The notes under the pieces: generated by a model | The model's input: the letters and a program-made list of their open reading frames with translations, nothing else | Told to the model about the DNA's origin: nothing | Databases searched by the model: none | Part shown: positions 1 through 49,481 of the stretch, in pieces | How positions within the stretch are numbered: the stretch's first letter is position 1 | Layout of the letters: each line of letters starts with the position of its first letter | Program-made: the position numbers and the translations under genes | From: Dehalococcoidia bacterium | Lineage (GTDB): Bacteria; Chloroflexota; Dehalococcoidia; GIF9; UBA5629 | Length of the DNA: 49,481 bases | Direction: 5' to 3' | NCBI GenBank assembly: GCA_050014895.1 | Contig: JBEKCL010000001.1 | Span: forward strand, 1 to 49,481

Positions 1-882
1 TGCCATTATCCTGCCGAATTCATGGCTGCCATCCTCTCCAACCAACCAATGGGCTACTATCCGCCCCGTGTCCTTGTGGCCGAAGCACGCCGTTCCGGCG
101 TTACGGTGCTTCCTCCTGACATAAACGCTTCCCTCGACCATTATACTGTGGAGAACGGCGCCATACGCGTCAGCCTCAGCCAGGTAAAGGGCATCAGCGG
201 CGAAGCAATCGCTTCCATCATACATGAAAGGTCTAAAGGCAACTTCACCTCACTGAGAGACTTTGTCCTGAGGGTGGAAGCCAGCCAGCCCATACTCGAA
301 AACCTGGTAAAAGTCGGGGCGCTCGACGCCCTTGGAAACCGGAGGGAGATGCTGGCAGAGATACCTCTGCTCCTGCAATTTAAACGCAACAATGGCGAAG
401 ACAGGGGAGAACTTTTCGGCGATATTTTGCATGATATAAACAACGTGGGGACGCACCTTCAGGAACGCCCGCAACCTTCCAACACACTCTTGCCGGATAA
501 AAAAGAGCGTCTACTGAATGAACGCTAACTGCTTTCCCTCGATCTTTCAGCGCATCCGCTCGACTTCTGCAACCTGGAAAACGGCTTTACACGGATAAAT
601 GACCTGACCCCGCTTCCTGCAGGCAAAGCTGTAAAGATAGCAGGCTCGGTCATACGCTACCAGACGCCGCCCACCCGCACAGGTAAGCGTGTAGTTTATA
701 TAATCATGGAAGACGGCACCGGCGTGGCCGATGTGACCGTGTTCAACGATGTCCAGGAAAGGTGCGGTAAATATCTCTTCCGCTCCGGATGGCTGGAGGT
801 GCAGGGTAAAATCCAGCGCCGCGGGCCTAAATCACTCTCCCTAATAGCAGATGAGGTAAGACCCTTGAGGAAGAACCAATAA
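1..882 (+). pseudogene. dnaE: DNA polymerase III alpha subunit (DnaE family), C-terminal ~290 codons. The 5' end lies outside the window. The frame is interrupted by an in-frame TAA at 526-528.
   Basis: Frame 1 from nt 1 reads CHYPAEFMAAILSNQPMGYYPPRVLVAEARRSGVTVLPPDINAS (DnaE-like). After the TAA at 526-528 the same frame continues LLSLDLSAHPLDF...KIAGSVIRYQTPPTRTGKRVVYIIMEDGTGVADVTVF (OB-fold tail) to the TAA at 880-882. Pseudogene status is not proven; a sequencing error or readthrough is possible. Confidence 0.7.
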
Positions 883-1190
883 TGAACTGTGATATAATCA
901 AATCACTGGAAAGTGTGATGCCAATTCAATTCATCCTGACTGATTATGTCAATAGCGCCATGAAAGGCGCAGCCTATGACAAGCTGAAGGACGGCACGTT
1001 TACCGGTCGTATTCCTTCTTGCATCGGCGTAATCGCATTCGGGGCTACCCTGGCAAAATGCGAGGCTGAGTTGAGGTCAGTTCTTGAAGACTGGATCCTG
1101 GTGGGTTTAAAACTCGGTCATTATCTTCCGGTAATAGATAAGATTGACCTGAATAAGGACCCTAAACGTGAACCGGTGGAAGCGGTGTAA
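882..1190 (+). CDS. HicB-like antitoxin family protein (102 aa)
   Basis: The ATG overlaps the dnaE stop (TAATG, 880-884). The segment FTGRIPSCIGVIAFGATLAKCEAELRSVLEDWILVGLKLGHYLPV fits the HicB-like/UPF0150 pattern. It overlaps the next ORF by 23 nt. Confidence 0.5.
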   Translation: MNCDIIKSLESVMPIQFILTDYVNSAMKGAAYDKLKDGTFTGRIPSCIGVIAFGATLAKCEAELRSVLEDWILVGLKLGHYLPVIDKIDLNKDPKREPVEAV

Positions 1191-1404
1191 ACGTCGCGAT
1201 TTCATTGACCGTCTTCTGGCACTGGGCTTCACAGGCCCATATTCCGGTACAAAGCATCAGTTCATGATTTATCGGCAATGCCGCCTGGCAATTCCTTCCA
1301 ACACCGATTTTTCCATTCCTCAACTACACATGCTAATACGCGAAATAGAAGAAATCCTGGGACAGCGGCTATCAGCAGAAAGCTGGAATAACCTCCTTGG
1401 ATGA
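1168..1404 (+). CDS. HicA/YcfA-like toxin family protein (78 aa, GTG start)
   Basis: RRDFIDRLLALGFTGPYSGTKHQFMIYRQCRLAIPSNTDFSIPQLHMLIREIE resembles the HicA pattern (k.l...L...Gf....GsH...........iP.h..l....l..i). It is small and overlaps the HicB-like ORF. Confidence 0.5.
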   Translation: MNRWKRCKRRDFIDRLLALGFTGPYSGTKHQFMIYRQCRLAIPSNTDFSIPQLHMLIREIEEILGQRLSAESWNNLLG

Positions 1405-1471
1405 CCATCATTTCGCATATGGTGTTCATGTAGTATAATGCCTTCAACAATTGAACGACGCGGTAAGATGA

Positions 1472-4400
1472 ATGGCGGAATTTAAGAAGACCGATATTCA
1501 AAAGGCATTCAGTAATTACCTGGAAAATATCCAGAAGACGCTGGCGGCAGGGCATTCAAGCGAAGGCGCTCACTATCCTGCCCTCAAAACACTCATTGAG
1601 AACTGCGGTGAAAAACTCACTGCCACCTGTTTGCCTGCCCGCATCGAATGCGGCGCTCCTGATTTTATCGTGACCAAAGACACCCACACACTAGGCTACC
1701 TGGAAGCCAAGGACATTGGCAAAAACCTGGATGAAGTGGAGAAGTCCGAGCAATTGAAACGGTACAGGACATCCTTAAATAACCTCATCCTGACTGATTA
1801 CCTTGAGTTCCGCTGGTATTTACTTGGAGAAAAACGGCTGACGGAGCGGTTGGGAACTATCACAAAGGACGGCAAGATAAAAAAGGATGCGGCCGGGGTA
1901 GAAGCCGTTGGGGATTTGCTTGCAGCCTTCCTGTCTCAGAAAACTGAATCAATAGGCACTCCCAGAGAGCTTGCCCTGCGAATGGCACGTATGGCGCATA
2001 TGGTACGCGATCTCATCGTCAGCGCCTTCGAGAAAGAGACGGAACACGGAAGCCTGCACAGCCAGTTGTCCGCTTTTCGCGAAAACCTGATACCCGACCT
2101 GCCTGTAAATCAGTTCGCTGATATGTATGCTCAAACCATCGCCTACGGCCTCTTCGCCGCGCGCTGCGATAAATCTTCAGGCAAAGATTTCACCAGGCAA
2201 AACGCCGCATACCTGCTTCCCAAGACGAATCCCTTCCTGCGCAAATTATTCAACCATATTGCCGGACCTGATCTGGACGACCGCATAGCCTGGTTGGTTG
2301 ACGACCTGGCCCAGGTATTGGCGCAGGCGGATATGGAAGCCATACTCAAGGATTTTGGCAAACGCACCGGCAAGGAAGACCCGGTGGTACATTTCTACGA
2401 GACCTTCCTCAAAGCCTACGATCCGAAGATACGGGAGATGCGCGGCGTTTACTATACGCCCGAGCCAGTGGTCTCTTACATCGTGCGCTCTATAGATTAC
2501 CTTTTAAAAACCAGCTTCAATAAGCCACAGGGACTGGCGGACGAGAAGACGCTTATCCTGGACCCGGCGGTGGGCACGGCAACCTTCCTCTACAAGATAA
2601 TAAACGAGATTCATCAGGCTACCGCTGGCAAAGGCCAGCAGGGCATGTGGAACAACTACGTGGCGGAGAAGCTCTTACCCCGCATCTTTGGCTTTGAACT
2701 GCTGATGCCGCCCTATGCGATCGCCCATCTCAAACTGGGACTTCTCCTCCAGGAGACGGGTTACGAGTTCAAGAGTGAGCAGCGGCTGGGCATATTCCTG
2801 ACCAACACGCTGGATGAGGCGATTAAGCACTCTGAGACGCTCTTCGCCCAGTGGATAAGCGAGGAAGCCAATGCGGCCGCCAGAGTCAAGAAGGATGAGC
2901 CGATAATGGTGGTGCTGGGCAATCCGCCATATTCCGGTAATTCGGCAAACAAGGGTGAGTGGGCAAAGCAACTGGTGGAGCGATACAAGACGGTTGATGG
3001 TAAGCCCCTGGGTGAAAAGAACCCCAAATGGTTGCAGGACGACTATGTTAAATTCCTTGCATTTGGCCAATGGCGCATCGAGCGCACCACACAAGGTATC
3101 CTGGGTTTCATTACCAACCACTCCTATCTGGATAACCCCACCTTCCGCGGCATGCGCCAGTCACTGATGGGCACTTTCACTGATATCTATATCCTGAACC
3201 TGCACGGCAACTCCAAGAAAAAAGAGGTTGCCCCGGATGGCGGCAAGGACGAGAATGTATTCGATATCCAGCAGGGCGTAGCTATTGGTATTTTTGTTAA
3301 AGAACAGGGCAAGACTATCCCTGCAATAGTCCACTATGCGGACCTCTGGGGACATCGGGAAGGAAAGTATCAAGCCCTATCTGAAACAGCGATCAGTAAT
3401 GTCTCTTGGACAGAGATCAAACCGAGTAGTCCCTTCTATCTTTTCATACCTCTACAAGATGACCTGCTATCAGAATACGAAAAGGGATGGAAAGTGACTG
3501 ACATTTTTATTTTCACTGGTGAGGGATTTACTTCACATAGGGATGATTTCGCTATCGCTTTCACATTGGCTGAAATAGAAAAACGTCTTAATATTTTTGT
3601 CAAAGATGATGAGCCCGATGAAACCATACGGGAACTCTTCAACCTTGAAGATACAGGTACATGGAAACTGTCAATCGCTCGAAAAGCAATTAAGAATGAT
3701 AAGCATATAGAGGACGTAATACAACCCTGCCTCTACCGCCCATTTGATGAACGCTTTTGCCTCTTACATACAAGCATAATGGATCGCCCAAGGATGCAAA
3801 CACAATCCCATATTATGAAACCCAATATAGCACTTTCAACAACTCGCAACGTTGAAATCGCCGGTGGTTTTAGCCATGTCTTATGTGTATCCCAAGTAAT
3901 GGATCGACATGCGGTATCGTTAAAGGAGATTAATTACCTCTTCCCCCTATACCTCTATCCGAACGAAGGCGAAATGCAGCTTGGAAGCGGGCATCGCCGC
4001 CCTAATCTTAACCCTGAGTTCATCAAGGCTGTCGCGGAAAAACTGGGACTGAATTTTGTTACTGATGGCAAGGGCGACCAGGAGCGGACATTTGGCCCGG
4101 AGGACATCTTCAACTATGCTTATGCCATCTTCCACTCACCCACCTACCGAACCCGCTACTCCGAGTTCCTCAAGATGGACTTCCCGCGACTGCCACTGAC
4201 TTCCGATAGAGCCCTATTCAAGTCGCTGGCGGTTAAAGGCGCTGATCTGGTCTCTTTGCATCTGATGGAATCGCTGTTACTCAATAGATTCATAACAAAG
4301 TATCCGGTAGCAGGCACCAACATGGTTGATAAGGTAAGCTACAATGAAATTAACCAGCGGGTCTATATCAACAAAGAGCAGTATTTTGAAGGCATAACAC

Positions 4401-4585
4401 CCGAGCTCTGGAATTTTCACATCGGCGGCTACCAGGTCTGCCAGAAGTGGCTCAAAGACCGCAAAGGCCGGCCTCTCTCGTATGACGATCTCACGCATTA
4501 TCAGAAGATAATCGTTGCGCTTAAAGAAACGCTACGCTTGATGCAGGAGATAGATAGTATCATCCCCAACTGGCCCATTGAGTGA
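1472..4585 (+). CDS. Fused restriction-modification enzyme, type IIG/MmeI-like: N-terminal PD-ExK nuclease motif, gamma-class N6-adenine methyltransferase, C-terminal putative target-recognition region (1037 aa)
   Basis: GAPDF (D codon at 1661-1663) followed by LEAKD (E codon at 1703-1705) gives a PD...ExK motif. SAM motif I is LILDPAVGTATFL. Catalytic NPPY lies at 2921-2932 (VVLGNPPYSGNS). About 450 aa follow the methyltransferase core. Confidence 0.75.
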   Translation: MAEFKKTDIQKAFSNYLENIQKTLAAGHSSEGAHYPALKTLIENCGEKLTATCLPARIECGAPDFIVTKDTHTLGYLEAKDIGKNLDEVEKSEQLKRYRTSLNNLILTDYLEFRWYLLGEKRLTERLGTITKDGKIKKDAAGVEAVGDLLAAFLSQKTESIGTPRELALRMARMAHMVRDLIVSAFEKETEHGSLHSQLSAFRENLIPDLPVNQFADMYAQTIAYGLFAARCDKSSGKDFTRQNAAYLLPKTNPFLRKLFNHIAGPDLDDRIAWLVDDLAQVLAQADMEAILKDFGKRTGKEDPVVHFYETFLKAYDPKIREMRGVYYTPEPVVSYIVRSIDYLLKTSFNKPQGLADEKTLILDPAVGTATFLYKIINEIHQATAGKGQQGMWNNYVAEKLLPRIFGFELLMPPYAIAHLKLGLLLQETGYEFKSEQRLGIFLTNTLDEAIKHSETLFAQWISEEANAAARVKKDEPIMVVLGNPPYSGNSANKGEWAKQLVERYKTVDGKPLGEKNPKWLQDDYVKFLAFGQWRIERTTQGILGFITNHSYLDNPTFRGMRQSLMGTFTDIYILNLHGNSKKKEVAPDGGKDENVFDIQQGVAIGIFVKEQGKTIPAIVHYADLWGHREGKYQALSETAISNVSWTEIKPSSPFYLFIPLQDDLLSEYEKGWKVTDIFIFTGEGFTSHRDDFAIAFTLAEIEKRLNIFVKDDEPDETIRELFNLEDTGTWKLSIARKAIKNDKHIEDVIQPCLYRPFDERFCLLHTSIMDRPRMQTQSHIMKPNIALSTTRNVEIAGGFSHVLCVSQVMDRHAVSLKEINYLFPLYLYPNEGEMQLGSGHRRPNLNPEFIKAVAEKLGLNFVTDGKGDQERTFGPEDIFNYAYAIFHSPTYRTRYSEFLKMDFPRLPLTSDRALFKSLAVKGADLVSLHLMESLLLNRFITKYPVAGTNMVDKVSYNEINQRVYINKEQYFEGITPELWNFHIGGYQVCQKWLKDRKGRPLSYDDLTHYQKIIVALKETLRLMQEIDSIIPNWPIE

Positions 4586-5979
4586 GGAGGAGCACGGCCA
4601 TTTTGGAATATGGGAGGGCCGTCAGAAAATATCGCGGTAAAGGCCATCTCGTGCTTGCGGACGGTAGCAAGTTCACATGCCACGTCTCTATCTTGCAGGT
4701 AGAGACAGGCAATATTTATCTCATATGCAAATTGGCTCCCAATTTTCTGCAGGCTGCTTCAACCATCAACGATATTATTCACCATAAATGTGAGATAGAC
4801 CACGTTCAAGGCAAGACAGTAGATGGCCTGGACTTTACTACAATGCATAGGCTTGCTGTCATTCACGCATCACTCGAATTATTCTCAAACAAGGCATCAG
4901 AGTTGACGCTAATGGCTGACGAAGTCACTCTTATTGCAGAAAATGAGGCCATGACCGACTATTATGAGTTTGGCGTAGTTAACTTCGAATTTTCAGGGAA
5001 TCACAATGCAACAAAAATCATTCAGAATGGTCCCGAACCTATTGAGCATTCTTATCTCAATCTTGAGATGAAAGCTCCGTGGGGTGTAGCAACGGCGGAC
5101 CCTTTACCAAACCATAATGAAATCATCAAGCGGATAAAGGCACAAAAAAGCACTTCAATCACTTGCAAATTTACAGTGAAATCGTCCCATGGCATCGAGG
5201 CCGATGAAATTATTAATAATTTGGACGAGTTATGTCGCCTCTTATCACTATCCCGAGCAACAAAAATCACGTGGATAAATGCTGTAGGCTATACGGCAAC
5301 CGGGAAAATCAAGGAAATTATACTTAAGAATTCGATTACCTGGCCGTTTTCGTCAGGCGATCTAATAGACTCCCGAGATCACACAGATACAGCCATTTTC
5401 ATTGAAAAGTCCTATCCAGCGTATCTTAGACTTCGAAAAGAATACAATCTCGACATTGCTATTGAGCAATATCTGGATGCCAATAACTCGACAACTTACC
5501 TTGAAACCCGCGGCCTGGCGGCCGTGGCGCTTATCGATTCGCTCCAGCAGCTATATACTTCAAAACATAGACTTACAAAGATAATCAAGGGCTTCGGCAA
5601 CAAAAAGGAAGACATTAAGGCTGCCCTGACATCCATCATATCTGCTGCCTTTCCAAACATAGCAAGCCACCAGTTGAGGGACATGTTAGAGAAGCTTCCC
5701 GAGCTTAACCGGAAACCTTTCTTTAGTCTTTTGCGGGCCTGGACCAAGAGCATTGGACTAAATATTGCAGACACTGAGTTAAGGGAAATTGTACGCACCC
5801 GTAATTCTCTCGCTCACAATATGAGCTACCTATCACGTGACAGTAGAGGTAAACAAATCGAATATTTTCGTTTAATCAATTTCGTCAATCAGGTATTTCT
5901 CAAGTTATTAGGTTACGATGGCCATTTTATTTACGTGGATCTAAATGATCTTTCTTTTGGACGTAAGAAATTTAGCTAA
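4582..5979 (+). CDS. Uncharacterised 465-aa protein with a C-terminal HEPN-like Rx4H motif
   Basis: The GTG start overlaps the upstream stop (GTGA, 4582-4585). The motif R-N-S-L-A-H lies at 5800-5817 within ELREIVRTRNSLAHNMSYL. The N-terminal two thirds have no recognisable family. GC content is lower than in neighbouring genes by eye. Confidence 0.55.
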   Translation: MRRSTAILEYGRAVRKYRGKGHLVLADGSKFTCHVSILQVETGNIYLICKLAPNFLQAASTINDIIHHKCEIDHVQGKTVDGLDFTTMHRLAVIHASLELFSNKASELTLMADEVTLIAENEAMTDYYEFGVVNFEFSGNHNATKIIQNGPEPIEHSYLNLEMKAPWGVATADPLPNHNEIIKRIKAQKSTSITCKFTVKSSHGIEADEIINNLDELCRLLSLSRATKITWINAVGYTATGKIKEIILKNSITWPFSSGDLIDSRDHTDTAIFIEKSYPAYLRLRKEYNLDIAIEQYLDANNSTTYLETRGLAAVALIDSLQQLYTSKHRLTKIIKGFGNKKEDIKAALTSIISAAFPNIASHQLRDMLEKLPELNRKPFFSLLRAWTKSIGLNIADTELREIVRTRNSLAHNMSYLSRDSRGKQIEYFRLINFVNQVFLKLLGYDGHFIYVDLNDLSFGRKKFS

Positions 5980-6039
5980 ACTATTAGGCTACTACCAATA
6001 TCTGTCTGGCAATATGATATAAGCCGGTAGAAGCCCGGC

Positions 6040-6264
6040 ATGAATATATTAAACATTGACAGGCATTCTATGACGTCCTATATTATTCATATGGGAAAGG
6101 TAATTCTCATCATTGCCTGTATTCTGCTTGTTCTGACCATAGCTGCCGGTTTTGTAATTCCCAAAATTAGCGATTTCATAGGCCCCATCCTGATATTCGA
6201 TATTGTCGTGTTGGCGATCGGGGTGCTTATGATAGCAAAGGAAACCCGCCCGCAACGTTTTTAA
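6040..6264 (+). CDS. Small two-TM membrane protein (74 aa), hypothetical
   Basis: Two hydrophobic stretches: VILIIACILLVLTIAAGFVI and ILIFDIVVLAIGVLMIA. There is no family match. Confidence 0.35.
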   Translation: MNILNIDRHSMTSYIIHMGKVILIIACILLVLTIAAGFVIPKISDFIGPILIFDIVVLAIGVLMIAKETRPQRF

Positions 6265-6320
6265 TTTCCAGCTACCCATTTAATATCGTTCCGCTCTAAA
6301 AGCATGCTACACTTTTCACC

Positions 6321-7106
6321 ATGTATAAATGGAATGCGGACGATTATCAGAAAAATTCAGAGGCCCAACTCAACTGGGGCAGGGAACTTATCGCCAAACT
6401 GGGGCTGCATGGCAAAGAGCATATACTTGATATCGGGTGCGGCGACGGCAAAGTCACGGCCGATATAGCGGCGCATGTTCCGGACGGCAGGGTTGTCGGC
6501 ATTGATAGCTCCTCAGACATGATCGATCTCGCCTGCAAAACTTTCCCCGCCAACGATTTCCCTAATCTGCGCTTTTTTCAGATGGATGCCAGGGAACTCA
6601 CATGTTCAAATGAATTCGACATCATTTTTTCCAATGCCGTACTACATTGGATTGACGATCACCGCAAGGTATTGTCCGGCATCTATAAAGGATTAAAGAC
6701 CCCGGGGAAAATACTGCTACAGATGGGCGGTAGGGGCAACGTGGCAGGGATGATGGCCGTAATGCGGTCTATGACAGAGAAGGCACAATGGAAAGCATAT
6801 TTCAGTGGGTTCGTCTCACCTTACAACTTCTATGGCCCGGATGAATACAGCGCATGGTTAAGCGAGATGCATTTTAAACCGGTGCGCCTTGAATTAATAC
6901 CCAAAGATATGACTCAACAGGGACGGGAGGGGTTCATTGGATGGATCCGCACCACCTGGCACCCGTTCATTCACCGTGTTCCTGAATCAGAACAGCAGGA
7001 ATTCATCAGGCAGGCGGTGGATTCATACCTTACCAATCATCCCATGGATCGAGAAGGTCTGGTTCATATTGATGTGGTCCGGCTGGAAGTGGAAGCAATA
7101 AAATGA
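6321..7106 (+). CDS. Class I SAM-dependent methyltransferase (Tam/trans-aconitate methyltransferase-like)
   Basis: WNADDYQKNSEAQLNWGRELI followed by the SAM motif ILDIGCGDGKVT, then IFSNAVLHWIDDH. Confidence 0.85.
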   Translation: MYKWNADDYQKNSEAQLNWGRELIAKLGLHGKEHILDIGCGDGKVTADIAAHVPDGRVVGIDSSSDMIDLACKTFPANDFPNLRFFQMDARELTCSNEFDIIFSNAVLHWIDDHRKVLSGIYKGLKTPGKILLQMGGRGNVAGMMAVMRSMTEKAQWKAYFSGFVSPYNFYGPDEYSAWLSEMHFKPVRLELIPKDMTQQGREGFIGWIRTTWHPFIHRVPESEQQEFIRQAVDSYLTNHPMDREGLVHIDVVRLEVEAIK

Positions 7107-7112
7107 AACCCC

Positions 7113-7153
7113 TCAAAAAAACAACACGGGACGCCTAGTGCGAGCGCCCCGTG
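7113..7153 (-). terminator. Rho-independent terminator (minus strand) after the 39-aa ORF. It also lies 8 nt past the methyltransferase stop.
   Basis: The stem CACGGGACGC (7125-7134) pairs with GCGCCCCGTG (7144-7153) with one mismatch. On the minus strand it is followed by TTGTTTTTTT (plus-strand A7 at 7115-7121). Confidence 0.6.
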
Positions 7154-7179
7154 CTGTTGAGAGGATAATACGCAAATGA

Positions 7180-7299
7180 TTAAATTATTTTTACAAGCGT
7201 TACCATCATGACGATGATAAGGCCGAAGCAAACCACCATAGACAAGAAGAGAAAACGCACTTTCCAATCAGTTCGCATAATGCTGAGAATTGGTTTCAT
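7180..7299 (-). CDS. Small hydrophobic peptide (39 aa): MKPILSIMRTDWKVRFLFLSMVVCFGLIIVMMVTLVKII
   Basis: GGAGG lies 7 nt upstream of the ATG at 7299. It has a single TM helix and its own downstream terminator. It is below the length cutoff of the ORF track. Confidence 0.35.
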   Translation of the reverse strand: MKPILSIMRTDWKVRFLFLSMVVCFGLIIVMMVTLVKII

Positions 7300-7424
7300 G
7301 ATTGTTCCTCCTTCTTGTTTCCTTACACATCCATTCTAAAACCTATATCCATATAACACAATAGCATATCGGTACTGCAAAGACGGTGACATTAGTACTA
7401 TATGGGTGTAACCTATAAAAAACA

Positions 7425-7465
7425 GGAAAGGCAAGCTACAGCCCGCCTTTCCTGTGACTACAAGA
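7425..7465 (-). terminator. Rho-independent terminator (minus strand) after the 43-aa ORF
   Basis: A perfect 11-bp stem, ACAGGAAAGGC (7432-7442) with GCCTTTCCTGT (7455-7465), and a 12-nt loop. On the minus strand it is followed by TTTTTT (plus-strand A-run 7427-7432). Confidence 0.7.
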
Positions 7466-7477
7466 TGAATATTTTAA

Positions 7478-7609
7478 TTAAAGTGCTACCAACCCGGCGA
7501 TTATAACCAATGCTATGATAAGTGATCCGTCCAGCAACATCCCGCCAAGTAACAATTTCATTTTCCCATCCTTTTTCAGTATCTCTGCAAATACTTTCCT
7601 GGCTTCCAT
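7478..7609 (-). CDS. Small peptide with a C-terminal TM helix (43 aa): MEARKVFAEILKKDGKMKLLLGGMLLDGSLIIALVIIAGLVAL
   Basis: GGAGAG lies upstream of the ATG at 7609. A canonical terminator follows 13 nt after the stop. Confidence 0.35.
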   Translation of the reverse strand: MEARKVFAEILKKDGKMKLLLGGMLLDGSLIIALVIIAGLVAL

Positions 7610-7979
7610 TGCGCACTCTCCTATCTAGCTTTAAACCTTTACAATAATTATGCGCTATAGCCTCCCGGCTGGTAACGGCAGCAAGTATGGTATTGGGGTT
7701 AAGGACAGTATGATTCCTGCTAAGACGGTGGTGCTAGTACTACGGTATGATATAGTATCAGCCCAAAATATGAACTATTATTACGAATTGTCTGATAACT
7801 TAAGGATGTTTAAGGCCGGGACCATCTTCAACTTGGCCGGACAACCCTGTTATCAAAGTAATGTATGCACAGGTTATAAATAAACTGTTCCCCTGATTAT
7901 ATTGTGCCAATAATGCCATATGCCACTTTGACAACGTGAATCATCATACTTATGCTATTAGAAAAGAGCATTTATCATA

Positions 7980-8741
7980 ATGAAGTTCATTTGTCAGATT
8001 TTATTACTGCTAATCCTTTTTTGCCCTCTCTTTTTCGTTGCCTGCATCAGCAAAGAATACCCTGTAACTCAAAATTACCAGGAAACCCAGTATAAGACTG
8101 AAATTACCACTGAGTCTTATACTGAAAACCAGACTGTTATTCACGCTGAATCGGGTGAATACCCTCTAACGCCTTATTTCAACTGGAATGCCTCCAATTT
8201 CTACTATTACGGTTACGAGATACCTGATGCACAATCGTACGACAATATCAGCCTGCGTCTATCTATATGGCCGCAGTTACAGTATGAGCCGGTTATGTTG
8301 CAGGTTTTCGATATGAGCGAGACCGGGCAAATTCCATCTCCGGAACCTCCTTCCGAAGCAGACCAATTGACCAATGTCCCCACATGGTATCTTATTACAG
8401 GAACTGCATCCGCCACATGGCTAAAGTTAGCCAATACAATGATAAACGACGCAAAATTTCTGGGAGCGACCAATTGTCTCTGGTCGCAGGCTGCCGACCC
8501 ACAAGTTATAGTTCTGAAAGCCGGCAAGCCCAGCAATATTGCACTTATCATTACCGAGACACAAAATAAATGGAACTGCAGGGTCAATCTTGATGCTTTA
8601 TGGTCCCGCAATACTGTCGAATACTTGCCTGTGACTAAACAAAGGCAGGTATCAAAACAGGTCCCATTCCAGGTCGAACGACAGAGAACAGTTTACCAGG
8701 TCAGGCAGGTCCCTCTATGGGAAACCATTATTTCACCCTAG
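7980..8741 (+). CDS. Putative lipoprotein of unknown function (253 aa), paralog of the next gene
   Basis: Signal peptide with a lipobox-like LFFVAC. Blocks shared with the 8755-9609 product: YYYGYEIPD vs WYYGYDLSD, QVFDMSETGQIPSP vs SVFDMDPSGQILAP, and C-terminal VPLWETIISP vs VPFWESLLTN. Confidence 0.6.
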   Translation: MKFICQILLLLILFCPLFFVACISKEYPVTQNYQETQYKTEITTESYTENQTVIHAESGEYPLTPYFNWNASNFYYYGYEIPDAQSYDNISLRLSIWPQLQYEPVMLQVFDMSETGQIPSPEPPSEADQLTNVPTWYLITGTASATWLKLANTMINDAKFLGATNCLWSQAADPQVIVLKAGKPSNIALIITETQNKWNCRVNLDALWSRNTVEYLPVTKQRQVSKQVPFQVERQRTVYQVRQVPLWETIISP

Positions 8742-8754
8742 AGTCTTTATACAT

Positions 8755-9609
8755 ATGAATTTACAATCTGCTAATAATACCCTGCAAAGAAAATCGAGAT
8801 CACCGACAATAGTTCTTGTCCTGGTTTTCTCTGCACTAATGTTGGCGTCAGCGCTATTTTCCTCCTGTGTTACAGTCCAATCTTCATTAGAAGAACCCTA
8901 TTACGTTACCGAGTACACCACTGAAAACCGGACCGAGATCTATACCGAGACTGTTCCGACAGTCAGGAGTGTGCCATACGAAAAGGTCCTCCAACCATAT
9001 GTACTATGGAGCAATCCTCAACTTGAATTCAATGGCCATAACTCAATATGGTATTACGGCTATGATCTCTCTGATTTTCCGGCCCGCGAAAAACAGCAAA
9101 TTAAGTTAGTGTTTTTTAAACAACAATTTTACGAGTATCTAGCAGTAAGCGTATTTGATATGGACCCAAGCGGCCAGATACTTGCCCCGCCGTTGATTTC
9201 CGCTTCCGATAACATTTCGTCTATAGTCGTAGAACGTACTTGGATTACTTCAAAAGAAGGCATTAGCACTTCCAATACATGGTTCGAACTGGCAAACATG
9301 AAGCTCAACTTTGCCCATTTCCTCGGCGGCAAGACTGACCTGTTTTTAAATAGTGCTACTGCATATCCCGTGGGACTGGATACGAGAGGGTCCAGGGAAA
9401 TAGCTGTACTTATATACGGCCCGACCGATGCGCAGAATTGCAGATTTAATACAATACTCGCGTGGTCAGAGAATGTCACGGACTACGTGACCAGAACAGC
9501 AGAGCGCTCCGTCCTTGTGCCAGTTGAGCATCGTATTATCAAGCAGAAGTCAATGCTTCAATCCAGTAAGGTCCCTTTCTGGGAATCCCTTTTGACCAAT
9601 AAACCTTAA
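8755..9609 (+). CDS. Putative lipoprotein of unknown function (284 aa), paralog of the previous gene
   Basis: Hydrophobic leader ending in ALFSSC. Collinear similarity to the 7980-8741 product. Only a 13-nt gap separates the two genes. Confidence 0.6.
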   Translation: MNLQSANNTLQRKSRSPTIVLVLVFSALMLASALFSSCVTVQSSLEEPYYVTEYTTENRTEIYTETVPTVRSVPYEKVLQPYVLWSNPQLEFNGHNSIWYYGYDLSDFPAREKQQIKLVFFKQQFYEYLAVSVFDMDPSGQILAPPLISASDNISSIVVERTWITSKEGISTSNTWFELANMKLNFAHFLGGKTDLFLNSATAYPVGLDTRGSREIAVLIYGPTDAQNCRFNTILAWSENVTDYVTRTAERSVLVPVEHRIIKQKSMLQSSKVPFWESLLTNKP

Positions 9610-9766
9610 CCTGTCACCCCCGGACATTCCATAACATCCGCAAGTAATTGTGCCCGCTTACTGAGCCTGAAGGCTCATTTGATGAGCCATTCGGTTGCTT
9701 TTTTGACCCTAATAGCTAATAATACAAATAGTTCACTTAAATCGAAGCAGGATTTGGGGTTAATTT

Positions 9767-10096
9767 ATGAGGACTCGGGCTTTAGAGCATTTAAACCGCG
9801 GGCACATTTTATTTGTGCTGCTGTTAATGGCGCAATTTCAATTCTGGGACGGGATAATCACACAGGTTTTCGTTATCAACGGCCTGGCAAAAGAAGCAAA
9901 TCCATTAGTGGCGCCGCTTGTATCGGGCGGCAGTTTCCTGCTTATCAAGCTGTTGGGGATAGCAGCCCTGCTGCTGCTGCTATGGATAATCTCCAAACGC
10001 TTCCCCAGGATAGCGGTAGCTTCCGCATCCTGCATATCCATATATTATATAGCTGTGATCACCTGGAATTTTTTAGTGTTCTTTCAGCCTTGTTGA
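9767..10096 (+). CDS. Small integral membrane protein, DUF5658-like (109 aa)
   Basis: Three TM segments and the motif WDGIITQVFVINGLAKEANPLV (D..T....g..E.NP), as I recall for DUF5658. It is preferred over the overlapping 9679-10101 frame. Confidence 0.5.
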   Translation: MRTRALEHLNRGHILFVLLLMAQFQFWDGIITQVFVINGLAKEANPLVAPLVSGGSFLLIKLLGIAALLLLLWIISKRFPRIAVASASCISIYYIAVITWNFLVFFQPC

Positions 10097-10129
10097 GATA
10101 AATTACTATCCTTTCATCCTTTCCAATAA

Positions 10130-11974
10130 TCAGTTCATTGCCGGCACAAGGTCTGCGGTTTGATACCCGAATGCAAACTCATTTCTTTCGATGACATCTA
10201 CCAGCACATCAACTACCCTGGCATCGTATAATTTGTCCCGTCCGGTCTGTAATTCTTCGATTATATCATCCTTTTTCCGGGCTGGACGATATGGCCGATG
10301 AGAACTCATGGCTTCCACCACATCGCAAATCCCCAATATCCTTGTCTCAAGGCTCAACTGGTCCTTGCGAATACCATGCGGATAACCGGACCCATTCAGT
10401 CTCTCATGATGGTTCATAACCATATTCATGACATTTTCCGGAAGATTCATGCCCTGGAGCATCTCATAACCACGCTTAACGTGAGACCTGATCAATACCC
10501 ATTCCTCATCGGTGAGTTTACCCGGTTTGGAAAGTATTGTATTGGGTATTGCTGCCTTGCCGATATCATGCAAAAGGGCGCCGACCTGCAGCCATTCAAG
10601 TTCATCATCCTTCAATCCGAGCCTTTCGCCTACAAACGCAGCCAGGCTGGCTAACCTTTCCTGATGGCTCACCGTGTACGGATCTACAGCAAACATTGCC
10701 TTAGACATCACCTTGGTTAAATGAACAAAATGCTGTTTTATTTGTTTGCCGGCATTCTGTCTTTCAATCGTCTGTGCAAGCATAGTAGCAGAAGTGGCCA
10801 GCAGGTTAATCTCGACAGGTTTAAACCCATTTGAAGCAACCGGTTTCTCAAAACCAACTACCCCGGCAAATTCTGAATTAACCATTACGGGTAAGATCAA
10901 GTTGGATGAATTGCCATTACATGTGCTAACAATAGTTCCTTCCTTTTTAGAAAGCTGCATCAAATCTTTGGCAACATCTTCTCCCCCACTATCCCCGGTA
11001 ATAGAGGCGCCTGTTCCGCCGCCTTTATCTTCCTTATCAGTGTAACTTATGTAAATCTTTGGGTTCTCTGGGTTTCCATCGCTGAGACTACCAAGCTCAG
11101 GTTTTGACGCAGTGTTGCGATCCTGGTTTTTATCCGTTGAATCATCCCCGAGCATAATAAAAGCATTATTGATTTCTGATGTATGGCACAATATCTCCAG
11201 GATCTTTTTATAAGGAATATCTTTCCTTGTTTCCAGAAGTATCTGCCCCACCCTGGCAATTGCTTTGAGATACTTCTCTTTTTCTTTTTGGGCTTTTTCC
11301 ACCTCTTTACGCTCAGAAATGTCCCGCGCTATTCCTTGAAAACCCGTTAGCTCCCCATCCCTGTTCTTCATAGGCATAAAGCTTAATTCGATAGGTACCA
11401 GGATACCATCTTCTTTCATTAGATCTACATATAGATGCCTGCCTGCAACTTCCTTAAAGCGTTTCAATTGTTCAGGCACAAATGTTTTGTACTCGGGTGA
11501 TAGCAGGTATCTGATATTATTAGTAAGGATTTTGTCAATAGTATATCCACTAACTTCCTCGATAGCCTTATTTGCAAATGTGAAGTTCCCTTCACTGTCA
11601 AGCGTAAAAATAATATCCTGCGTAGTATCGATAATATGCTGTATCCGTTTTTCCGCCTTAGTTGCCTGCTCACGTTGAAGGACCAGCTCATTGTGAATTT
11701 TAAAGATCTCACGGAAACTGAAATGAACAAGTAAGAAAATAACGGCCATGCCAAATAGCCAGTCCAGCAACATCTGGAACGCCGTCATAGCCGTACCCGT
11801 ACCCAATAACATATAATGCACTATTTGCAAGGACGCCAGCGTAGCGCCGGCCATCAATAGGATAAGGGCCTCTAACTGCCGAATTTGAACCTTGGAATCT
11901 TTTCTGACGATCTCGCCGGCCATATTTTTCTCCTTTCCCATAGTATTCTTCCGTCTTCCATTATCTCTATTCAT
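10130..11974 (-). CDS. Membrane-anchored PAS sensor with a canonical HD-GYP domain (putative c-di-GMP phosphodiesterase), 614 aa
   Basis: N-terminal TM helices. PAS-like segment IIDTTQDIIFTLDSEGNFTFANKAIEEVSGY. HD-GYP motifs are intact: ALLHDIGKAAIP, HHERLNGSGYPHG, ICDVVEAMSSHRPYR. The start lies 19 nt after the upstream gene's stop. Confidence 0.85.
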   Translation of the reverse strand: MNRDNGRRKNTMGKEKNMAGEIVRKDSKVQIRQLEALILLMAGATLASLQIVHYMLLGTGTAMTAFQMLLDWLFGMAVIFLLVHFSFREIFKIHNELVLQREQATKAEKRIQHIIDTTQDIIFTLDSEGNFTFANKAIEEVSGYTIDKILTNNIRYLLSPEYKTFVPEQLKRFKEVAGRHLYVDLMKEDGILVPIELSFMPMKNRDGELTGFQGIARDISERKEVEKAQKEKEKYLKAIARVGQILLETRKDIPYKKILEILCHTSEINNAFIMLGDDSTDKNQDRNTASKPELGSLSDGNPENPKIYISYTDKEDKGGGTGASITGDSGGEDVAKDLMQLSKKEGTIVSTCNGNSSNLILPVMVNSEFAGVVGFEKPVASNGFKPVEINLLATSATMLAQTIERQNAGKQIKQHFVHLTKVMSKAMFAVDPYTVSHQERLASLAAFVGERLGLKDDELEWLQVGALLHDIGKAAIPNTILSKPGKLTDEEWVLIRSHVKRGYEMLQGMNLPENVMNMVMNHHERLNGSGYPHGIRKDQLSLETRILGICDVVEAMSSHRPYRPARKKDDIIEELQTGRDKLYDARVVDVLVDVIERNEFAFGYQTADLVPAMN

Positions 11975-11993
11975 GGTTTAATCACCTTTACGT

Positions 11994-13757
11994 CTACTCA
12001 TTTTTCCCGGAATTATAGCCATATTCGTCTCCCTCGAAACCTTCCTCATCCTCCATATCATCATCATCGAGTCTCCTCAGTTTTTTGATCGTATGCCCTA
12101 TCCAGAAGAACATGAACCCAAACAGCGCTAGGCCCAGTGCAACCAAAACCCACTTTACCCAATCCGGCATATTGCTAAGGATCGTCATAAAAGTGTGCCC
12201 TTTGTAAAATGAGCTGACGAGCGACCACTGTCCTTCATTCGAAGCGCGGTCGATAGCTTTGACACGCCAGTAATAGGGTTTGTCCTTGCCCGGCAACATT
12301 TTACTGTCATCAGTAATATCAATGTAATTGGCTCCTATATTGGACTGAGACATGATCACGTTCGTAAATTTAGGATCATCGGCCACTTCAAAAGTGTACG
12401 TCACACCACTGGGATCGGAAACCACGCCCCATTCAAAATGTACGTCTTTAACCTGGCGGTCGCCATCAACCGGTAACTGGGTAACCGGTGCAATTGGAGG
12501 GTTCGACTCCACCGTGAAGATGACCTTTTGCGTATTAATCCCGTCTGTTGCTACTACGTTATGGGGGCCATGCATACTGACAGGTATTTTGAAATTGTAA
12601 GTGAAGCTTCCCTGGGGCTGGACCGTCGTAGCTTCCATTTTCACATTATCATAGGACACATTAACAGGAAACCCCGGCCTGAAACCAGATCCTTGAAGCC
12701 CAACCTGCATACCAATGAAACCGTTGTCCGGGCTTATATTCATAGTCGCTGCTACTTTAATATCACTAAATGATTTATTAGTCCGATCGTCCACCTTTAT
12801 CTTATGCACGCCGTCACCGCAAGCGGGCACTATTATGGAAGTTGCAAACCCGCCGTCCGTGCCCGTCTGGACTACACCTACATCTTTGTCGTCAAAATAT
12901 ACCGTTACGTCAGCTACGCTCTGATAGCCGGTACCAATGATCGTCACATTATCGCCCACCGCTGCGGAAGTTGGCATGATGCTAGCTTGTTGCCGTATAT
13001 TATAGACAGCAGTTGCCACATTATTCTCAGAATCCTGTAATTTTATATTATGATTTCCCCTGGAGTACGATGGGATAACCAATCTCATATTGGAGCACTG
13101 GCCTTTCTCATCTGATTCACCAGTGACCAATTTATCATCGTCAACTCCAAGGTATATAAGCTTACTGGCAGCGAAGCCATTACCATTGACTGAGATAACG
13201 TCTCCAACGTATCCGGCTACAGTGCTCCCCAGCGATATAGAAGGAAGTAGTTTAAATCCGGTAGTAATTGTACTTACGCCATCGTCGGCCATGATTATAT
13301 ATCTTCCCGCAGGAAAAACATCCACATTAAAATTCGCCACGGCATACCCGGAGGCATCAGTAGTTGTCGTGCTAGCCACATATGTTTGGGTACCCACCGT
13401 AGTGCCTGTGCCGATAGTAGTTCCTGTGCCAAACGTTACGATTACCTGCTTGTTGGGTTGGTAATTAATTACTTTGACATACACAGCGGTGCCGACCATA
13501 CCCTGCGAAGGTAAAACCTCTACGCTCGGAGCGGTGAGATTGTCGGCAATAGCCGCCGGCGAAGAAGAAGGAAATGGACAAAATGGGCATAATCCGATAG
13601 CAGAAAATATCAGCATTAGCTTGCAAATCAAGCTCGTGTTTAGTGCAGGCCCACGCTTGACCAAAAGGCTAGTCCAGCTATTAGTTAAGCTATTTATAAA
13701 ACAGTAAAAGCGTGCCATTGTTGCTTTTACTGATGTTTCGATACTATTGCGGCTCAT
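11994..13757 (-). CDS. Cell-surface protein with repeated Ig-like (IPT/TIG-like) modules, an FN3-like module and a C-terminal TM anchor with an acidic tail. The true start may be an internal Met.
   Basis: At least four repeats of the pattern GxxVxxxGxGF/Y...V..D, e.g. VGDVISVNGNGFAASKLIYLGVDD, VGDNVTIIGTGYQSVADVTVYFDD, IGMQVGLQGSGFRPGFPVNVSYDN. Also YYWRVKAIDRASNEGQWS. TM helix WVKWVLVALGLALFGFMFFWI followed by DDDDMEDEEGFEGDEYG. Confidence 0.6.
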   Translation of the reverse strand: MSRNSIETSVKATMARFYCFINSLTNSWTSLLVKRGPALNTSLICKLMLIFSAIGLCPFCPFPSSSPAAIADNLTAPSVEVLPSQGMVGTAVYVKVINYQPNKQVIVTFGTGTTIGTGTTVGTQTYVASTTTTDASGYAVANFNVDVFPAGRYIIMADDGVSTITTGFKLLPSISLGSTVAGYVGDVISVNGNGFAASKLIYLGVDDDKLVTGESDEKGQCSNMRLVIPSYSRGNHNIKLQDSENNVATAVYNIRQQASIMPTSAAVGDNVTIIGTGYQSVADVTVYFDDKDVGVVQTGTDGGFATSIIVPACGDGVHKIKVDDRTNKSFSDIKVAATMNISPDNGFIGMQVGLQGSGFRPGFPVNVSYDNVKMEATTVQPQGSFTYNFKIPVSMHGPHNVVATDGINTQKVIFTVESNPPIAPVTQLPVDGDRQVKDVHFEWGVVSDPSGVTYTFEVADDPKFTNVIMSQSNIGANYIDITDDSKMLPGKDKPYYWRVKAIDRASNEGQWSLVSSFYKGHTFMTILSNMPDWVKWVLVALGLALFGFMFFWIGHTIKKLRRLDDDDMEDEEGFEGDEYGYNSGKNE

Positions 13758-13768
13758 GGCTTCCTCCT

Positions 13769-14449
13769 TTATTTCGAGCGCATTCCACCCAGGAACTCCG
13801 ATACTTCGCTACCGAGTTTCTCGATATTTTGCACATCTACATCAAATAAATTAGCTGCCAGATCAGATGTTGAAGAATCTTCCGCATCTTCAGCTTGAAA
13901 AACGCTCATCAGGTCAAGTTCTTCCTCTTTTGGTGCTTCTTCTTCAGAAGTAAGCGTATCCATAGAAGGCAAATCCGGCAAAGTCATCTCGGCGTTTGAC
14001 TGATCGTCAGCACCCGCCTCAGCTTGATCATTGTCCTTTGCATCAACAGCGGCCTTTTCTTGAGGTTCCTGGGATGTCTTCTGCTGTTCATCCTGCTGAG
14101 TTCCTTTGGATGATGCAGCGGCTTCGCCCTGCGGCAGCAACCTGTTGTCAGGCAGCTCTTTAAGCTCTAACAGCCTATCTTCCCGGATTTTGGGAGCTTT
14201 ACTCTTTTTCTCCTTTTTCTTTTTCTCTTTTTTGTTTTTAACATTTTTCTTTTCTTTAACAGTCTCAGCGGATTCCTGCGGTATCTGTCTCGGCGTTTTT
14301 CCCACGGCGGCTGCTGCCAGTGCAACCCTCCTTCTGCCTTTAGGGCGCTTTGGCTGCATGCTCTTCATCAGTAGCCACATAATGCCAAACACGCATATAC
14401 AGGCGACGATGATAATTACCAGGTAAACGCCAACTTCGTAAAAATCCAC
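13769..14449 (-). CDS. N-terminally membrane-anchored, Lys-rich then acidic low-complexity protein (226 aa), unknown function
   Basis: GTG start with AAGGAG upstream, 22 nt after the arlJ stop. TM helix VGVYLVIIIVACICVFGIMWLL, a KEKKNVKNKKEKKKKEKKSK tract, and an acidic C-terminus. Confidence 0.5.
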   Translation of the reverse strand: MDFYEVGVYLVIIIVACICVFGIMWLLMKSMQPKRPKGRRRVALAAAAVGKTPRQIPQESAETVKEKKNVKNKKEKKKKEKKSKAPKIREDRLLELKELPDNRLLPQGEAAASSKGTQQDEQQKTSQEPQEKAAVDAKDNDQAEAGADDQSNAEMTLPDLPSMDTLTSEEEAPKEEELDLMSVFQAEDAEDSSTSDLAANLFDVDVQNIEKLGSEVSEFLGGMRSK

Positions 14450-14471
14450 TATTTACTCCTTAGATCCATGG

Positions 14472-16037
14472 CTAACTAGGCGCCTTAAGAGAGCTGAACA
14501 TTCCTGTGACCAGGCCGGGCACAAATAGCATTGCAGCCCCGGTAATGAGCATCATAATTGAGAGGTAATATAAAAACTTGTAGTTATGGCCACCATCTAC
14601 GACCTTGATGGCAGCCGGGTTCACAACTGTGAGCATAAGCAGCATGGCGGTCGACATCATGTAAAGCATCTGCAACTGGCCGCTTGAATTAGCGAAAAAC
14701 GCGAACGTGGGTAACTGTGATATGGCATTCATACCCTGACCGGTGGTTGCACCCTGCATCGATTGCATAGCCTGTGAAAAACCCCACATTATCTGATATA
14801 TTCCCACAAGCAACAACGCCATGGTTGCATGCATCGTAGTACACAGGTATAAAAATCCTGCTGAGACCGCTTTTCGCTTTCCACGTAATAGACATATCTT
14901 CATAGCAAACATCGATGATTGGTTGCCAACGGCATTAGGATCACCGCCGACGGCAATCCCATCCCAGAAAATCCGTACACTGCGGTTTATCTGTTCGCTT
15001 CCAGACTCACAGACAAATTTCTCCCAGCAAAGTTCCGGGCGTATACCAAACGTGAGAGCATTATTCATCCTGATGACAGGTTTCTTTAGTGAAGCAAGTG
15101 ACCCAAAATCGAGCCTGCTTACTGCTTCGGTAACGGTTGTCCCGATGACCTTTGTAATGCCTCCCAAAGACCGGATGAAACCTGCTATATCGGCATCGTT
15201 CCTGTCTATTTTTTTATCGTCCCAACATATCAATATCCCGGGCGGAGCTATAATCAGTCCAAGTACAATAATCGACCATCCCAGGCCGGCATTCATTAAA
15301 AACAATACGGGAATCGACAACACCGTCAGCGGTATAGAAACATAGAACAGTACTTTTTTGGCTAATTCTTGAGCATGCGATGTCTCTGATAAGGAATGCG
15401 TCTTTATCTCTTTGGGCGCCGACCGGTACATTACCCATACGCCCAATACGGTAGAAATAAGCATCAAGAAAGTGAGTATCGCTATGAAACTGGACGGCAT
15501 GGGGAAAATTAAGATAGATACCACGGTGATTACCACGACCAGTGAAGCCGAGATAATTAAAGCCGTGAATGCATCCGTCCATTTGGCAAGACTGCTTACC
15601 TGGCGCTCGTATTCATCGCCATAGATCTCTCCCATTACTTCAGCTTCCCGTTTCAAGAATAATGCCTCATTTTCGCCGGAGGCCATGGCCCCTGCCATGC
15701 GAAGCAATATTGCCTTTGGGTCCGCCTCCTTGGTTTTCTCCCCGACCATGCGGCATGCCTCGGAATAATCATAGTTGAGCTTTTTAGCCAGGAAATGCAC
15801 TCTCCTCAAATAAACTGAAGATGTAAATCCAAGACGGGAGGCATACTCGAACATCTGCGACCTGGGCAACTCGGATGTTGCCAGCGCCGACATATAGGTA
15901 AGGTGACAGAACAGGTCTGCTTTCAGCAGATCATCATTATGTTTTAATTTCCCGTTAGAGGAGCCGTCTAACACAAATCCGTTGTCGTTAGAAGAGTCCT
16001 TCTCGTTGCGCTTTAGCAAGGACTTTAAGGAGATCAT
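14472..16037 (-). CDS. arlJ: Archaellum assembly platform protein ArlJ (FlaJ; GspF/TadC-like polytopic membrane protein)
   Basis: 521 aa with a cytoplasmic N-terminal domain followed by many TM helices. It is positioned directly after arlI, and the annotated start overlaps arlI by 50 nt. Confidence 0.75.
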   Translation of the reverse strand: MISLKSLLKRNEKDSSNDNGFVLDGSSNGKLKHNDDLLKADLFCHLTYMSALATSELPRSQMFEYASRLGFTSSVYLRRVHFLAKKLNYDYSEACRMVGEKTKEADPKAILLRMAGAMASGENEALFLKREAEVMGEIYGDEYERQVSSLAKWTDAFTALIISASLVVVITVVSILIFPMPSSFIAILTFLMLISTVLGVWVMYRSAPKEIKTHSLSETSHAQELAKKVLFYVSIPLTVLSIPVLFLMNAGLGWSIIVLGLIIAPPGILICWDDKKIDRNDADIAGFIRSLGGITKVIGTTVTEAVSRLDFGSLASLKKPVIRMNNALTFGIRPELCWEKFVCESGSEQINRSVRIFWDGIAVGGDPNAVGNQSSMFAMKICLLRGKRKAVSAGFLYLCTTMHATMALLLVGIYQIMWGFSQAMQSMQGATTGQGMNAISQLPTFAFFANSSGQLQMLYMMSTAMLLMLTVVNPAAIKVVDGGHNYKFLYYLSIMMLITGAAMLFVPGLVTGMFSSLKAPS

Positions 16038-17778
16038 AAAAGTTTTTAACTCCCTGTTGATTTAATTTTTCAAGTATCTTGCCACGCCTCTCTACTTCTG
16101 CGTAAATACGGCGCTTCTTATGCGGCGGAATGCCGAGTTTAGGGGCGATCTTCTGCTCCAGCAGGTAGCTATTGCCGTCGCCAGAAAATATAAATACGTC
16201 GGTCACCGGGTCCCAGCGGAACGCCTCTATGAAGTTGAACGATTGGGTAACCGGGTCGTAACCTACTATTTCGTTAATACTTGTCATCCGCCTGCCCGTT
16301 TTGCCATCGGGCAGTTTAACTGCCTGCTGGATGATACAGATATTCAAGTTGTCCATGTAGGACTTGGGAACATTTATCGGGGCGCCGGTAAGACGCTGGA
16401 TAAGTCTTTCGACTGAAGCAGCATGGAATGTAGCCATCACCGAATGGCCCGTCTGCATGGCCTGGAAAGCAATGGCGCCTTCAGCTCCACGGATTTCGCC
16501 GATGATGATTTCATTTGGCCTTTGACGCAGGGCTGCTTTGAGCAGGTCAAACATACCTACCCCCGCATCCCCCTCCTTGGTTGAAGACACGACTTCCCTG
16601 ATCCAGTTCTGGTGCGGTACCTGCAATTCCGGGGTGTCCTCGATCGACACGATCTTGGCATTAGGATGGATAAATGTAGTGACTGCATTTAAGGTCGTAG
16701 TTTTTCCCGAGGCGGTTTCTCCGCATACAAATACATTCATTCCCTCGCCGATGGTGAGAGACAGGTAAGCCGCCATCTTATAGTCCAACGTATGCCAATC
16801 AATCAGCTCAAGGATCGAAGACGGCACCTCGCTGAATTTCCTGATGGTAAAGTTGGACCCGCGCTTTGATACATCCGTGCCATAGACAATATTGATACGT
16901 GAGCCGTCCGGCAGGGTTGCATCAACTATCGGGCTGTGAACACTGACAGGTTTCTTTATGCGCTCGGCCAGTCTCATGACAAACTGGTCAAGGTCCTCGG
17001 CCGTGGGAAAATTGACCACAGTTTTCAAACTCTTAAAAACCTTATGCTCAACGAAAATTACGCCCATTCCACTGCAGCTGACATCTTCAACATACTTGTC
17101 ATACACAATAGGGTCGAGCACGCCCAGGCCGACCTTGTCCCTCACGATCAAGTATTTTATTTGCATTAATTGAAGCGGCGTAACTTCAATCTGCTTGAAC
17201 TTGCTTTTGAACGACATCCTATCAAGCAGGCCTAATCCTGTTTTCCCTCTTTCATTTCCATTACCGTTTCTACTTTGTGAAGACCCGTTGTTCCTGCTCC
17301 CGTTTCCGCCGTAGCCGCGATCCACAACACATATTTCGTCCACGCATTTTAAGAACGCATCACGTTTTTCGTCCATGGTCTTGATCGAGAAATCGCCCAG
17401 CCTATCGGCCATTTCGAGAAGCTTTTTTTCCACTTCCAGCATAAGCGGATCAATATTGGCAATCAGAATCGGCTCAATAGGTATATATGTATTCCTGCCG
17501 TCGCCATGGTCGTACAGGATGTGAGTAAACACGCCTTCCTTGACGGGATAAATAAGATTGGGATTCGGGGTACCTCCGACAGCTTTGTCAAGCTTGTCAT
17601 AAAATTTAGGCATGCCGTAGTCAGCGATCGGAATCATCTCCAGGTATTCAAGGAGATGCGGATTCTTCCCCACCAAATCCTGTGTTGTCTTTGAGAGCAA
17701 ACTCAGGATATTGCAGGAATCCGACTTTTTCCTGGTTTTGGGATCAGGTATTGCAAAGGGCAGTATTATTTCAGGCAT
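15988..17778 (-). CDS. arlI: Archaellum motor/assembly ATPase ArlI (FlaI; type II/IV secretion ATPase superfamily)
   Basis: Walker A is VCGETASGKTTTLNA. Asp/His box context: IVSIEDTPEL and PNEIIIGEIRGAE, then TGHSVMATFHA. An N/G/S-rich insert (about 17236-17316) sits in the N-terminal domain. Confidence 0.9.
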   Translation of the reverse strand: MPEIILPFAIPDPKTRKKSDSCNILSLLSKTTQDLVGKNPHLLEYLEMIPIADYGMPKFYDKLDKAVGGTPNPNLIYPVKEGVFTHILYDHGDGRNTYIPIEPILIANIDPLMLEVEKKLLEMADRLGDFSIKTMDEKRDAFLKCVDEICVVDRGYGGNGSRNNGSSQSRNGNGNERGKTGLGLLDRMSFKSKFKQIEVTPLQLMQIKYLIVRDKVGLGVLDPIVYDKYVEDVSCSGMGVIFVEHKVFKSLKTVVNFPTAEDLDQFVMRLAERIKKPVSVHSPIVDATLPDGSRINIVYGTDVSKRGSNFTIRKFSEVPSSILELIDWHTLDYKMAAYLSLTIGEGMNVFVCGETASGKTTTLNAVTTFIHPNAKIVSIEDTPELQVPHQNWIREVVSSTKEGDAGVGMFDLLKAALRQRPNEIIIGEIRGAEGAIAFQAMQTGHSVMATFHAASVERLIQRLTGAPINVPKSYMDNLNICIIQQAVKLPDGKTGRRMTSINEIVGYDPVTQSFNFIEAFRWDPVTDVFIFSGDGNSYLLEQKIAPKLGIPPHKKRRIYAEVERRGKILEKLNQQGVKNFYDLLKVLAKAQREGLF

Positions 17779-17798
17779 TATACAAATCCTATAATTAG

Positions 17799-18524
17799 TT
17801 AAGCCCTGGCCCTGCCCATCGGCATGACACGCATCCCGATGCCAGGGTCCACATCGAAGCTCAGAATGTTGCCGGTATTTTTATCTGCACCTCTCACCTT
17901 GGCAACCTCAAGCACCTTGACCAGCTTATCTCCGACCTCCTCAATTCTTAACCTAAAATGAGCATCGCAGGCAGACCGTATACGGATCAGTACCTGTTCA
18001 TCAATTGCATATGTATGCGTAATGTTGATGATTGTGCGGCCCCCGTCACATAATTTTTTACACTCCTCAAAATAGTCAATTATCTGCTCAACAGACGTAT
18101 GTGCTATAACCGGCGTCAAAGAGTCTACCACTATCAGCTTGTAAGTCGGATAGGCCATTATTCCGGATATAATCGTCGAGAATGTATTCATTGCCTTCAT
18201 TTTCGAGGCTTCCACCTGGAAGATCTTTATCCAGCCGAGCAGCAGGGAATCCAAGATGCCCAGACCAAGGCTTTCCATCTGGGAATGCATACTCTTGACA
18301 GTGTTCTCCGTGGTGAAAAGCAACACCCTGTGGTGCGCACTCAGGGCGCCCCACATCATCTGCTGTGATAGCACTGATTTGCCAGCGTCGGACTGTCCCT
18401 CAATCAGGGTTAAAGAACCCACGGGGATTCCTCCACCAAGCCTCTTATCAATCTCGGAGTGCCCCGTACAGATTATTTCGTCTTGCGACCGTTCTTCTTC
18501 GTCAGATGATAGTATTTTGGTCAT
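17799..18524 (-). CDS. arlH: ArlH (FlaH), KaiC/RecA-like ATP-binding archaellum protein
   Basis: IDKRLGGGIPVGSLTLIEGQSDAGKSVLSQQM (KaiC-like Walker A). 241 aa. Located between the ArlF/G-family genes and arlI. Confidence 0.8.
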   Translation of the reverse strand: MTKILSSDEEERSQDEIICTGHSEIDKRLGGGIPVGSLTLIEGQSDAGKSVLSQQMMWGALSAHHRVLLFTTENTVKSMHSQMESLGLGILDSLLLGWIKIFQVEASKMKAMNTFSTIISGIMAYPTYKLIVVDSLTPVIAHTSVEQIIDYFEECKKLCDGGRTIINITHTYAIDEQVLIRIRSACDAHFRLRIEEVGDKLVKVLEVAKVRGADKNTGNILSFDVDPGIGMRVMPMGRARA

Positions 18525-18679
18525 CTTATCCCCTTACCAAATTTGCTTTTCCATACTTTTACCAACCAAATGCAAGCTCACTTTTAGCCCCATTGGGAGT
18601 TACCACTGTCGCCAGGTTAGTCGTGTTTTCAGTGGCTGCCGGTGATAGTTTTATTACTATCCGCATGTCCTCACCCGGG

Positions 18680-19057
18680 TCAAGAATATTGGGTCCGTAA
18701 ATCTCCGGACGTCCTTGAAAAAAAAAAGCCGCCGGTCTGCCAGCCTGGAATTGCCGCTGAATATGGTATCCAATCCGTACTTCCGTTCTGGTAACGGACT
18801 ATCACATCCCATGCGCTATAATTCTTTAGTGATGTCCTACCGCTGTTGTGAATGTACATCGTGACCGTTGAGCCGCTATCGGTGGTAGTACTGTTTTCAC
18901 ACGTAATACCTGTGCCAATAATATCCCTCGACATCACTTGTTGCTGCCTAAGTGCGTCTGACATATTATTTATAGCATTCAACGCACTCATCGATAGGGA
19001 CAGAGCGCCAATAATCAGCAATGCGATGCAAACGAGTGTGATAGCGAAATTTTCCAT
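18680..19057 (-). CDS. ArlF/ArlG-family archaellum stator protein, apparently truncated by a frameshift at an A10 tract. The frame-corrected gene would span 18559-19057.
   Basis: N-terminal TM helix FAITLVCIALLIIGALSL followed by a beta-rich domain. The +1 frame after the homopolymer reads FFQGRPEIYGPNILDPGEDMRIVIKLSPAATENTTNLATVVTPNGAKSELAFGW*, which parallels the C-terminus of the neighbouring paralog. Confidence 0.6.
   Translation of the reverse strand: MENFAITLVCIALLIIGALSLSMSALNAINNMSDALRQQQVMSRDIIGTGITCENSTTTDSGSTVTMYIHNSGRTSLKNYSAWDVIVRYQNGSTDWIPYSAAIPGWQTGGFFFSRTSGDLRTQYS
18718..18727. repeat. A10 (T10 on the coding strand) homopolymer at the frameshift point
   Basis: Direct reading of the plus strand: ccttgAAAAAAAAAAgccgcc. 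Confidence 0.95.
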
Positions 19058-19075
19058 GATGCTCCAATACTTGCA

Positions 19076-19540
19076 CTAAAAACTATAAATATCCTGGTCC
19101 GAAATACCATTCGGAAGCACGATTTTAAAATAATATGATCCAGAGGGCGCCGATGCTAGAGAAATGATAATTTTCACGGTAGCCGTGGGGCCCCATTCAG
19201 TGCCATTTTCAAGGGAGTAACCCCAACTCGGTATGGTTGCGCCCGTTTGATCATAAGGAATCCGTGCAAAATTACCTTCGGGACCGAAAAAAACATCGCT
19301 GCCGCTTATTCCGCTAATGTGGGAAGCGCCGATATTTTTGATCCATGCATATACGTTACTGCCGCTATTGGATACCTCTATTATCTGCACCTGGCAGCGG
19401 ATTCTATCGTCGATTTTGCCGCTCGCATCAGCAATTGCCCCTGTGCTTTGCGTAATCGCCGGCATGATGGCATTGATAACAACCATGCAGCAGACGACAC
19501 CTCCGATAATAAGAAGGAGCGTTACAAGAACCTTATCCAC
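19076..19540 (-). CDS. ArlF/ArlG-family archaellum stator protein (154 aa)
   Basis: N-terminal TM helix VLVTLLLIIGGVVCCMVVINAI followed by a beta-sandwich-like region ending TVKIIISLASAPSGSYYFKIVLPNGISDQDIYSF. The F versus G assignment cannot be made by eye. Confidence 0.6.
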   Translation of the reverse strand: MDKVLVTLLLIIGGVVCCMVVINAIMPAITQSTGAIADASGKIDDRIRCQVQIIEVSNSGSNVYAWIKNIGASHISGISGSDVFFGPEGNFARIPYDQTGATIPSWGYSLENGTEWGPTATVKIIISLASAPSGSYYFKIVLPNGISDQDIYSF

Positions 19541-20393
19541 GGTTGGACTCCTTCATCATCGAGAGGATCGACAGCAGGGCATTATCCTGGATCTGCTCAC
19601 CGCCCATCAGACTTTCAAGCTGGGCCAGCGTAGCAAGGTAATCCGTAGCAGTTGGGGACTGCGTACTGGTCGATTCATAACGTGATATACGTACCATCCT
19701 GATCAGAACGTCCTTAATATTCTCAGGAATCCGCCCCATGGCGGTTGACATTTCCACCAGCGCTTCAGTCCTGTCTTTTCCCAACTTGGCTGAAGCCTGG
19801 TCAACCCACTGGGTTAGACCGGCAATTACTACCAGGTCAGCGCGGGTGCCGCTCATTAAGGCATTTGGACTCTTTTTCTTACCGTTTTTCGGAGTCACCG
19901 GCTTTGTGTTGGCCAGAATGTCGTCTTCTTCGGACTCATCAGAATCATTCTTTCCTTTCTTCTTGCCCTTGCTCTTCTGTAGCTGCTCTTCTTCATCTTC
20001 CTCAGGCTCCGTCTCCGCTGACGGACCTGGCCCGTCAGAGGGACCTGCCCCCGGAAGGTCCATCGTCGGTCCCTGAAAACCTGGCTTCTCAGCTCCTGTG
20101 CCTGCAGATAGGTCGGTAAATGGATTGCCAAAGGAAAGACCGGCGTCCGGCATGTCTGCAGATGCGGAAACCGTATTGTCGCCGGCCAGGTCAAATTCCT
20201 CCGTTGGTACCTCAGGCTGTTTTTCCTTTTGTTCGGGGTTAGCTCCTGCGGGTGGCGTGCCCGTATTGTTGAAATTAAAGGGGTTCTGTATATTAAGGTA
20301 CTGTTCCCTGATATCGAGTAAGATCGTCTTGACCTCATTTTTCAGGATTTTCAGTTCCTCTTCCATCAGTTTTATTCTTTGTTCTTCATTCAT
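19533..20393 (-). CDS. Archaellum accessory protein, ArlD/E-like (alternatively ArlX-like): N-terminal coiled coil, long acidic/Pro-rich disordered linker, conserved C-terminal domain
   Basis: MNEEQRIKLMEEELKILKNEVKTILLDIREQY (coiled coil). C-terminal LTQWVDQASAKLGKDRTEALVEMSTAMGRIPENIKDVLIRMVRI resembles the FlaD/E domain pattern (W.d.l....G.....l.....g.I.e.....L). Positioned between the archaellins and the ArlF/G genes. It overlaps the next gene by 8 nt. Confidence 0.45.
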   Translation of the reverse strand: MNEEQRIKLMEEELKILKNEVKTILLDIREQYLNIQNPFNFNNTGTPPAGANPEQKEKQPEVPTEEFDLAGDNTVSASADMPDAGLSFGNPFTDLSAGTGAEKPGFQGPTMDLPGAGPSDGPGPSAETEPEEDEEEQLQKSKGKKKGKNDSDESEEDDILANTKPVTPKNGKKKSPNALMSGTRADLVVIAGLTQWVDQASAKLGKDRTEALVEMSTAMGRIPENIKDVLIRMVRISRYESTSTQSPTATDYLATLAQLESLMGGEQIQDNALLSILSMMKESNRG

Positions 20394-20412
20394 GTTATTA
20401 CCCCTTTTTCGG

Positions 20413-20442
20413 AGTGGGCATCCGTTTTAGCGGATGCCCACT
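20413..20442 (-). terminator. Perfect 12-bp stem-loop between archaellin 2 and the accessory genes (possible partial terminator or mRNA stabiliser)
   Basis: AGTGGGCATCCG (20413-20424) pairs with CGGATGCCCACT (20431-20442) around a 6-nt loop. There is no strong U-tract on the coding (minus) strand. Confidence 0.4.
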
Positions 20443-20491
20443 TTTCACATTACCACCTGTAAAGCAGTAGCTATTCTATGTATATTTATGC

Positions 20492-21106
20492 TTAGTGGAG
20501 ATCCATAACCTGTGCGATTGCCGGAGGCAGAGTCCTCTGGATGGTGATAGTGGAACCGAGGGATGGTTTTACCTGTACGCTAAACGTCAAGTTGGCCCCG
20601 AGATCTGAGTCCAGGCTTAAAGCTGAGACATCAATGGTGACTTCACACTGCTCACCGGTCTCAAGAAGGTTGTTGCCGTTATCATCACCGATGAAATGCG
20701 TTGACCATGCAATGTTGTTCAGGTAAGTATCAGAAGTAGTGAGGCTGATCACGCATTTGTTAGCACCTGCTGTGGCTCCGGAGTTGGGAGTCATGTCAAT
20801 CGGGTTTCCGGCTATAGCATTTTTGACGGTGAACTTGATCTTGTCAAGCTTGGTAGGGGGGTTGGTGGCATTATCGCCCAGGCCTATAACCGAGCCGGAA
20901 AGCTCCATGTTGCTCTTGGCTTCGTTCAAGCCAGCGTAGATGGTTTCCTTGGCCCTCTCAGCCGAGAAGAGGCCCGCACTCAGTACTGCATAGCCGAATA
21001 CGGCTGCAACTGTTACGAAGGCGATCAATATGATGGCGGTCTCAAGGCCGGTCATACCTTTTTCTTCCCTTCCCAGGTTGCGCATTGCTTTGAATAACTT
21101 AATCAT
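20492..21106 (-). CDS. arlB: Archaellin (archaeal flagellin, class III signal peptide), copy 2, 204 aa
   Basis: N-terminus MIKLFKAMRNLGREEKG/MTGLETAIILIAFVTVAAVFGYAVLSAGLFSAERAKE, the archaellin hydrophobic N-terminal helix. AGGAGG RBS. About 80% identical to copy 1. Confidence 0.85.
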   Translation of the reverse strand: MIKLFKAMRNLGREEKGMTGLETAIILIAFVTVAAVFGYAVLSAGLFSAERAKETIYAGLNEAKSNMELSGSVIGLGDNATNPPTKLDKIKFTVKNAIAGNPIDMTPNSGATAGANKCVISLTTSDTYLNNIAWSTHFIGDDNGNNLLETGEQCEVTIDVSALSLDSDLGANLTFSVQVKPSLGSTITIQRTLPPAIAQVMDLH

Positions 21107-21143
21107 TTGTTTCCTCCTTATTTGTCCTGAATTAACACTATAC

Positions 21144-21755
21144 TTAGTGCAGGTCCATCACTGGTTCGATAGCGGGAGGCAGTTGCCTCTGGATGGTGAT
21201 AGTGGAACCCAGGGACGGTTTTACCTGCAGGTTGAACGTATCATTGGCCCCAAGTGGAGTAGAGAGGGACATACCATCACCCAGGGACGTGAGATCAACA
21301 GTGATTTCACACTGCTCGCCGGTCTCAAGAAGGTGATTGCCGTTATCAGCGCCGATGAAAGCCGTTGTCCATTTAATATTGTTCAGGTAATCATTTGCTG
21401 TAGTGAGGCTGATCACGCATTTGTTGGTGGAGCCGGCGGAGCCGGTGCATTCGGTCAGGTCGATCGGATTTCCGGCAATGGCGTTCTTAACAGTGAATTT
21501 GATACTGGTAAGGTTGTCGCCTGTGCCCACGCCTATGACAGACCCCGAAAGTTCCATGTTGCTCTTGGCTTCGTTCAAGCCGGCATAGATGGTTTCCTTG
21601 GCCCTCTCAGCCGAGAAGAGTCCTGCACTCAGTACTGCATAGCCGAATACTGCTGCAACTGTTACAAAGGCGATCAATATGATGGCGGTCTCAAGGCCGG
21701 TCATACCTTTTTCGCCCCTGTGCAGATTCTGCATTGTCTTCATTAACTTAATCAT
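21144..21755 (-). CDS. arlB: Archaellin (archaeal flagellin, class III signal peptide), copy 1, 203 aa
   Basis: MIKLMKTMQNLHRGEKG/MTGLETAIILIAFVTVAAVFGYAVLSAGLFSAERAKE. The termini are near-identical to copy 2 and the middle diverges. Confidence 0.85.
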   Translation of the reverse strand: MIKLMKTMQNLHRGEKGMTGLETAIILIAFVTVAAVFGYAVLSAGLFSAERAKETIYAGLNEAKSNMELSGSVIGVGTGDNLTSIKFTVKNAIAGNPIDLTECTGSAGSTNKCVISLTTANDYLNNIKWTTAFIGADNGNHLLETGEQCEITVDLTSLGDGMSLSTPLGANDTFNLQVKPSLGSTITIQRQLPPAIEPVMDLH

Positions 21756-21937
21756 TTATTTATTTTCCTCCTTATTTGGTTGATTGCACTTTTTGTTTTT
21801 ATTTGCCGTGTTCCTTTAATTAATTGTATGGTGTCGTCCCGGATAGGCCTTCACCTCCTGAAGATTTCGTTTATGTTTATTCACATTGAACTTGTATCCA
21901 CCTCCTTGTGGTTATCTCAAGTAAAGTGTTCGTAAAC

Positions 21938-22402
21938 CTATAATTTAACAAGTGTAAAATTGCTCCCCTGCTGAAATAAGACCATGCGCCAGAGATGTAC
22001 AATGCGGATTGCGCCAATAAGATCATTGCGTCCAACATCACCGGAAAGAAAACCGGATGCCCCATTTTCGATCGCCGGTACAAGGAAGTTCTGCTGGTCA
22101 TTAAGAACAATAATTCCCACCAGTGGTGAACATTCCTTTATGTATGAAATTACTTTAGTGCTGTCAGTTCCCCGCAGGCTGCCATCCAGGATAACAATAT
22201 CCGGGGTGATCTTCTCCACCAGCTCCAATGCCTCTTTCCCGTTGCGGGCCTCAGCTACCACTTTTATACTTTCATCGCCGGCGAGCATATGGCGGATGCC
22301 TTCTCGCATGGCCTCACTGCTGTCAACCACCAATACACGAATCGCGTCTTCAACAAGGCTGCCTGTTGACTCTGTAAATACGCTCGAAGACCGTGTAATC
22401 AT
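21938..22402 (-). CDS. Stand-alone receiver (REC) domain protein with degenerate active-site residues and no output domain (154 aa)
   Basis: IRVLVVDSSEAM (DD becomes DS), DIVILDGSL (acceptor Asp retained), IIVLNDQ (T/S becomes N), GASGFLSGD (conserved Lys becomes Ser). It is paralogous to the REC domain of the NarL-type regulator but ends without an HTH. Confidence 0.6.
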   Translation of the reverse strand: MITRSSSVFTESTGSLVEDAIRVLVVDSSEAMREGIRHMLAGDESIKVVAEARNGKEALELVEKITPDIVILDGSLRGTDSTKVISYIKECSPLVGIIVLNDQQNFLVPAIENGASGFLSGDVGRNDLIGAIRIVHLWRMVLFQQGSNFTLVKL

Positions 22403-22446
22403 GACCCTCCTATTGTTATTTGATACTCTCTATTCGTAATCCCCTG

Positions 22447-22502
22447 TTTTGTACTATTTTGTCATGGACGGACTGTAGCGGTAAGCCCCAAATAGTACAA
22501 AA
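22447..22502. promoter_or_regulatory. 13-bp inverted repeat TTTTGTACTATTT / AAATAGTACAAAA with a 30-nt spacer, upstream of the degenerate REC gene
   Basis: The arms lie at 22447-22459 and 22490-22502. Each arm is followed by a direct GTCATG(G/A)C element. It sits between the terminator at 22578-22605 and the start codon at 22402. Confidence 0.35.
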
Positions 22503-22577
22503 GTCATGACCGTACTAGCTCATTAGTTTGACACCATGCTGGTGGACGGGCGGTTTGATTAATTAAAAAAAGAGGAA

Positions 22578-22605
22578 ATAAAAAAAGCCCTTTTTCAAGG
22601 GCTTT
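22578..22605 (-). terminator. Rho-independent terminator after the NarL-type regulator
   Basis: The stem AAAGCCCTT (22584-22592) pairs with AAGGGCTTT (22597-22605) around the loop TTTC. On the minus strand it is followed by TTTTTTTATTTCCTCTTTTTTT. Confidence 0.75.
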
Positions 22606-22627
22606 CAGTGGAACTATTTATGGGGTA

Positions 22628-23272
22628 TCAGAGCATGTTTCTGCGGTAGGCCTCGGCCACTGCCTGTGTGCGGTCCACTGCTTCCAACTTGTTGAAAATA
22701 GTATTGGTTTCCCTTTTAACGGTCGCTTCGCTTACACACAACTTGCCCGCTATTTCCCTGTTCGTTATGCCGGCGGCAACCAATCTGAGTATGTCAAGCT
22801 GCCTGGGCGTCAACAGCGAATTACGGCTCAATTGGGCTACGTTGCCGAACTGCGTAAACAGGGTACGCGTGACCGAAGGAGCAAAGGGGGATTGACCTTC
22901 AAAGGCCAATTTGATTGACCTTGATAACTCTTCACGTCCAATATCCTTCAACAAATACCCCACCGCACCGGCTTCCGCCGCCTGGGCAAGGTACTTATCT
23001 TCGTAGACAGTCAGGATAATAATATTCGCCTTACACTCTTTGGCCTTTAACTGCCGGGTCGCCTCAATACCACCCATGCCGGGCATCCGCACATCCATTA
23101 ATATAATGTCAGGTCCCCATTCATCTGCTTTAACAAGGGCATCTTCGCCGGATGTAGCTTCTCCAATCACCTCGATCTCATCGTCTAACTCCAGCATCCG
23201 CCTGAGTCCCTCGCGCACCAGTTGCTGATCGTCTACCAGCATTACTCTAATCGATTTATTATTATTACTCAT
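22628..23272 (-). CDS. NarL/FixJ (LuxR-type HTH) response regulator. An alternative GTG start lies at 23290.
   Basis: IRVMLVDDQQLVREGL, ILMDVRMPGMGG, IIILTVYED, GAVGYLLKD. C-terminal LTPRQLDILRLVAAGITNREIAGKLCVSEATVKRETNTIFNKL. The ATG at 23272 overlaps the kinase stop by 8 nt. Confidence 0.85.
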   Translation of the reverse strand: MSNNNKSIRVMLVDDQQLVREGLRRMLELDDEIEVIGEATSGEDALVKADEWGPDIILMDVRMPGMGGIEATRQLKAKECKANIIILTVYEDKYLAQAAEAGAVGYLLKDIGREELSRSIKLAFEGQSPFAPSVTRTLFTQFGNVAQLSRNSLLTPRQLDILRLVAAGITNREIAGKLCVSEATVKRETNTIFNKLEAVDRTQAVAEAYRRNML

Positions 23273-24866
23273 TTCCCGCCATAATCGCACTAGTCATCGT
23301 ATTCTCACTGGACCTTGATATAGGCAACGTCACAAATATTTTCGTGCCATTGCCAGGGGCAGTATCTACATCCATTCTGCCCCCCAGCATTTCAGCCCTT
23401 TCTCTCATAGTAATCAAACCTATACTGCTTTTCGCCACTTTGTCGCTTAAAGCTCCCGCCAGGTCAAAACCCTGACCGTCATCGATAACTTCAACGCTTG
23501 CATATTCTAAATCAAACTTTAGAACAAGGTCAACGTGGGACGCTTTGGCATGTTTCCTTATATTATTCATTGCCTCTAGTATTATACGGTAAATACTGAC
23601 TTCTTGTATTAATGATAGGCTGTTCATGCTGCCCACAATGCGGAAATCGCACCTGACCCCGTTTTCTCTGTTGAAACCCTCTACCTGCCTCCGCAGCGCT
23701 TCAATCAACCCAAGCTCAGCCAGCGCAATGGGATGAAGATCGAGAATTATACGTCTGAGTTCCTTGACACTCTGATTAAGTATATTGTTAGTGCGTTTTA
23801 TCTCATTGAGCGTATCTTCCCGCCGTTCCGATGTGAGATACGCTTCACACAATTGCATACCATAAGAGGCGCTTACCAGCCATTGGGCAAGTCCATCATG
23901 AAGCTCTGATGAGATCCTTCTACGTTCATCCTCCTGGGCCGTCAAAGATTTCTTTAAAAACCTCTCCAGGTTCCTCTGCTGCATTTTTACACTGTCGAAC
24001 AATGTCGCATTTTCAATAGCTATGGCAGCCTGGCCGGCCAGGATATACAAAAGCTCAAGATCACCCTCTGTAAACGGGGTTCGTGAAGTAATTTTGCTGC
24101 AATTGATTACACCAATTACCTTTTTCTTTAATAAAAGAGGTACACACAACGAGGAAACCACTTCGGGGTTTCCAGTGAGCTTGATCTGCTTTGCCTCACC
24201 ATTAAGTAATATGGCGCGCCCTGTTTCAACGACTGACCAGGCAATGCTATCATCGGATATTTCTTCACCTTTACCTATCAGCTCACCGGGCAGGCCGATC
24301 GCAGATTTAATAATTAATTGTTGCGATAATTCGTCCATCAGCATCAGAGATACCCTGTCAGCCCTTGTTTCGATGCACACAAGATTCACGATCCGGTTAA
24401 AAATTTTATCTGCATCGAGTTCAGACACCAGGGATTTATTCAACTCGAACAAAGGCAATAGAGTTTTCAGCCGCATGTTTTCTTTGGCCAACCGGCTTCG
24501 CTGCAACACCTCTTCCACTATTTCTTTGAGATTCTTATGGTTCACGGGTTTTTCAAGTATTGCCTGTGCCCCTGCCTGGAATGCTTTAATAAGCAATTCA
24601 GGAGAGTCATTTTGAGTCATCACGATGACACCGATTTCAGGGCTTAAAAAACGTGCCCTGTGAAGTACCTCAAGGGCATTACTTTCGCGGATGGATAAAT
24701 TAAAAATCAGAACGTCAACGTTTTTCTTTTGAATAATAGATAAGGCTTCCGCACAGGAGTCGGTTTTGACGACAGCGAAACCTTCACCGGATAAAATATT
24801 CTTAATAGTCGATGCAGTGGAACGGTCATCATCAACTAAAAGAATATTTTCCTTATACATTACCAA
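23265..24866 (-). CDS. Hybrid sensor: REC, GAF, HisKA_3 (NarX-type) histidine kinase, HATPase_c (533 aa, cytoplasmic)
   Basis: ILLVDDDRSTA...LIFNLSI (REC-like). GAF-like segment DRVSLMLMDE...LCVPLLLKKKVIGVINC. H-box RRRISSELHDGLAQWL. HATPase segment EAMNNIRKHAKA...DDGQGFD. Confidence 0.85.
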   Translation of the reverse strand: MVMYKENILLVDDDRSTASTIKNILSGEGFAVVKTDSCAEALSIIQKKNVDVLIFNLSIRESNALEVLHRARFLSPEIGVIVMTQNDSPELLIKAFQAGAQAILEKPVNHKNLKEIVEEVLQRSRLAKENMRLKTLLPLFELNKSLVSELDADKIFNRIVNLVCIETRADRVSLMLMDELSQQLIIKSAIGLPGELIGKGEEISDDSIAWSVVETGRAILLNGEAKQIKLTGNPEVVSSLCVPLLLKKKVIGVINCSKITSRTPFTEGDLELLYILAGQAAIAIENATLFDSVKMQQRNLERFLKKSLTAQEDERRRISSELHDGLAQWLVSASYGMQLCEAYLTSERREDTLNEIKRTNNILNQSVKELRRIILDLHPIALAELGLIEALRRQVEGFNRENGVRCDFRIVGSMNSLSLIQEVSIYRIILEAMNNIRKHAKASHVDLVLKFDLEYASVEVIDDGQGFDLAGALSDKVAKSSIGLITMRERAEMLGGRMDVDTAPGNGTKIFVTLPISRSSENTMTSAIMAGNE

Positions 24867-24917
24867 GCCTTAACAACAATTCCATTTACCTCAATATAAC
24901 ATAACTAAATAACTATT

Positions 24918-25487
24918 TTATTTTTTCTTAGGCCACCACCCCCACCAGTTCTCCTGTCCACATTTTGTGCATTTCACCTTTATTGCCACTACGCCTACCG
25001 ACCCGCATGAGCTGCAATTAAAGATTTTATTAACGTTGTATCCGGCCGTGCCCCTCAATCCTTCGGATATGACTTCTACCTGGCTGCTTACGTTCTGTAT
25101 TTGTTGTATGGCCGCCTTCAGTGCAGCAGGGTTAGCCTGAGCAGCGGGGCTGCCGGCACTATTTTCCAATTTGGACACCATAAGTTCCAGGCGGGAGAGC
25201 CGGTTTACTATTTCGCCCACCTGTTCATGCAGAGACTTAATATCACCTGCTGCAATGCATTCATCAGCACTGTGTCCGCTGTGCGCCACTGGTTCAGGGG
25301 CACCTTTAGCCTGTATACTTGCAACACTGACTTTCTGAACATTAGGTAAAGGCGGCGTAGCCGAAACTGTTTTTACCGGAGCACTATTGCCGGGTACGAT
25401 TTTATGTGCAGGCGCCGGCTTGGCGGCAGTTTTGCCCACCATGGCGTCAATGTCTTCTTGCGATAACATTTTACTTGTATCGTCCAT
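24918..25487 (-). CDS. Uncharacterised 189-aa protein: FliM-like LSQxxIDA N-terminal peptide, Pro/Ala-rich linker, coiled-coil-like segment, C-terminal CxxC-x14-CxxC zinc ribbon
   Basis: MDDTSKMLSQEDIDAMVGK..., IKSLHEQVGEIVNRLSRLELMVSKLENS, ...FNCSSCGSVGVVAIKVKCTKCGQENWWGWWPKKK. Short gaps to the flanking genes on the same strand. Confidence 0.6.
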   Translation of the reverse strand: MDDTSKMLSQEDIDAMVGKTAAKPAPAHKIVPGNSAPVKTVSATPPLPNVQKVSVASIQAKGAPEPVAHSGHSADECIAAGDIKSLHEQVGEIVNRLSRLELMVSKLENSAGSPAAQANPAALKAAIQQIQNVSSQVEVISEGLRGTAGYNVNKIFNCSSCGSVGVVAIKVKCTKCGQENWWGWWPKKK

Positions 25488-25519
25488 TGCTCACCTTCAT
25501 TCTTAATTCACGCCGTCTT

Positions 25520-26704
25520 TCAATAATCACTTAGTTCGCTTATCAGAACGTTCTTCTTTCCGTTCTTTGCAAGATCCAGGTCACGTTTACCGTCTTTTTT
25601 CTCATGCCTTTGGTCACATTCAAGTTCGCAGCCTGTACATATATCCAAACCTTCCTCAGCTATCCCCGGTGTGGCGCCGCTTATTATTCTTATCTTGGGA
25701 CTCCTGAGGCACTCAGGGTTAGATTTTATAACTATGCCTGTGCGACCGTCATTGAGTTTTACCATGGTACCCGCAGGATAAATAGGGACAATACGTGTAA
25801 ATGTCCTGACCAGTTCGGGGTCAAAAAGCTCCCCGCTATATGCAATGACATACTCTATCGCATCCTGAGAAGAAACAATACTGTGTTCGATAGCAAACGC
25901 CGGGAGGAATTCCTCACGGTGCGGTCTCTTAGATGCGAGGGCAAAACAAACATCTGTCATTCCCAGAATCCTTGCAGCCCGGCTTATACCGTCTTTTCTC
26001 AGTCCGAAAGGATAGCCGCTTCCATCCCACCTTTCGTGGTGCTGCAATACCATGTTTGCCGCTTCAGGACCAACCTCAGTGTATCGGGCGAGTATCTGCG
26101 AACTGTAAACCGGGTGCCTTTGAACAGCCTTCAGTTCCGCATCATTTAGAAATCCCGGCTTATCGAGGATACCCTGCGGCAATAATACATAACCCATATT
26201 TTGAAACAGCGCTGCCATGCCAAGTTGCTTTATTTCTTTTTTACCCATGCAGACTTCTTTACCCATCAACATGGAAAGTGATGCAACTTTGATAGGGTGC
26301 ACATAATTATAGTCTCTCAATGAGAAGCAACCAGCGATGGAGGGATCGCCCTTGTTTTCCGAGATCACAGTTTCCAGCAACTCGTCCATAAGATTATTCA
26401 CAAGGACAAGATCAATCGGCTGCTGGCTCCTGCTCGTAAGTAATGCCCGGCATTCTATCATAACTCTGCGCAATGCTTTGGAAATAGCTCCCTCCAATTC
26501 CGGGGGCACCATCGGGGGAACAGATATATCTTCGGTCTTCTTATTGACGACGTATAATTCCCCTACGCCGATATCCTCTATCTGCGCGATGTTTCTGGGA
26601 TCCAGTACGATGCCATTTTGTAGCACTACATCGCCCCAGTTATCGTAAATCGGGCTGGCCAATTCCATTCCGGGCCTCGCAAAGATTGCTGAAATGCGCT
26701 GCAT
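25520..26704 (-). CDS. HD-GYP-family protein with a degenerate HD dyad (HD becomes QN), 394 aa
   Basis: AALFQNMGYVLLP in place of LLHDIGK. HHERWDGSGYPFG is retained. MTDVCFALASKRPHR. Paralog of the next gene. Confidence 0.8.
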   Translation of the reverse strand: MQRISAIFARPGMELASPIYDNWGDVVLQNGIVLDPRNIAQIEDIGVGELYVVNKKTEDISVPPMVPPELEGAISKALRRVMIECRALLTSRSQQPIDLVLVNNLMDELLETVISENKGDPSIAGCFSLRDYNYVHPIKVASLSMLMGKEVCMGKKEIKQLGMAALFQNMGYVLLPQGILDKPGFLNDAELKAVQRHPVYSSQILARYTEVGPEAANMVLQHHERWDGSGYPFGLRKDGISRAARILGMTDVCFALASKRPHREEFLPAFAIEHSIVSSQDAIEYVIAYSGELFDPELVRTFTRIVPIYPAGTMVKLNDGRTGIVIKSNPECLRSPKIRIISGATPGIAEEGLDICTGCELECDQRHEKKDGKRDLDLAKNGKKNVLISELSDY

Positions 26705-26741
26705 TTAATTTAATATCCCTTATTTCACCCTGTCTGATTAA

Positions 26742-27896
26742 TTAATATTCCATTACCTGCGTAATTAGCTTCCTCTGGTGTTCAGCATCCGCCAAATTAA
26801 TATCAACGGGTTTATCAATGTCTCTCATTTCGCTATCATAGCAAATACGTACCTTGGGCCTTGAAAAGTACCCGCAGTTGGAGTTCGATACTATGCCAAC
26901 TTCACCCGTATTGAGTTTGACCATAATTCCAGATGGGTAGGTAGGCAACTCCTTGGTGAATATTTTTACCAGGTCCGCATCGAACAGCTCGCCGCTGTAC
27001 GCAACGATGAACTCCATCGCCTGGTGCGGACGGAGAAAATCGGCGTCATCCAAATCGCCGGAAAAAGCATTTACGAATTCCTGCGCTTCTTTGGGTAGTA
27101 TGCACCCCCTGTGCGGACGGTTGGATACAAGCGCCACTACGCTGTCGGTAATACCCAGGATGCGGGCTCCGTGACAAATACTCCTTGCCCTTACACCATT
27201 GGGATAACCGCTGCCATTCCAGCGCTCATGATGCTGCTTAATAATCAGCGCAGTTTCCTCGGAGACCTGCCCATATCTTTTAACAATCTCAGATCCATAA
27301 GCAGGATGTTTCTGCACTACCTGTACTTCGGCGTCCGTCAACGGACCTTCCTTATCAACTATTCCCTGTGGCAGAGCAGCGTAGCCTATATTCTGAAGCA
27401 GTGCTGCCATTCCCAGGTTTATCAACTCCGTTTGTCCCAACCCCGCAGCTTTCCCCATAAGCAACGTGAGGCTGGTAACCTTCACTGGATGAACAAAATC
27501 ATAATCTTTAATTGAATGGCATCCAGCTACAACCGGCTCCCCCATGGCTACGGGGAACAACTGTTGTACCATTTCAAAAATCCCCTGCCGCAGAGGTGCT
27601 AGATCCATCATCTGGGCCTTCCCGGAGCCTACTATGTGCTGAGCCTTTTGCAAAGCTAGTTTTAGCGATAATGCAATGGACCCTTCGAGTTCAGGCGTTA
27701 TCAATGGCCATGCAGTCACATCATCCACCCGCTTATCCATGATAAAAAGTTCGCCCACTCCTACCTCTTCAAGGTTGGCAACCTGCACAGCTGACAACTT
27801 TGTGCCCTCCTTTAGTAACAATTTCCCAAAACAATCGTATAAGGCACGGCCCAACATCATAGTCGGTTTTGCGTATTTAGCGGAAATTCTTCTCAT
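26742..27896 (-). CDS. HD-GYP-family protein with a degenerate HD dyad (HD becomes QN), 384 aa
   Basis: AALLQNIGYAALP in place of LLHDIGK. HHERWNGSGYPNG is retained. ITDSVVALVSNRPHR. Confidence 0.8.
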   Translation of the reverse strand: MRRISAKYAKPTMMLGRALYDCFGKLLLKEGTKLSAVQVANLEEVGVGELFIMDKRVDDVTAWPLITPELEGSIALSLKLALQKAQHIVGSGKAQMMDLAPLRQGIFEMVQQLFPVAMGEPVVAGCHSIKDYDFVHPVKVTSLTLLMGKAAGLGQTELINLGMAALLQNIGYAALPQGIVDKEGPLTDAEVQVVQKHPAYGSEIVKRYGQVSEETALIIKQHHERWNGSGYPNGVRARSICHGARILGITDSVVALVSNRPHRGCILPKEAQEFVNAFSGDLDDADFLRPHQAMEFIVAYSGELFDADLVKIFTKELPTYPSGIMVKLNTGEVGIVSNSNCGYFSRPKVRICYDSEMRDIDKPVDINLADAEHQRKLITQVMEY

Positions 27897-27929
27897 TTTT
27901 ATCCTTGACTTCCTATATATTCCTTATTA

Positions 27930-28739
27930 TTAATGCCTTGCTGATAACGCTGCGGAGCTTTTCGAGTAGAAACAGGTCCCTAGTTTGGAATAACCGATTT
28001 TGACAGAGTTAACCATGAACTCTGTTGCGCCAACAAAAAGGATTCCATTATCCTTAAGCGAATCAAAAAACCGCTGGTTTAACTTCTCTTTTGCCTCTTC
28101 AGTAAAATAAATAGTCACATTGCGGCAGACAATTAAATTGAACCCCTTTTCAAAGGGATCGGCCAGAAGGTTATGCTTTTTGAAAACGACCTTCTCCTGG
28201 ATATCTTTTACCACCCAATAATCACCATTTTGCGCCGTAAAATATTTAGCCACCAGGTGCTTCGGCAAATTCTTGAGCATGTCTTCTCTAAAAGGACCTC
28301 CCGCCCTTGCTTTTGCCAGGCTCAACTCATCCATGTCAGTCCCTAATATCCGTAAATTAACCTTCTTCGAACTGTCCATCACCAGCATGGCGATAGTATA
28401 AGCCTCAGCGCCATTTGAACAACCGGCGCTCCAAATATTGAGATGACCGCCATCTTCCATTAACTTGGGCAGAATAGTACTTTGCAACTCTTTAAATGCC
28501 CAGGCATCGCGGAAAAATTCTGTTACATTTATCGTTAGAAAATCACAGAGTTTTCTCAGGCCCGGTTCATCTTGCTCAATGGTGCGGCAATAGGTCACGA
28601 CGTCCTTTGCGGAGGAGTTTTCAATAAATGCCGATAGCCTGCGCCTCATCTGCTGGCTTTTATAATGCTCCAGGTCTATACCGGTAATGTTAAACAATTT
28701 CTTTTTTAGAAATAGATATTCCTGATCTGTCATCGTCAT
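27930..28739 (-). CDS. cheR: Chemotaxis protein methyltransferase CheR
   Basis: TEFFRD, IWSAGCSNGAEAYTIAMLV, IVCRNVTIYF. It overlaps cheB by 4 nt (ATGA). Confidence 0.9.
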   Translation of the reverse strand: MTMTDQEYLFLKKKLFNITGIDLEHYKSQQMRRRLSAFIENSSAKDVVTYCRTIEQDEPGLRKLCDFLTINVTEFFRDAWAFKELQSTILPKLMEDGGHLNIWSAGCSNGAEAYTIAMLVMDSSKKVNLRILGTDMDELSLAKARAGGPFREDMLKNLPKHLVAKYFTAQNGDYWVVKDIQEKVVFKKHNLLADPFEKGFNLIVCRNVTIYFTEEAKEKLNQRFFDSLKDNGILFVGATEFMVNSVKIGYSKLGTCFYSKSSAALSARH

Positions 28740-29857
28740 ATACTCACCAAAGATGTGCTAGATTTTGAACAGACATTAGCTATTTCAGCAACAATCCTGT
28801 TCAATGGCGCTACTTTGTCGACCAACCCTGCTTCAGCTACGCTCCGCGGCATACCGTAAACAATACATGTGGACTCATCCTCTGCTAATATCATGCCGCC
28901 ACCTGCTTTTATCATAGCGGCGCCCTGGGTCCCATCCGAACCCATACCGGTAAGTATTACACCTACACAGCGTGAACCGTATGCTTTTGCAGCAGCCTCC
29001 ATGGTTACATCCACAGCAGGCCGTAATCCGCCACAACGTGGTTTGTCCTGGTTAAGCTCTATCTGCCCACTTAAATTCATCACCATGTGAAAACCACCGG
29101 CTGCCAGTAACGCCTGCCCGTTTGCCACTACATCCCCAGCTTCAGCCTCTTTCACCTTTATCTGGCTCAGTTCATTGAGCCTGTCAGCAATGGACTTTGT
29201 AAATTTGGGCGGCATATGTTGCACAATGAGGAACGCGGCGTCAATGTCCCCCGGTATATTTGGAACCACTTCATATAGAGCGCGGGGTCCGCCGGTAGAG
29301 GTCCCGATGATGACAACGTGGTTTAATTTACTGCGTTTAACTGAAGGCGTCTCCCGCTTTTTTGTCATGCTTCTATGGAGGTCCTGCGATATCCTGCGCA
29401 GTCTTGTAGTCACCTTGGCGACATCTATCTTGGCTGCCTGCTTTATTTTAAAAATCAGTTCATCATCAGATTCATCCGAACCAGCCGGATTAATCAACTG
29501 CGGCTTCAGGAAAAAATCCACGGCGCCAATTTCCAGCGCCTTCACAGTAACATCAGCCCCTTCCGCAGTGAGGTTGCTCAGCATCACCACCGGTGTTGGA
29601 CAATGAGACATAATACGTTCCAGGCAAGAGATACCATCCATCTTAGGCATCTCTATATCAAGGGTTACGACATCCGGTTTTAGCGATTCTATCTTTGCAA
29701 GAGCATCCAGGCCATCCCGGGCTACACCGGCTATCTCTATTTCCGAATCAGCTGATATGTGCCGGGAAATCATCAGGCGGGCAAATGCCGAATCATCGAC
29801 TACTAATACCCTGACCCGCTTTTCTGGCATATTCATTTCGTTGCGCTCAGTTGACAT
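28736..29857 (-). CDS. cheB: Chemotaxis response regulator protein-glutamate methylesterase CheB
   Basis: REC segment (VLVVDDSAFARLM...VVTLDIEMPKMDG) followed by a methylesterase segment (VVIIGTSTGGPRAL, IVQHMP, GMGSDG). Confidence 0.9.
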   Translation of the reverse strand: MSTERNEMNMPEKRVRVLVVDDSAFARLMISRHISADSEIEIAGVARDGLDALAKIESLKPDVVTLDIEMPKMDGISCLERIMSHCPTPVVMLSNLTAEGADVTVKALEIGAVDFFLKPQLINPAGSDESDDELIFKIKQAAKIDVAKVTTRLRRISQDLHRSMTKKRETPSVKRSKLNHVVIIGTSTGGPRALYEVVPNIPGDIDAAFLIVQHMPPKFTKSIADRLNELSQIKVKEAEAGDVVANGQALLAAGGFHMVMNLSGQIELNQDKPRCGGLRPAVDVTMEAAAKAYGSRCVGVILTGMGSDGTQGAAMIKAGGGMILAEDESTCIVYGMPRSVAEAGLVDKVAPLNRIVAEIANVCSKSSTSLVSI

Positions 29858-29868
29858 GGTTCTTCACC

Positions 29869-30225
29869 TTAGCTGATCATTTTCTTTACTGCGGCAAGGA
29901 CACGCTCTGCATCGAATGGTTTAACAACAAAATCCCTGGCCCCGGTTTTCAATGCTTCCATAACCATGGATTGCTGACCCATTGCCGTGACCATGGCAAC
30001 CCTTGCCCCCGGATCCATTTTGATTAATTCTTTTAGCGTGGAAAGACCATCCATGTTTGGCATGGTTATATCCAGCAAAACACCATCGGGTTTGTATTCC
30101 TTGTATTTCACAATTGCTTCGGCGCCATCTGCTGCCTCAGCAACTTCGAAACCATTATCAGATAACAGCTTGGTGCATCTCATTCGCATGAAAGCTGCAT
30201 CGTCTACTACAAGTATTTTCGCCAA
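29869..30225 (-). CDS. cheY: Chemotaxis response regulator CheY (118 aa, TTG start)
   Basis: MAKILVVDDAAFMR...VLLDITMPNMDG...VAMVTAMG...DFVVKPF. GGAGG lies 8 nt upstream of the TTG. Confidence 0.85.
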   Translation of the reverse strand: MAKILVVDDAAFMRMRCTKLLSDNGFEVAEAADGAEAIVKYKEYKPDGVLLDITMPNMDGLSTLKELIKMDPGARVAMVTAMGQQSMVMEALKTGARDFVVKPFDAERVLAAVKKMIS

Positions 30226-30423
30226 TTTATCCCTCCTTATTAATGTCTTATCTCTTTAATGCCCCTCTTTTCAAAGGGTCCTTTTTAACCAACTTACGCC
30301 GTACTTAATTTTCACAACCGCAGCATCTTTCTACAAGATACGACGGTTCAATTTTCGTGAGCCAACTGGCTATGCTTAGCTTTTTTCAACTGCAATTCGG
30401 TTTAATGACTTTCGGCATCTAAT

Positions 30424-32547
30424 CTATTTTTCCTTTAACTTATATTTAGTAACGATTTCTTTGAATTCCCGGGCCATGCGGGATATACCGGCCCCGGAAG
30501 AGACTACTTGCTGCATCTGGGCACTGATCTCTTCGGCGGCAGCAGATACCTCCTCGGTAGCTGCACTGTTCTGTTCAGCTACACCCGCGACATCTTCCAC
30601 CGACTTGGATACAGTATTCGCCGTTGCAGACATTTGCTCGGTCGCCGCCGTGTTCTCCTCAACTATCGCACTGATGTTTTCACTAAGCTTAACCATCTCC
30701 GTGCTCATAGCTCCCAACTGTTGCGCCGCCGCCGATATCTGCTCCACCTGGTCATTCATATCAGCCGACTGCTTGAGTATCTCGCCCAGGGACTCGCCCG
30801 CTTTATGGGCCACATCATATCCCCCGGCTATTTGCTCCGTCCCTTTCTCCATAGCCTGTATAGTTTGGTCTACACCTGCCTGTATTCCGCTTATCAATTC
30901 CGCTATTTCTTTCGTAGAAGCTGCAGATCGCTCCGCCAGTTTCCTCACTTCATCCGCCACTACCGCAAAACCTCTACCCTGCTCTCCAGCTCTTGCAGCC
31001 TCGATTGCCGCATTGAGCGCCAGCAGGTTAGTCTGGTCCGCAATACCATTTATCGTAGCTACTATCTTCCCTATTTCCCTTGACCTGCTGCCCAAACCAT
31101 GTACTTTCTCCGACGCAATATCTATCGTGCCCTTGATCTCTTCCATGCCATTGATCGTTTTCTGCACCATTCCTGCGCCACTGCGCGCTGTCTCCATTGC
31201 AGCCCTGGCACTCCCAGTAGCCTTCCCGGTATTAACGGAAACCTGTGTTATTGCAGTGGACACCTGTCCAACTACGTTCACATTTTTTTCTATTATTCCG
31301 GCCTGCTCCTGCGCCCCTCTGGCTATCTGGCTAATAGCCTTGTTTAACTGTTCCATGGCCTTCATGGTATCCTGCATTGATGTCGCTTGTTCAGCAGCAC
31401 CCTTAGCCACCTGCTGGCTGGCATCTGCTATCTGGTGCGTGGCCTGCTCAGCCTGATGAGACGCCTGCTCAAGCTGCTCGCCCGAATCAAGTAACTCCGT
31501 CGAAACTTGCCTGAGCTTACGCACTACCGCGACCTGGTTGCCTGCTGACCGGTTGGTAACTTCTTTCAACCGTAACAGCTCGCCCTTATAATCCCCGTCC
31601 ACTTTAATAGTAAGATCATTTTCGGCCTGCATATTGAGCACGGCGGAAATCTCATTTAAAGGCGTTATCACTGTGTCCAGCATCGAATTGATCCCGCTTA
31701 TAATGTCCGCCCAGCCGCCTTTGAATTTTGAAGCATCCCCTCTCAAATCCAGCTTGCCATCCCGGGCAGCAGCGATAAGCGAGTCTACTTCATTCATTAA
31801 GCCAGTCAGACTGTCTGTACAGGCATTAAAGCTGTCAGTGAATTTTTGCCAATCACCCTTACTGACCTCCGTTGACTTTGTTAAGTTCCTTTCCCCATGC
31901 TCAATCTGTTCAAAGTTCTTTCTAATGCCTTCGATCAAGGAAAACATTGCGTCCAGCAGGATGTTTACCCCTTTTCCAACCCTTCTTAAACTGCCGTCAT
32001 ACCTTTTGTAATTAAGTCGGCTGGATAATTTACCCTCGCCTATAGCGACCAAGATGCTGTTAACTTCGCCGACAAATTCAATCTGTTTGCTGGAATCAGT
32101 AAAATATTCCATTGCGCCAACTATGTCGCCCTGCTCGTTTTTAAGGGGTATCACCGAGCATTGCACCGGCAACACTCCGGAAGGCGTCGTTATTGAAGTT
32201 TCAATCATAAAATTACAGTTTTCCCGCATGGCCCGGCTGGTCAGACAGGTCTCAGGGTTACATTTATCTATCTTCAATAACTCATAACATTTACGTCCTA
32301 TGCACTCTTCGCGAGTCTTGCCGGTGAACCTTGCGCCGGCAGCATTAACATAACTGATATTGTGATCAAGATCGATGGTCACTACGGCGACAGGAAGCAT
32401 GTCAAATGTCTTAGAACCCTGCTTGTCCAGGTCGTTATATGGTTTCCGGAACCATGATTGCCCTCCCGGGCTTCTACCGGTCTTTGCAGTTACCACCTGT
32501 TTATTCCCATTGCCTTTCTCCCTTTTCGTGTCCAGTATATTAATCAT
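30424..32547 (-). CDS. Soluble methyl-accepting chemotaxis protein with an N-terminal Cys-rich PAS domain (707 aa)
   Basis: No TM helix. PAS-like segment [37 protein letters not shown]. Signalling hairpin [40 protein letters not shown]. The C-terminal ~400 aa are paralogous to the MCP at 36909-39539. Confidence 0.9.
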
Positions 32548-32596
32548 TTACCTCTCCGTTGAAACCTTCATATCTTGTTTAAATAGTCAATACTTA

Positions 32597-33109
32597 TCAC
32601 ATTTCAGCTATCGGGCCGGCGGTAGTCCTCACCCTGGTAATACCGGTTTCAATATGTAACCACATTGACCTGCCCAATTTGCCCAACAGGTCTTCAGCTT
32701 TTAACTCCAGATGGTATTCAGCGAAGGCAATCTTAATAGCGGTAACGTTGCGGTCACCGATATCAAGGATGCTCTTGGCCGGCACATTGCTTATGATCTT
32801 GGCACCCCCCGCTATCTTCAATATAATCCTCTTTTTTATTGCGCCCTTCTTCTCCATTTCTTTCACAAGGAAAGGTAAGGCCGAGTTTGCGAATTTCGCC
32901 GGGGCCCTTTCACAATCAGCTTCGTTGCCTTGCGGCAATACAATATGCGCCATTGCACCCACGCGGGAAACCGGGTCATAGGCACTCACGCCAATGCACG
33001 AGCCTAAACCCAGGCAGGCCAGTACCACGTTGGGATCATTACTAAAATGTATTTCACCCAGTCCTACAGCCACCATTACCTCATTTTTGAGGACTGGAGT
33101 CGTAGTCAT
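32597..33109 (-). CDS. cheD: Chemoreceptor glutamine deamidase CheD
   Basis: LGLGSCIGVSAYDPVSRVGAMAHIVLP...KIAGGAKI...IGDRNV. It overlaps cheC by 4 nt. Confidence 0.85.
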   Translation of the reverse strand: MTTTPVLKNEVMVAVGLGEIHFSNDPNVVLACLGLGSCIGVSAYDPVSRVGAMAHIVLPQGNEADCERAPAKFANSALPFLVKEMEKKGAIKKRIILKIAGGAKIISNVPAKSILDIGDRNVTAIKIAFAEYHLELKAEDLLGKLGRSMWLHIETGITRVRTTAGPIAEM

Positions 33110-33723
33110 TTCCTTCCCCTGCTATTAACAAGTGGCAACTGCATGAAACTTGCGTTAGGCATAATCAGGAAAGTCCCCTCAACAGTACGGTCAGAAACGC
33201 CAAAGGACGTCTCAGCTATAAACACGTCATCGCGCTCTGCAAGTATCTCGGCAAGGGCAATATCTAAAATTGCTCCGGCCATATCCAGCAGGACAATCGG
33301 TGGGGACGGATTGAGAAAAACGCCAAGCTCATCTGCCACAGCGTTAAGGAAGAAGGTGCCGGTAATATTACCCATTTCCCCCAGGGCAGATTGGGACATC
33401 TCATCCAGGCTACTGGTCGTGCCCATCGGGTTCCCCATGAGCATATCCAGTACTTTATAGGCAAACTCCGGTTGGTGCGCCAACAGTATGTGCCCATGAC
33501 TGGCACCTGAAAAAGTGATGTATACTCCTATGACCATGTGCTCCGGGCCGCCCAATATATATGGCATTTCTTTGGCGGGGACCTTGCGGATATTTATGGA
33601 ATTTATCTGGAATTCCCTGCCGACCATCTGGGATAGTCCATTGATTGAATTGGTCATACCTTTTTTCATAAGGTCTTCCCATATCAGCATTTCCTCTTGC
33701 ACAGAGACCTCGTTAACAGCCAT
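33106..33723 (-). CDS. cheC: CheC-family CheY-P phosphatase
   Basis: Duplicated CheC-like segments, including MSQSALGEMGNITGTFFLNAVA. Located between cheA and cheD. Confidence 0.75.
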   Translation of the reverse strand: MAVNEVSVQEEMLIWEDLMKKGMTNSINGLSQMVGREFQINSINIRKVPAKEMPYILGGPEHMVIGVYITFSGASHGHILLAHQPEFAYKVLDMLMGNPMGTTSSLDEMSQSALGEMGNITGTFFLNAVADELGVFLNPSPPIVLLDMAGAILDIALAEILAERDDVFIAETSFGVSDRTVEGTFLIMPNASFMQLPLVNSRGRK

Positions 33724-33744
33724 TCCGTTTATTTCCTCCTGAAA

Positions 33745-35877
33745 TTAAAATCTAGCCGTATTTACAGCCAAACCGTGTTTGTTACTAGTTTGCCCCTGTT
33801 GCGCGAACATTCGGATCAGCGTAGGTATATCCAAAATAAGGGCCACTTCTCCATTACCAAGAATCGTTGCCCCTGCAATGCCTTGTAGCTCACCGAAATA
33901 TTTACCTAGCGACTTAATAACAAATTCCATCTGCTCCCTGAGATCATCTACCACGATGCCGGCCACCCTGTCGCCCGCTTTGACAACCAGCACATAATCA
34001 TCTGCCTTGTCCGATGACTCCAGGCCGGTGCCAAGAACTTTGCTCATGCGCATGAGAGGGACAACCATATCGCGAAGCCTCATGACCTCCCTCTTTTGAA
34101 CAGTTTGTATTTCGCTAGTCTTGACCTTTATAGTCTCCATGACAGAAACCAGCGGGACAATAAAGCTTGATCCTGATACAGTTACTACCAACCCCTGGAA
34201 TACAGCTACAGTAAGAGGCAATTTGATAATGAAAGTCGTACCTTGATTGAGCTTTGTCTCCAGCGCTACATTACCATTCAGCCGTTCAATATTGGTCCTG
34301 ACAATATCAAGGCCGACCCCTCTCCCTGAAACGTCTGTGGTTTTTTCAGCAGTTGACATGCCGGGGGAGAAAATCAGGTCGATAGCTTCCTGATCAGATA
34401 ATTTGCCGGCAGCTTCCGCCGACAGGAAACCCTTTCTTATGGCCGAGTCCCTCACCCGCTTCGGGTCAATTCCCTTGCCGTCGTCTTCAAGTTTGATAAC
34501 TATATGCCCTTCTTCCTGGTATGCTGAAAGTCTAACTAATGCCTTCTCAGGTTTGCCTTTTGCCCTTCGCTCTTCAGGAGTTTCAATGCCATGGTCCACG
34601 GCATTCCTGAGTAAATGGACCAGCGGATCATGTATTTTTTCAATAATCGTCCTATCAAGCTCTGTATTTTCACCCTTGATGACAAAATCCAGGTTCTTCT
34701 GCAATTTTTGCGCTGTGTCACGCACAAGCCTGGGAAATTTGCTGAAAACCAGGCTGACCGGGACCATCCGGACTTTCATAATATCCTGATAAAGCTCATT
34801 AATGACCTTTACAATATGATTGGAGGTATCTCCGAGATCGCCAACAAGCTCATCATCAGGGTATTTCCCCTCGAGCAGTTTGCCGACCTGGCTTATTCTG
34901 GAGCGGTCAATTACCAGTTCTTCTACCATATTCATCAGGTTGTCAAGAACCGTTACATCTACACGGATGCTCTGCATGACTTCCGCCTTAGCATTACCAT
35001 CGGCAGGCTTGACATCCGGCCTGGTATCATTACCGGGGACATCCTGCGGTACTGATGTTTTACGCTCTTCCCCGCCAGATGATTTTAAAAGCCTTTCTGC
35101 TTCGCTTGTTCCGTAGCCGGCTGTTATCACCTTCTCAATATCGGAGATAAGCATGAGAGTTTGCTCTATCTCATCAGTCTTTCGGCTGCAACATACAATA
35201 GCATTGAACTCCGGAGTTACCTTTTCCTGCTCAATTTCCTTTAAACCCGGAACAGATGCGATCAACTCACCCATGGCAGCTAGGTCATTGTGAATCTGGA
35301 GGCTTCTGACAGCGAGCCACTCGCTTTTTTTATCAATAAATACTTTCACTACATAGACATTCAACCCATTTTTCTGGGCCTTGGCGATCTTACTTGCGGC
35401 ATTTTTATTAAGGGTGATCAGCTTCCCTGTCTTGCCTGCGCCATTATTCGGGGTCCCTGCTTCTTCCGTTTTCTCGCAGTTACCCGCTTCCGCTGACTCA
35501 TTCAGACGGGAGACTATTGACGGGATATCCACATCACTCTCGCGCCGGGTAATGATCTCTCCCTTGAGTGTTTTCAGAGCGTCGAGGCTAAAAAGCAGGG
35601 CGTCTATAATTTTGGAATTTACGTTAATTTTATGGTTGCGCAACTTGTCCAGCAGGCTTTCCATTGCATGCGTTACTTCCGCCATCCGCTCATGGCCCAG
35701 CATAGCCGAAGAGCCCTTCAACGTGTGAGCCGCGCGGAAAATTTCCTGCAGCAATTCCTGGTTATTTGCCTCGTTTTCGAGTTTAATAATGTCTTCATCT
35801 AGAAGCTGAATATGTTCCTCAGCTTCTTCCATGAATACTTTTAGTTCTTCAGGGCTGATTTCACAGCTAATGATCAT
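33745..35877 (-). CDS. cheA: Chemotaxis histidine kinase CheA
   Basis: Hpt segment FRAAHTLKGSSAMLG. HATPase segments HLLRNAVDHGIE, DDGKGID, GRGVGLD. C-terminal CheW-like domain. Confidence 0.95.
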   Translation of the reverse strand: MIISCEISPEELKVFMEEAEEHIQLLDEDIIKLENEANNQELLQEIFRAAHTLKGSSAMLGHERMAEVTHAMESLLDKLRNHKINVNSKIIDALLFSLDALKTLKGEIITRRESDVDIPSIVSRLNESAEAGNCEKTEEAGTPNNGAGKTGKLITLNKNAASKIAKAQKNGLNVYVVKVFIDKKSEWLAVRSLQIHNDLAAMGELIASVPGLKEIEQEKVTPEFNAIVCCSRKTDEIEQTLMLISDIEKVITAGYGTSEAERLLKSSGGEERKTSVPQDVPGNDTRPDVKPADGNAKAEVMQSIRVDVTVLDNLMNMVEELVIDRSRISQVGKLLEGKYPDDELVGDLGDTSNHIVKVINELYQDIMKVRMVPVSLVFSKFPRLVRDTAQKLQKNLDFVIKGENTELDRTIIEKIHDPLVHLLRNAVDHGIETPEERRAKGKPEKALVRLSAYQEEGHIVIKLEDDGKGIDPKRVRDSAIRKGFLSAEAAGKLSDQEAIDLIFSPGMSTAEKTTDVSGRGVGLDIVRTNIERLNGNVALETKLNQGTTFIIKLPLTVAVFQGLVVTVSGSSFIVPLVSVMETIKVKTSEIQTVQKREVMRLRDMVVPLMRMSKVLGTGLESSDKADDYVLVVKAGDRVAGIVVDDLREQMEFVIKSLGKYFGELQGIAGATILGNGEVALILDIPTLIRMFAQQGQTSNKHGLAVNTARF

Positions 35878-35941
35878 TTTCGTATCCTGCTTGATTCGGC
35901 CATATCTAATGCTCCTTCACCGGGACGTCTCTCGTACGTGA

Positions 35942-36550
35942 CTAAGCTACCGCATATTCTTTGCCGTTGTTCTTACCGTGTACCTCTCCCACTTTTTTCT
36001 TACCGTTGCCATTCGACTTTGGAGCTGCAACTTCAATCTCAGCGTCTGGATTTTTCGCTTCAATCCTGCTTTCTCCAAGTACCTTGGCAATCGCATCTGC
36101 ATCAACCTTAGATGACAGCAGCTTATTCAAATCGAGTAAAATTATCAGTCTGTCCGTCAGTTTGGCTATACCACGAAGGTAATCTGAGTTGCCCTGCGCC
36201 ATCATGGAAGAGGGAGGATCGATAGACGCATTCTGAACGCGTAACACCTCGGTAACTGCGTCCACTATTACTCCTACTTCGCCGTCAGCAATATCAACGA
36301 CAACAATACGACTCTCTTCAGTCTGTTCCGCAACTGTAAGTCCAAGCCGCTTTCTTAAATCGAGCACCGGCAGTACTTTTCCCCTTAGGTTGATTACACC
36401 TTCTACATATGACATAGCTCCCGGGACTTTCGTGATATTCTGCATACGCATTATCTCGCGCACATCCGAAATGTCGACGCCGTAGTGCTCGGATGCCAGA
36501 TCAAATACCACCAGTTGAATCTCATTCATCGTGCTGCTTGAATCCGCCAT
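35942..36550 (-). CDS. cheW: Chemotaxis coupling protein CheW with a ~50-aa Lys/Gly-rich C-terminal extension
   Basis: LVVFDLASEHYGVDISDVREI...INLRGKVLPVLDLRKRLGL...IVVVD. Confidence 0.85.
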   Translation of the reverse strand: MADSSSTMNEIQLVVFDLASEHYGVDISDVREIMRMQNITKVPGAMSYVEGVINLRGKVLPVLDLRKRLGLTVAEQTEESRIVVVDIADGEVGVIVDAVTEVLRVQNASIDPPSSMMAQGNSDYLRGIAKLTDRLIILLDLNKLLSSKVDADAIAKVLGESRIEAKNPDAEIEVAAPKSNGNGKKKVGEVHGKNNGKEYAVA

Positions 36551-36858
36551 TTAATTCCTCCTTTATTGATAATCCCTATGTGCTTTATATTGAGGCAGGA
36601 GCGCCATTGCCTCCGTCTCGATAAATTCAGTGATTACTCACTGTTACCGCCAGCCTATTCCGGCTATTTTCGGATTGTTTATTAAATGAATCAATTGTTG
36701 CATTAGCTTCATTGCCAAACAAGGCGCAACAGGCTAACTTTCATGAGCCAATGGGGTCTCTAATAAATGAGCCTGTAAGTAACATTGAGGCAGGAACTCG
36801 TACGGATTCATCCCGCGCCAGGCTACAATTTGATTCACCATTTTGCATAAATCAGGTT

Positions 36859-36900
36859 ATTATGAAAGCGGGAGCCGTAACGGTCTCCTGCTTTCATAAT
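36859..36900 (-). terminator. Long imperfect hairpin immediately after the stop of the MCP gene at 36909-39539 (possible terminator or processing site)
   Basis: ATTATGAAAGCGGGAG (36859-36874) pairs with TCTCCTGCTTTCATAAT (36884-36900), about 15 bp with one internal mismatch. The U-tract is weak. Confidence 0.4.
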
Positions 36901-36908
36901 AACAACCA

Positions 36909-39539
36909 CTAGTTGTTGCTTACCTTTCTTTCCGGAGAAGTCCGGACGGGCCCGGATGCTGACGCTACCGGCTCCGCGCTGTGCCCATTGCCATTCAATT
37001 TGTATTTCTTGACCAGGTTATCAAACTCGGTACCCATCTTCGTCAGGCTCCCACTGGAAGCAACTACCTGCTGCACCTGGGCGCTGATTTCCTCCGCTGC
37101 AGCCGATACCTGTTCCGTCGCAGCGCTGTTCTCTTCAGCAACACCGGCTACGCCTTCTACCGACCTGGACACTTCTTTGGCCGTTATCGCCATCTCCTCA
37201 GTTGCCGCCGTATTCTCCTCTACGATGGCGCTGATACTGTCGCTCAGCTTTACCATCTCGGCACTCATGGCTGTCAACTGCTGAGCTGCACTGGATATCT
37301 GCTCCACCTGGACTCCCATGTCTTTAGAGTGCTCCAGAATCTCATCCAGAGACTGCCCTGCCTTGCTGGCCTGCTCATATCCACCAGACACTTCCTGTGT
37401 CCCCTTCTCCATCGCAGCTACCGTCTCAGCTACACCGTTCTGTATCCCGCTGATTAGGTCGGCTATCTCTTTGGTTGCCAACTGCGACCTTTCCGCCAGT
37501 TTCCTGACTTCATCGGCTACCACGGCAAAACCGCGGCCCTGCTCTCCGGCCCTGGCAGCTTCCACTGCCGCATTCAAAGCCAGCAGGTTCGTCTGGTCTG
37601 CTATATCATCAATCGCCGCTACGATCTTGCCTATCTCTTTTGAGCGCTCTCCCAACCCATTTACCTTGCTGGAAGCAATATCCATCGTCTTCTTAATGTT
37701 TTCCATGCCCTTGACAGTCTCACGTGATATGACCGCACCTTTCTGCGCCGACTCGGCAGCCACTTTGGCTCCAGCCGCTGCATTCTGCGCATTAGTCGAT
37801 ACCTGTGTTATGGCCGTAGATATCTGGCTCACTACCTGCACGTTCTTCTCTATTATCTGGGTCTGTTCCTGAGCACCCTTGGCTATCTGGTCGATAGCTC
37901 TTGAAAGCTGCTCGATGGCCTTCAGTGTGTCCTGCAGCGCAGTAGCCTGGTCGGCAGCGCCTTTAGCCACTTGCTGGCTGGAAGATGCGATCTGCTGCGT
38001 GGCCTGCCCGGCCTGCTCGGATGCCTGCGTCAACTGCAAACCAGCTTCCATGAGGTCCTGGGTAACCTGCTTAAGCTTAAGGACAACGCTAATCCTGTTT
38101 TGTACCGATTCATTGATGGCATCCTTGAGCTTGCCTAATTCGCCTTTGTAATCCCCCATTACCCGGGTAGTCAGATCATAATCAACTTCCCTGTGAAGAA
38201 CACCGGCCGACTCATTTAAGGGATTAATAATGGCATCAAGCGTATCGTTAATACCTTTAATAATCTTGATATAATCACCTTTGAACTTGGATGTATCCCC
38301 GCGAACATCCAAGTTGCCCTCAGCCGCCGCCATGGTCAGCATCCCTGTTTCAGAAATAAGGGACAGCAGGTTATTTCGCAGTAAATCCATTTTCTCGTTG
38401 GCAATAATCTGTTTGCCAGGCAATTTTTCGAGTATCTGATTAAAGTCACCCTCTGCGTAGGAGGTCAATATGCCAAGTATTTTAAGAATATTGCCAACAT
38501 GCATTTTAAGCGCGGCATTATAGCTTTCACCAACTTCTTTGAAAGCCCCGCTCAAGCCAGCCGTATCCATGTAATACTCGATGTCACCGGCTTTCTGTTC
38601 CTCGTAGACCTTGTTCATGTTACCGGTAAGATTGCGGAGAGTGTCCGTCATAGATATTAACGCCGGCGCAATCTCGTCTTTGTCATCCATGCCTACTATA
38701 TTTGTACTGATATCGCCGCCGGAAATCTTCTGCATCGTCCCTATAACAATATTCTGAAGGTTATCTGCGAATGTATCCATTGTGTCCGCGAGTATACCGA
38801 TATCATCCTTGCGCTTGTATCTCAACCTTGCGCTCAGATGACCACGGCCAAGCTCTTTCATCATATTTATGGCTTGCTGGAGTGGTTGACCGATGTTCTT
38901 AGATAGGAGAAACCCCACGCCAACCATCATAAACGCACCGATTATTGTAAAGGCCGAAATCAGCATTATGGACTGCCACAAGCTATTATTTACCTGGTTT
39001 TTTTGGCTATTGGCTTCTTTTTGATCGATATCTATTAGATTATTAAGGGCCAAATCTACTTGCTCACGCGCTGTAATCAGTTCGCTCCCGGCAGCAAGGT
39101 TTTTCACCACCGCTTCAGTATCACCGGATTTGAAACTATTTAGAGTTACAGCATAATCTTTCTTGTAGTTTTCCCAACTGAGGCTGACTTTAGCAAGTGC
39201 TGCCTTCTCGTCTTCCAGCAGCGCATTTCCACGGTACGTATTGATATCACTATCGACTTTTGCTATATCAGCGTCGATGGTCCCTAATATCTGAGGCCCT
39301 TCGCTGTCTTTCATCGCCACATATCTGTATAAGTCTGCTTTCATAGTCTGGAGATCCGACCTGGCATTGCCAAGCTGCTCGATTGACGCCAAGCTGGTGG
39401 AATATAAGGCGTTCACCTGGCCGTTAATGCCCATGCTGGTAAAATAATTTATCGTTGCTAACATGACCAACATAACAGCTACGGTAATCGAGATAATCAT
39501 TAACCGTCTGCCGACCTTGACATTGTTAAATGCATACAT
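36909..39539 (-). CDS. Transmembrane methyl-accepting chemotaxis protein (4-helix-bundle-like sensor, HAMP, extended linker, signalling domain), 876 aa from the preferred start
   Basis: The preferred ATG at 39539 ([25 protein letters not shown]) has GGAGG 12 nt upstream. The longer ORF to 39773 adds a non-MCP-like leader. Second TM helix, then HAMP. Signalling hairpin [40 protein letters not shown]. Confidence 0.9.
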
Positions 39540-40053
39540 CAGAACAAGTTCCTCCAAATAAATTTTGTATATATACGTATATTTCGGGAAATAGGCGCGG
39601 TGACTGGGGTAGAAATCATACCACCTGAACCTCCTTATAATTGTTACATTTTGTTTGCTGGGAATAATTTTGTCAGTTGGTCGACTTACATACAACGTGC
39701 AATTGGTTAGATTTGATGAGCCATCCGGGTCAATATGATATGCCCACACGCCTTCGAACCACCCCAGTTTCACACTCTACACTGATACTACGCATGCTAT
39801 CGCTTATGAGCTTCGTGGCAAGAGCATATAAGTAATATAAATACCGGGGAAGCAAACGATGCTCAGGAATCTCGATTTACTATAGTTAACGGCCAAGGGG
39901 CGGATATCGGGTAGTTGTAGTGAGCAGTTAAGCGATACTTACGATCGTAATCCTGGCAAAATGCTGCATGGTCGATAAAACCAATGATTAGACTTACAGG
40001 AAACAGTGCCGTTGATGCGTTGTTGCAAATATAAAAGTGAAGTTGAGTAAAAA

Positions 40054-40872
40054 CTACATAAGTGGAGACAGGTACCAGGCCAGTATTGCCTTACCCCACA
40101 GCAATGCAGCTATTCCGCCCAGGCACAGAAACGGGCCAAACGGCATAGGGTCCTTGCGCCCTCGGCGCCTCGTCAAAAGCAATATCCCCGCCACCAGACC
40201 ACCGCCGATTACCCCTATAAAAAGCGCTACAAGGACGATGGGGAAACCGGTCATCATTCCAATGAGCGCCGCCAGCTTTACATCTCCAAATGCCATGCCG
40301 CCGCGTGAAATAATGACTACCAGCAATAACAGTATAAACCCCGCCAAACCGCCTAATATGATATTGATAAGGTAATTATATGTAAGCATAAATATCCCTG
40401 ATGCGGGAAAAGCAAAAAACCAGTGAGGTTTTACATTTATAAGCATAATAGCCAGGGAAATAAGCAGCACCATGATGGATCCGGGGTATGTTACAACGTT
40501 GGGAATAAGCATTTGTTCGATATCAGTCACAAGTAGGATCAGCAAAAGCAGACAATAGATTACCAGTACCGACAGCTCCCAGCTAAAACCATATTTCCAG
40601 AGAAGGTAGGCCATCAGCAAGCCTGTACCAACCTCCACCAGGATGATATGAACCGGCAGCGGCTTACCACAACTGGGACATTTATTTCTTGCAAGCAAGT
40701 AGCCGACTACCGGCAGCATATACAAGGGCCGCCAACTGACGGAACAATTCCTGCAATTGGAGAAAATAAATGTCCTCGGCTCCCGGGTCAATCCTCCCCC
40801 TATATAATTGACCAGGCTGCCGCAAAAAAGCCCCAAAATAAAAAAAAACAGGTAAAAGAAGTACATTAACAT
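40054..40872 (-). CDS. pilD: Type IV prepilin peptidase (A24 family, PilD-like) with an N-terminal Cys-rich motif
   Basis: CRNCSVSW...CPSCGKPL. Catalytic Asp contexts LLVTDIEQMLIP and MAFGDVKLAALIGMMTGF. PFGPFLCLGG. Polytopic membrane protein. Confidence 0.85.
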   Translation of the reverse strand: MLMYFFYLFFFILGLFCGSLVNYIGGGLTREPRTFIFSNCRNCSVSWRPLYMLPVVGYLLARNKCPSCGKPLPVHIILVEVGTGLLMAYLLWKYGFSWELSVLVIYCLLLLILLVTDIEQMLIPNVVTYPGSIMVLLISLAIMLINVKPHWFFAFPASGIFMLTYNYLINIILGGLAGFILLLLVVIISRGGMAFGDVKLAALIGMMTGFPIVLVALFIGVIGGGLVAGILLLTRRRGRKDPMPFGPFLCLGGIAALLWGKAILAWYLSPLM

Positions 40873-40916
40873 TAATATATATTCGGTACAGGTTTATTAG
40901 TTGCCCCCGACTTGCA

Positions 40917-41072
40917 TCAGGGTTTTTGGGAAAGGTCTCTCCAGGCAGCCAGGGCAAACACAATGGCCAGTAACGCAAATGCTATTGCAGTCCAATAAGT
41001 TTTATCCAGAAATGATCCTGCAATTGCCCCGTATATAGCAGCCACAGACCCAAGAAACCATACATATTTCAT
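40917..41072 (-). CDS. Small two-TM membrane protein (51 aa from the preferred start)
   Basis: GGGAGGG lies 7 nt upstream of the ATG at 41072. Sequence: MKYVWFLGSVAAIYGAIAGSFLDKTYWTAIAFALLAIVFALAAW. Confidence 0.4.
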   Translation of the reverse strand: MKYVWFLGSVAAIYGAIAGSFLDKTYWTAIAFALLAIVFALAAWRDLSQKP

Positions 41073-41166
41073 TCGGCAACCCTCCCTTTTTCCTAATAAT
41101 GCCTTAAGCCTTATCAAACGTCAATAGGATGAGGTGATTTCAAAACAATTTTGTGTTACGATATTT

Positions 41167-41198
41167 ATGTCACAGTAATTTATAAATTACTGTGACAT
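41167..41198. promoter_or_regulatory. Perfect 32-nt palindrome ATGTCACAGTAATTTATAAATTACTGTGACAT in a divergent intergenic region, ending 6 nt before the ATG at 41205
   Basis: Verified base by base as its own reverse complement. Confidence 0.6.
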
Positions 41199-41204
41199 TT
41201 AATC

Positions 41205-42074
41205 ATGAGTTATTCATTTTTCACGCCATTTCTGAGGAATATAGTCAATAATTCCTATACCTTCTTCTGGCCTGTATATGAAGGCACTACCACAATAACT
41301 GAAAAAGAACGGAAACGGCTGCTATCCGTCACAGGCGACCGGGGTATGGAAGAAGTCGATGGACGGCCGCCATTCCTTTTATGCAAAGGTAACAGAAAGC
41401 GGTATTATGCCCCCCTGAGAAAGAACCCAACCCTGCATCGTTCGTTCTGTGAAATCGCCGATAATGAAGATATCATTGAATTTGCATCCAAATTCGGCAT
41501 GCTGGGTTTCACCAGATCATACGAGGTCCGCAAGAGGGACGGATCACAATCCTTAGCAATGTTTATCGAATCAATAGCCAGGTGGAAATATGAACTGGCA
41601 GAAATGAAACAGTTGGTATACCTGTGGGAATTGATAAGGAACGGAAGGCTGTCACTGCTGGGAGCACTTATGGACAGGGAAGACAATGGCATCTACATCA
41701 CACTGGGTAAACGCAAGGATATGATAGATGATAATAGCTCTCCCCTATCACGAAAATGGGACATGGAAGGAGAGCAACCGCTGGAAGCAGCACTCCAGTA
41801 TCTTACAACCAGAATTAATAAAAAAGTAACGGGAAGTGTTTTCCCCACCGCTCTTCCTTCGTACCAAAAGAGGGTCTATCTCCTGCCGCGCAACCTGATG
41901 GCTGGAATGTGGCTGATGTTTCTGTGGGAGGTCATCGGCGAGGTCAGGCCCCACCGGTGTCCTGGCTGTGGCGAATGGTTCGACCCGAAACGCAGCACCC
42001 GCATCACCTGCGGCGACAGGTGCAGGAAAAGGATGTCACGGAAGAACAGGCAAAAAATCCAGGCTACCAATTAA
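41205..42074 (+). CDS. Uncharacterised 289-aa protein with a C-terminal CxxC...CxxxC zinc-ribbon and basic tail (CGNR-zinc-finger-like)
   Basis: C-terminus HRCPGCGEWFDPKRSTRITCGDRCRKRMSRKNRQK. The N-terminal region has no recognisable family. Confidence 0.5.
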   Translation: MSYSFFTPFLRNIVNNSYTFFWPVYEGTTTITEKERKRLLSVTGDRGMEEVDGRPPFLLCKGNRKRYYAPLRKNPTLHRSFCEIADNEDIIEFASKFGMLGFTRSYEVRKRDGSQSLAMFIESIARWKYELAEMKQLVYLWELIRNGRLSLLGALMDREDNGIYITLGKRKDMIDDNSSPLSRKWDMEGEQPLEAALQYLTTRINKKVTGSVFPTALPSYQKRVYLLPRNLMAGMWLMFLWEVIGEVRPHRCPGCGEWFDPKRSTRITCGDRCRKRMSRKNRQKIQATN

Positions 42075-42127
42075 ATAGGGGAAAAACTCTAAATAAATTC
42101 GAAACTCAAAGCTCAAATGCTCATAAA

Positions 42128-43192
42128 TTAGCCTCTAACGTACTTATCCTCACCCATGCCAAAGAAGCTGTTGATCTCCACCTTATTGCCGGACGGACTT
42201 TTTATAAGACCATTGCAGTAACCAAAAGGCCCCCTGTATCTGACCTTCAGTACAAGAGCATTCATATTGATTTCGCCCGCCATCACCGGCTTGAATACCA
42301 GGTCGACCGTGCCATGCTGGTCGCGTATACCCCAATCGCCCATATCACCGTGCGGCCGGGAGAATTTTACCGCCGGCAGCAAATTCAGCTTACCATTTAC
42401 CCATAGACAGTTTTCGTTGTATTTTTCAGGATCGATTGACTGGTTGTCAGTCAAATTAAACCCGGTCAATTGTTTTTGTTCATCATATCCGGCCGCCGTC
42501 AACCAATCGTACCTCATTACATAGGGATAAAAGCCCTTGTGGTCATCCATAAAAGCGAAACTTTTTCCACGTGTGAATATGACTTTTTCTTCTCCGATGC
42601 TCATACTGCCCTGCATGGGCATCAGGCATTTGTGAGAATATACGCCGCGGTTTTTGCCAAATGGTATTGAGACAACGATCGGCTCAACCATACCTGAATC
42701 ATGAAAGGTCTCAAAATGCGCCTCGATGGCAGGGGTCACTCTGTTGCCCTTTACTTTAACATTGATATAAAACCGCCCTTTACCGAGATGGCTGCCTATC
42801 TCAATGAAGCTATCCTTATCACGATACGCCTGGTTGGCGTCCCATATCGATCCGGGCACGTGTATTTTCCATGACGGCATTATTTTTTCAAAAATGTATT
42901 TCTTTTTGTTTTCCTTGTCATAGGCTATAAACTGAGCAAGAGCCGAGACCTTGGCATTATAGAGCACAGCAAGTATGAACCACCTTTCATTTCCCAGTTG
43001 GAACGCCTGCCACTCCTTCAACCTGAAACTGATGAAAGGCCGTGGAAGCCAGCAACCTAGCGGGTTTTTAGCATCCAGGGGATTCACTTCGCGAAATTGG
43101 TTTTTGAAAGTACCAAAATGGAATTTTCCGCCCGTCACCAGGCTCTTGCGAGCTGTAAGCAATTCACGTGTCGGGTAATCTGCCATTTGCAC
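42128..43192 (-). CDS. Hypothetical protein, possibly DUF2804 family (354 aa)
   Basis: RLKEWQAFQLGN...NENCLWVNGKLNLLPAVKF...WGIRDQHGTVDLVFKP resembles what I recall of DUF2804. This is unverified. Confidence 0.4.
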   Translation of the reverse strand: MQMADYPTRELLTARKSLVTGGKFHFGTFKNQFREVNPLDAKNPLGCWLPRPFISFRLKEWQAFQLGNERWFILAVLYNAKVSALAQFIAYDKENKKKYIFEKIMPSWKIHVPGSIWDANQAYRDKDSFIEIGSHLGKGRFYINVKVKGNRVTPAIEAHFETFHDSGMVEPIVVSIPFGKNRGVYSHKCLMPMQGSMSIGEEKVIFTRGKSFAFMDDHKGFYPYVMRYDWLTAAGYDEQKQLTGFNLTDNQSIDPEKYNENCLWVNGKLNLLPAVKFSRPHGDMGDWGIRDQHGTVDLVFKPVMAGEINMNALVLKVRYRGPFGYCNGLIKSPSGNKVEINSFFGMGEDKYVRG

Positions 43193-43517
43193 CCCCCCTT
43201 CTGACCACCGCCATTTTGCACCATATAAGCCGAAATTTCAAAACAAACGCAACTCTGATCGTGGCACTATGGAAAAGCGCTTCTTAAAAATAAAACTTTA
43301 GAAATGACACTGCACAACCAGCAGCCTGGCTCTGTTACTTTGGTATCCCCGTACTTTAGTCATAACCCCCGCCTTTTTATATCTGCCCGTTACCTTAGTA
43401 CCACCGCAGTACCATACCTATTATCTATTTACCATGAATTAAACTGCGCACATAATTGAAACGTGCAAAAGTATAAACAAGCTAAAAAACAAATAAAACA
43501 CATTTAGGAGGTTTTCT

Positions 43518-43835
43518 GTGAAAAAGTTTTTTAAGTACGGGCAAAAGGGTTTCACACTAATCGAGTTACTGGTTGTCATCTCGATCCTGGGTATCCTGGC
43601 AGCGGTGGTCGTGCTCAATGTGACCAAATATATAGGTTCGGGCAAGAGCGAGGCGGCTGCAACAGAACTATCCAACGTACAGACGGCAGTTGCGGCTTAT
43701 ATGTACGATCATACTGGAGCTGTACCTGCGAATACAGGTGCCCTATCGGGCTATTTCCTGAGCCCCATAGGTAAGCTTGCTACGTACACAATCAACTCCG
43801 CAGACGGATCAGTAACGCAGACAATATTACCGTAA
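43518..43835 (+). CDS. Type IV pilin / pseudopilin-like protein with a prepilin N-terminal cleavage/methylation motif (105 aa, GTG start)
   Basis: MKKFFKYGQKG/FTLIELLVVISILGILAAVVV. An AGGAGG RBS precedes the GTG. Confidence 0.85.
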   Translation: MKKFFKYGQKGFTLIELLVVISILGILAAVVVLNVTKYIGSGKSEAAATELSNVQTAVAAYMYDHTGAVPANTGALSGYFLSPIGKLATYTINSADGSVTQTILP

Positions 43836-43866
43836 TGCGCACTCCCACATTGTCCCTGTAAAACAG

Positions 43867-43902
43867 CAGGCACGGACCCGGGTCCGTGCCTGTTTTCTTT
43901 TT
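43867..43902 (+). terminator. Rho-independent terminator of the pilin gene
   Basis: CAGGCACGGACCC pairs with GGGTCCGTGCCTG (13-bp arms, 43867-43892), followed by TTTTCTTTTT. Confidence 0.85.
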
Positions 43903-44028
43903 ATTGCAGTATCGCTGCATGTGGCTAGGGTGAGAATCCAATCAGCAGCCGATGTCTTATGAGCAGATGGAGTTGCTATTTTGTAATTCAAATATGAGCA
44001 AACTGTTAGCAAATAGCGGGAGTTTGAA

Positions 44029-44073
44029 TGGAGCCAACGGTCAGAGTCGAACTGACGACCAGCTGTTTACGAA
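44029..44073 (-). other. 3' remnant (anticodon loop to CCA, 45 nt) of a tRNA-Thr(CGU)-like gene. It is not a complete tRNA and is a putative att core.
   Basis: The minus strand reads TTCGTAA-ACAGC-TGGTC-GTCAG-TTCGACT-CTGAC-CGTTGGC-T-CCA. That parses as anticodon loop (U33, CGU, A37), 3' anticodon stem, variable loop, T arm, 3' acceptor strand, discriminator and CCA. Upstream sequence (CGTAA) cannot pair with ACAGC, and no GCCAACG 5' acceptor strand is present. Confidence 0.7.
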
Positions 44074-44871
44074 TTACGAGGGGAGCATATCAGAAGATGA
44101 TTTCAGATATAAAACCATGGTTATTGATTTATCGGACTATGCTATTTTACGATCAAGGATTTTTGCGATGACGGCCGGTTACAAATAGTTCGTTAGCAAA
44201 ATGTTAGCAAAGCCTTATCATGCGGCAGCAACCAATAAGACTAATATGTAAACCTTCGGGTTATGAATTTTAGTAACAGGCTATTAAAAGGTGATTTCAC
44301 GTTCATAATGCTACATTTATTCTATTTTAGAAAAACCTTTTCTAATCACGGATATTGACACGTGTTCATTAATATTTATTAATCCGTTAGCTTTTTTCTT
44401 AACATGATTTAACTACAAGGGCTAAATTTTCACGCTACCCATGATTGGTATATCTAAATTAATGACTTAATAATAAAACTCCAACTCAAACCATAGACAA
44501 TCCTGGGTATTTACATTTAGAAACATAACAAAAAGCATCCGGAGGTAGTACCCTACCTACCTGCTTATATGATATTATTTACTTGCTATTGTGGAGGCTG
44601 AGAGAAAATAGGCGACTCCTCTTAAACATGGAATGAAAACAGCTTGGCTCTTACCGATTGCTCATTGTATTTACGAGAATTGCAGGCTTTTGATTGTTTT
44701 CTTTTATTAAACCCCAAAATAGCTAACACATGAGACAACAAATCATCTTGGATTGGAGAAAAATAGCGCCTTTGAATACTGGGACGCGCTAAAAAGCGGA
44801 AGCTTGTTGTAATACAGCCAAATCATTTGGATATGCCATTTACCAATCATATATGCAATGGGAGTAGGGAT

Positions 44872-47800
44872 ATGAGTAAACTTGAGGATCTGAAACCAAA
44901 TGCTTCAATACGTGGCATCCTGCCAGATGCCCTCATCACAATCATAAGTGTTCAATGGTACGGTTCGGATGCCGTTAATATAACGTATAAATCTGCCACT
45001 GGTAAGCTAGGAAATGAAATCCTCTATAGAGATAGTGAATCGCGAATTGAGATAGTTGAGCAAGGTCGCCCATGGAGTTTTGATGGCAATGGCATGCTTT
45101 TCCGACTTGTTTCAGAAGCAAATCGCATTCAATTGGCGCATCTATTTGATCCTATTTTGGCTGTTCATACGTCCATGGTTGATCCCCTGCCCCATCAGAT
45201 TACAGCAGTATATGAAACAATGCTCCAGCGACAGCCACTACGTTTCTTGCTGGCAGATGATCCGGGAGCTGGTAAAACAATCATGGCCGGATTACTCATA
45301 AAAGAACTGATTGCTAGGGGAGATTTACAAAGGTGTGTCATTGTATGCCCAGGAAGCCTGGTCGAACAGTGGCAAGATGAATTATATCAGCGTTTTGCCC
45401 TGCCGTTCGAAATCATGACCAATGACAATCTTGAAGCGGCACGAACAGGTAACTGGTTTTTGGAACATGACTTGGTGATTGTCCGTTTAGACAAAATGTC
45501 ACGTGACGAAGATATTCAAGCAAAATTAGCGGCTCCCGATTGCCGCTGGGATCTAATTATATGTGACGAAGCCCATAAAATGTCAGCTACATTTTTCGGC
45601 GGTGAGATTAAGTATACCAAGCGATACAAGCTGGGACAGCTGCTTTCCACTCTGACACGTCACTTCTTATTGATGACAGCCACACCTCATAATGGGAAAG
45701 AGGAAGATTTCCAACTGTTTATGGCACTGCTTGATGGTGATAGGTTTGAGGGGCGATTCCGTGATGGAGTTCATGCTGTTGATGTTTCTGATCTAATGCG
45801 TCGGATGGTCAAGGAAAGTCTGCTAAAATTCGATGGCACTCCGTTGTTCCCAGAACGCATAGCTTATACAGTCCCCTATAAACTGTCTGATGCGGAAGCG
45901 AAGCTCTATAAAGATGTCACAGAGTATGTTCGAGAACAATTTAATCGGGCTGAAGCACTCCAGAATAACAAACGTGCTGGTACTGTCGGCTTTGCACTTA
46001 CCATCCTACAACGACGATTGGCATCATCACCTGAGGCCATCTATCAATCACTGCGTCGCCGTCGTGAAAAGCTAGAAAATAAGCTACGTGAGCTTGAGGT
46101 ATTGCAGCGAAGTAATGATATAACACGCACTCTTGCCGCAACAGCAAATGGAATTAGCGATGAGGAAATCGAAGATTTGGAGGATGCGCCTGATAATGAA
46201 GTTGAAAACGTTGAAGAAAAGGTCTTGGATCAGGCTACTGCTGCTAGCACTATAGCCGAACTCAAAACGGAAATCGCCAGTTTAAAGAACTTGGAGATAC
46301 TGGCTTTAGGAGTGAGGAGGGGCGGAGAAGATAAAAAATGGCGGGAATTATCGAGGCTTCTAACTGAAGAAATATTCACGCCTGCTGCAATTGTAAATAA
46401 AGTGGCTGAAGAAAAGGCCCCATACAAAGCAGGTAAAACTGATAAGCCAATACCATCCCCACGCCAGAAATTAATAATATTTACAGAGCATCGGGATACG
46501 TTGCGCTATCTTGAAGAACGCATTGCCACACTTCTTGGTCGTTCGGAAGCTATAGTTTGTATTCATGGTAGCATGGGCCGCGAGGAACGAAAGAAATCGC
46601 AAGAGGCCTTTACCAATGATCCTCAAGTACAAATACTGCTAGCCACCGATGCTGCTGGTGAAGGTATCAATTTGCAGCGTGCTCATCTTATGGTGAACTA
46701 TGATTTGCCCTGGAATCCAAATAGAATTGAGCAACGTTTCGGCCGAATTCACCGTATCGGCCAAACTGAGGTTTGCCATCTATGGAACTTAGTAGCAGAT
46801 GAAACCCGCGAAGGCGAAGTATATCAGACGCTTTTAAGAAAACTGGAAGAGGCGAGAAACGCACTCGGCGGTCAGGTATTTGATGTCCTTGGCAAACTTC
46901 AATTTGAAGGCAAGCCCCTGCGTGATTTACTAATTGAGGCTATCAGATATGGTGAGCGACCAGAGGTACGCGGACGGCTTACACAAGTGGTTGCCGACGC
47001 ATTTGATAAGGCGCACATCCAGGACCTATTAGAAGAACGAGCTTTAGCTCGTGATGCCATGGATGCCAGCCGCGTTAACAGAATACGCGAGGACATGGAG
47101 CGAGCAGAAGCGAGGCGCCTTCAACCGCATTATATAGAATCCTTTTTCCTCAAAGCATTTGAACAATTGGGAGGTACAATAAAACAAAGAGAACCTCGCC
47201 GCTTTGAGGTTACTCATGTACCTGCGATTATACGTAATCGGGACAGGATAATTGGCTTTGGTAATCCAATATTGCAGAGATACGAGCGCATAGTATTTGA
47301 AAAGACCCTGATATCACCTCCGGGCCAACCATTAGCAGCATTTGTTTGTCCGGGACACCCCTTGCTCAATTCAGTTGTAGATATCACTCTGGAACGTAAT
47401 CGTGACCTATTACGTAGAGGAGCTGTACTAGTAGATGAACGTGATGCAGGTACCGAACCCAGAGTCTTATTCTATTTAGAGCACAGCATTCAGGATGCTA
47501 ATACCACGCGATCAGGAGACAGACGTTTGATTTCAAAACAAATGCTTTATGTTGAAATTGATTCTGCTGGAAACGCCACACATCCACAATATGCTCCTTA
47601 TCTTGATTATAGGCCGCTTAGTTCAGATGAACCAACTATAGAAAGAATACTTAGTCGCCCGGAATGTAATTGGGTAAATCAAGACTTAGAGAAAACAGCG
47701 CTGGGTTATGCTATTAACAATGTCGTACCCATTCACCTAAAAGAAGTCCGCGACTATAAACTGGACTTGATTGCTAAAACCGAAGCAGCCGTTAAAGATC

Positions 47801-48456
47801 GACTCGTAAAAGAGATAGCTTACTGGGACCATCGTGCTCAGGAATTGAAGTTGCAGGAAGACGCAGGCAAGGTTAATGCAAGACTTAATTCGAATGAAGC
47901 ACGAAAGCGGGCGGAAGCCTTATACGAACGGCTTCAAAAACGCCTGGGAGATTTGACCCTGGAAAAACAGATCTCAGCTTTACCGCCTGTAGTACTTGGA
48001 GGTGTTTTGGTTATCCCGATTGGGCTACTGGCAAAAATAACTGGACGTCCTCTATCCAATAACTATGAATCTCCGGACAAACTGGCAGCTGCGGCCAAAG
48101 CCCGTTCAATCATTATGGAGGTGGAAAGGGCTCTTGGTTTCGAACCTACTGATCGGGAAATGGACAAACTTGGCTATGATATAGAAAGTCGGATTCCGGG
48201 TAAAGGAAAACTTAGGTTCATTGAAGTAAAGGGGAGGACCACAAGCGCTGATACACTAACTGTTACGCGCAACGAAATACTCTATTCATTAAATAAACCC
48301 GACGACTTTATCCTGGCTATGGTTGAATTCTTTATCGGTGATAATCATCGGGTACACTACCTTAGACAGCCATTTCGAAGAGAGCCTGATTTTGGTGTTA
48401 CCAGCGTCAATTATGATTTCGCGGAGCTATTAGCGAGAGCGGAGGAGCCCCGGTAG
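44872..48456 (+). CDS. SNF2/SF2-family helicase with a C-terminal DUF3883-like (D...EVK, restriction-endonuclease-like) domain, 1194 aa from the preferred start
   Basis: The preferred ATG at 44872 follows GGGAGTAGGGAT. LLADDPGAGKT (motif I), IICDEAHKM (motif II), MTATPHNG (motif III), QRFGRIHRIGQ (motif VI). C-terminus GYDIESRIPGKGKLRFIEVKGRTTSADTLTVTRNEI. Confidence 0.8.
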   Translation: MSKLEDLKPNASIRGILPDALITIISVQWYGSDAVNITYKSATGKLGNEILYRDSESRIEIVEQGRPWSFDGNGMLFRLVSEANRIQLAHLFDPILAVHTSMVDPLPHQITAVYETMLQRQPLRFLLADDPGAGKTIMAGLLIKELIARGDLQRCVIVCPGSLVEQWQDELYQRFALPFEIMTNDNLEAARTGNWFLEHDLVIVRLDKMSRDEDIQAKLAAPDCRWDLIICDEAHKMSATFFGGEIKYTKRYKLGQLLSTLTRHFLLMTATPHNGKEEDFQLFMALLDGDRFEGRFRDGVHAVDVSDLMRRMVKESLLKFDGTPLFPERIAYTVPYKLSDAEAKLYKDVTEYVREQFNRAEALQNNKRAGTVGFALTILQRRLASSPEAIYQSLRRRREKLENKLRELEVLQRSNDITRTLAATANGISDEEIEDLEDAPDNEVENVEEKVLDQATAASTIAELKTEIASLKNLEILALGVRRGGEDKKWRELSRLLTEEIFTPAAIVNKVAEEKAPYKAGKTDKPIPSPRQKLIIFTEHRDTLRYLEERIATLLGRSEAIVCIHGSMGREERKKSQEAFTNDPQVQILLATDAAGEGINLQRAHLMVNYDLPWNPNRIEQRFGRIHRIGQTEVCHLWNLVADETREGEVYQTLLRKLEEARNALGGQVFDVLGKLQFEGKPLRDLLIEAIRYGERPEVRGRLTQVVADAFDKAHIQDLLEERALARDAMDASRVNRIREDMERAEARRLQPHYIESFFLKAFEQLGGTIKQREPRRFEVTHVPAIIRNRDRIIGFGNPILQRYERIVFEKTLISPPGQPLAAFVCPGHPLLNSVVDITLERNRDLLRRGAVLVDERDAGTEPRVLFYLEHSIQDANTTRSGDRRLISKQMLYVEIDSAGNATHPQYAPYLDYRPLSSDEPTIERILSRPECNWVNQDLEKTALGYAINNVVPIHLKEVRDYKLDLIAKTEAAVKDRLVKEIAYWDHRAQELKLQEDAGKVNARLNSNEARKRAEALYERLQKRLGDLTLEKQISALPPVVLGGVLVIPIGLLAKITGRPLSNNYESPDKLAAAAKARSIIMEVERALGFEPTDREMDKLGYDIESRIPGKGKLRFIEVKGRTTSADTLTVTRNEILYSLNKPDDFILAMVEFFIGDNHRVHYLRQPFRREPDFGVTSVNYDFAELLARAEEPR

Positions 48457-49481
48457 ATGCAACCGCCCAAGTATTTTTTAGCTATTCAGCAAAAGGCAAC
48501 AAGTAGATGGGATCAGCTTGATGCCGATCCTGATCTGGCCGGACCATGGCATCACCTGTTCAGGCAGGTTGCCCAAAGTCCTCGAAACGTGCTCTCCGAA
48601 CTTCTTCAAAATGCTGACGACGCAGATGCGACCGAGGCCTCAGTAGATATTATCGATGGCGAGTTCATCTTTTCACATAATGGAATTGACTTCAATAGCG
48701 AGCAGTTTCAGTCACTTTGCCGTTTCGGCTTCTCGAACAAGCGAGCCTTGCACACAATCGGGTTCCGGGGTATAGGATTCAAAAGCACGTTCAGTCTGGG
48801 CGACCAGGTGAGATTGTTCACACCTACCTTAGCCGTTGCTTTTAATGCTGGCCGTTTCACTCAACCAATTTGGCTGGCTAACGTGGCCTCCGAGAGCGGT
48901 CTGACAGAAGTCAGAATAAAAATAATAGATGAGCGTCGTGCGCGTGAGTTGGAGAAGAACATTAAGGAATGGATCTCCAATCCGACATCCCTTCTATTTT
49001 TTAGGCGGCTACGATCCCTTAGGGTAAGAGAGCAGGTGATACGGTGGGTGAATAGCAGACCTGGGCCGTGCGTTAATTCGCACTGGGTGTCCCTGTCAAC
49101 TGCACCAGATAAAGAATATCTTCACATCATATCACAGGATGAGCAATTTCCCGAGGAGGCATTGACGGAAATCAAACAAGAGTGCCCGAATCTGGAAAAA
49201 GAAACCACGTTCCCGCCTTGCAAGGTTGAGATCGTACTCGGCGTGTCTGGCAGGCTTTACGTCGTCTTGCCCACTGGGGTCAAGACTTCGCTACCTTTTG
49301 CCTGTAACGCTCCCTTTGTGCAGGACCCAGCCAGGCTGAAGATAAAAGAGTCCGAACTTTCACCAACGAATCGTTGGCTGCTGGCACGTGTTGGAAAGCT
49401 TGCGGGAGATTCCCTTATTCAATGGCTGAATAGTGGCACTTTGCCCGCCGCTGAGAAATGCCAGGCATACGATCTTTGGCC
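48457..49481 (+). CDS. Sacsin-like GHKL (Bergerat-fold) ATPase domain protein, N-terminal 341 codons. The ORF is still open at the window end.
   Basis: The ATG immediately follows the upstream TAG (TAGATG). N-box VLSELLQNADDADAT. G-box-like IGFRGIGFKSTFSLGD. LPFACNAPFVQDPARL. There is no stop codon through 49481, which is why it is missing from the ORF track. Confidence 0.7.
   Translation, partial: MQPPKYFLAIQQKATSRWDQLDADPDLAGPWHHLFRQVAQSPRNVLSELLQNADDADATEASVDIIDGEFIFSHNGIDFNSEQFQSLCRFGFSNKRALHTIGFRGIGFKSTFSLGDQVRLFTPTLAVAFNAGRFTQPIWLANVASESGLTEVRIKIIDERRARELEKNIKEWISNPTSLLFFRRLRSLRVREQVIRWVNSRPGPCVNSHWVSLSTAPDKEYLHIISQDEQFPEEALTEIKQECPNLEKETTFPPCKVEIVLGVSGRLYVVLPTGVKTSLPFACNAPFVQDPARLKIKESELSPTNRWLLARVGKLAGDSLIQWLNSGTLPAAEKCQAYDLW

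Follow-up and report, generated by a model that had tools for sequence, protein, structure and literature searches.

How can a gene that is split by a homopolymer, in an operon whose other genes are intact, give a complete protein? The question is raised by the window analysed here, 49,481 nucleotides from the draft assembly of a Dehalococcoidia bacterium (308 contigs, 3.51 Mb, 89% completeness), which carries the operon of a bacterial archaellum of the kind described by Sivabalasarma et al. 2025 (PMC12488501). On the minus strand, ten consecutive T's at 18727-18718 (A10 on the plus strand at 18718-18727) stand in the context CCA GGC TGG CAG ACC GGC GGC T10 CAA GGA CGT and, as a first-pass annotation of the window had stated, split an ArlF/G-family ORF that ends at 18680. 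Frame 0 starts with an ATG at 19057-19055, reads FFF through the run, continues as SRTSGDLRTQYS and stops at TGA 18682-18680 after 125 aa. From within the run the +1 frame reads FFFQGRPEIYGPNILDPGEDMRIVIKLSPAATENTTNLATVVTPNGAKSELAFGW, followed by TAA 18561-18559. Removal of one T, a step that the first-pass annotation had also taken, joins the two frames into an ArlF of 165 aa, and the gap to the ATG of arlH (18524) shrinks from 155 nt behind the frame-0 stop to 34 nt behind the +1-frame stop, distances that our coordinates confirm. A separate start for the C-terminal piece was considered and rejected: within the window, the +1 frame holds no start codon able to initiate this piece alone and no start-codon ORF.

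An arlF gene in two frames

Table 1. Coordinates of the arlF region; positions are those of the window
Feature	Positions	Strand	Description
arlF segment 1	18728..19057	-	Codons 1-110 in frame 0; N-terminal membrane helix and beta-strands 1-5, according to the ORF and a structure model of the in-frame allele
Putative T10 slip site	18718..18727	-	Homologous to T9 followed by C in other genera; nine T's invariant in 18 distinct sequences
arlF segment 2	18559..18717	-	52 codons and TAA in the +1 frame; predicted to encode the last three beta-strands of the ArlF/G beta-sandwich
Frame-0 stop TGA	18680..18682	-	Terminates the 125-aa product that decoding without a slip would give
Weak GC-rich hairpin, 5 bp	18731..18744	-	Immediately upstream of the T-run; flagged as terminator-like; in relatives, stability not above background
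arlG-like intact upstream paralog	19076..19540	-	NCBIfam ArlG, 31.8 bits; PDB FlaG 5tug, E 2.5e-10
arlH (KaiC-like ATPase)	17799..18524	-	Start lies 34 nt past the +1-frame stop of arlF

We assign the interrupted gene to arlF, which follows arlG in the stator gene pair of this operon, because of the gene order and of the relative profile and structure matches to F and G. It adjoins arlG and precedes arlH, in agreement with the arlG-arlF order of Chloroflexota archaellum operons (Sivabalasarma et al. 2025, PMC12488501). Its profile matches FlaF best among PDB entries (4p94, E 3.9e-6), followed by FlaG (6pbk, E 1e-4, full-length), and the joined protein scores higher with the NCBIfam model of ArlF (26.8 bits) than with that of ArlG (22.3 bits), both scores being far under the cut-off, which is 110 for the ArlF equivalog. 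The intact gene upstream matches FlaG of Sulfolobus acidocaldarius as well as the NCBIfam ArlG model. At the place of arlCDE, between the archaellin genes and arlG, lies a gene for 286 aa with a long acidic low-complexity middle (19533-20393, minus strand), for which neither Pfam nor NCBIfam gives a match at E <= 0.01. The close relatives of the host belong to Dehalococcoidia / Chloroflexota and come from peat, fen, lake sediment and soil, and all genomes compared here are uncultured MAGs.

The joined 165-aa protein scores 34 bits with Pfam Arch_flagellin over residues 36-161, above the cut-off of 29.5; the 125-aa frame-0 ORF has no Pfam match. The resemblance of the restored end to the C-terminus of the adjacent paralog, which the first-pass annotation had seen by eye, is borne out by BLASTP, where residues 1-160 of the joined protein align with residues 1-149 of the paralog across the junction (E 2e-7). 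For an in-frame allele of the gene, introduced below, AlphaFold2 yields from an 83-sequence alignment a model with a mean pLDDT of 92.6, consisting of a helix (2-48) and eight strands (51-59, 64-71, 84-88, 94-97, 105-113, 129-136, 146-152 and 158-164). In this model FFF (111-113) closes strand 105-113, a long loop comes next, and the three strands that follow are encoded downstream of the T-run in the +1 frame. A Foldseek search of the PDB returned S. acidocaldarius FlaG (TM-score 0.88 by target) and FlaF as top matches, with TM-scores to the two ranging from 0.73 to 0.88. By this model, a membrane helix at the N-terminus and a complete ArlF/G beta-sandwich make up the joined product, and three of the eight strands would be absent from the frame-0 product.

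The run is the sole A/T run of ten or more nucleotides in the 3.51-Mb assembly. Runs of at least nine number 10, compared with about 27 expected from base composition; the genome carrying the window tends to avoid long A/T runs. The window's other 9-nt run, a minus-strand T9 at 40840-40848, is in frame (FFF) and breaks no frame; it forms codons 9-11 in the hydrophobic N-terminus of a 272-aa minus-strand ORF (40054-40872).

Inheritance of the frame break and selection on the run

We searched 77 genomes of the family with the joined protein and found an ortholog in 28. In 13 genomes, which belong to six genera and include a single-contig genome of 2.5 Mb, the ortholog shares over 55% identity with the query, and each of these orthologs is interrupted at one and the same point. 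The junction is T9 followed by C in ten and T10 in three; a +1 shift is needed in every one. T10 corresponds to T9C with a C-to-T change that is synonymous in the +1 frame (TTC to TTT). The C-terminus encoded in that frame is conserved across the 13 genomes (FFFQG.PEIYEPNIL[DN]PGE.M...L.P..T[ED]N.TNL..V..PNG......F..), while the frame-0 stop differs in position between genera, giving products of 117-130 aa.

Metagenomes give the same picture. A scan of JGI contigs for this junction, with a pattern open to runs of 8 to 11, recovered 17 true loci, each with 10 nt between the start of the run and a CAR codon (15 with T9C, two with T10). Furthermore, about 50 protein clusters at 90% identity, drawn from NCBI, JGI, ENA and Logan, contain products of 108-130 aa that end in FFF and an out-of-frame tail, the first residue of which is P in 41 clusters, S in five, R in three and T in one. 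The window's own cluster comprises four sequences on 11 contigs, whose products all have 125 aa. By these comparisons the frame break is inherited and is not a sequencing error. One member of the window's genus (G002) has T10 together with a further deletion and frame change near codons 40-48, at which about nine residues are gone; either the gene is decaying in this lineage or the MAG, which has 550 contigs, is misassembled at this place.

The sole in-frame allele that was found (P0003, 165 aa) reads T8C and lies on a 1097-nt MEGAHIT contig, L048 (ENA ERZ27245470, k141_696158). This contig is identical at 1097 of 1098 positions to a T9C contig, JGI Ga0116202_10149858 (L066/L078), and the T9 product of that JGI contig also occurs in a second ENA assembly, ERZ27247973 (L079). 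Its T8 is either a genuine minority allele, in a population with more than one tract length, or a wrong consensus call on a contig this short. Neither T11 nor T10C was seen among the 18 distinct genes, the JGI loci and the roughly 50 clusters. A different departure is found in P0040 (L059, JGI Ga0124853_1302773), which keeps T9, reads FFFPGTTGDLRA and then returns to the conserved frame at NILNPGE. In this lineage frame 0 appears to be regained through another indel about 27 nt beyond the run, which could free the gene from its need for slippage.

More distant orthologs are contiguous and have I-F-L, I-Y-F, I-S-F or similar residues at the position of F-F-F, without a gap; one of the closest contiguous relatives (G081) reads GGC ATT TTT TTA, a T7 run. 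Among 401 Dehalococcoidia genomes sampled across the class, 77 of which have the gene, it is split solely in the subclade of this family, and all sampled ArlF orthologs from other Dehalococcoidia families are contiguous. When class-level orthologs are included in the tree, the 19 split sequences form one clade (support 100/99) nested among contiguous ones. With the distant paralog as outgroup, the root fell within the split group, poorly supported, and the base was unresolved; it was the rooting on class-level orthologs that settled the placement of the clade. Because the split genes form a single clade within contiguous orthologs, the extra T was gained once and has been kept through the divergence of at least six genera.

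For the analysis of selection we used 18 distinct full-length gene sequences, which align without gaps as 110 codons, the run and 52 codons and which, being related, are not statistically independent. Among them, pN/pS is 0.23/0.71 in the upstream half (dN/dS about 0.16) and 0.15/0.68 in the downstream half read in the +1 frame (dN/dS about 0.11); read in either of the two other frames, the downstream bases give a dN/dS of 1.5-1.6. Synonymous sites are almost saturated with differences (pS about 0.7); third codon positions differ among the sequences in 104 of the 110 upstream codons and in 50 of the 52 downstream ones. In the midst of this variation, T1 to T9 of the run are identical in all 18 sequences, the run being T9 or T10 and never shorter. 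As an approximate calibration of this invariance against synonymous sites, both synonymous forms occur at 11 of the 12 invariant two-fold-degenerate codons and at none of the three codons of the run, and 36 of 38 codons for invariant residues vary at the DNA level. Phe is elsewhere in these genes encoded by TTC 28 times and by TTT 12 times, and the first Phe of the run occupies a position at which Ile is at least 90% conserved in the 83-sequence family alignment. The dN/dS pattern, the invariant T's and the variable synonymous sites show that both halves of arlF are protein-coding and under purifying selection, unlike those of a dead gene, and that the nine-T run is itself selected at the nucleotide level, beyond what the protein needs.

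Making full-length ArlF

Since the gene is always split and yet both halves are strongly selected, a built-in slip site is the reading we propose, and because nine T's are conserved we favour slippage of the polymerase over a single-codon shift of the ribosome. Programmed transcriptional slippage at the T-run is, in our judgement, the probable source of full ArlF. The first-pass annotation had listed expression through polymerase or ribosome slippage as one of three options; this is the option that the evidence favours, with the nine-T conservation pointing to the polymerase. In the proposed mechanism, the extra T would have left the clade of at least six genera with DNA that has no single frame for the full protein. 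RNA polymerase would slip on the nine or more T's, a length equal to that of the RNA:DNA hybrid, and a share of transcripts would be one U short and encode GG-FFF-QG, which aligns gap-free and at equal length with the contiguous orthologs. A gain of two U's would give FFFF in its place, at the end of the strand by the loop, where it may be tolerated. Ordinary translation of the slipped transcripts would then produce ArlF of 165 aa, and unslipped ones would yield the fragment of 117-130 aa from which three of the eight beta-strands are absent. That the slip takes place during transcription, and with what efficiency, is what we infer.

The strict floor of nine T's, which holds even at synonymous sites and at the expense of a conserved Ile, fits a requirement at the level of the polymerase. 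On runs of nine A or T, slippage by the bacterial RNA polymerase is efficient (PMC5009743), and it has been described for Tn with n > 8 (PMC3711429). At 9-nt runs insertions predominate (PMC5009743), whereas arlF requires the loss of one U or the gain of two; the share of productive transcripts may therefore be modest. The host assembly also holds, outside the window (contig C103, about 172-1330), an IS3-family element with A9 at 451-459, in which orfA (HTH_Tnp_1) ends 13 codons past the run and orfB (rve integrase core) is in the +1 frame. By analogy, this is the layout of IS1447-type elements and would depend on the loss of one A in the transcript.

RNAalifold finds no conserved hairpin before the run, of the Roseiflexus IS630 or terminator type, and no conserved structure downstream. 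The best hairpins abutting the run average -7.2 kcal/mol as against -5.1 kcal/mol at other positions in the gene, with a median rank of 0.26; a stimulatory upstream hairpin is not convincing at an energy rank this near background. Quadruplet decoding or an unusual tRNA was likewise rejected, as ARAGORN predicts 51 ordinary tRNAs with a single tRNA-Phe (GAA).

Programmed ribosomal frameshifting by +1 (or -2) on the U-run is an alternative that we hold to be unlikely. The peptidyl-tRNA-Phe (GAA) would slip from UUU to the overlapping UUC or UUU and decoding would continue with CAG or CAA in the +1 frame. Such re-pairing would be perfect, and better than that in frame 0 in genomes with T9C; only one tRNA-Phe is encoded in the genome, and the FFF product has the length of the contiguous orthologs. 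A one-codon +1 shift, however, needs about 4 nt, yet all nine T's are invariant, including three synonymous positions. In frame 0 the run is followed by a variable sense codon (CCA, UCA, CGA or ACA), and neither a Shine-Dalgarno-like element nor a downstream structure is conserved, the 12 nt upstream of the run varying freely. Moreover, in one lineage T9 is followed by A, which makes the last +1 codon UUA, poorly read by tRNA-Phe.

Slipped-strand mispairing in the DNA could, alternatively, make arlF phase-variable, the ON/OFF motility switch of the first-pass annotation: T9 and T10 would be OFF in most cells, and the few cells with T8 or T11 would swim, a bet-hedging strategy. Tracts of 9-10 identical bases are prone to mutation, contingency loci typically include genes for motility and the cell surface (PMC3711429), and the T8 contig that nearly equals a T9 contig could record a change in DNA length, be it real or made by assembly. 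We nevertheless regard such a switch as improbable, as it has to be reconciled with a tract that is fixed over deep divergence: the distance to the CAR codon is 10 nt in all 18 other distinct genes and in the roughly 50 clusters, at saturated synonymous divergence. Classical contingency loci show many tract lengths, with ON and OFF states among strains. Here T10 arose by a C-to-T substitution and not by an indel, both halves are selected as strongly as in a routinely expressed gene, and the lone T8, in a background otherwise identical to T9, lies on a contig of 1.1 kb and could be a consensus error.

Decay of the gene, or a shortened protein in which the frame-0 product of 117-130 aa is functional and the downstream part a remnant, is very improbable. 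Annotation pipelines do call the short ORF alone, and the arlF of G002 carries a further deletion. Against decay stand the dN/dS of 0.11 in the downstream +1 frame, with third positions varying at nearly all of its codons, and the intact remainder of the arl operon. The first-pass annotation had allowed that the short form might be the conserved one in orthologs; it is the +1-frame C-terminus that is conserved, and the frame-0 tails are unlike in length and sequence. Because three of eight strands would be missing and the tails differ between genera in this way, the frame-0 product is unlikely to be the functional form and is probably inert. Finally, although runs of nine or more are error-prone and the window comes from a draft of 308 contigs, an assembly or sequencing error, the remaining option of the first-pass annotation, can be practically dismissed, as the identical break recurs in independent NCBI, JGI, ENA and Logan assemblies, that is, in 13 genomes of six genera (one of them a single contig), 17 JGI contigs and about 50 clusters, with 11 contigs from the window's own cluster.

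Possible role and relation to known recoding systems

If transcriptional slippage makes ArlF, why is the run not simply repaired? Mutation from T9 back to T8 is expected to occur often, but in none of the sampled lineages has it spread, which suggests that the out-of-frame state is favoured by selection. The simplest rationale would be that ArlF is made at a fixed, low level compared with ArlG and the other motor proteins; the site might also affect the translation that enters arlH, 34 nt past the +1-frame stop. More tentatively, the T-run could be a selected dosing device, in which obligatory slippage sets the amount of ArlF to a small part of that of ArlG and of the other motor proteins, with an efficiency that follows UTP supply or growth state. 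Were this so, swimming and stator assembly of a horizontally acquired archaeal motor would be tuned in its bacterial host by the fidelity of transcription, and archaella would have their first described case of recoding. In the literature we found nothing that links archaellum genes with transcriptional slippage or programmed frameshifting; frameshift and arlF/FlaF co-occur for a laboratory strain of P. furiosus alone. The site goes unmentioned in two studies of Chloroflexota archaella, one of them PMC12488501, in which the words frameshift, slippage and pseudogene do not appear.

The finding has a practical side as well. Annotation pipelines list arlF in these genomes as a hypothetical protein of 117-130 aa or as a shortened FlaG, and it will therefore be miscounted when the completeness of Chloroflexota archaella is surveyed. 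For the field of bacterial archaella the T-run offers a concrete and testable regulatory element. It also provides a clean natural case of a frameshift long kept by selection in free-living bacteria, and this long retention argues for usefulness, probably in stator stoichiometry, rather than for mere tolerance.

With ArlF/FlaF and ArlG/FlaG of S. acidocaldarius (PDB 4p94, 4zbh, 5tug, 5tuh and 6pbk) the window's arlF shares its fold, and with the Chloroflexota archaellum (Sivabalasarma et al. 2025, PMC12488501) the arlG-arlF operon order; unlike the window's arlF, neither has a reported frameshift. Among recoded genes, prfB (release factor 2) resembles arlF in having a conserved, obligatory +1 frame change in a gene of essential function. 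Its site, CUU_UGA_C, includes an in-frame stop and is stimulated by an upstream Shine-Dalgarno element, whereas arlF has neither a stimulator nor an in-frame stop. The rescue of poly(A) tracts in Buchnera and Blochmannia, where homopolymer indels are tolerated and 12-50% of transcripts are back in frame (PMC5009743), concerns many sites under weak selection in AT-rich, reduced endosymbiont genomes. By comparison, arlF has one such site, unchanged across genera, in a free-living lineage and in a genome that elsewhere avoids long runs.

Closer parallels come from slippage at 9-nt homopolymers. In dnaX of Thermus thermophilus it yields two products with a common N-terminus, tau and gamma (PMC5009743), as proposed for arlF. 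There, however, the full-length form is the unslipped one and both products are functional, while full-length ArlF would need the slip and the short product is probably inert. IS1447-type IS3 elements of Clostridium thermocellum have A9 with the downstream frame at +1, like the run in the window; among 52 cDNA clones 9 had A8 (17%) and 8 had A10 (15%), with A9 in 30 of 30 clones of genomic DNA (PMC6211511). These are transposases of mobile elements with a stem-loop before the run, whereas arlF is a chromosomal motility gene without a conserved hairpin. Nearest in kind are spa13, mxiE, mxiA and spa33 of Shigella flexneri, in which RNA polymerase slips at A/T runs and gives a C-terminally extended, functional product for a nanomachine of the envelope, as we propose for arlF; for spa13, 25-30% of the product is extended (PMC5009743). 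The arlF case differs from these type III secretion genes in that it concerns the stator of an archaellum, in Chloroflexota, with a +1 change (one U fewer or two more) and with slippage that is deduced from comparative sequence analysis. To a catalogue of transcriptional slippage dominated by IS elements, dnaX and type III secretion genes, arlF would thus add a chromosomal motility gene.

Follow-up and report, generated by a model that had tools for sequence, protein, structure and literature searches.

The locus described here raises the question of what role two neighbouring HD-GYP-type proteins may play directly after cheR when both of them read QN in place of the HD dyad. The window, that is the whole stretch of DNA analysed, comprises 49,481 nucleotides from a Dehalococcoidia bacterium. 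The preliminary description had reported two open reading frames (here paralogs A and B) with QN motifs and the sequences HHERW(N/D)GSGYP and VHP(V/I)KV, and all of them were found in place, A and B carrying VHPVKV/VHPIKV and HHERWNGSGYP/HHERWDGSGYP. The features of the window considered in this analysis are as follows.

10130-11974, minus strand: canonical PAS-HD-GYP protein, reading GALLHDIGKAAIP, at the distal end of the archaellum locus
14472-21755, minus strand: archaellum locus with two archaellins, a 286-aa ORF, ArlG-like, ArlF-like, ArlH, ArlI and ArlJ
21938-22402, minus strand: stand-alone REC, in the interval from the partner gene to the archaellins
22628-23290, minus strand: LuxR-type response regulator, in the same interval
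23265-24866, minus strand: REC-GAF-HisKA_3 kinase, in the same interval
24918-25487, minus strand: partner gene downstream of A and B, 189 aa, of no known family (no Pfam or NCBIfam match)
25520-26704, minus strand: gene B, paralog B, 394 aa (ORF list; Pfam HD_5)
26189-26209, minus strand: LFQNMGY in B, degenerate HDxGK (MAFFT alignment)
26742-27896, minus strand: gene A, paralog A, 384 aa (ORF list; Pfam HD_5)
27381-27401, minus strand: LLQNIGY in A, degenerate HDxGK with Q168, N169 and Y172 (PDB-sequence and MAFFT alignments)
27930-28739, minus strand: cheR (Pfam CheR 2.6e-53), adjoining A on its upstream side
28736-29857, minus strand: cheB (profile match)
29869-30225, minus strand: cheY, 118 aa (profile match)
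30424-39773, minus strand: remaining F1-type chemosensory cluster with MCP, CheW, CheA, CheC/X, CheD and PAS-MCP

The F1-type chemosensory cluster is complete at 27930-39773, where CheA, CheW, CheY, CheB, CheR, CheC and CheD are encoded along with MCPs, and an identical che set was found in contigs L001, L005, L006, L087, L088, L089 and L090. Paralog A starts 33 bp past the cheR stop codon, in agreement with its earlier placement directly downstream of cheR. The nearest PDB sequences of the window CheY were the CheY of Pyrococcus horikoshii (7.9e-39) and that of Thermotoga maritima (5.5e-38); it is equally near to both, and the comparison does not distinguish a bacterial-type from an archaeal-type CheY. 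The terminator scan from cheR to the LuxR-type regulator gave no convincing intergenic terminator, and the first good terminator past cheR is situated at 22606-22583. This pattern fits co-transcription from cheR to the LuxR-type regulator without proving it. The block of kinase, LuxR-type regulator and REC (21938-24866) is repeated in the same arrangement in L001 and L090. The PAS-HD-GYP protein at 10130-11974 is canonical, as had been described; it served as internal control and hints at a cyclic-dinucleotide signal in the organism. Neither a diguanylate cyclase nor a dinucleotide cyclase of another kind was found within the window.

Both paralogs matched the Pfam model HD_5 (PF13487), which covers HD-GYP, above the gathering score (A 6e-26, B 8e-21), and they share 45% identity with each other. 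Search of PDB sequences by phmmer with A detected PmGH (4mcw) at 1.4e-17. Structure prediction, which had been proposed in the preliminary description, gave an AlphaFold2 model of A with a pLDDT of 90.4, and its best fold matches in PDB were Bd1817, PmGH, DvhD and PA4781, with a Foldseek probability of 1.00 against 3tm8, 4mcw, 9rbz and 4r8z. Both the sequence match and the helical fold thus place A and B in the HD-GYP superfamily. A is composed of an N-terminal beta/helical domain, a domain of HD-GYP fold and a small C-terminal beta domain. B has the same layout, with QN-MG-Y at the place of HD-xG-K where A has QN-IG-Y. No Pfam match to Response_reg (REC) was found in A or B. The N-terminal domain residues D21 and E49 are conserved in the clade only.

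The QN residues are homologous to the HD dyad. In the phmmer alignment with PDB sequences the QN columns correspond to H221/D222 of PmGH (4mcw) and also to the HD of V-cGAP3 (5z7c) and PA4781 (4r8z), and a MAFFT alignment including the canonical PAS-HD-GYP of the window gave the same columns. Q168, N169 and Y172 of A therefore stand in place of H221, D222 and K225 of PmGH. Single mutations H189A, H221A, D222A, K225A and D308A each abolish the activity of PmGH (PMC4159591), which agrees with the earlier statement that the HD dyad is needed for the phosphodiesterase metal centre. A and B lack both the HD dyad (QN) and the HDxGK lysine (Tyr) of a competent phosphodiesterase; the change of the lysine had not been mentioned in the preliminary description. 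Across the family the first position of the dyad is variable (Q, E, M, K, S, R or A) while N occupies the second in 51/53 members, and the lysine of HDxGK is replaced by Tyr in A, in B and in 50/53 members, compared with Lys in 40/40 canonical relatives. None of the best 120 homologs carries HD; QN was found in 70, EN in 23, MN in 7, KD in 2 and MD, KN and SN in one each, and 15 could not be read by the regular expression. The equivalent of D308 is Y, F, V or C in the family. The equivalent of K235 of PmGH is K in 32/72 and E in 21/72 family members and K in all 40 canonical relatives; both proteins of the window keep it as K (K182). The first His had been described as kept, and this is true for A and B (H136 in A, equivalent to H189), but not for the whole family, in which H was found in only 39 of 53 members, Q in 10 and L in 4.

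The other half of the site is conserved. H197, H222, H223 and D251 are invariant in 53/53 aligned homologs and also in every complete gene that was recovered separately from metagenomes. Three invariant histidines along with one invariant aspartate would also suit a still-active enzyme. All the remaining ligands are carried by A and B, namely H136, H197, H222, H223 and D251, which are equivalent to H189, H250, H276/H277 and D305 of PmGH. Both have GSGYP, and the Tyr of GYP is present in 49/53 family members. The Glu of HHE (E224) is invariant or nearly so across the family, and Y231, I240, R260 and R263, the equivalents of substrate-contacting residues of PmGH, are conserved. The invariance of H197, H222, H223 and D251 together with the GYP Tyr suggests that one metal sub-site and the pocket have been retained. 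As read from the alignments, the metal sub-site proximal to GYP is kept with most of the substrate pocket and the other sub-site is eroded. Since this set of His, Asp, Arg and Tyr residues is near-invariant while the overall identity is about 40-45%, the site is probably still used for a ligand or a metal, and binding with a single metal site has a precedent.

To place this loss in the family, a neighbour-joining tree was used. All non-HD sequences fell in a single Dehalococcoidia clade with the signature Q/E/M/K/S, then N or D, then x-G-Y, and the A/B duplication is nested inside it, the B-type orthologs of 393-394 aa forming a clade of their own. The tree places the loss of the His and Lys of HDxGK as a single event in the ancestor preceding the A/B duplication. 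The preliminary description had taken the same substitution in two paralogs as independent evidence, and this argument fails, because the tree gives one ancestral loss before the duplication; independent convergence in A and B was rejected for the same reason. The suggestion of selection on QN holds for N169, and also for Y172, but not for the variable Q168. The conservation is centred on N169 and Y172, which points to these as the positions where selection acts. A search of 1.84 billion representative proteins gave about 37 best representatives, mostly non-HD and nearly all with Tyr after the Gly, among which five were HD forms without the Lys and seven were not resolved; relatives that have canonical HDxGK and the same three-domain layout appear from about E = 1e-84 onwards. 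In a scan of a genome collection for HHERW[DN]GxG, only canonical HD-GYP proteins of 25-39% identity were found among the matches listed, and they were used as outgroup only. The dN values between the window and L001 were 0.097 for A, 0.171 for B and 0.198 for cheR, and are quoted only relative to cheR as dS is saturated (window versus L001 or L090). The reading of A and B as pseudogenes was rejected, since they are full-length, conserved in many metagenomes and have dN no higher than that of cheR. A search for a fusion of the family domain to the partner found none. Three longer members (P0236, P0249 and P0251) have low-complexity extensions with basic tails and no zinc-ribbon protein, and P0031 is a likely frameshift artefact.

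In all 8 contigs examined the order is cheR, family gene, FliM-like partner gene, with gaps of 0-33 bp, and in L004 the family gene and the partner gene overlap by one base. The survey for variants beside che and arl genes suggested earlier thus found the family gene directly after cheR in 8/8 contigs with archaellum genes usually adjoining the family gene/partner pair, and the link to chemotaxis is stronger than had been noted. When 34 metagenome contigs were seeded solely on the WWGWW motif of the partner, the family gene was directly upstream in 31 of them. Two contigs, L140 and L147, have the partner without an adjacent family gene, and in both of them cheY is directly before the partner. 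L089 has cheR, family gene and partner in a che cluster and no archaellum genes within 8 kb, and in L090 a second copy of cheR is situated directly before the pair. As judged from this synteny, the F1-type chemosensory operon has the clade as a fixed accessory gene, which directly precedes the partner in most lineages.

The partner protein of the window begins with MLSQEDIDAMV, a FliM_N-like sequence, followed by a disordered Pro/Ala linker, two long helices, a CxxC...CxxC zinc ribbon and a WWGWWPKKK tail. It has no Pfam and no NCBIfam match. Among 43 diverse homologs L8, Q10 and D14 of the motif do not vary and I13 is conserved to at least 90%. In distant members of the partner family the N-terminus is VLSQAEIDALL or VLSQAEIDALF, in essence the consensus of FliM_N. 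The AlphaFold2 model of the partner has a pLDDT of 55, a low confidence that allows only the secondary-structure topology to be read, and it places a helix at residues 10-18. FliM binds CheY-P via its EIDALL motif (PMC9126983). The LSQxEIDA[LM] of the partner matches this EIDALL and looks like a CheY-P-binding peptide. Only this N-terminal peptide is common to the partner and FliM/FliY, in which the coiled coil, zinc ribbon and WWGWWP tail are absent; near the cluster, these genomes have archaellum genes and not flagellar genes.

HD-GYP proteins without activity have been described before (PA2572, DvhD and HnoD); the present clade is new, and so are its synteny and its partner. PA2572 of P. 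aeruginosa (YN-GYP) shows no detectable c-di-GMP-degrading activity and partners with the chemoreceptor-like PA2573 (PMC3411652). It resembles A and B in that its dyad is replaced, Asn standing where Asp would be (YN versus QN), while GYP is retained. It differs in having an N-terminal REC, which mediates its interaction, whereas A and B have no REC but another N-terminal domain, possess an extra C-terminal beta domain, lie within a full che operon after cheR and belong to a different phylum. DvhD of Desulfovibrio vulgaris (9RBZ, 9RC0) is another degenerate HD-GYP protein, with significant sequence and fold match to A. With HD changed to SQ, it binds c-di-GMP without metal and without hydrolysis and acts as a receptor (PMC13090378). 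A and B share with it the loss of catalytic metal ligands in a retained fold. However, DvhD has lost the HH pair (MN) and kept the HDxGK Lys, and A and B show the reverse, with HH kept and Lys changed to Tyr; furthermore, DvhD is a transmembrane dCache-PAS receptor controlling adhesin proteolysis and not chemotaxis. HnoD and ECA3548 are further inactive HD-GYP regulators (Galperin and Chou census), and HnoD has lost the HH pair as DvhD has (Galperin and Chou census; PMC13090378). The canonical stand-alone HD-GYP proteins (Desulfosporosinus, Halanaerobiaceae; PmGH 4MCW) are of similar length to A and B, about 355-380 aa, and agree with them in all three parts, from the N-terminal domain through the HD-GYP core to the YP-G-V-L-G-G-V beta domain at the C-terminus. 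They have 24 invariant positions in common with the clade, including H197, HHE, GYP and D251, and differ from A and B in HDxGK and in the Ser after the first His, with an identity to A of about 25-30%.

A non-catalytic role, proposed earlier from the motifs, is a sensible default as the positions of H221, D222 and K225, which are essential in PmGH, are all replaced, and PA2572 and DvhD provide precedents. The loss of key catalytic residues in a gene directly after cheR suggests that A and B are probably regulators of the archaellum motor and not enzymes, and the public annotation of the clade as c-di-GMP phosphodiesterase is probably wrong. We tentatively regard A and B as non-hydrolytic, ligand-sensing pseudo-phosphodiesterases in chemotaxis output, tied to the FliM-like partner, with a confidence slightly below even. 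They would have descended from a stand-alone HD-GYP phosphodiesterase and lost hydrolysis; probably as dimers, they would sense a small phosphorylated ligand, most likely a cyclic or linear dinucleotide, via the retained pocket without degrading it, and relay the ligand state to chemotaxis output through the partner. Swimming by the horizontally acquired archaellum might then depend on CheY-P as well as on the second-messenger state. The homology of QN with HD, the set of residues lost and kept, their conservation through the clade and the gene order are demonstrated; we infer the loss of hydrolysis, ligand binding, contact with the partner and the effect on archaellum switching. Cyclic-dinucleotide binding by A and B is plausible and stays unproven, since two phosphate-contacting lysines (K225 and K235 equivalents) are lost or relaxed. 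Family-wide, this pattern argues against canonical c-di-GMP binding, and A and B keep K182.

The same lysines, with Tyr for K225 in nearly all members and often Glu for K235, would also suit a nucleotide-independent scaffold which bridges CheR, CheY or the partner with the archaellum motor or the receptor array and holds a structural metal. Tight or overlapping spacing of family gene and partner and the clade-specific D21 and E49 are consistent with such a scaffold, and inactive RpfG-family HD-GYP proteins have been described as working by protein-protein interactions (Galperin and Chou census). However, pocket residues usually drift in pure scaffolds, HnoD and DvhD having lost even the HH pair, while H197, H222, H223, E224, D251, Y231, I240, R260 and R263 are invariant or nearly so here; we consider a scaffold of this kind somewhat unlikely. 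It is quite improbable that the proteins are still active hydrolases which, with a remodelled metal centre, either mononuclear or binuclear via Asn and Glu/Gln, act locally at the array on a cyclic or linear dinucleotide or some other phosphoester. The invariant three His, one Asp and Glu of HHE would permit this, some members have Glu (EN) or the kept Asp (KD, MD, QD) at the dyad, the public annotation is phosphodiesterase, and HD-GYP enzymes tolerate varied metal nuclearity, RpfG being without two of the eight PmGH ligands (PMC4159591). Against this, all three residues whose single alanine replacement kills PmGH (H221, D222 and K225) are changed, the hypervariable H221 position is ill-suited to a metal ligand, the D308 and H189 equivalents are eroded, and PA2572 with its YN-GYP has no detectable activity (PMC3411652).

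The position next after cheR in 8/8 contigs, with 1-33 bp between the two genes, could also reflect a regulator that binds CheR and tunes receptor methylation by second messenger, and not the step from CheY to the motor. Such a regulator would have an analogue in MapZ, a PilZ protein that inhibits CheR1 in Pseudomonas aeruginosa when bound to c-di-GMP. The retention of cheR, family gene and partner in L089 without nearby archaellum genes and the second cheR copy directly before the pair in L090 would suit this reading. But gene order by itself fits the sensing of a ligand in chemotaxis output equally, and the equally strong linkage to a protein whose motif resembles a CheY-binding one speaks for the output branch, so that regulation directed at CheR appears highly improbable.

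The preferred reading of A and B as ligand sensors in chemotaxis output may be extended to the coupling of CheY with the archaellum. According to published reports, Chloroflexota have no CheF, and a different component has been postulated to provide the coupling (PMC12488501; bioRxiv 10.64898/2026.05.11.724246). No CheF-like match was found in the window by Pfam and NCBIfam scans, which covered A, B, the partner and other ORFs without family, and no match to ArlCDE was found in the scans of the partner and the archaellum-locus ORFs without family. That the degenerate HD-GYP protein and the FliM-like zinc-ribbon partner form a bacterial substitute of CheF is, in our estimate, unlikely. Under this extension, CheY-P would be bound by the FliM-like peptide at the N-terminus of the partner, whose zinc ribbon and basic, Trp-rich tail would position the complex at the membrane-proximal archaellum motor, and the pseudo-phosphodiesterase would gate or tune the coupling by a nucleotide second messenger. 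The likeness to CheF, the archaeal adaptor from CheY-P to ArlCDE, would be functional only and is hypothetical; it consists in a set of genes lying between che and arl that could link CheY-P to the archaellum. CheF has two PH-like domains and a helical C-terminal tail which binds CheY-P, without any sequence or fold kinship to A, B and the partner, and here, unlike in CheF, the candidate element for CheY binding belongs to a small protein of its own and is an N-terminal peptide of FliM type.

HD-GYP proteins without catalytic activity form a small recognised class, and every characterised case has exposed a new regulatory connection. The present clade differs from the known inactive cases in having one metal sub-site intact and the other dismantled and in being a fixed component of a chemotaxis operon. 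The host bacteria swim by an archaellum, and CheF, which is the one known connection of CheY to this motor, is missing from them; the clade with its partner provides concrete candidates for such a connection. These candidates are testable as purified proteins, which is important since the majority of these organisms have not been cultured. If the pair does substitute for CheF, it would represent a new switch interface by which an acquired archaeal motor comes under both chemotactic and second-messenger control.

The tandem paralogs A and B of the window lie in the same direction on the minus strand, with 33 bp between the cheR stop and the start of A, and share 45% identity across ~350 residues. 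Both match HD_5 (PF13487), the Pfam model for HD-GYP domains.

Features of the cheR-A-B region and the canonical HD-GYP protein of the window
27930-28739, minus strand: cheR (Pfam CheR, 2.6e-53)
26742-27896, minus strand: A, ORF of 384 aa (HD_5, PF13487, 6e-26)
27381-27401, minus strand: LLQNIGY in A, degenerate HDxGK motif
25520-26704, minus strand: B, ORF of 394 aa (HD_5, PF13487, 8e-21)
26189-26209, minus strand: LFQNMGY in B, degenerate HDxGK motif
24918-25487, minus strand: FliM-like zinc-ribbon partner, 189 aa, directly after B
10130-11974, minus strand: canonical PAS-HD-GYP protein, motif GALLHDIGKAAIP

A phmmer search against all PDB sequences aligned the QN of A with H221/D222 of PmGH (4mcw; chain numbering offset 6), a solved c-di-GMP phosphodiesterase, and also with the HD of V-cGAP3 (5z7c) and PA4781 (4r8z). 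The register was identical in a MAFFT alignment including the PAS-HD-GYP protein of the window. For A, an AlphaFold2 model from 53 homologs (pLDDT 90.4, pTM 0.89) gave only HD-GYP proteins as top PDB fold matches (Bd1817, PmGH, DvhD and PA4781). These concurring results place QN at the HD dyad position and exclude its non-homology to HD. The preliminary description, which reported tandem HD-GYP paralogs with QN for HD after cheR, is thus confirmed in its observation.

Eight metal ligands (E185, H189, H221, D222, H250, H276, H277 and D305), further essential residues (D183, K225 and D308) and the substrate contacts Y285, I294, R314 and K317 are known in PmGH, and each of H221A, D222A, K225A, H189A and D308A abolishes its activity (PMC4159591). 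Columns were counted in an alignment of A and B with 51 homologs (n=53) and read against this mutagenesis.

Conservation of PmGH active-site positions in the family (PmGH residue; residue of A; family, n=53)
H221; Q168; Q 30, E 13, M 6, K 3, S 1
D222; N169; N 51, D 2
K225; Y172; Y 50
H189; H136; H 39, Q 10, L 4
D308; V254; Y, F, V or C
E185; Y132; Y (Y/F subfamily, presumed binuclear)
H250; H197; invariant
H276/H277; H222/H223; invariant
D305; D251; invariant
Y285 (GYP); Y231; 49/53
I294; I240; at least 90%
R314; R260; 51/53
K317; R263; 51/53

Mapping of the metal ligands onto a solved HD-GYP protein, as the preliminary description proposed, found the HD-side ligands replaced and the equivalents of H250, H276/H277 and D305 kept. 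Judged from these columns, the half of the metal centre adjoining the HD motif is dismantled in the family, and the GYP-proximal sub-site with much of the pocket is strongly constrained. This asymmetric pattern is more specific than a mere change from HD to QN. Since all five PmGH substitutions are inactivating, canonical phosphodiesterase chemistry by A and B is very unlikely. A point of caution is K235 of 4MCW, which has been described as a c-di-GMP-binding lysine (Galperin and Chou). Its equivalent is Lys in 40/40 canonical relatives; in the clade it is Lys in 32/72, including both A and B, and Glu in 21/72, clustered in single-copy EN/QN lineages.

No HD occurs among the 120 top-scoring database homologs (QN 70, EN 23, MN 7, KD 2, MD, KN and SN 1 each, 15 left unassigned by regex), and nearly all resolved ones carry G-Y rather than G-K. 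When 1.84 billion representative proteins were searched with a profile, 128,782 HD-GYP-like sequences were matched. The top ~37 representatives (E below ~1e-88) are mostly non-HD, with five HD proteins lacking the Lys and seven unassigned, and canonical HDxGK proteins of the same three-domain layout appear from ~1e-84. The closest reference-genome relatives among the matches listed (Desulfosporosinus, Halanaerobiaceae, Actinomycetes) share 25-30% identity along their whole length, and every one has HDxGK. In a neighbour-joining tree, built without bootstrap support, one clade holds all non-HD sequences: A-type (384 aa), B-type (393-394 aa) and 410-aa proteins and several single-copy lineages of 358-363 aa. 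By this topology, a single loss of His and Lys preceded the A/B duplication. QN marks the clade and is neither private to A and B nor convergent. The preliminary interpretation therefore stands only in part: its non-catalytic reading and link to chemotaxis gain support, and its argument from QN shared by two diverged paralogs gives way to inheritance from before the duplication.

Conserved positions differing between the clade and canonical relatives are N169/D, Y172/K, P137/S, G125/D, A164/G and P318/A. The named members, annotated as phosphohydrolases or c-di-GMP phosphodiesterases, all come from Dehalococcoidia or Dehalococcoidales metagenome-assembled genomes. Between the window and the related contig L001, dN was 0.097 for A, 0.171 for B and 0.198 for cheR, with dS saturated; the A and B genes are probably under purifying selection. 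Three clade proteins of 473-522 aa (P0236, P0249 and P0251; dyads RN, KD and AD) have low-complexity C-terminal extensions of 110-160 aa ending in strongly basic Arg-rich tails. Inspection of these extensions for the zinc-ribbon partner found no fusion.

The F1-type chemosensory cluster of the window encodes, on the minus strand, MCP, CheW, CheA, CheC/X, CheD, PAS-MCP, CheY, CheB and CheR. It is followed by A, B, the 189-aa ORF, a kinase/regulator/REC trio, the archaellum locus, two ORFs and the PAS-HD-GYP gene. The archaellum locus (two archaellins, a 286-aa ORF, ArlG-like, ArlF-like, ArlH, ArlI and ArlJ) matches the bacterial archaellum recently described in Chloroflexota (PMC12488501). In contigs of eight diverse clade members (42-85% identity to A), the clade gene directly follows cheR in 8/8, with gaps of 1-33 bp, and the partner gene comes next in 8/8. 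In 6/8, archaellum genes are found no more than 10 kb away; Pfam found none within 10 kb in L004, and they are absent within 8 kb in L089. The recurrence of such variants beside che or arl genes, a survey suggested at the outset, is thereby established in this sample. Two tandem paralogs are confined to the lineage of the window (L001, L090), the other contigs being single-copy.

Several further features of the supercluster were observed. The trio at 21938-24866 (minus strand), between the che and archaellum genes, consists of a REC-GAF-HisKA_3 histidine kinase, a LuxR-type response regulator and a stand-alone REC; its recurrence in L001 and L090 suggests that the archaellins are under a transcriptional control of their own. 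The 286-aa ORF (19533-20393, minus strand), flanked by the archaellins and the ArlG/ArlF-like genes, had no match in Pfam and NCBIfam scans, and similar-sized ORFs without match occupy the same place in L001 (303 aa), L005 (261 aa), L087 (281 aa) and L090 (298 aa). Euryarchaeal loci have arlCDE at this position, and the ORF may encode a diverged component of the switch complex. As called, the arlI and arlJ ORFs share 50 nt (15988-16037); the mechanically called arlJ start is probably too far upstream, as the NCBIfam ArlJ match starts at residue 30. Two unassigned ORFs of 226 and 587 aa separate arlJ from the PAS-HD-GYP gene (11994-14449, minus strand); the larger weakly resembles a PGS-family Ig-like domain (NF058592), scoring 28 bits where the cut-off is 45. 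Beside the supercluster (40054-40872, minus strand) lies a gene for a prepilin-type peptidase, whose N-terminal domain is of the bacterial A24 type (PF06750, together with PF01478), a hint that a bacterial PilD-type enzyme may process archaellins in this organism. The window has one ArlI-like (T2SSE) ATPase gene (15988-17778); several related loci have two in tandem.

Flanking genes of the supercluster and arrangements in related contigs
1472-4585, plus strand: Type ISP restriction-modification enzyme (N6_Mtase and Type_ISP_C)
44827-48456, plus strand: SNF2-family helicase, 1209 aa, with NOV_C domain
L005 14504-18001: tandem ArlI-like genes
L087 14233-17727: tandem ArlI-like genes
L088 15455-18947: tandem ArlI-like genes
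L140 6854-10438: tandem ArlI-like genes
L147 3491-6784: tandem ArlI-like genes
L140 3364-4465: cheY followed by partner
L147 7-1118: cheY followed by partner

The partner belongs to no known family in Pfam and NCBIfam. Its N-terminus follows the pattern [ML][ST]Q-x-[ED]-I-D-[AS]-[LM] (MLSQEDIDAMV in the window, VLSQAEIDALL or VLSQAEIDALF in distant members), matching in sequence the EIDALL motif by which FliM binds CheY-P (PMC9126983). A Pro/Ala-rich disordered linker, two long helices (coiled coil), a CxxC...CxxC zinc ribbon and WWGWWP follow, the topology being a low-confidence model. WWGWWP is invariant save in L004, which also lacks the second CxxC, and basic residues follow it in the lineage of the window (WWGWWPKKK). 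A profile search gave 149 family members, nearly all unnamed or 'hypothetical', the few organism-labelled ones being from Chloroflexi or Dehalococcoidia. As an independent synteny test, a metagenome scan seeded on the partner motif E[GN]WWGWW alone returned 64 loci. A clade member was directly upstream on the same strand in 31 of the 34 whose upstream sequence spans 1.3 kb or more. The dyads recovered include QN-Y 32, EN-Y 5, KD-Y 3, MN-Y 2 and KD-S 1, with H197, H222, H223, Y231 and D251 invariant. In L140 and the shorter L147, cheY (product 53-61% identical to the window CheY) is directly upstream of the partner with no adjacent degenerate HD-GYP gene, and an inverted archaellum locus follows; a link of the partner to CheY and the archaellum thus does not require an HD-GYP neighbour. 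L148 has cheR and then a shortened remnant of the clade gene, and L150 shows yet another arrangement. By these exceptions, the partner is linked to CheY and the archaellum no less closely than to the degenerate HD-GYP.

The evidence best supports A and B as proteins that cannot hydrolyse dinucleotides by the known mechanism, keep a one-metal functional pocket and have a role in the chemotaxis pathway. As to that role, a ligand-sensing adaptor is the most likely, if tentative, choice, because the constraint on the pocket is hard to explain otherwise and the degenerate DvhD domain has been proven to act as a c-di-GMP receptor (PMC13090378). A nucleotide-independent scaffold, favoured by two phosphate-contacting lysines being lost or relaxed, is somewhat unlikely. 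That the proteins are remodelled yet active hydrolases is improbable: the His3-Asp set is invariant and EN and KD variants occur in the clade, but the H221 position is hypervariable and PA2572 is inactive.

A further reason for the ligand-sensing adaptor is the canonical PAS-HD-GYP with which the supercluster ends, as it suggests a dinucleotide signal in this organism. The adaptor would act on the CheY-P output branch, as the FliM-like peptide of the partner indicates. Given the invariant place of the clade gene after cheR, the proteins might instead be directed at CheR; such regulation of CheR has the smallest chance among these explanations.

Inactive HD-GYP proteins are not a new idea, being established for PA2572 (YN-GYP; PMC3411652), DvhD (PMC13090378), HnoD and ECA3548, with more predicted in the census of Galperin and Chou. 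New against the searchable literature are this clade with its asymmetric metal-centre erosion, its fixed place in the F1 che operon of archaellated Dehalococcoidia and its FliM-like zinc-ribbon partner. 'HD-GYP' and 'archaellum' together retrieved nothing there but an unrelated review, and the two papers on Chloroflexota archaellum and che systems (one of them PMC12488501) mention neither HD-GYP nor c-di-GMP. CheF is reported to be absent from Chloroflexota (PMC12488501; bioRxiv 10.64898/2026.05.11.724246), and one of these reports proposed that another component must link CheY with the bacterial archaellum. The pair of degenerate HD-GYP and partner genes is a concrete candidate for this missing link, though a doubtful one. 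The interest of the clade lies mainly in its conserved operon context and partner, by which the chemotactic control of the bacterial archaellum becomes directly testable.

Follow-up and report, generated by a model that had tools for sequence, protein, structure and literature searches.

The window, by which we mean the whole stretch of 49,481 nucleotides of Dehalococcoidia bacterium DNA analysed here, ends in what we consider likely to be the 5' part of an Hma defence locus, with a GHKL ATPase gene following the helicase gene hmaA. The family of this ATPase appears to be dedicated to Hma but optional within it, and its members are probably made, and working, together with HmaA. The system is a known one; its accessory ATPase had not been described before. 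Hma (helicase-methylase-ATPase), to which Anantharaman et al. 2013 first drew attention, is the system of Payne 2021 (PMC8565338) and is also called the Type-1 DUF499-centred BREX-related (BR) system (Rakesh & Krishnan 2026; PMC12839542). It has been reported from 26 phyla (Payne 2021, PMC8565338) and from ~2400 taxa in the 2026 survey, which makes it one of the most widely distributed defence systems of prokaryotes; the helicase is the sole part tested experimentally. The initial annotation of this DNA had read the region as a candidate defence pair of unnamed architecture on a putative tRNA-integrated island. Its views on defence, on the type of ATPase and on the pairing are supported; the unnamed architecture does not stand, and the tRNA island is without support.

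Judged by its sequence, ORF1 is a genuine HmaA, the effector of the Hma anti-phage system, because it matches the PADLOC HmaA model PDLC00659 over its full length (E = 0, 1697 bits, aa 1-1193 on model positions 1-1172 of 1176) and conserves the catalytic residues. The helicase thus belongs to a named and characterised system, contrary to what was first supposed. Translation of 44872-48456 together with Pfam bore out a 1194-aa helicase with all the motifs previously named, namely GAGKT (aa 132-136), DEAH (232-235), TATPHNG (269-275), QRFGRIHRIGQ (621-631), GYDIES (1101-1106) and FIEVKGR (1116-1122), and the tail described as DUF3883-like is indeed Pfam NOV_C (= DUF3883; aa 1077-1163, E 2.2e-18). 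ORFs of such length, matching their families at E = 0, lie well outside what chance would give. The key residues of the helicase (K135, D232/E233) and of the nuclease (D1103, E1118, K1120, E1135) are intact in a comparison with PMC11232893, the latter four corresponding to D1084/E1104/K1106/E1121 of Halomonas HmaA, which are essential for defence against T4. In that study HmaA of Halomonas meridiana defended alone, via its helicase and NOV_C nickase, and HmaB and HmaC were not needed (PMC11232893); the proposed defence role is supported. A highly charged stretch is visible between the two helicase lobes, at aa ~385-520.

Related SNF2 cores are found in DISARM DrmD and BREX BrxHII, and the PADLOC scores of ORF1 for DrmD (409 bits) and BrxHI/BrxHII (302-328 bits) are far below that for HmaA; according to the literature, DrmD and BrxHII lack a C-terminal active NOV_C nuclease. 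We rejected an assignment of ORF1 as DrmD, as NCBIfam NF038317 gave 367.9 bits where its cut-off is 610, and the NCBIfam DpdE model also scored below its cut-off.

Features of the hmaA-GHKL region (window coordinates)
Feature	Position	Strand	Basis and details
AT-rich intergenic region 5' of hmaA, presumed promoter region	44189..44871	+	G+C down to 0.37
SD-like GGGAGTAGGGA upstream of hmaA	44860-44870	+	sequence reading
hmaA: SNF2-family helicase with C-terminal NOV_C/DUF3883 PD-(D/E)xK nuclease, 1194 aa	44872..48456	+	PADLOC, Pfam
Helicase lobe 1, SNF2-rel_dom / ResIII	45181..45924	+	Pfam; Walker A GAGKT 45265-45279, DEAH 45565-45576, TATPHNG 45676-45696
Helicase lobe 2, Helicase_C	46459..46761	+	Pfam; motif VI QRFGRIHRIGQ 46732-46764
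NOV_C/DUF3883 nuclease domain	48100..48360	+	Pfam; predicted catalytic D1103 (GYDIES), E1118 and K1120 (FIEVK), E1135 (RNEILY)
TAG-ATG stop-start junction, hmaA/ORF2	48454..48459	+	TAG 48454-48456 abuts ATG 48457; ORF1 and ORF2 in the same frame
ORF2: 5' part (341 codons) of a ~1400-aa sacsin/Hsp90/MORC-type GHKL ATPase gene	48457..49481	+	cut by contig end; NCBIfam, AF2, Foldseek
Bergerat-fold ATP-binding motifs	48598..48792	+	N box ELLQNADDA 48598-48624, HNGIDF 48676-48693, G2 box/ATP lid GFRGIGFKSTF 48760-48792

ORF2 is a GHKL ATPase of the sacsin/Hsp90/MORC branch. As first annotated, ELLQNADDA (aa 48-56) is present, as is GFRGIGFKSTF (aa 102-112), and no stop codon interrupts the 341 codons before the sequence ends; the sacsin-type Bergerat ATPase suspected from these motifs is seen also in a match to the NCBIfam model of the sacsin N-terminal ATP-binding domain (NF047352, 72.5 bits, cut-off 50) and in the predicted fold. 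The AF2 model (pLDDT 82, pTM 0.82) had Hsp90, TRAP1, GRP94, MutL, MLH1 and sacsin SR1 as its top Foldseek matches (probability 1.0, E ~2e-6); with regard to a second (transducer / S5-like) domain behind the ATP-binding one, alignments to Hsp90 N+M and MutL LN40 extend over 380-400 columns, but with TM values of 0.3-0.5 and a high rmsd. Residues E48, N52, D54/D55, G102, G105 and G107 are invariant across 38 full-length relatives, and the other ATP-binding motif positions are invariant or nearly so. The Bergerat motifs of the family also align with the ATP-binding motifs of MORC3, whose ATP-lid motif is similar, but the nearest sequence family is sacsin rather than MORC. ORF2 was rejected as a candidate HmaC, a protein of the DUF499 AAA+ type: it has no HmaC match, against 1160 bits for one of the gene clusters (C3) that neighbour its relatives.

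Judged by its relatives (median length 1405 aa when complete), ORF2 covers the first quarter of a protein of ~1400 aa. In the full-length form the GHKL head is followed by ~900 aa without detectable relatives and, beyond a disordered linker, by a small alpha/beta domain at the C terminus. Pfam scans of family segments found nothing, the full-length family profile matched PDB sequences at the ATP-binding motifs only, and a Foldseek search with a 1142-aa model returned no match at E <= 1e-3, its weak matches being D212, Hjc and a splicing endonuclease (best probability 0.96, E 0.3). No canonical nuclease motif (D...ExK) is conserved in the family alignment, and therefore no effector is evident there. 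The C-terminal domain was also considered as a degenerate NOV_C and rejected, since hhalign against the NOV_C of HmaA gave a probability of 0.15% and no catalytic motif is conserved. The middle region is unlike the described extensions of paraMORC proteins, as far as this is testable.

The sacsin-type GHKL head is shared with TmtA of the Tiamat system, reported as a stand-alone single gene that joins an ATPase head and a PD-(D/E)xK nuclease in one polypeptide. TmtA models match ORF2 at aa ~37-341 and full-length relatives at ~41-372; the best score for a full-length relative (183 bits on a 1486-position model) comes from aa 41-372 only. For the remaining ~1000 aa, scanned as residues 373-799, 800-1259 and 1260-1402 of a full-length relative, no TmtA, HEC or PDC model matched at E <= 1. 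We therefore rejected ORF2 as a Tiamat orthologue, the likeness ending after the N-terminal ~370 aa and a full-length match to TmtA models being absent.

The gene neighbourhoods of the family point to Hma. Reference genomes from many bacterial phyla and from Methanobacteriota yielded 80 loci with a member of the ORF2 family, and Hma genes are present in 77 of these loci, with hmaA directly upstream in 68/80; the conserved helicase-ATPase pairing that had been postulated is thus found across many phyla. The dominant order is hmaA-GHKL-hmaB-hmaC. Among 61 informative loci, hmaB and/or hmaC follow in 51, the neighbouring clusters C2 and C3 being HmaB (1516 bits) and HmaC, respectively. The GHKL gene can also lie after hmaC (L039, L071, L072), in divergent orientation (L069) or upstream of hmaA (L002, L037), and the linkage to Hma therefore survives rearrangement. 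Hma as published has strictly three genes, the operon continuing from hmaA with hmaB, for a DUF1156 methyltransferase, and hmaC, for a Swt1-HEPN and DUF499 protein; here the ATPase is a recurrent fourth gene. No GHKL or sacsin-like component is mentioned in the main texts of published Hma descriptions, nor in the supplements of Rakesh & Krishnan 2026.

The coupling of the two genes is specific. In the window the stop codon is followed at once by the ATG, as initially annotated; in the relatives, the GHKL gene overlaps the hmaA stop codon in 57/65 loci (88%), whereas other genes in that place do so in 21/58 (36%; Fisher p = 2e-9), and hmaB in 3/9. The overlap measures 4 nt in 44 loci, 1 nt in 8 and 7 nt in 5. 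Small ORFs intervene between hmaA and GHKL in a few loci (three in L085, one each in L019 and L032). In three metagenome loci with other cassettes in the hmaA-hmaB slot (L086, L089, L093), GHKL comes first in 3/3.

Both hmaB and hmaC lie outside the window, which ends within ORF2, and the sole public contig that we found with the exact ORF1 helicase ends at the same base. Most relatives continue with these two genes, so hmaB (for a DUF1156 N6-adenine methyltransferase) and hmaC (for a HEPN-DUF499 AAA+ protein) are probably located just past the contig end. The prospect, raised in the initial annotation, that the pair would fall within a known system once downstream genes were seen is thus borne out in the relatives; the window itself stops short of those genes. 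The original proposal of an autonomous two-gene system here, consisting of HmaA and the GHKL ATPase without methyltransferase or DUF499 ATPase, now appears unlikely. Such a form does exist: 10/61 informative loci have hmaA-GHKL without hmaB or hmaC within ~4-7 kb, with housekeeping genes right after the pair in L062, L063 and L082, the reversed pairs of L002 and L037 also lack both genes, and HmaA can defend on its own. However, the great majority of informative loci continue to hmaB and hmaC, and L003, L004 and L005, which are among the closest to the ORF2 of the window, are four-gene loci.

By these sequence comparisons, the GHKL gene seems dedicated to Hma loci yet optional within them. It is present in 12/61 close HmaA relatives (~20%) and in 4/64 plasmid Hma loci, and on 4/4 of the plasmids that have the family it is accompanied by hmaA. 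At least 24 gains or losses are required to account for its presence on a 125-taxon HmaA tree, with positive and negative loci interleaved around the HmaA of the window. Co-evolution with HmaA is weaker for GHKL (r 0.40-0.64) than for HmaB (0.61-0.83) and HmaC (0.94). The family is sporadic across phyla, includes copies on conjugative plasmids, and had no copy in the phage genomes searched. For three members the available flanks are free of Hma genes; in one (L058), the gene lies between HerA-like and UvrD helicases. We count the dispensability for Hma, the patchiness, the weaker co-evolution, the position in an embedding hotspot, these three members and the intervening small ORFs against our preferred reading.

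Several of these observations would also fit a different explanation, that ORF2 is an independent, self-sufficient Tiamat-like defence gene that gains co-regulation and co-transfer from its place in the hmaA-hmaB hotspot and does not act jointly with HmaA. Many other defence cassettes of known kinds (Septu, AbiL, HEC-01, GmrSD-like) can occupy this slot, embedding being reported for 63-67% of Hma loci; in addition, the N-terminal ~330-370 aa match TmtA models, and the weak structural matches hint at a restriction-endonuclease-like C-terminal domain. We nevertheless regard an independent gene as unlikely. Known embedded systems occur for the most part away from Hma, yet nearly the whole GHKL family lies inside, in several arrangements; the stop-codon coupling is particular to this gene; and the protein beyond its head matches no TmtA, HEC or PDC model and shows no conserved nuclease motif. 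In contrast to Tiamat, the DUF3883 nuclease sits on the partner helicase.

On our preferred reading, of an Hma locus with an accessory ATPase, HmaA would be an SNF2 translocase whose C-terminal NOV_C/DUF3883 PD-(D/E)xK nickase is the DNA-damaging effector of the system. The GHKL protein, normally encoded between hmaA and hmaB across the hmaA stop codon, would be co-produced with HmaA and may be a dimerising clamp or sensor on DNA that is driven by ATP; it would recruit the helicase-nickase to invading DNA, license it there or hold it back. The pair might then be seen as a split counterpart of Tiamat. This is the role put forward for MORC/paraMORC ATPases working alongside SF2 helicases and nucleases in restriction-modification (RM)-like systems, and operons of GHKL, SF2 (including SWI2/SNF2) helicase, nuclease and methylase were predicted to be RM-like (Iyer, Abhiman & Aravind 2008, PMC2292703); the relatives of ORF2 share this gene order, their GHKL gene having an SF2 helicase, a nuclease of the restriction-endonuclease fold and a methyltransferase as neighbours. 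Tentatively, and with somewhat less than even confidence, we suggest that the ATPase is a dedicated partner subunit of HmaA. It would then define an Hma subtype of four genes, not recognised before, as well as a minimal HmaA-GHKL system of two, where the clamp or sensor would license the translocating nickase with no need of a methyltransferase.

The recurrent stop-codon-coupled ATPase is a testable candidate regulator or sensor of HmaA, with Rhodopseudomonas pseudopalustris DSM 123, Desulfobulbus elongatus DSM 2908 and Defluviicoccus vanus as cultured carriers; present annotation tools would leave the gene nameless or mislabel it as Tiamat. The sacsin-type ATPase module is poorly understood, and the gene also makes a tractable model for it in bacteria. 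Eukaryotic sacsin (SR1/SIRPT repeats) has the same type of Hsp90-like ATP-binding domain, the comparison covering the first ~250 aa, and plant NO VEIN, which gives the NOV_C/DUF3883 domain of HmaA its name, has two modules that are found here on adjacent genes; the cellular roles of sacsin and NO VEIN differ from those considered here. If the GHKL protein is a dedicated partner, Hma would provide a prokaryotic setting in which both NO VEIN modules, the sacsin-like ATPase and DUF3883, act jointly on DNA.

The surroundings of the pair in the window lend no support to the tRNA-integrated island of the initial annotation. ARAGORN found 0 tRNAs and Rfam 0 matches, neighbour domains and composition gave no integrase or island signal, and the genes upstream of hmaA are chemotaxis and pilus genes of similar G+C; a megablast of the region against E. 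coli genomes gave no match. Such neighbours, and the description of eukaryotic sacsin as a chaperone, might suggest that the two genes serve not defence but housekeeping, be it chromatin-like remodelling, repair or protein folding. We consider this highly improbable in view of the experimental defence by an HmaA, the sporadic distribution with frequent gain and loss, and the neighbours of family loci elsewhere, which include ABC-three-component, pPIWI_RE, Septu and AbiL genes.

Promoter-like hexamers in the AT-rich region upstream of hmaA are no commoner than in shuffled sequence, and we therefore claim no promoter there. An alternative start of ORF1, a TTG at 44827, would give a protein of 1209 aa; the ATG at 44872 has the purine-rich GGGAGTAGGGA just 5' of it.

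ORF1, preceded by a purine-rich, Shine-Dalgarno-like stretch, carries every motif listed for it in the initial annotation, namely GAGKT (aa 132-136), DEAH (232-235), TATPHNG (269-275), QRFGRIHRIGQ (621-631), GYDIES (1101-1106) and FIEVKGR (1116-1122). Its DUF3883-like tail was likewise borne out by a match to Pfam NOV_C, the present name of DUF3883 (E 2e-18); its other Pfam domains are SNF2-rel_dom/ResIII and Helicase_C. Over aa 1-1193 the protein aligns with positions 1-1172 of the 1176 in the PADLOC model of HmaA (E = 0, 1697 bits), the helicase of the Hma (helicase-methylase-ATPase) anti-phage system, and it scores far lower against the DrmD, BrxH, DpdE and ZorD models. As a DrmD or DpdE equivalog it falls under the NCBIfam cut-offs.

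In the definition of Payne et al. 2021 (PMC8565338), Hma is a candidate system of three genes that occurs in 26 phyla. An RM-like operon combining a HEPN-DUF499 ATPase with an SNF2 helicase-DUF3883 fusion, noted in 2013, is the same neighbourhood (PMC3710099), and a 2026 paper gave Hma the new name Type-1 DUF499-centred BREX-related system (PMC12839542). HmaA of Halomonas meridiana alone protects E. coli against T4 (Liu et al. 2024, PMC11232893); this defence needs D1084, E1104, K1106 and E1121 in NOV_C and reportedly also the helicase domain, and the isolated C-terminal domain nicks supercoiled DNA (PMC11232893). The four residues correspond to D1103, E1118, K1120 and E1135 of ORF1, with identical K-to-E spacing. 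The full-length model match and the matching NOV_C residues therefore make ORF1 a member of a named family with an experimentally characterised prototype, and the earlier statement that this two-gene architecture could not be matched to a named, characterised system is not supported, as both the experimentally tested helicase and the Hma system were already known.

Coordinates and gene content of the features described here (L numbers denote loci of relatives from genome, plasmid or metagenome scans)
Feature	Sequence	Position	Strand	Description
ORF1 (hmaA)	window	44872-48456	+	ATG 44872, TAG 48454-48456; 1194 aa, translation
ORF2 (GHKL, 5' part)	window	48457-49481	+	ATG 48457, directly after the ORF1 TAG; 341 codons, open to the final base
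hmaA-ORF2 junction	window	48454-48459		shared frame, single TAG between
Hairpin	window	43865-43894	both	strong, 13 bp, G+C-rich, with T run; terminator-like
Type ISP/IIG-like gene and overlapping ORF	window (left end)	1472-5979		1037-aa protein with N6_Mtase and Type_ISP_C specificity domains; 465-aa ORF over its end
L083 hmaA	Burkholderia sp. PAMC 26561 plasmid	14001-17571		closest plasmid HmaA, 75% identity, aligned as three pieces
L083 gene order	Burkholderia sp. PAMC 26561 plasmid			helicase (absent from the record's gene table), 'ATPase', DUF1156 protein, Swt1-family HEPN protein
Hma locus	Bradyrhizobium barranii plasmid			WYL, helicase, three small ORFs, 'ATPase', DUF1156, DUF499
Hma locus	Meiothermus taiwanensis plasmid			canonical three Hma genes without ATPase
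GHKL locus without hmaA	L058	8079-16980		between HerA-like (DUF87) ATPase and UvrD-family helicase
hmaA-GHKL locus without hmaB/hmaC	L007	67-18937		pPIWI_RE (Argonaute-like) module upstream, Eco57I-like methyltransferase downstream
Cluster i1 member	L135 (metagenome)	5233-6906		~516-aa family in the hmaA-hmaB slot

The stop-start coupling of the two ORFs was confirmed, as were the ELLQNADDA and GFRGIGFKSTF motifs of ORF2. ORF2 is a GHKL ATPase: it scores 72.5 bits against the NCBIfam model of the sacsin N-terminal ATP-binding domain (cut-off 50) and matches Pfam SACS and HATPase_c_3 weakly, and AlphaFold2, given 26 homologues, modelled it with confidence (pLDDT 82, pTM 0.82), the top Foldseek matches of the model being Hsp90, TRAP1, GRP94, MutL, MLH1 and sacsin SR1 (probability 1.0, E ~2e-6). 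Its only PADLOC matches are to models of the single-gene anti-phage system Tiamat (TmtA), over the N-terminal part. We also considered HmaC, but this is a DUF499 AAA+ protein and PADLOC gave no HmaC match for ORF2. The sole public contig with this exact helicase, an independent JGI contig, stops at the same base in codon 341, and ORF2 is therefore cut by the assembly end and not by a stop codon. Read-through of the junction TAG would yield a fusion protein; this is not the conserved arrangement, as relatives usually have a 4-nt overlap in another frame at the junction. Several genomes have the GHKL gene as two ORFs divided at a similar position (L113/L114, L037, L081, L002/L036, L080, L003; 342+1053, 356+1015, 349... 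and 489+853 aa). Recurrent pseudogenisation may explain this, as may a genuine two-polypeptide form or a sequence feature at which assemblies break.

When the 341-aa fragment was used for an initial homologue search, all proteins listed were shorter than 600 aa, though full-length ones exist. Searching with the C-terminal 1062 aa of one full-length member matched 863 cluster representatives, nearly all of 1400-1410 aa, whose most specific source names were 'sacsin N-terminal ATP-binding-like domain-containing protein', 'ATPase' and 'ATP-binding protein'. A profile of 38 full-length members matched PDB sequences through the ATP-binding motifs only (MORC3, E 0.002; sacsin SR1, E 0.3), and residues 373-1402 matched none of the Pfam and PADLOC models, those for TmtA and the HEC/PDC candidates included. 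AlphaFold2 predicted confident domains for residues ~260-1402, with a disordered linker, a compact C-terminal alpha/beta domain and an undefined overall arrangement (pLDDT 77, pTM 0.38). Foldseek returned no significant match to this model; the only hits above noise were weak ones to small PD-(D/E)xK-fold nucleases, D212 (probability 0.96, E 0.3) and then Hjc, a splicing endonuclease and SPARDA. Judging by their size, these nucleases may correspond to the C-terminal domain, in which we found no conserved D...ExK motif; profile comparison with the NOV_C of HmaA was also negative. Since residues 373-1402 are unmatched and no nuclease motif is conserved, the GHKL family is a distinct lineage with no evident effector domain of its own, sharing only the ATPase head with Tiamat and sacsin. 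Tiamat reportedly joins a related head to a PD-(D/E)xK domain in one protein, whereas here the active DUF3883 nuclease resides on the partner helicase.

Using an alignment of ORF2 homologues to scan one genome per prokaryotic species, we confirmed at least 454 relatives and analysed the best 80 loci, which come from Pseudomonadota, Chloroflexota, Planctomycetota, Acidobacteriota, Verrucomicrobiota, Cyanobacteria, Bacillota and Methanobacteriota and whose ORF2-like gene encodes ~1400 aa (median 1405). The proposed pairing is conserved: in 68 of these 80, the gene immediately before the ORF2-like gene, on the same strand, encodes an HmaA-like helicase. Downstream, the conserved genes are hmaB (DUF1156 and MethyltransfD12; 1516 bits) and hmaC (Swt1-HEPN and DUF499; 1160 bits), and the prevailing architecture in relatives is therefore hmaA-GHKL-hmaB-hmaC. 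One or both follow GHKL in 51 of the 61 loci with sufficient downstream sequence, and neither does in 10. In L062, L063 and L082 housekeeping genes come directly after the hmaA-GHKL pair, so a genuine two-gene form exists. That the pair itself has a housekeeping role is of negligible probability. Hma genes are present in 77 of the best 80 GHKL loci.

This association persists through rearrangement: GHKL follows hmaC in L039, L071 and L072, is divergent from hmaA in L069, and precedes hmaA without hmaB or hmaC in L002 and L037. hmaA is also co-present on all four plasmids with the GHKL family. Coupling to the hmaA stop codon is specific, with GHKL overlapping it, most often by 4 nt, in 57 of 65 loci, compared with 21 of 58 for other following genes (Fisher p = 2e-9) and 3 of 9 for hmaB. 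GHKL comes first where it shares the slot with other cassettes (metagenome loci L086, L089 and L093); small ORFs separate it from hmaA in a handful of loci, L085 among them. The GHKL protein would be co-produced with HmaA and act together with it. ATP binding dimerises the GHKL modules of MutL, Hsp90, topoisomerases and MORCs, which remodel complexes or act as clamps on DNA. Iyer et al. 2008 (PMC2292703) suggested such a role for MORC/paraMORC ATPases whose genes accompany those of SF2 helicases, nucleases and methyltransferases. We consider functional cooperation with HmaA moderately likely.

The GHKL gene is optional within Hma loci. From metagenomes we took the 80 nearest HmaA relatives, irrespective of ORF2; among the 61 with sufficient downstream sequence, hmaA is followed by GHKL in 12, directly by hmaB in 7 and by other inserts and then hmaB in 35, while 7 have no hmaB in the available sequence. 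Only 4 of 64 plasmids with full-length HmaA carry GHKL. On a neighbour-joining HmaA tree of 125 taxa its presence requires at least 24 changes (shuffled labels: mean 39, minimum 32), and carriers and non-carriers are mixed among the HmaA proteins nearest to that of the window. Pairwise distances correlate at 0.94 for HmaA-HmaC and 0.61-0.83 for HmaA-HmaB, but at only 0.40-0.64 for HmaA-GHKL. The hmaA-hmaB junction is a published hotspot for embedded systems, and in GHKL-negative loci the slot holds Septu PtuAB, AbiL, HEC-01A and GmrSD-like HEC-05 cassettes. GHKL might accordingly be an independent embedded defence; set beside the stop-codon overlap, we find this rather unlikely.

The main texts of Payne 2021, the Hma-embedding preprint, Liu 2024, Anantharaman 2013 and Rakesh & Krishnan 2026, and the supplements of the last, do not mention a sacsin-type ATPase as a fourth Hma gene; an earlier mention may exist elsewhere. 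Relative to those texts, its recurrence as a translationally coupled fourth gene is new.

The suggestion of a tRNA-integrated island finds no support on the visible side, with no tRNA, Rfam family or integrase in the window; the right-hand side of the locus lies beyond the contig end, and island signals were judged from the left alone. Upstream of hmaA are genes for CheA, CheW, an MCP, a prepilin peptidase, a DUF2804 protein and a pilin-like protein, with G+C similar to that of hmaA except in the AT-rich intergenic gap. The hairpin, which lies after the pilin-like gene and ahead of the gap preceding hmaA, marks where the upstream transcription unit ends. The Type ISP/IIG-like RM component, its end overlapped by a 465-aa ORF without Pfam match, forms a second restriction-related module; about 40 kb, with genes for signalling, pili and chemotaxis, separates it from hmaA.

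Among relatives, a WYL-domain regulator gene, lacking in the window, lies just upstream of hmaA in 19 genome-scan loci, mostly of Alphaproteobacteria (L016, L019, L023, L026, L029-L032, L034, L038, L041, L046, L048, L049, L054, L060, L062, L067, L085), some with a divergent PD-(D/E)xK and UvrD gene pair further upstream. The HmaA of L083 aligns in three pieces and is not listed in the PLSDB gene table, which leaves out pseudogenes; it may therefore be a pseudogene, though the GHKL, DUF1156 and HEPN-DUF499 genes downstream are intact. Flanking this locus are an ABC-three-component system and an AAA ATPase-UvrD helicase gene pair. L058 suggests that helicases other than HmaA can partner the GHKL protein, and in L007 the Eco57I-like methyltransferase might substitute for HmaB. 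Finally, the uncharacterised i1 family occupies the hmaA-hmaB slot in L135 and 11 other metagenome loci, as frequently as GHKL (12 loci); its PADLOC matches are weak ones to Argonaute-associated SIR2-PNTD models, and it may be a further Hma-embedded candidate.
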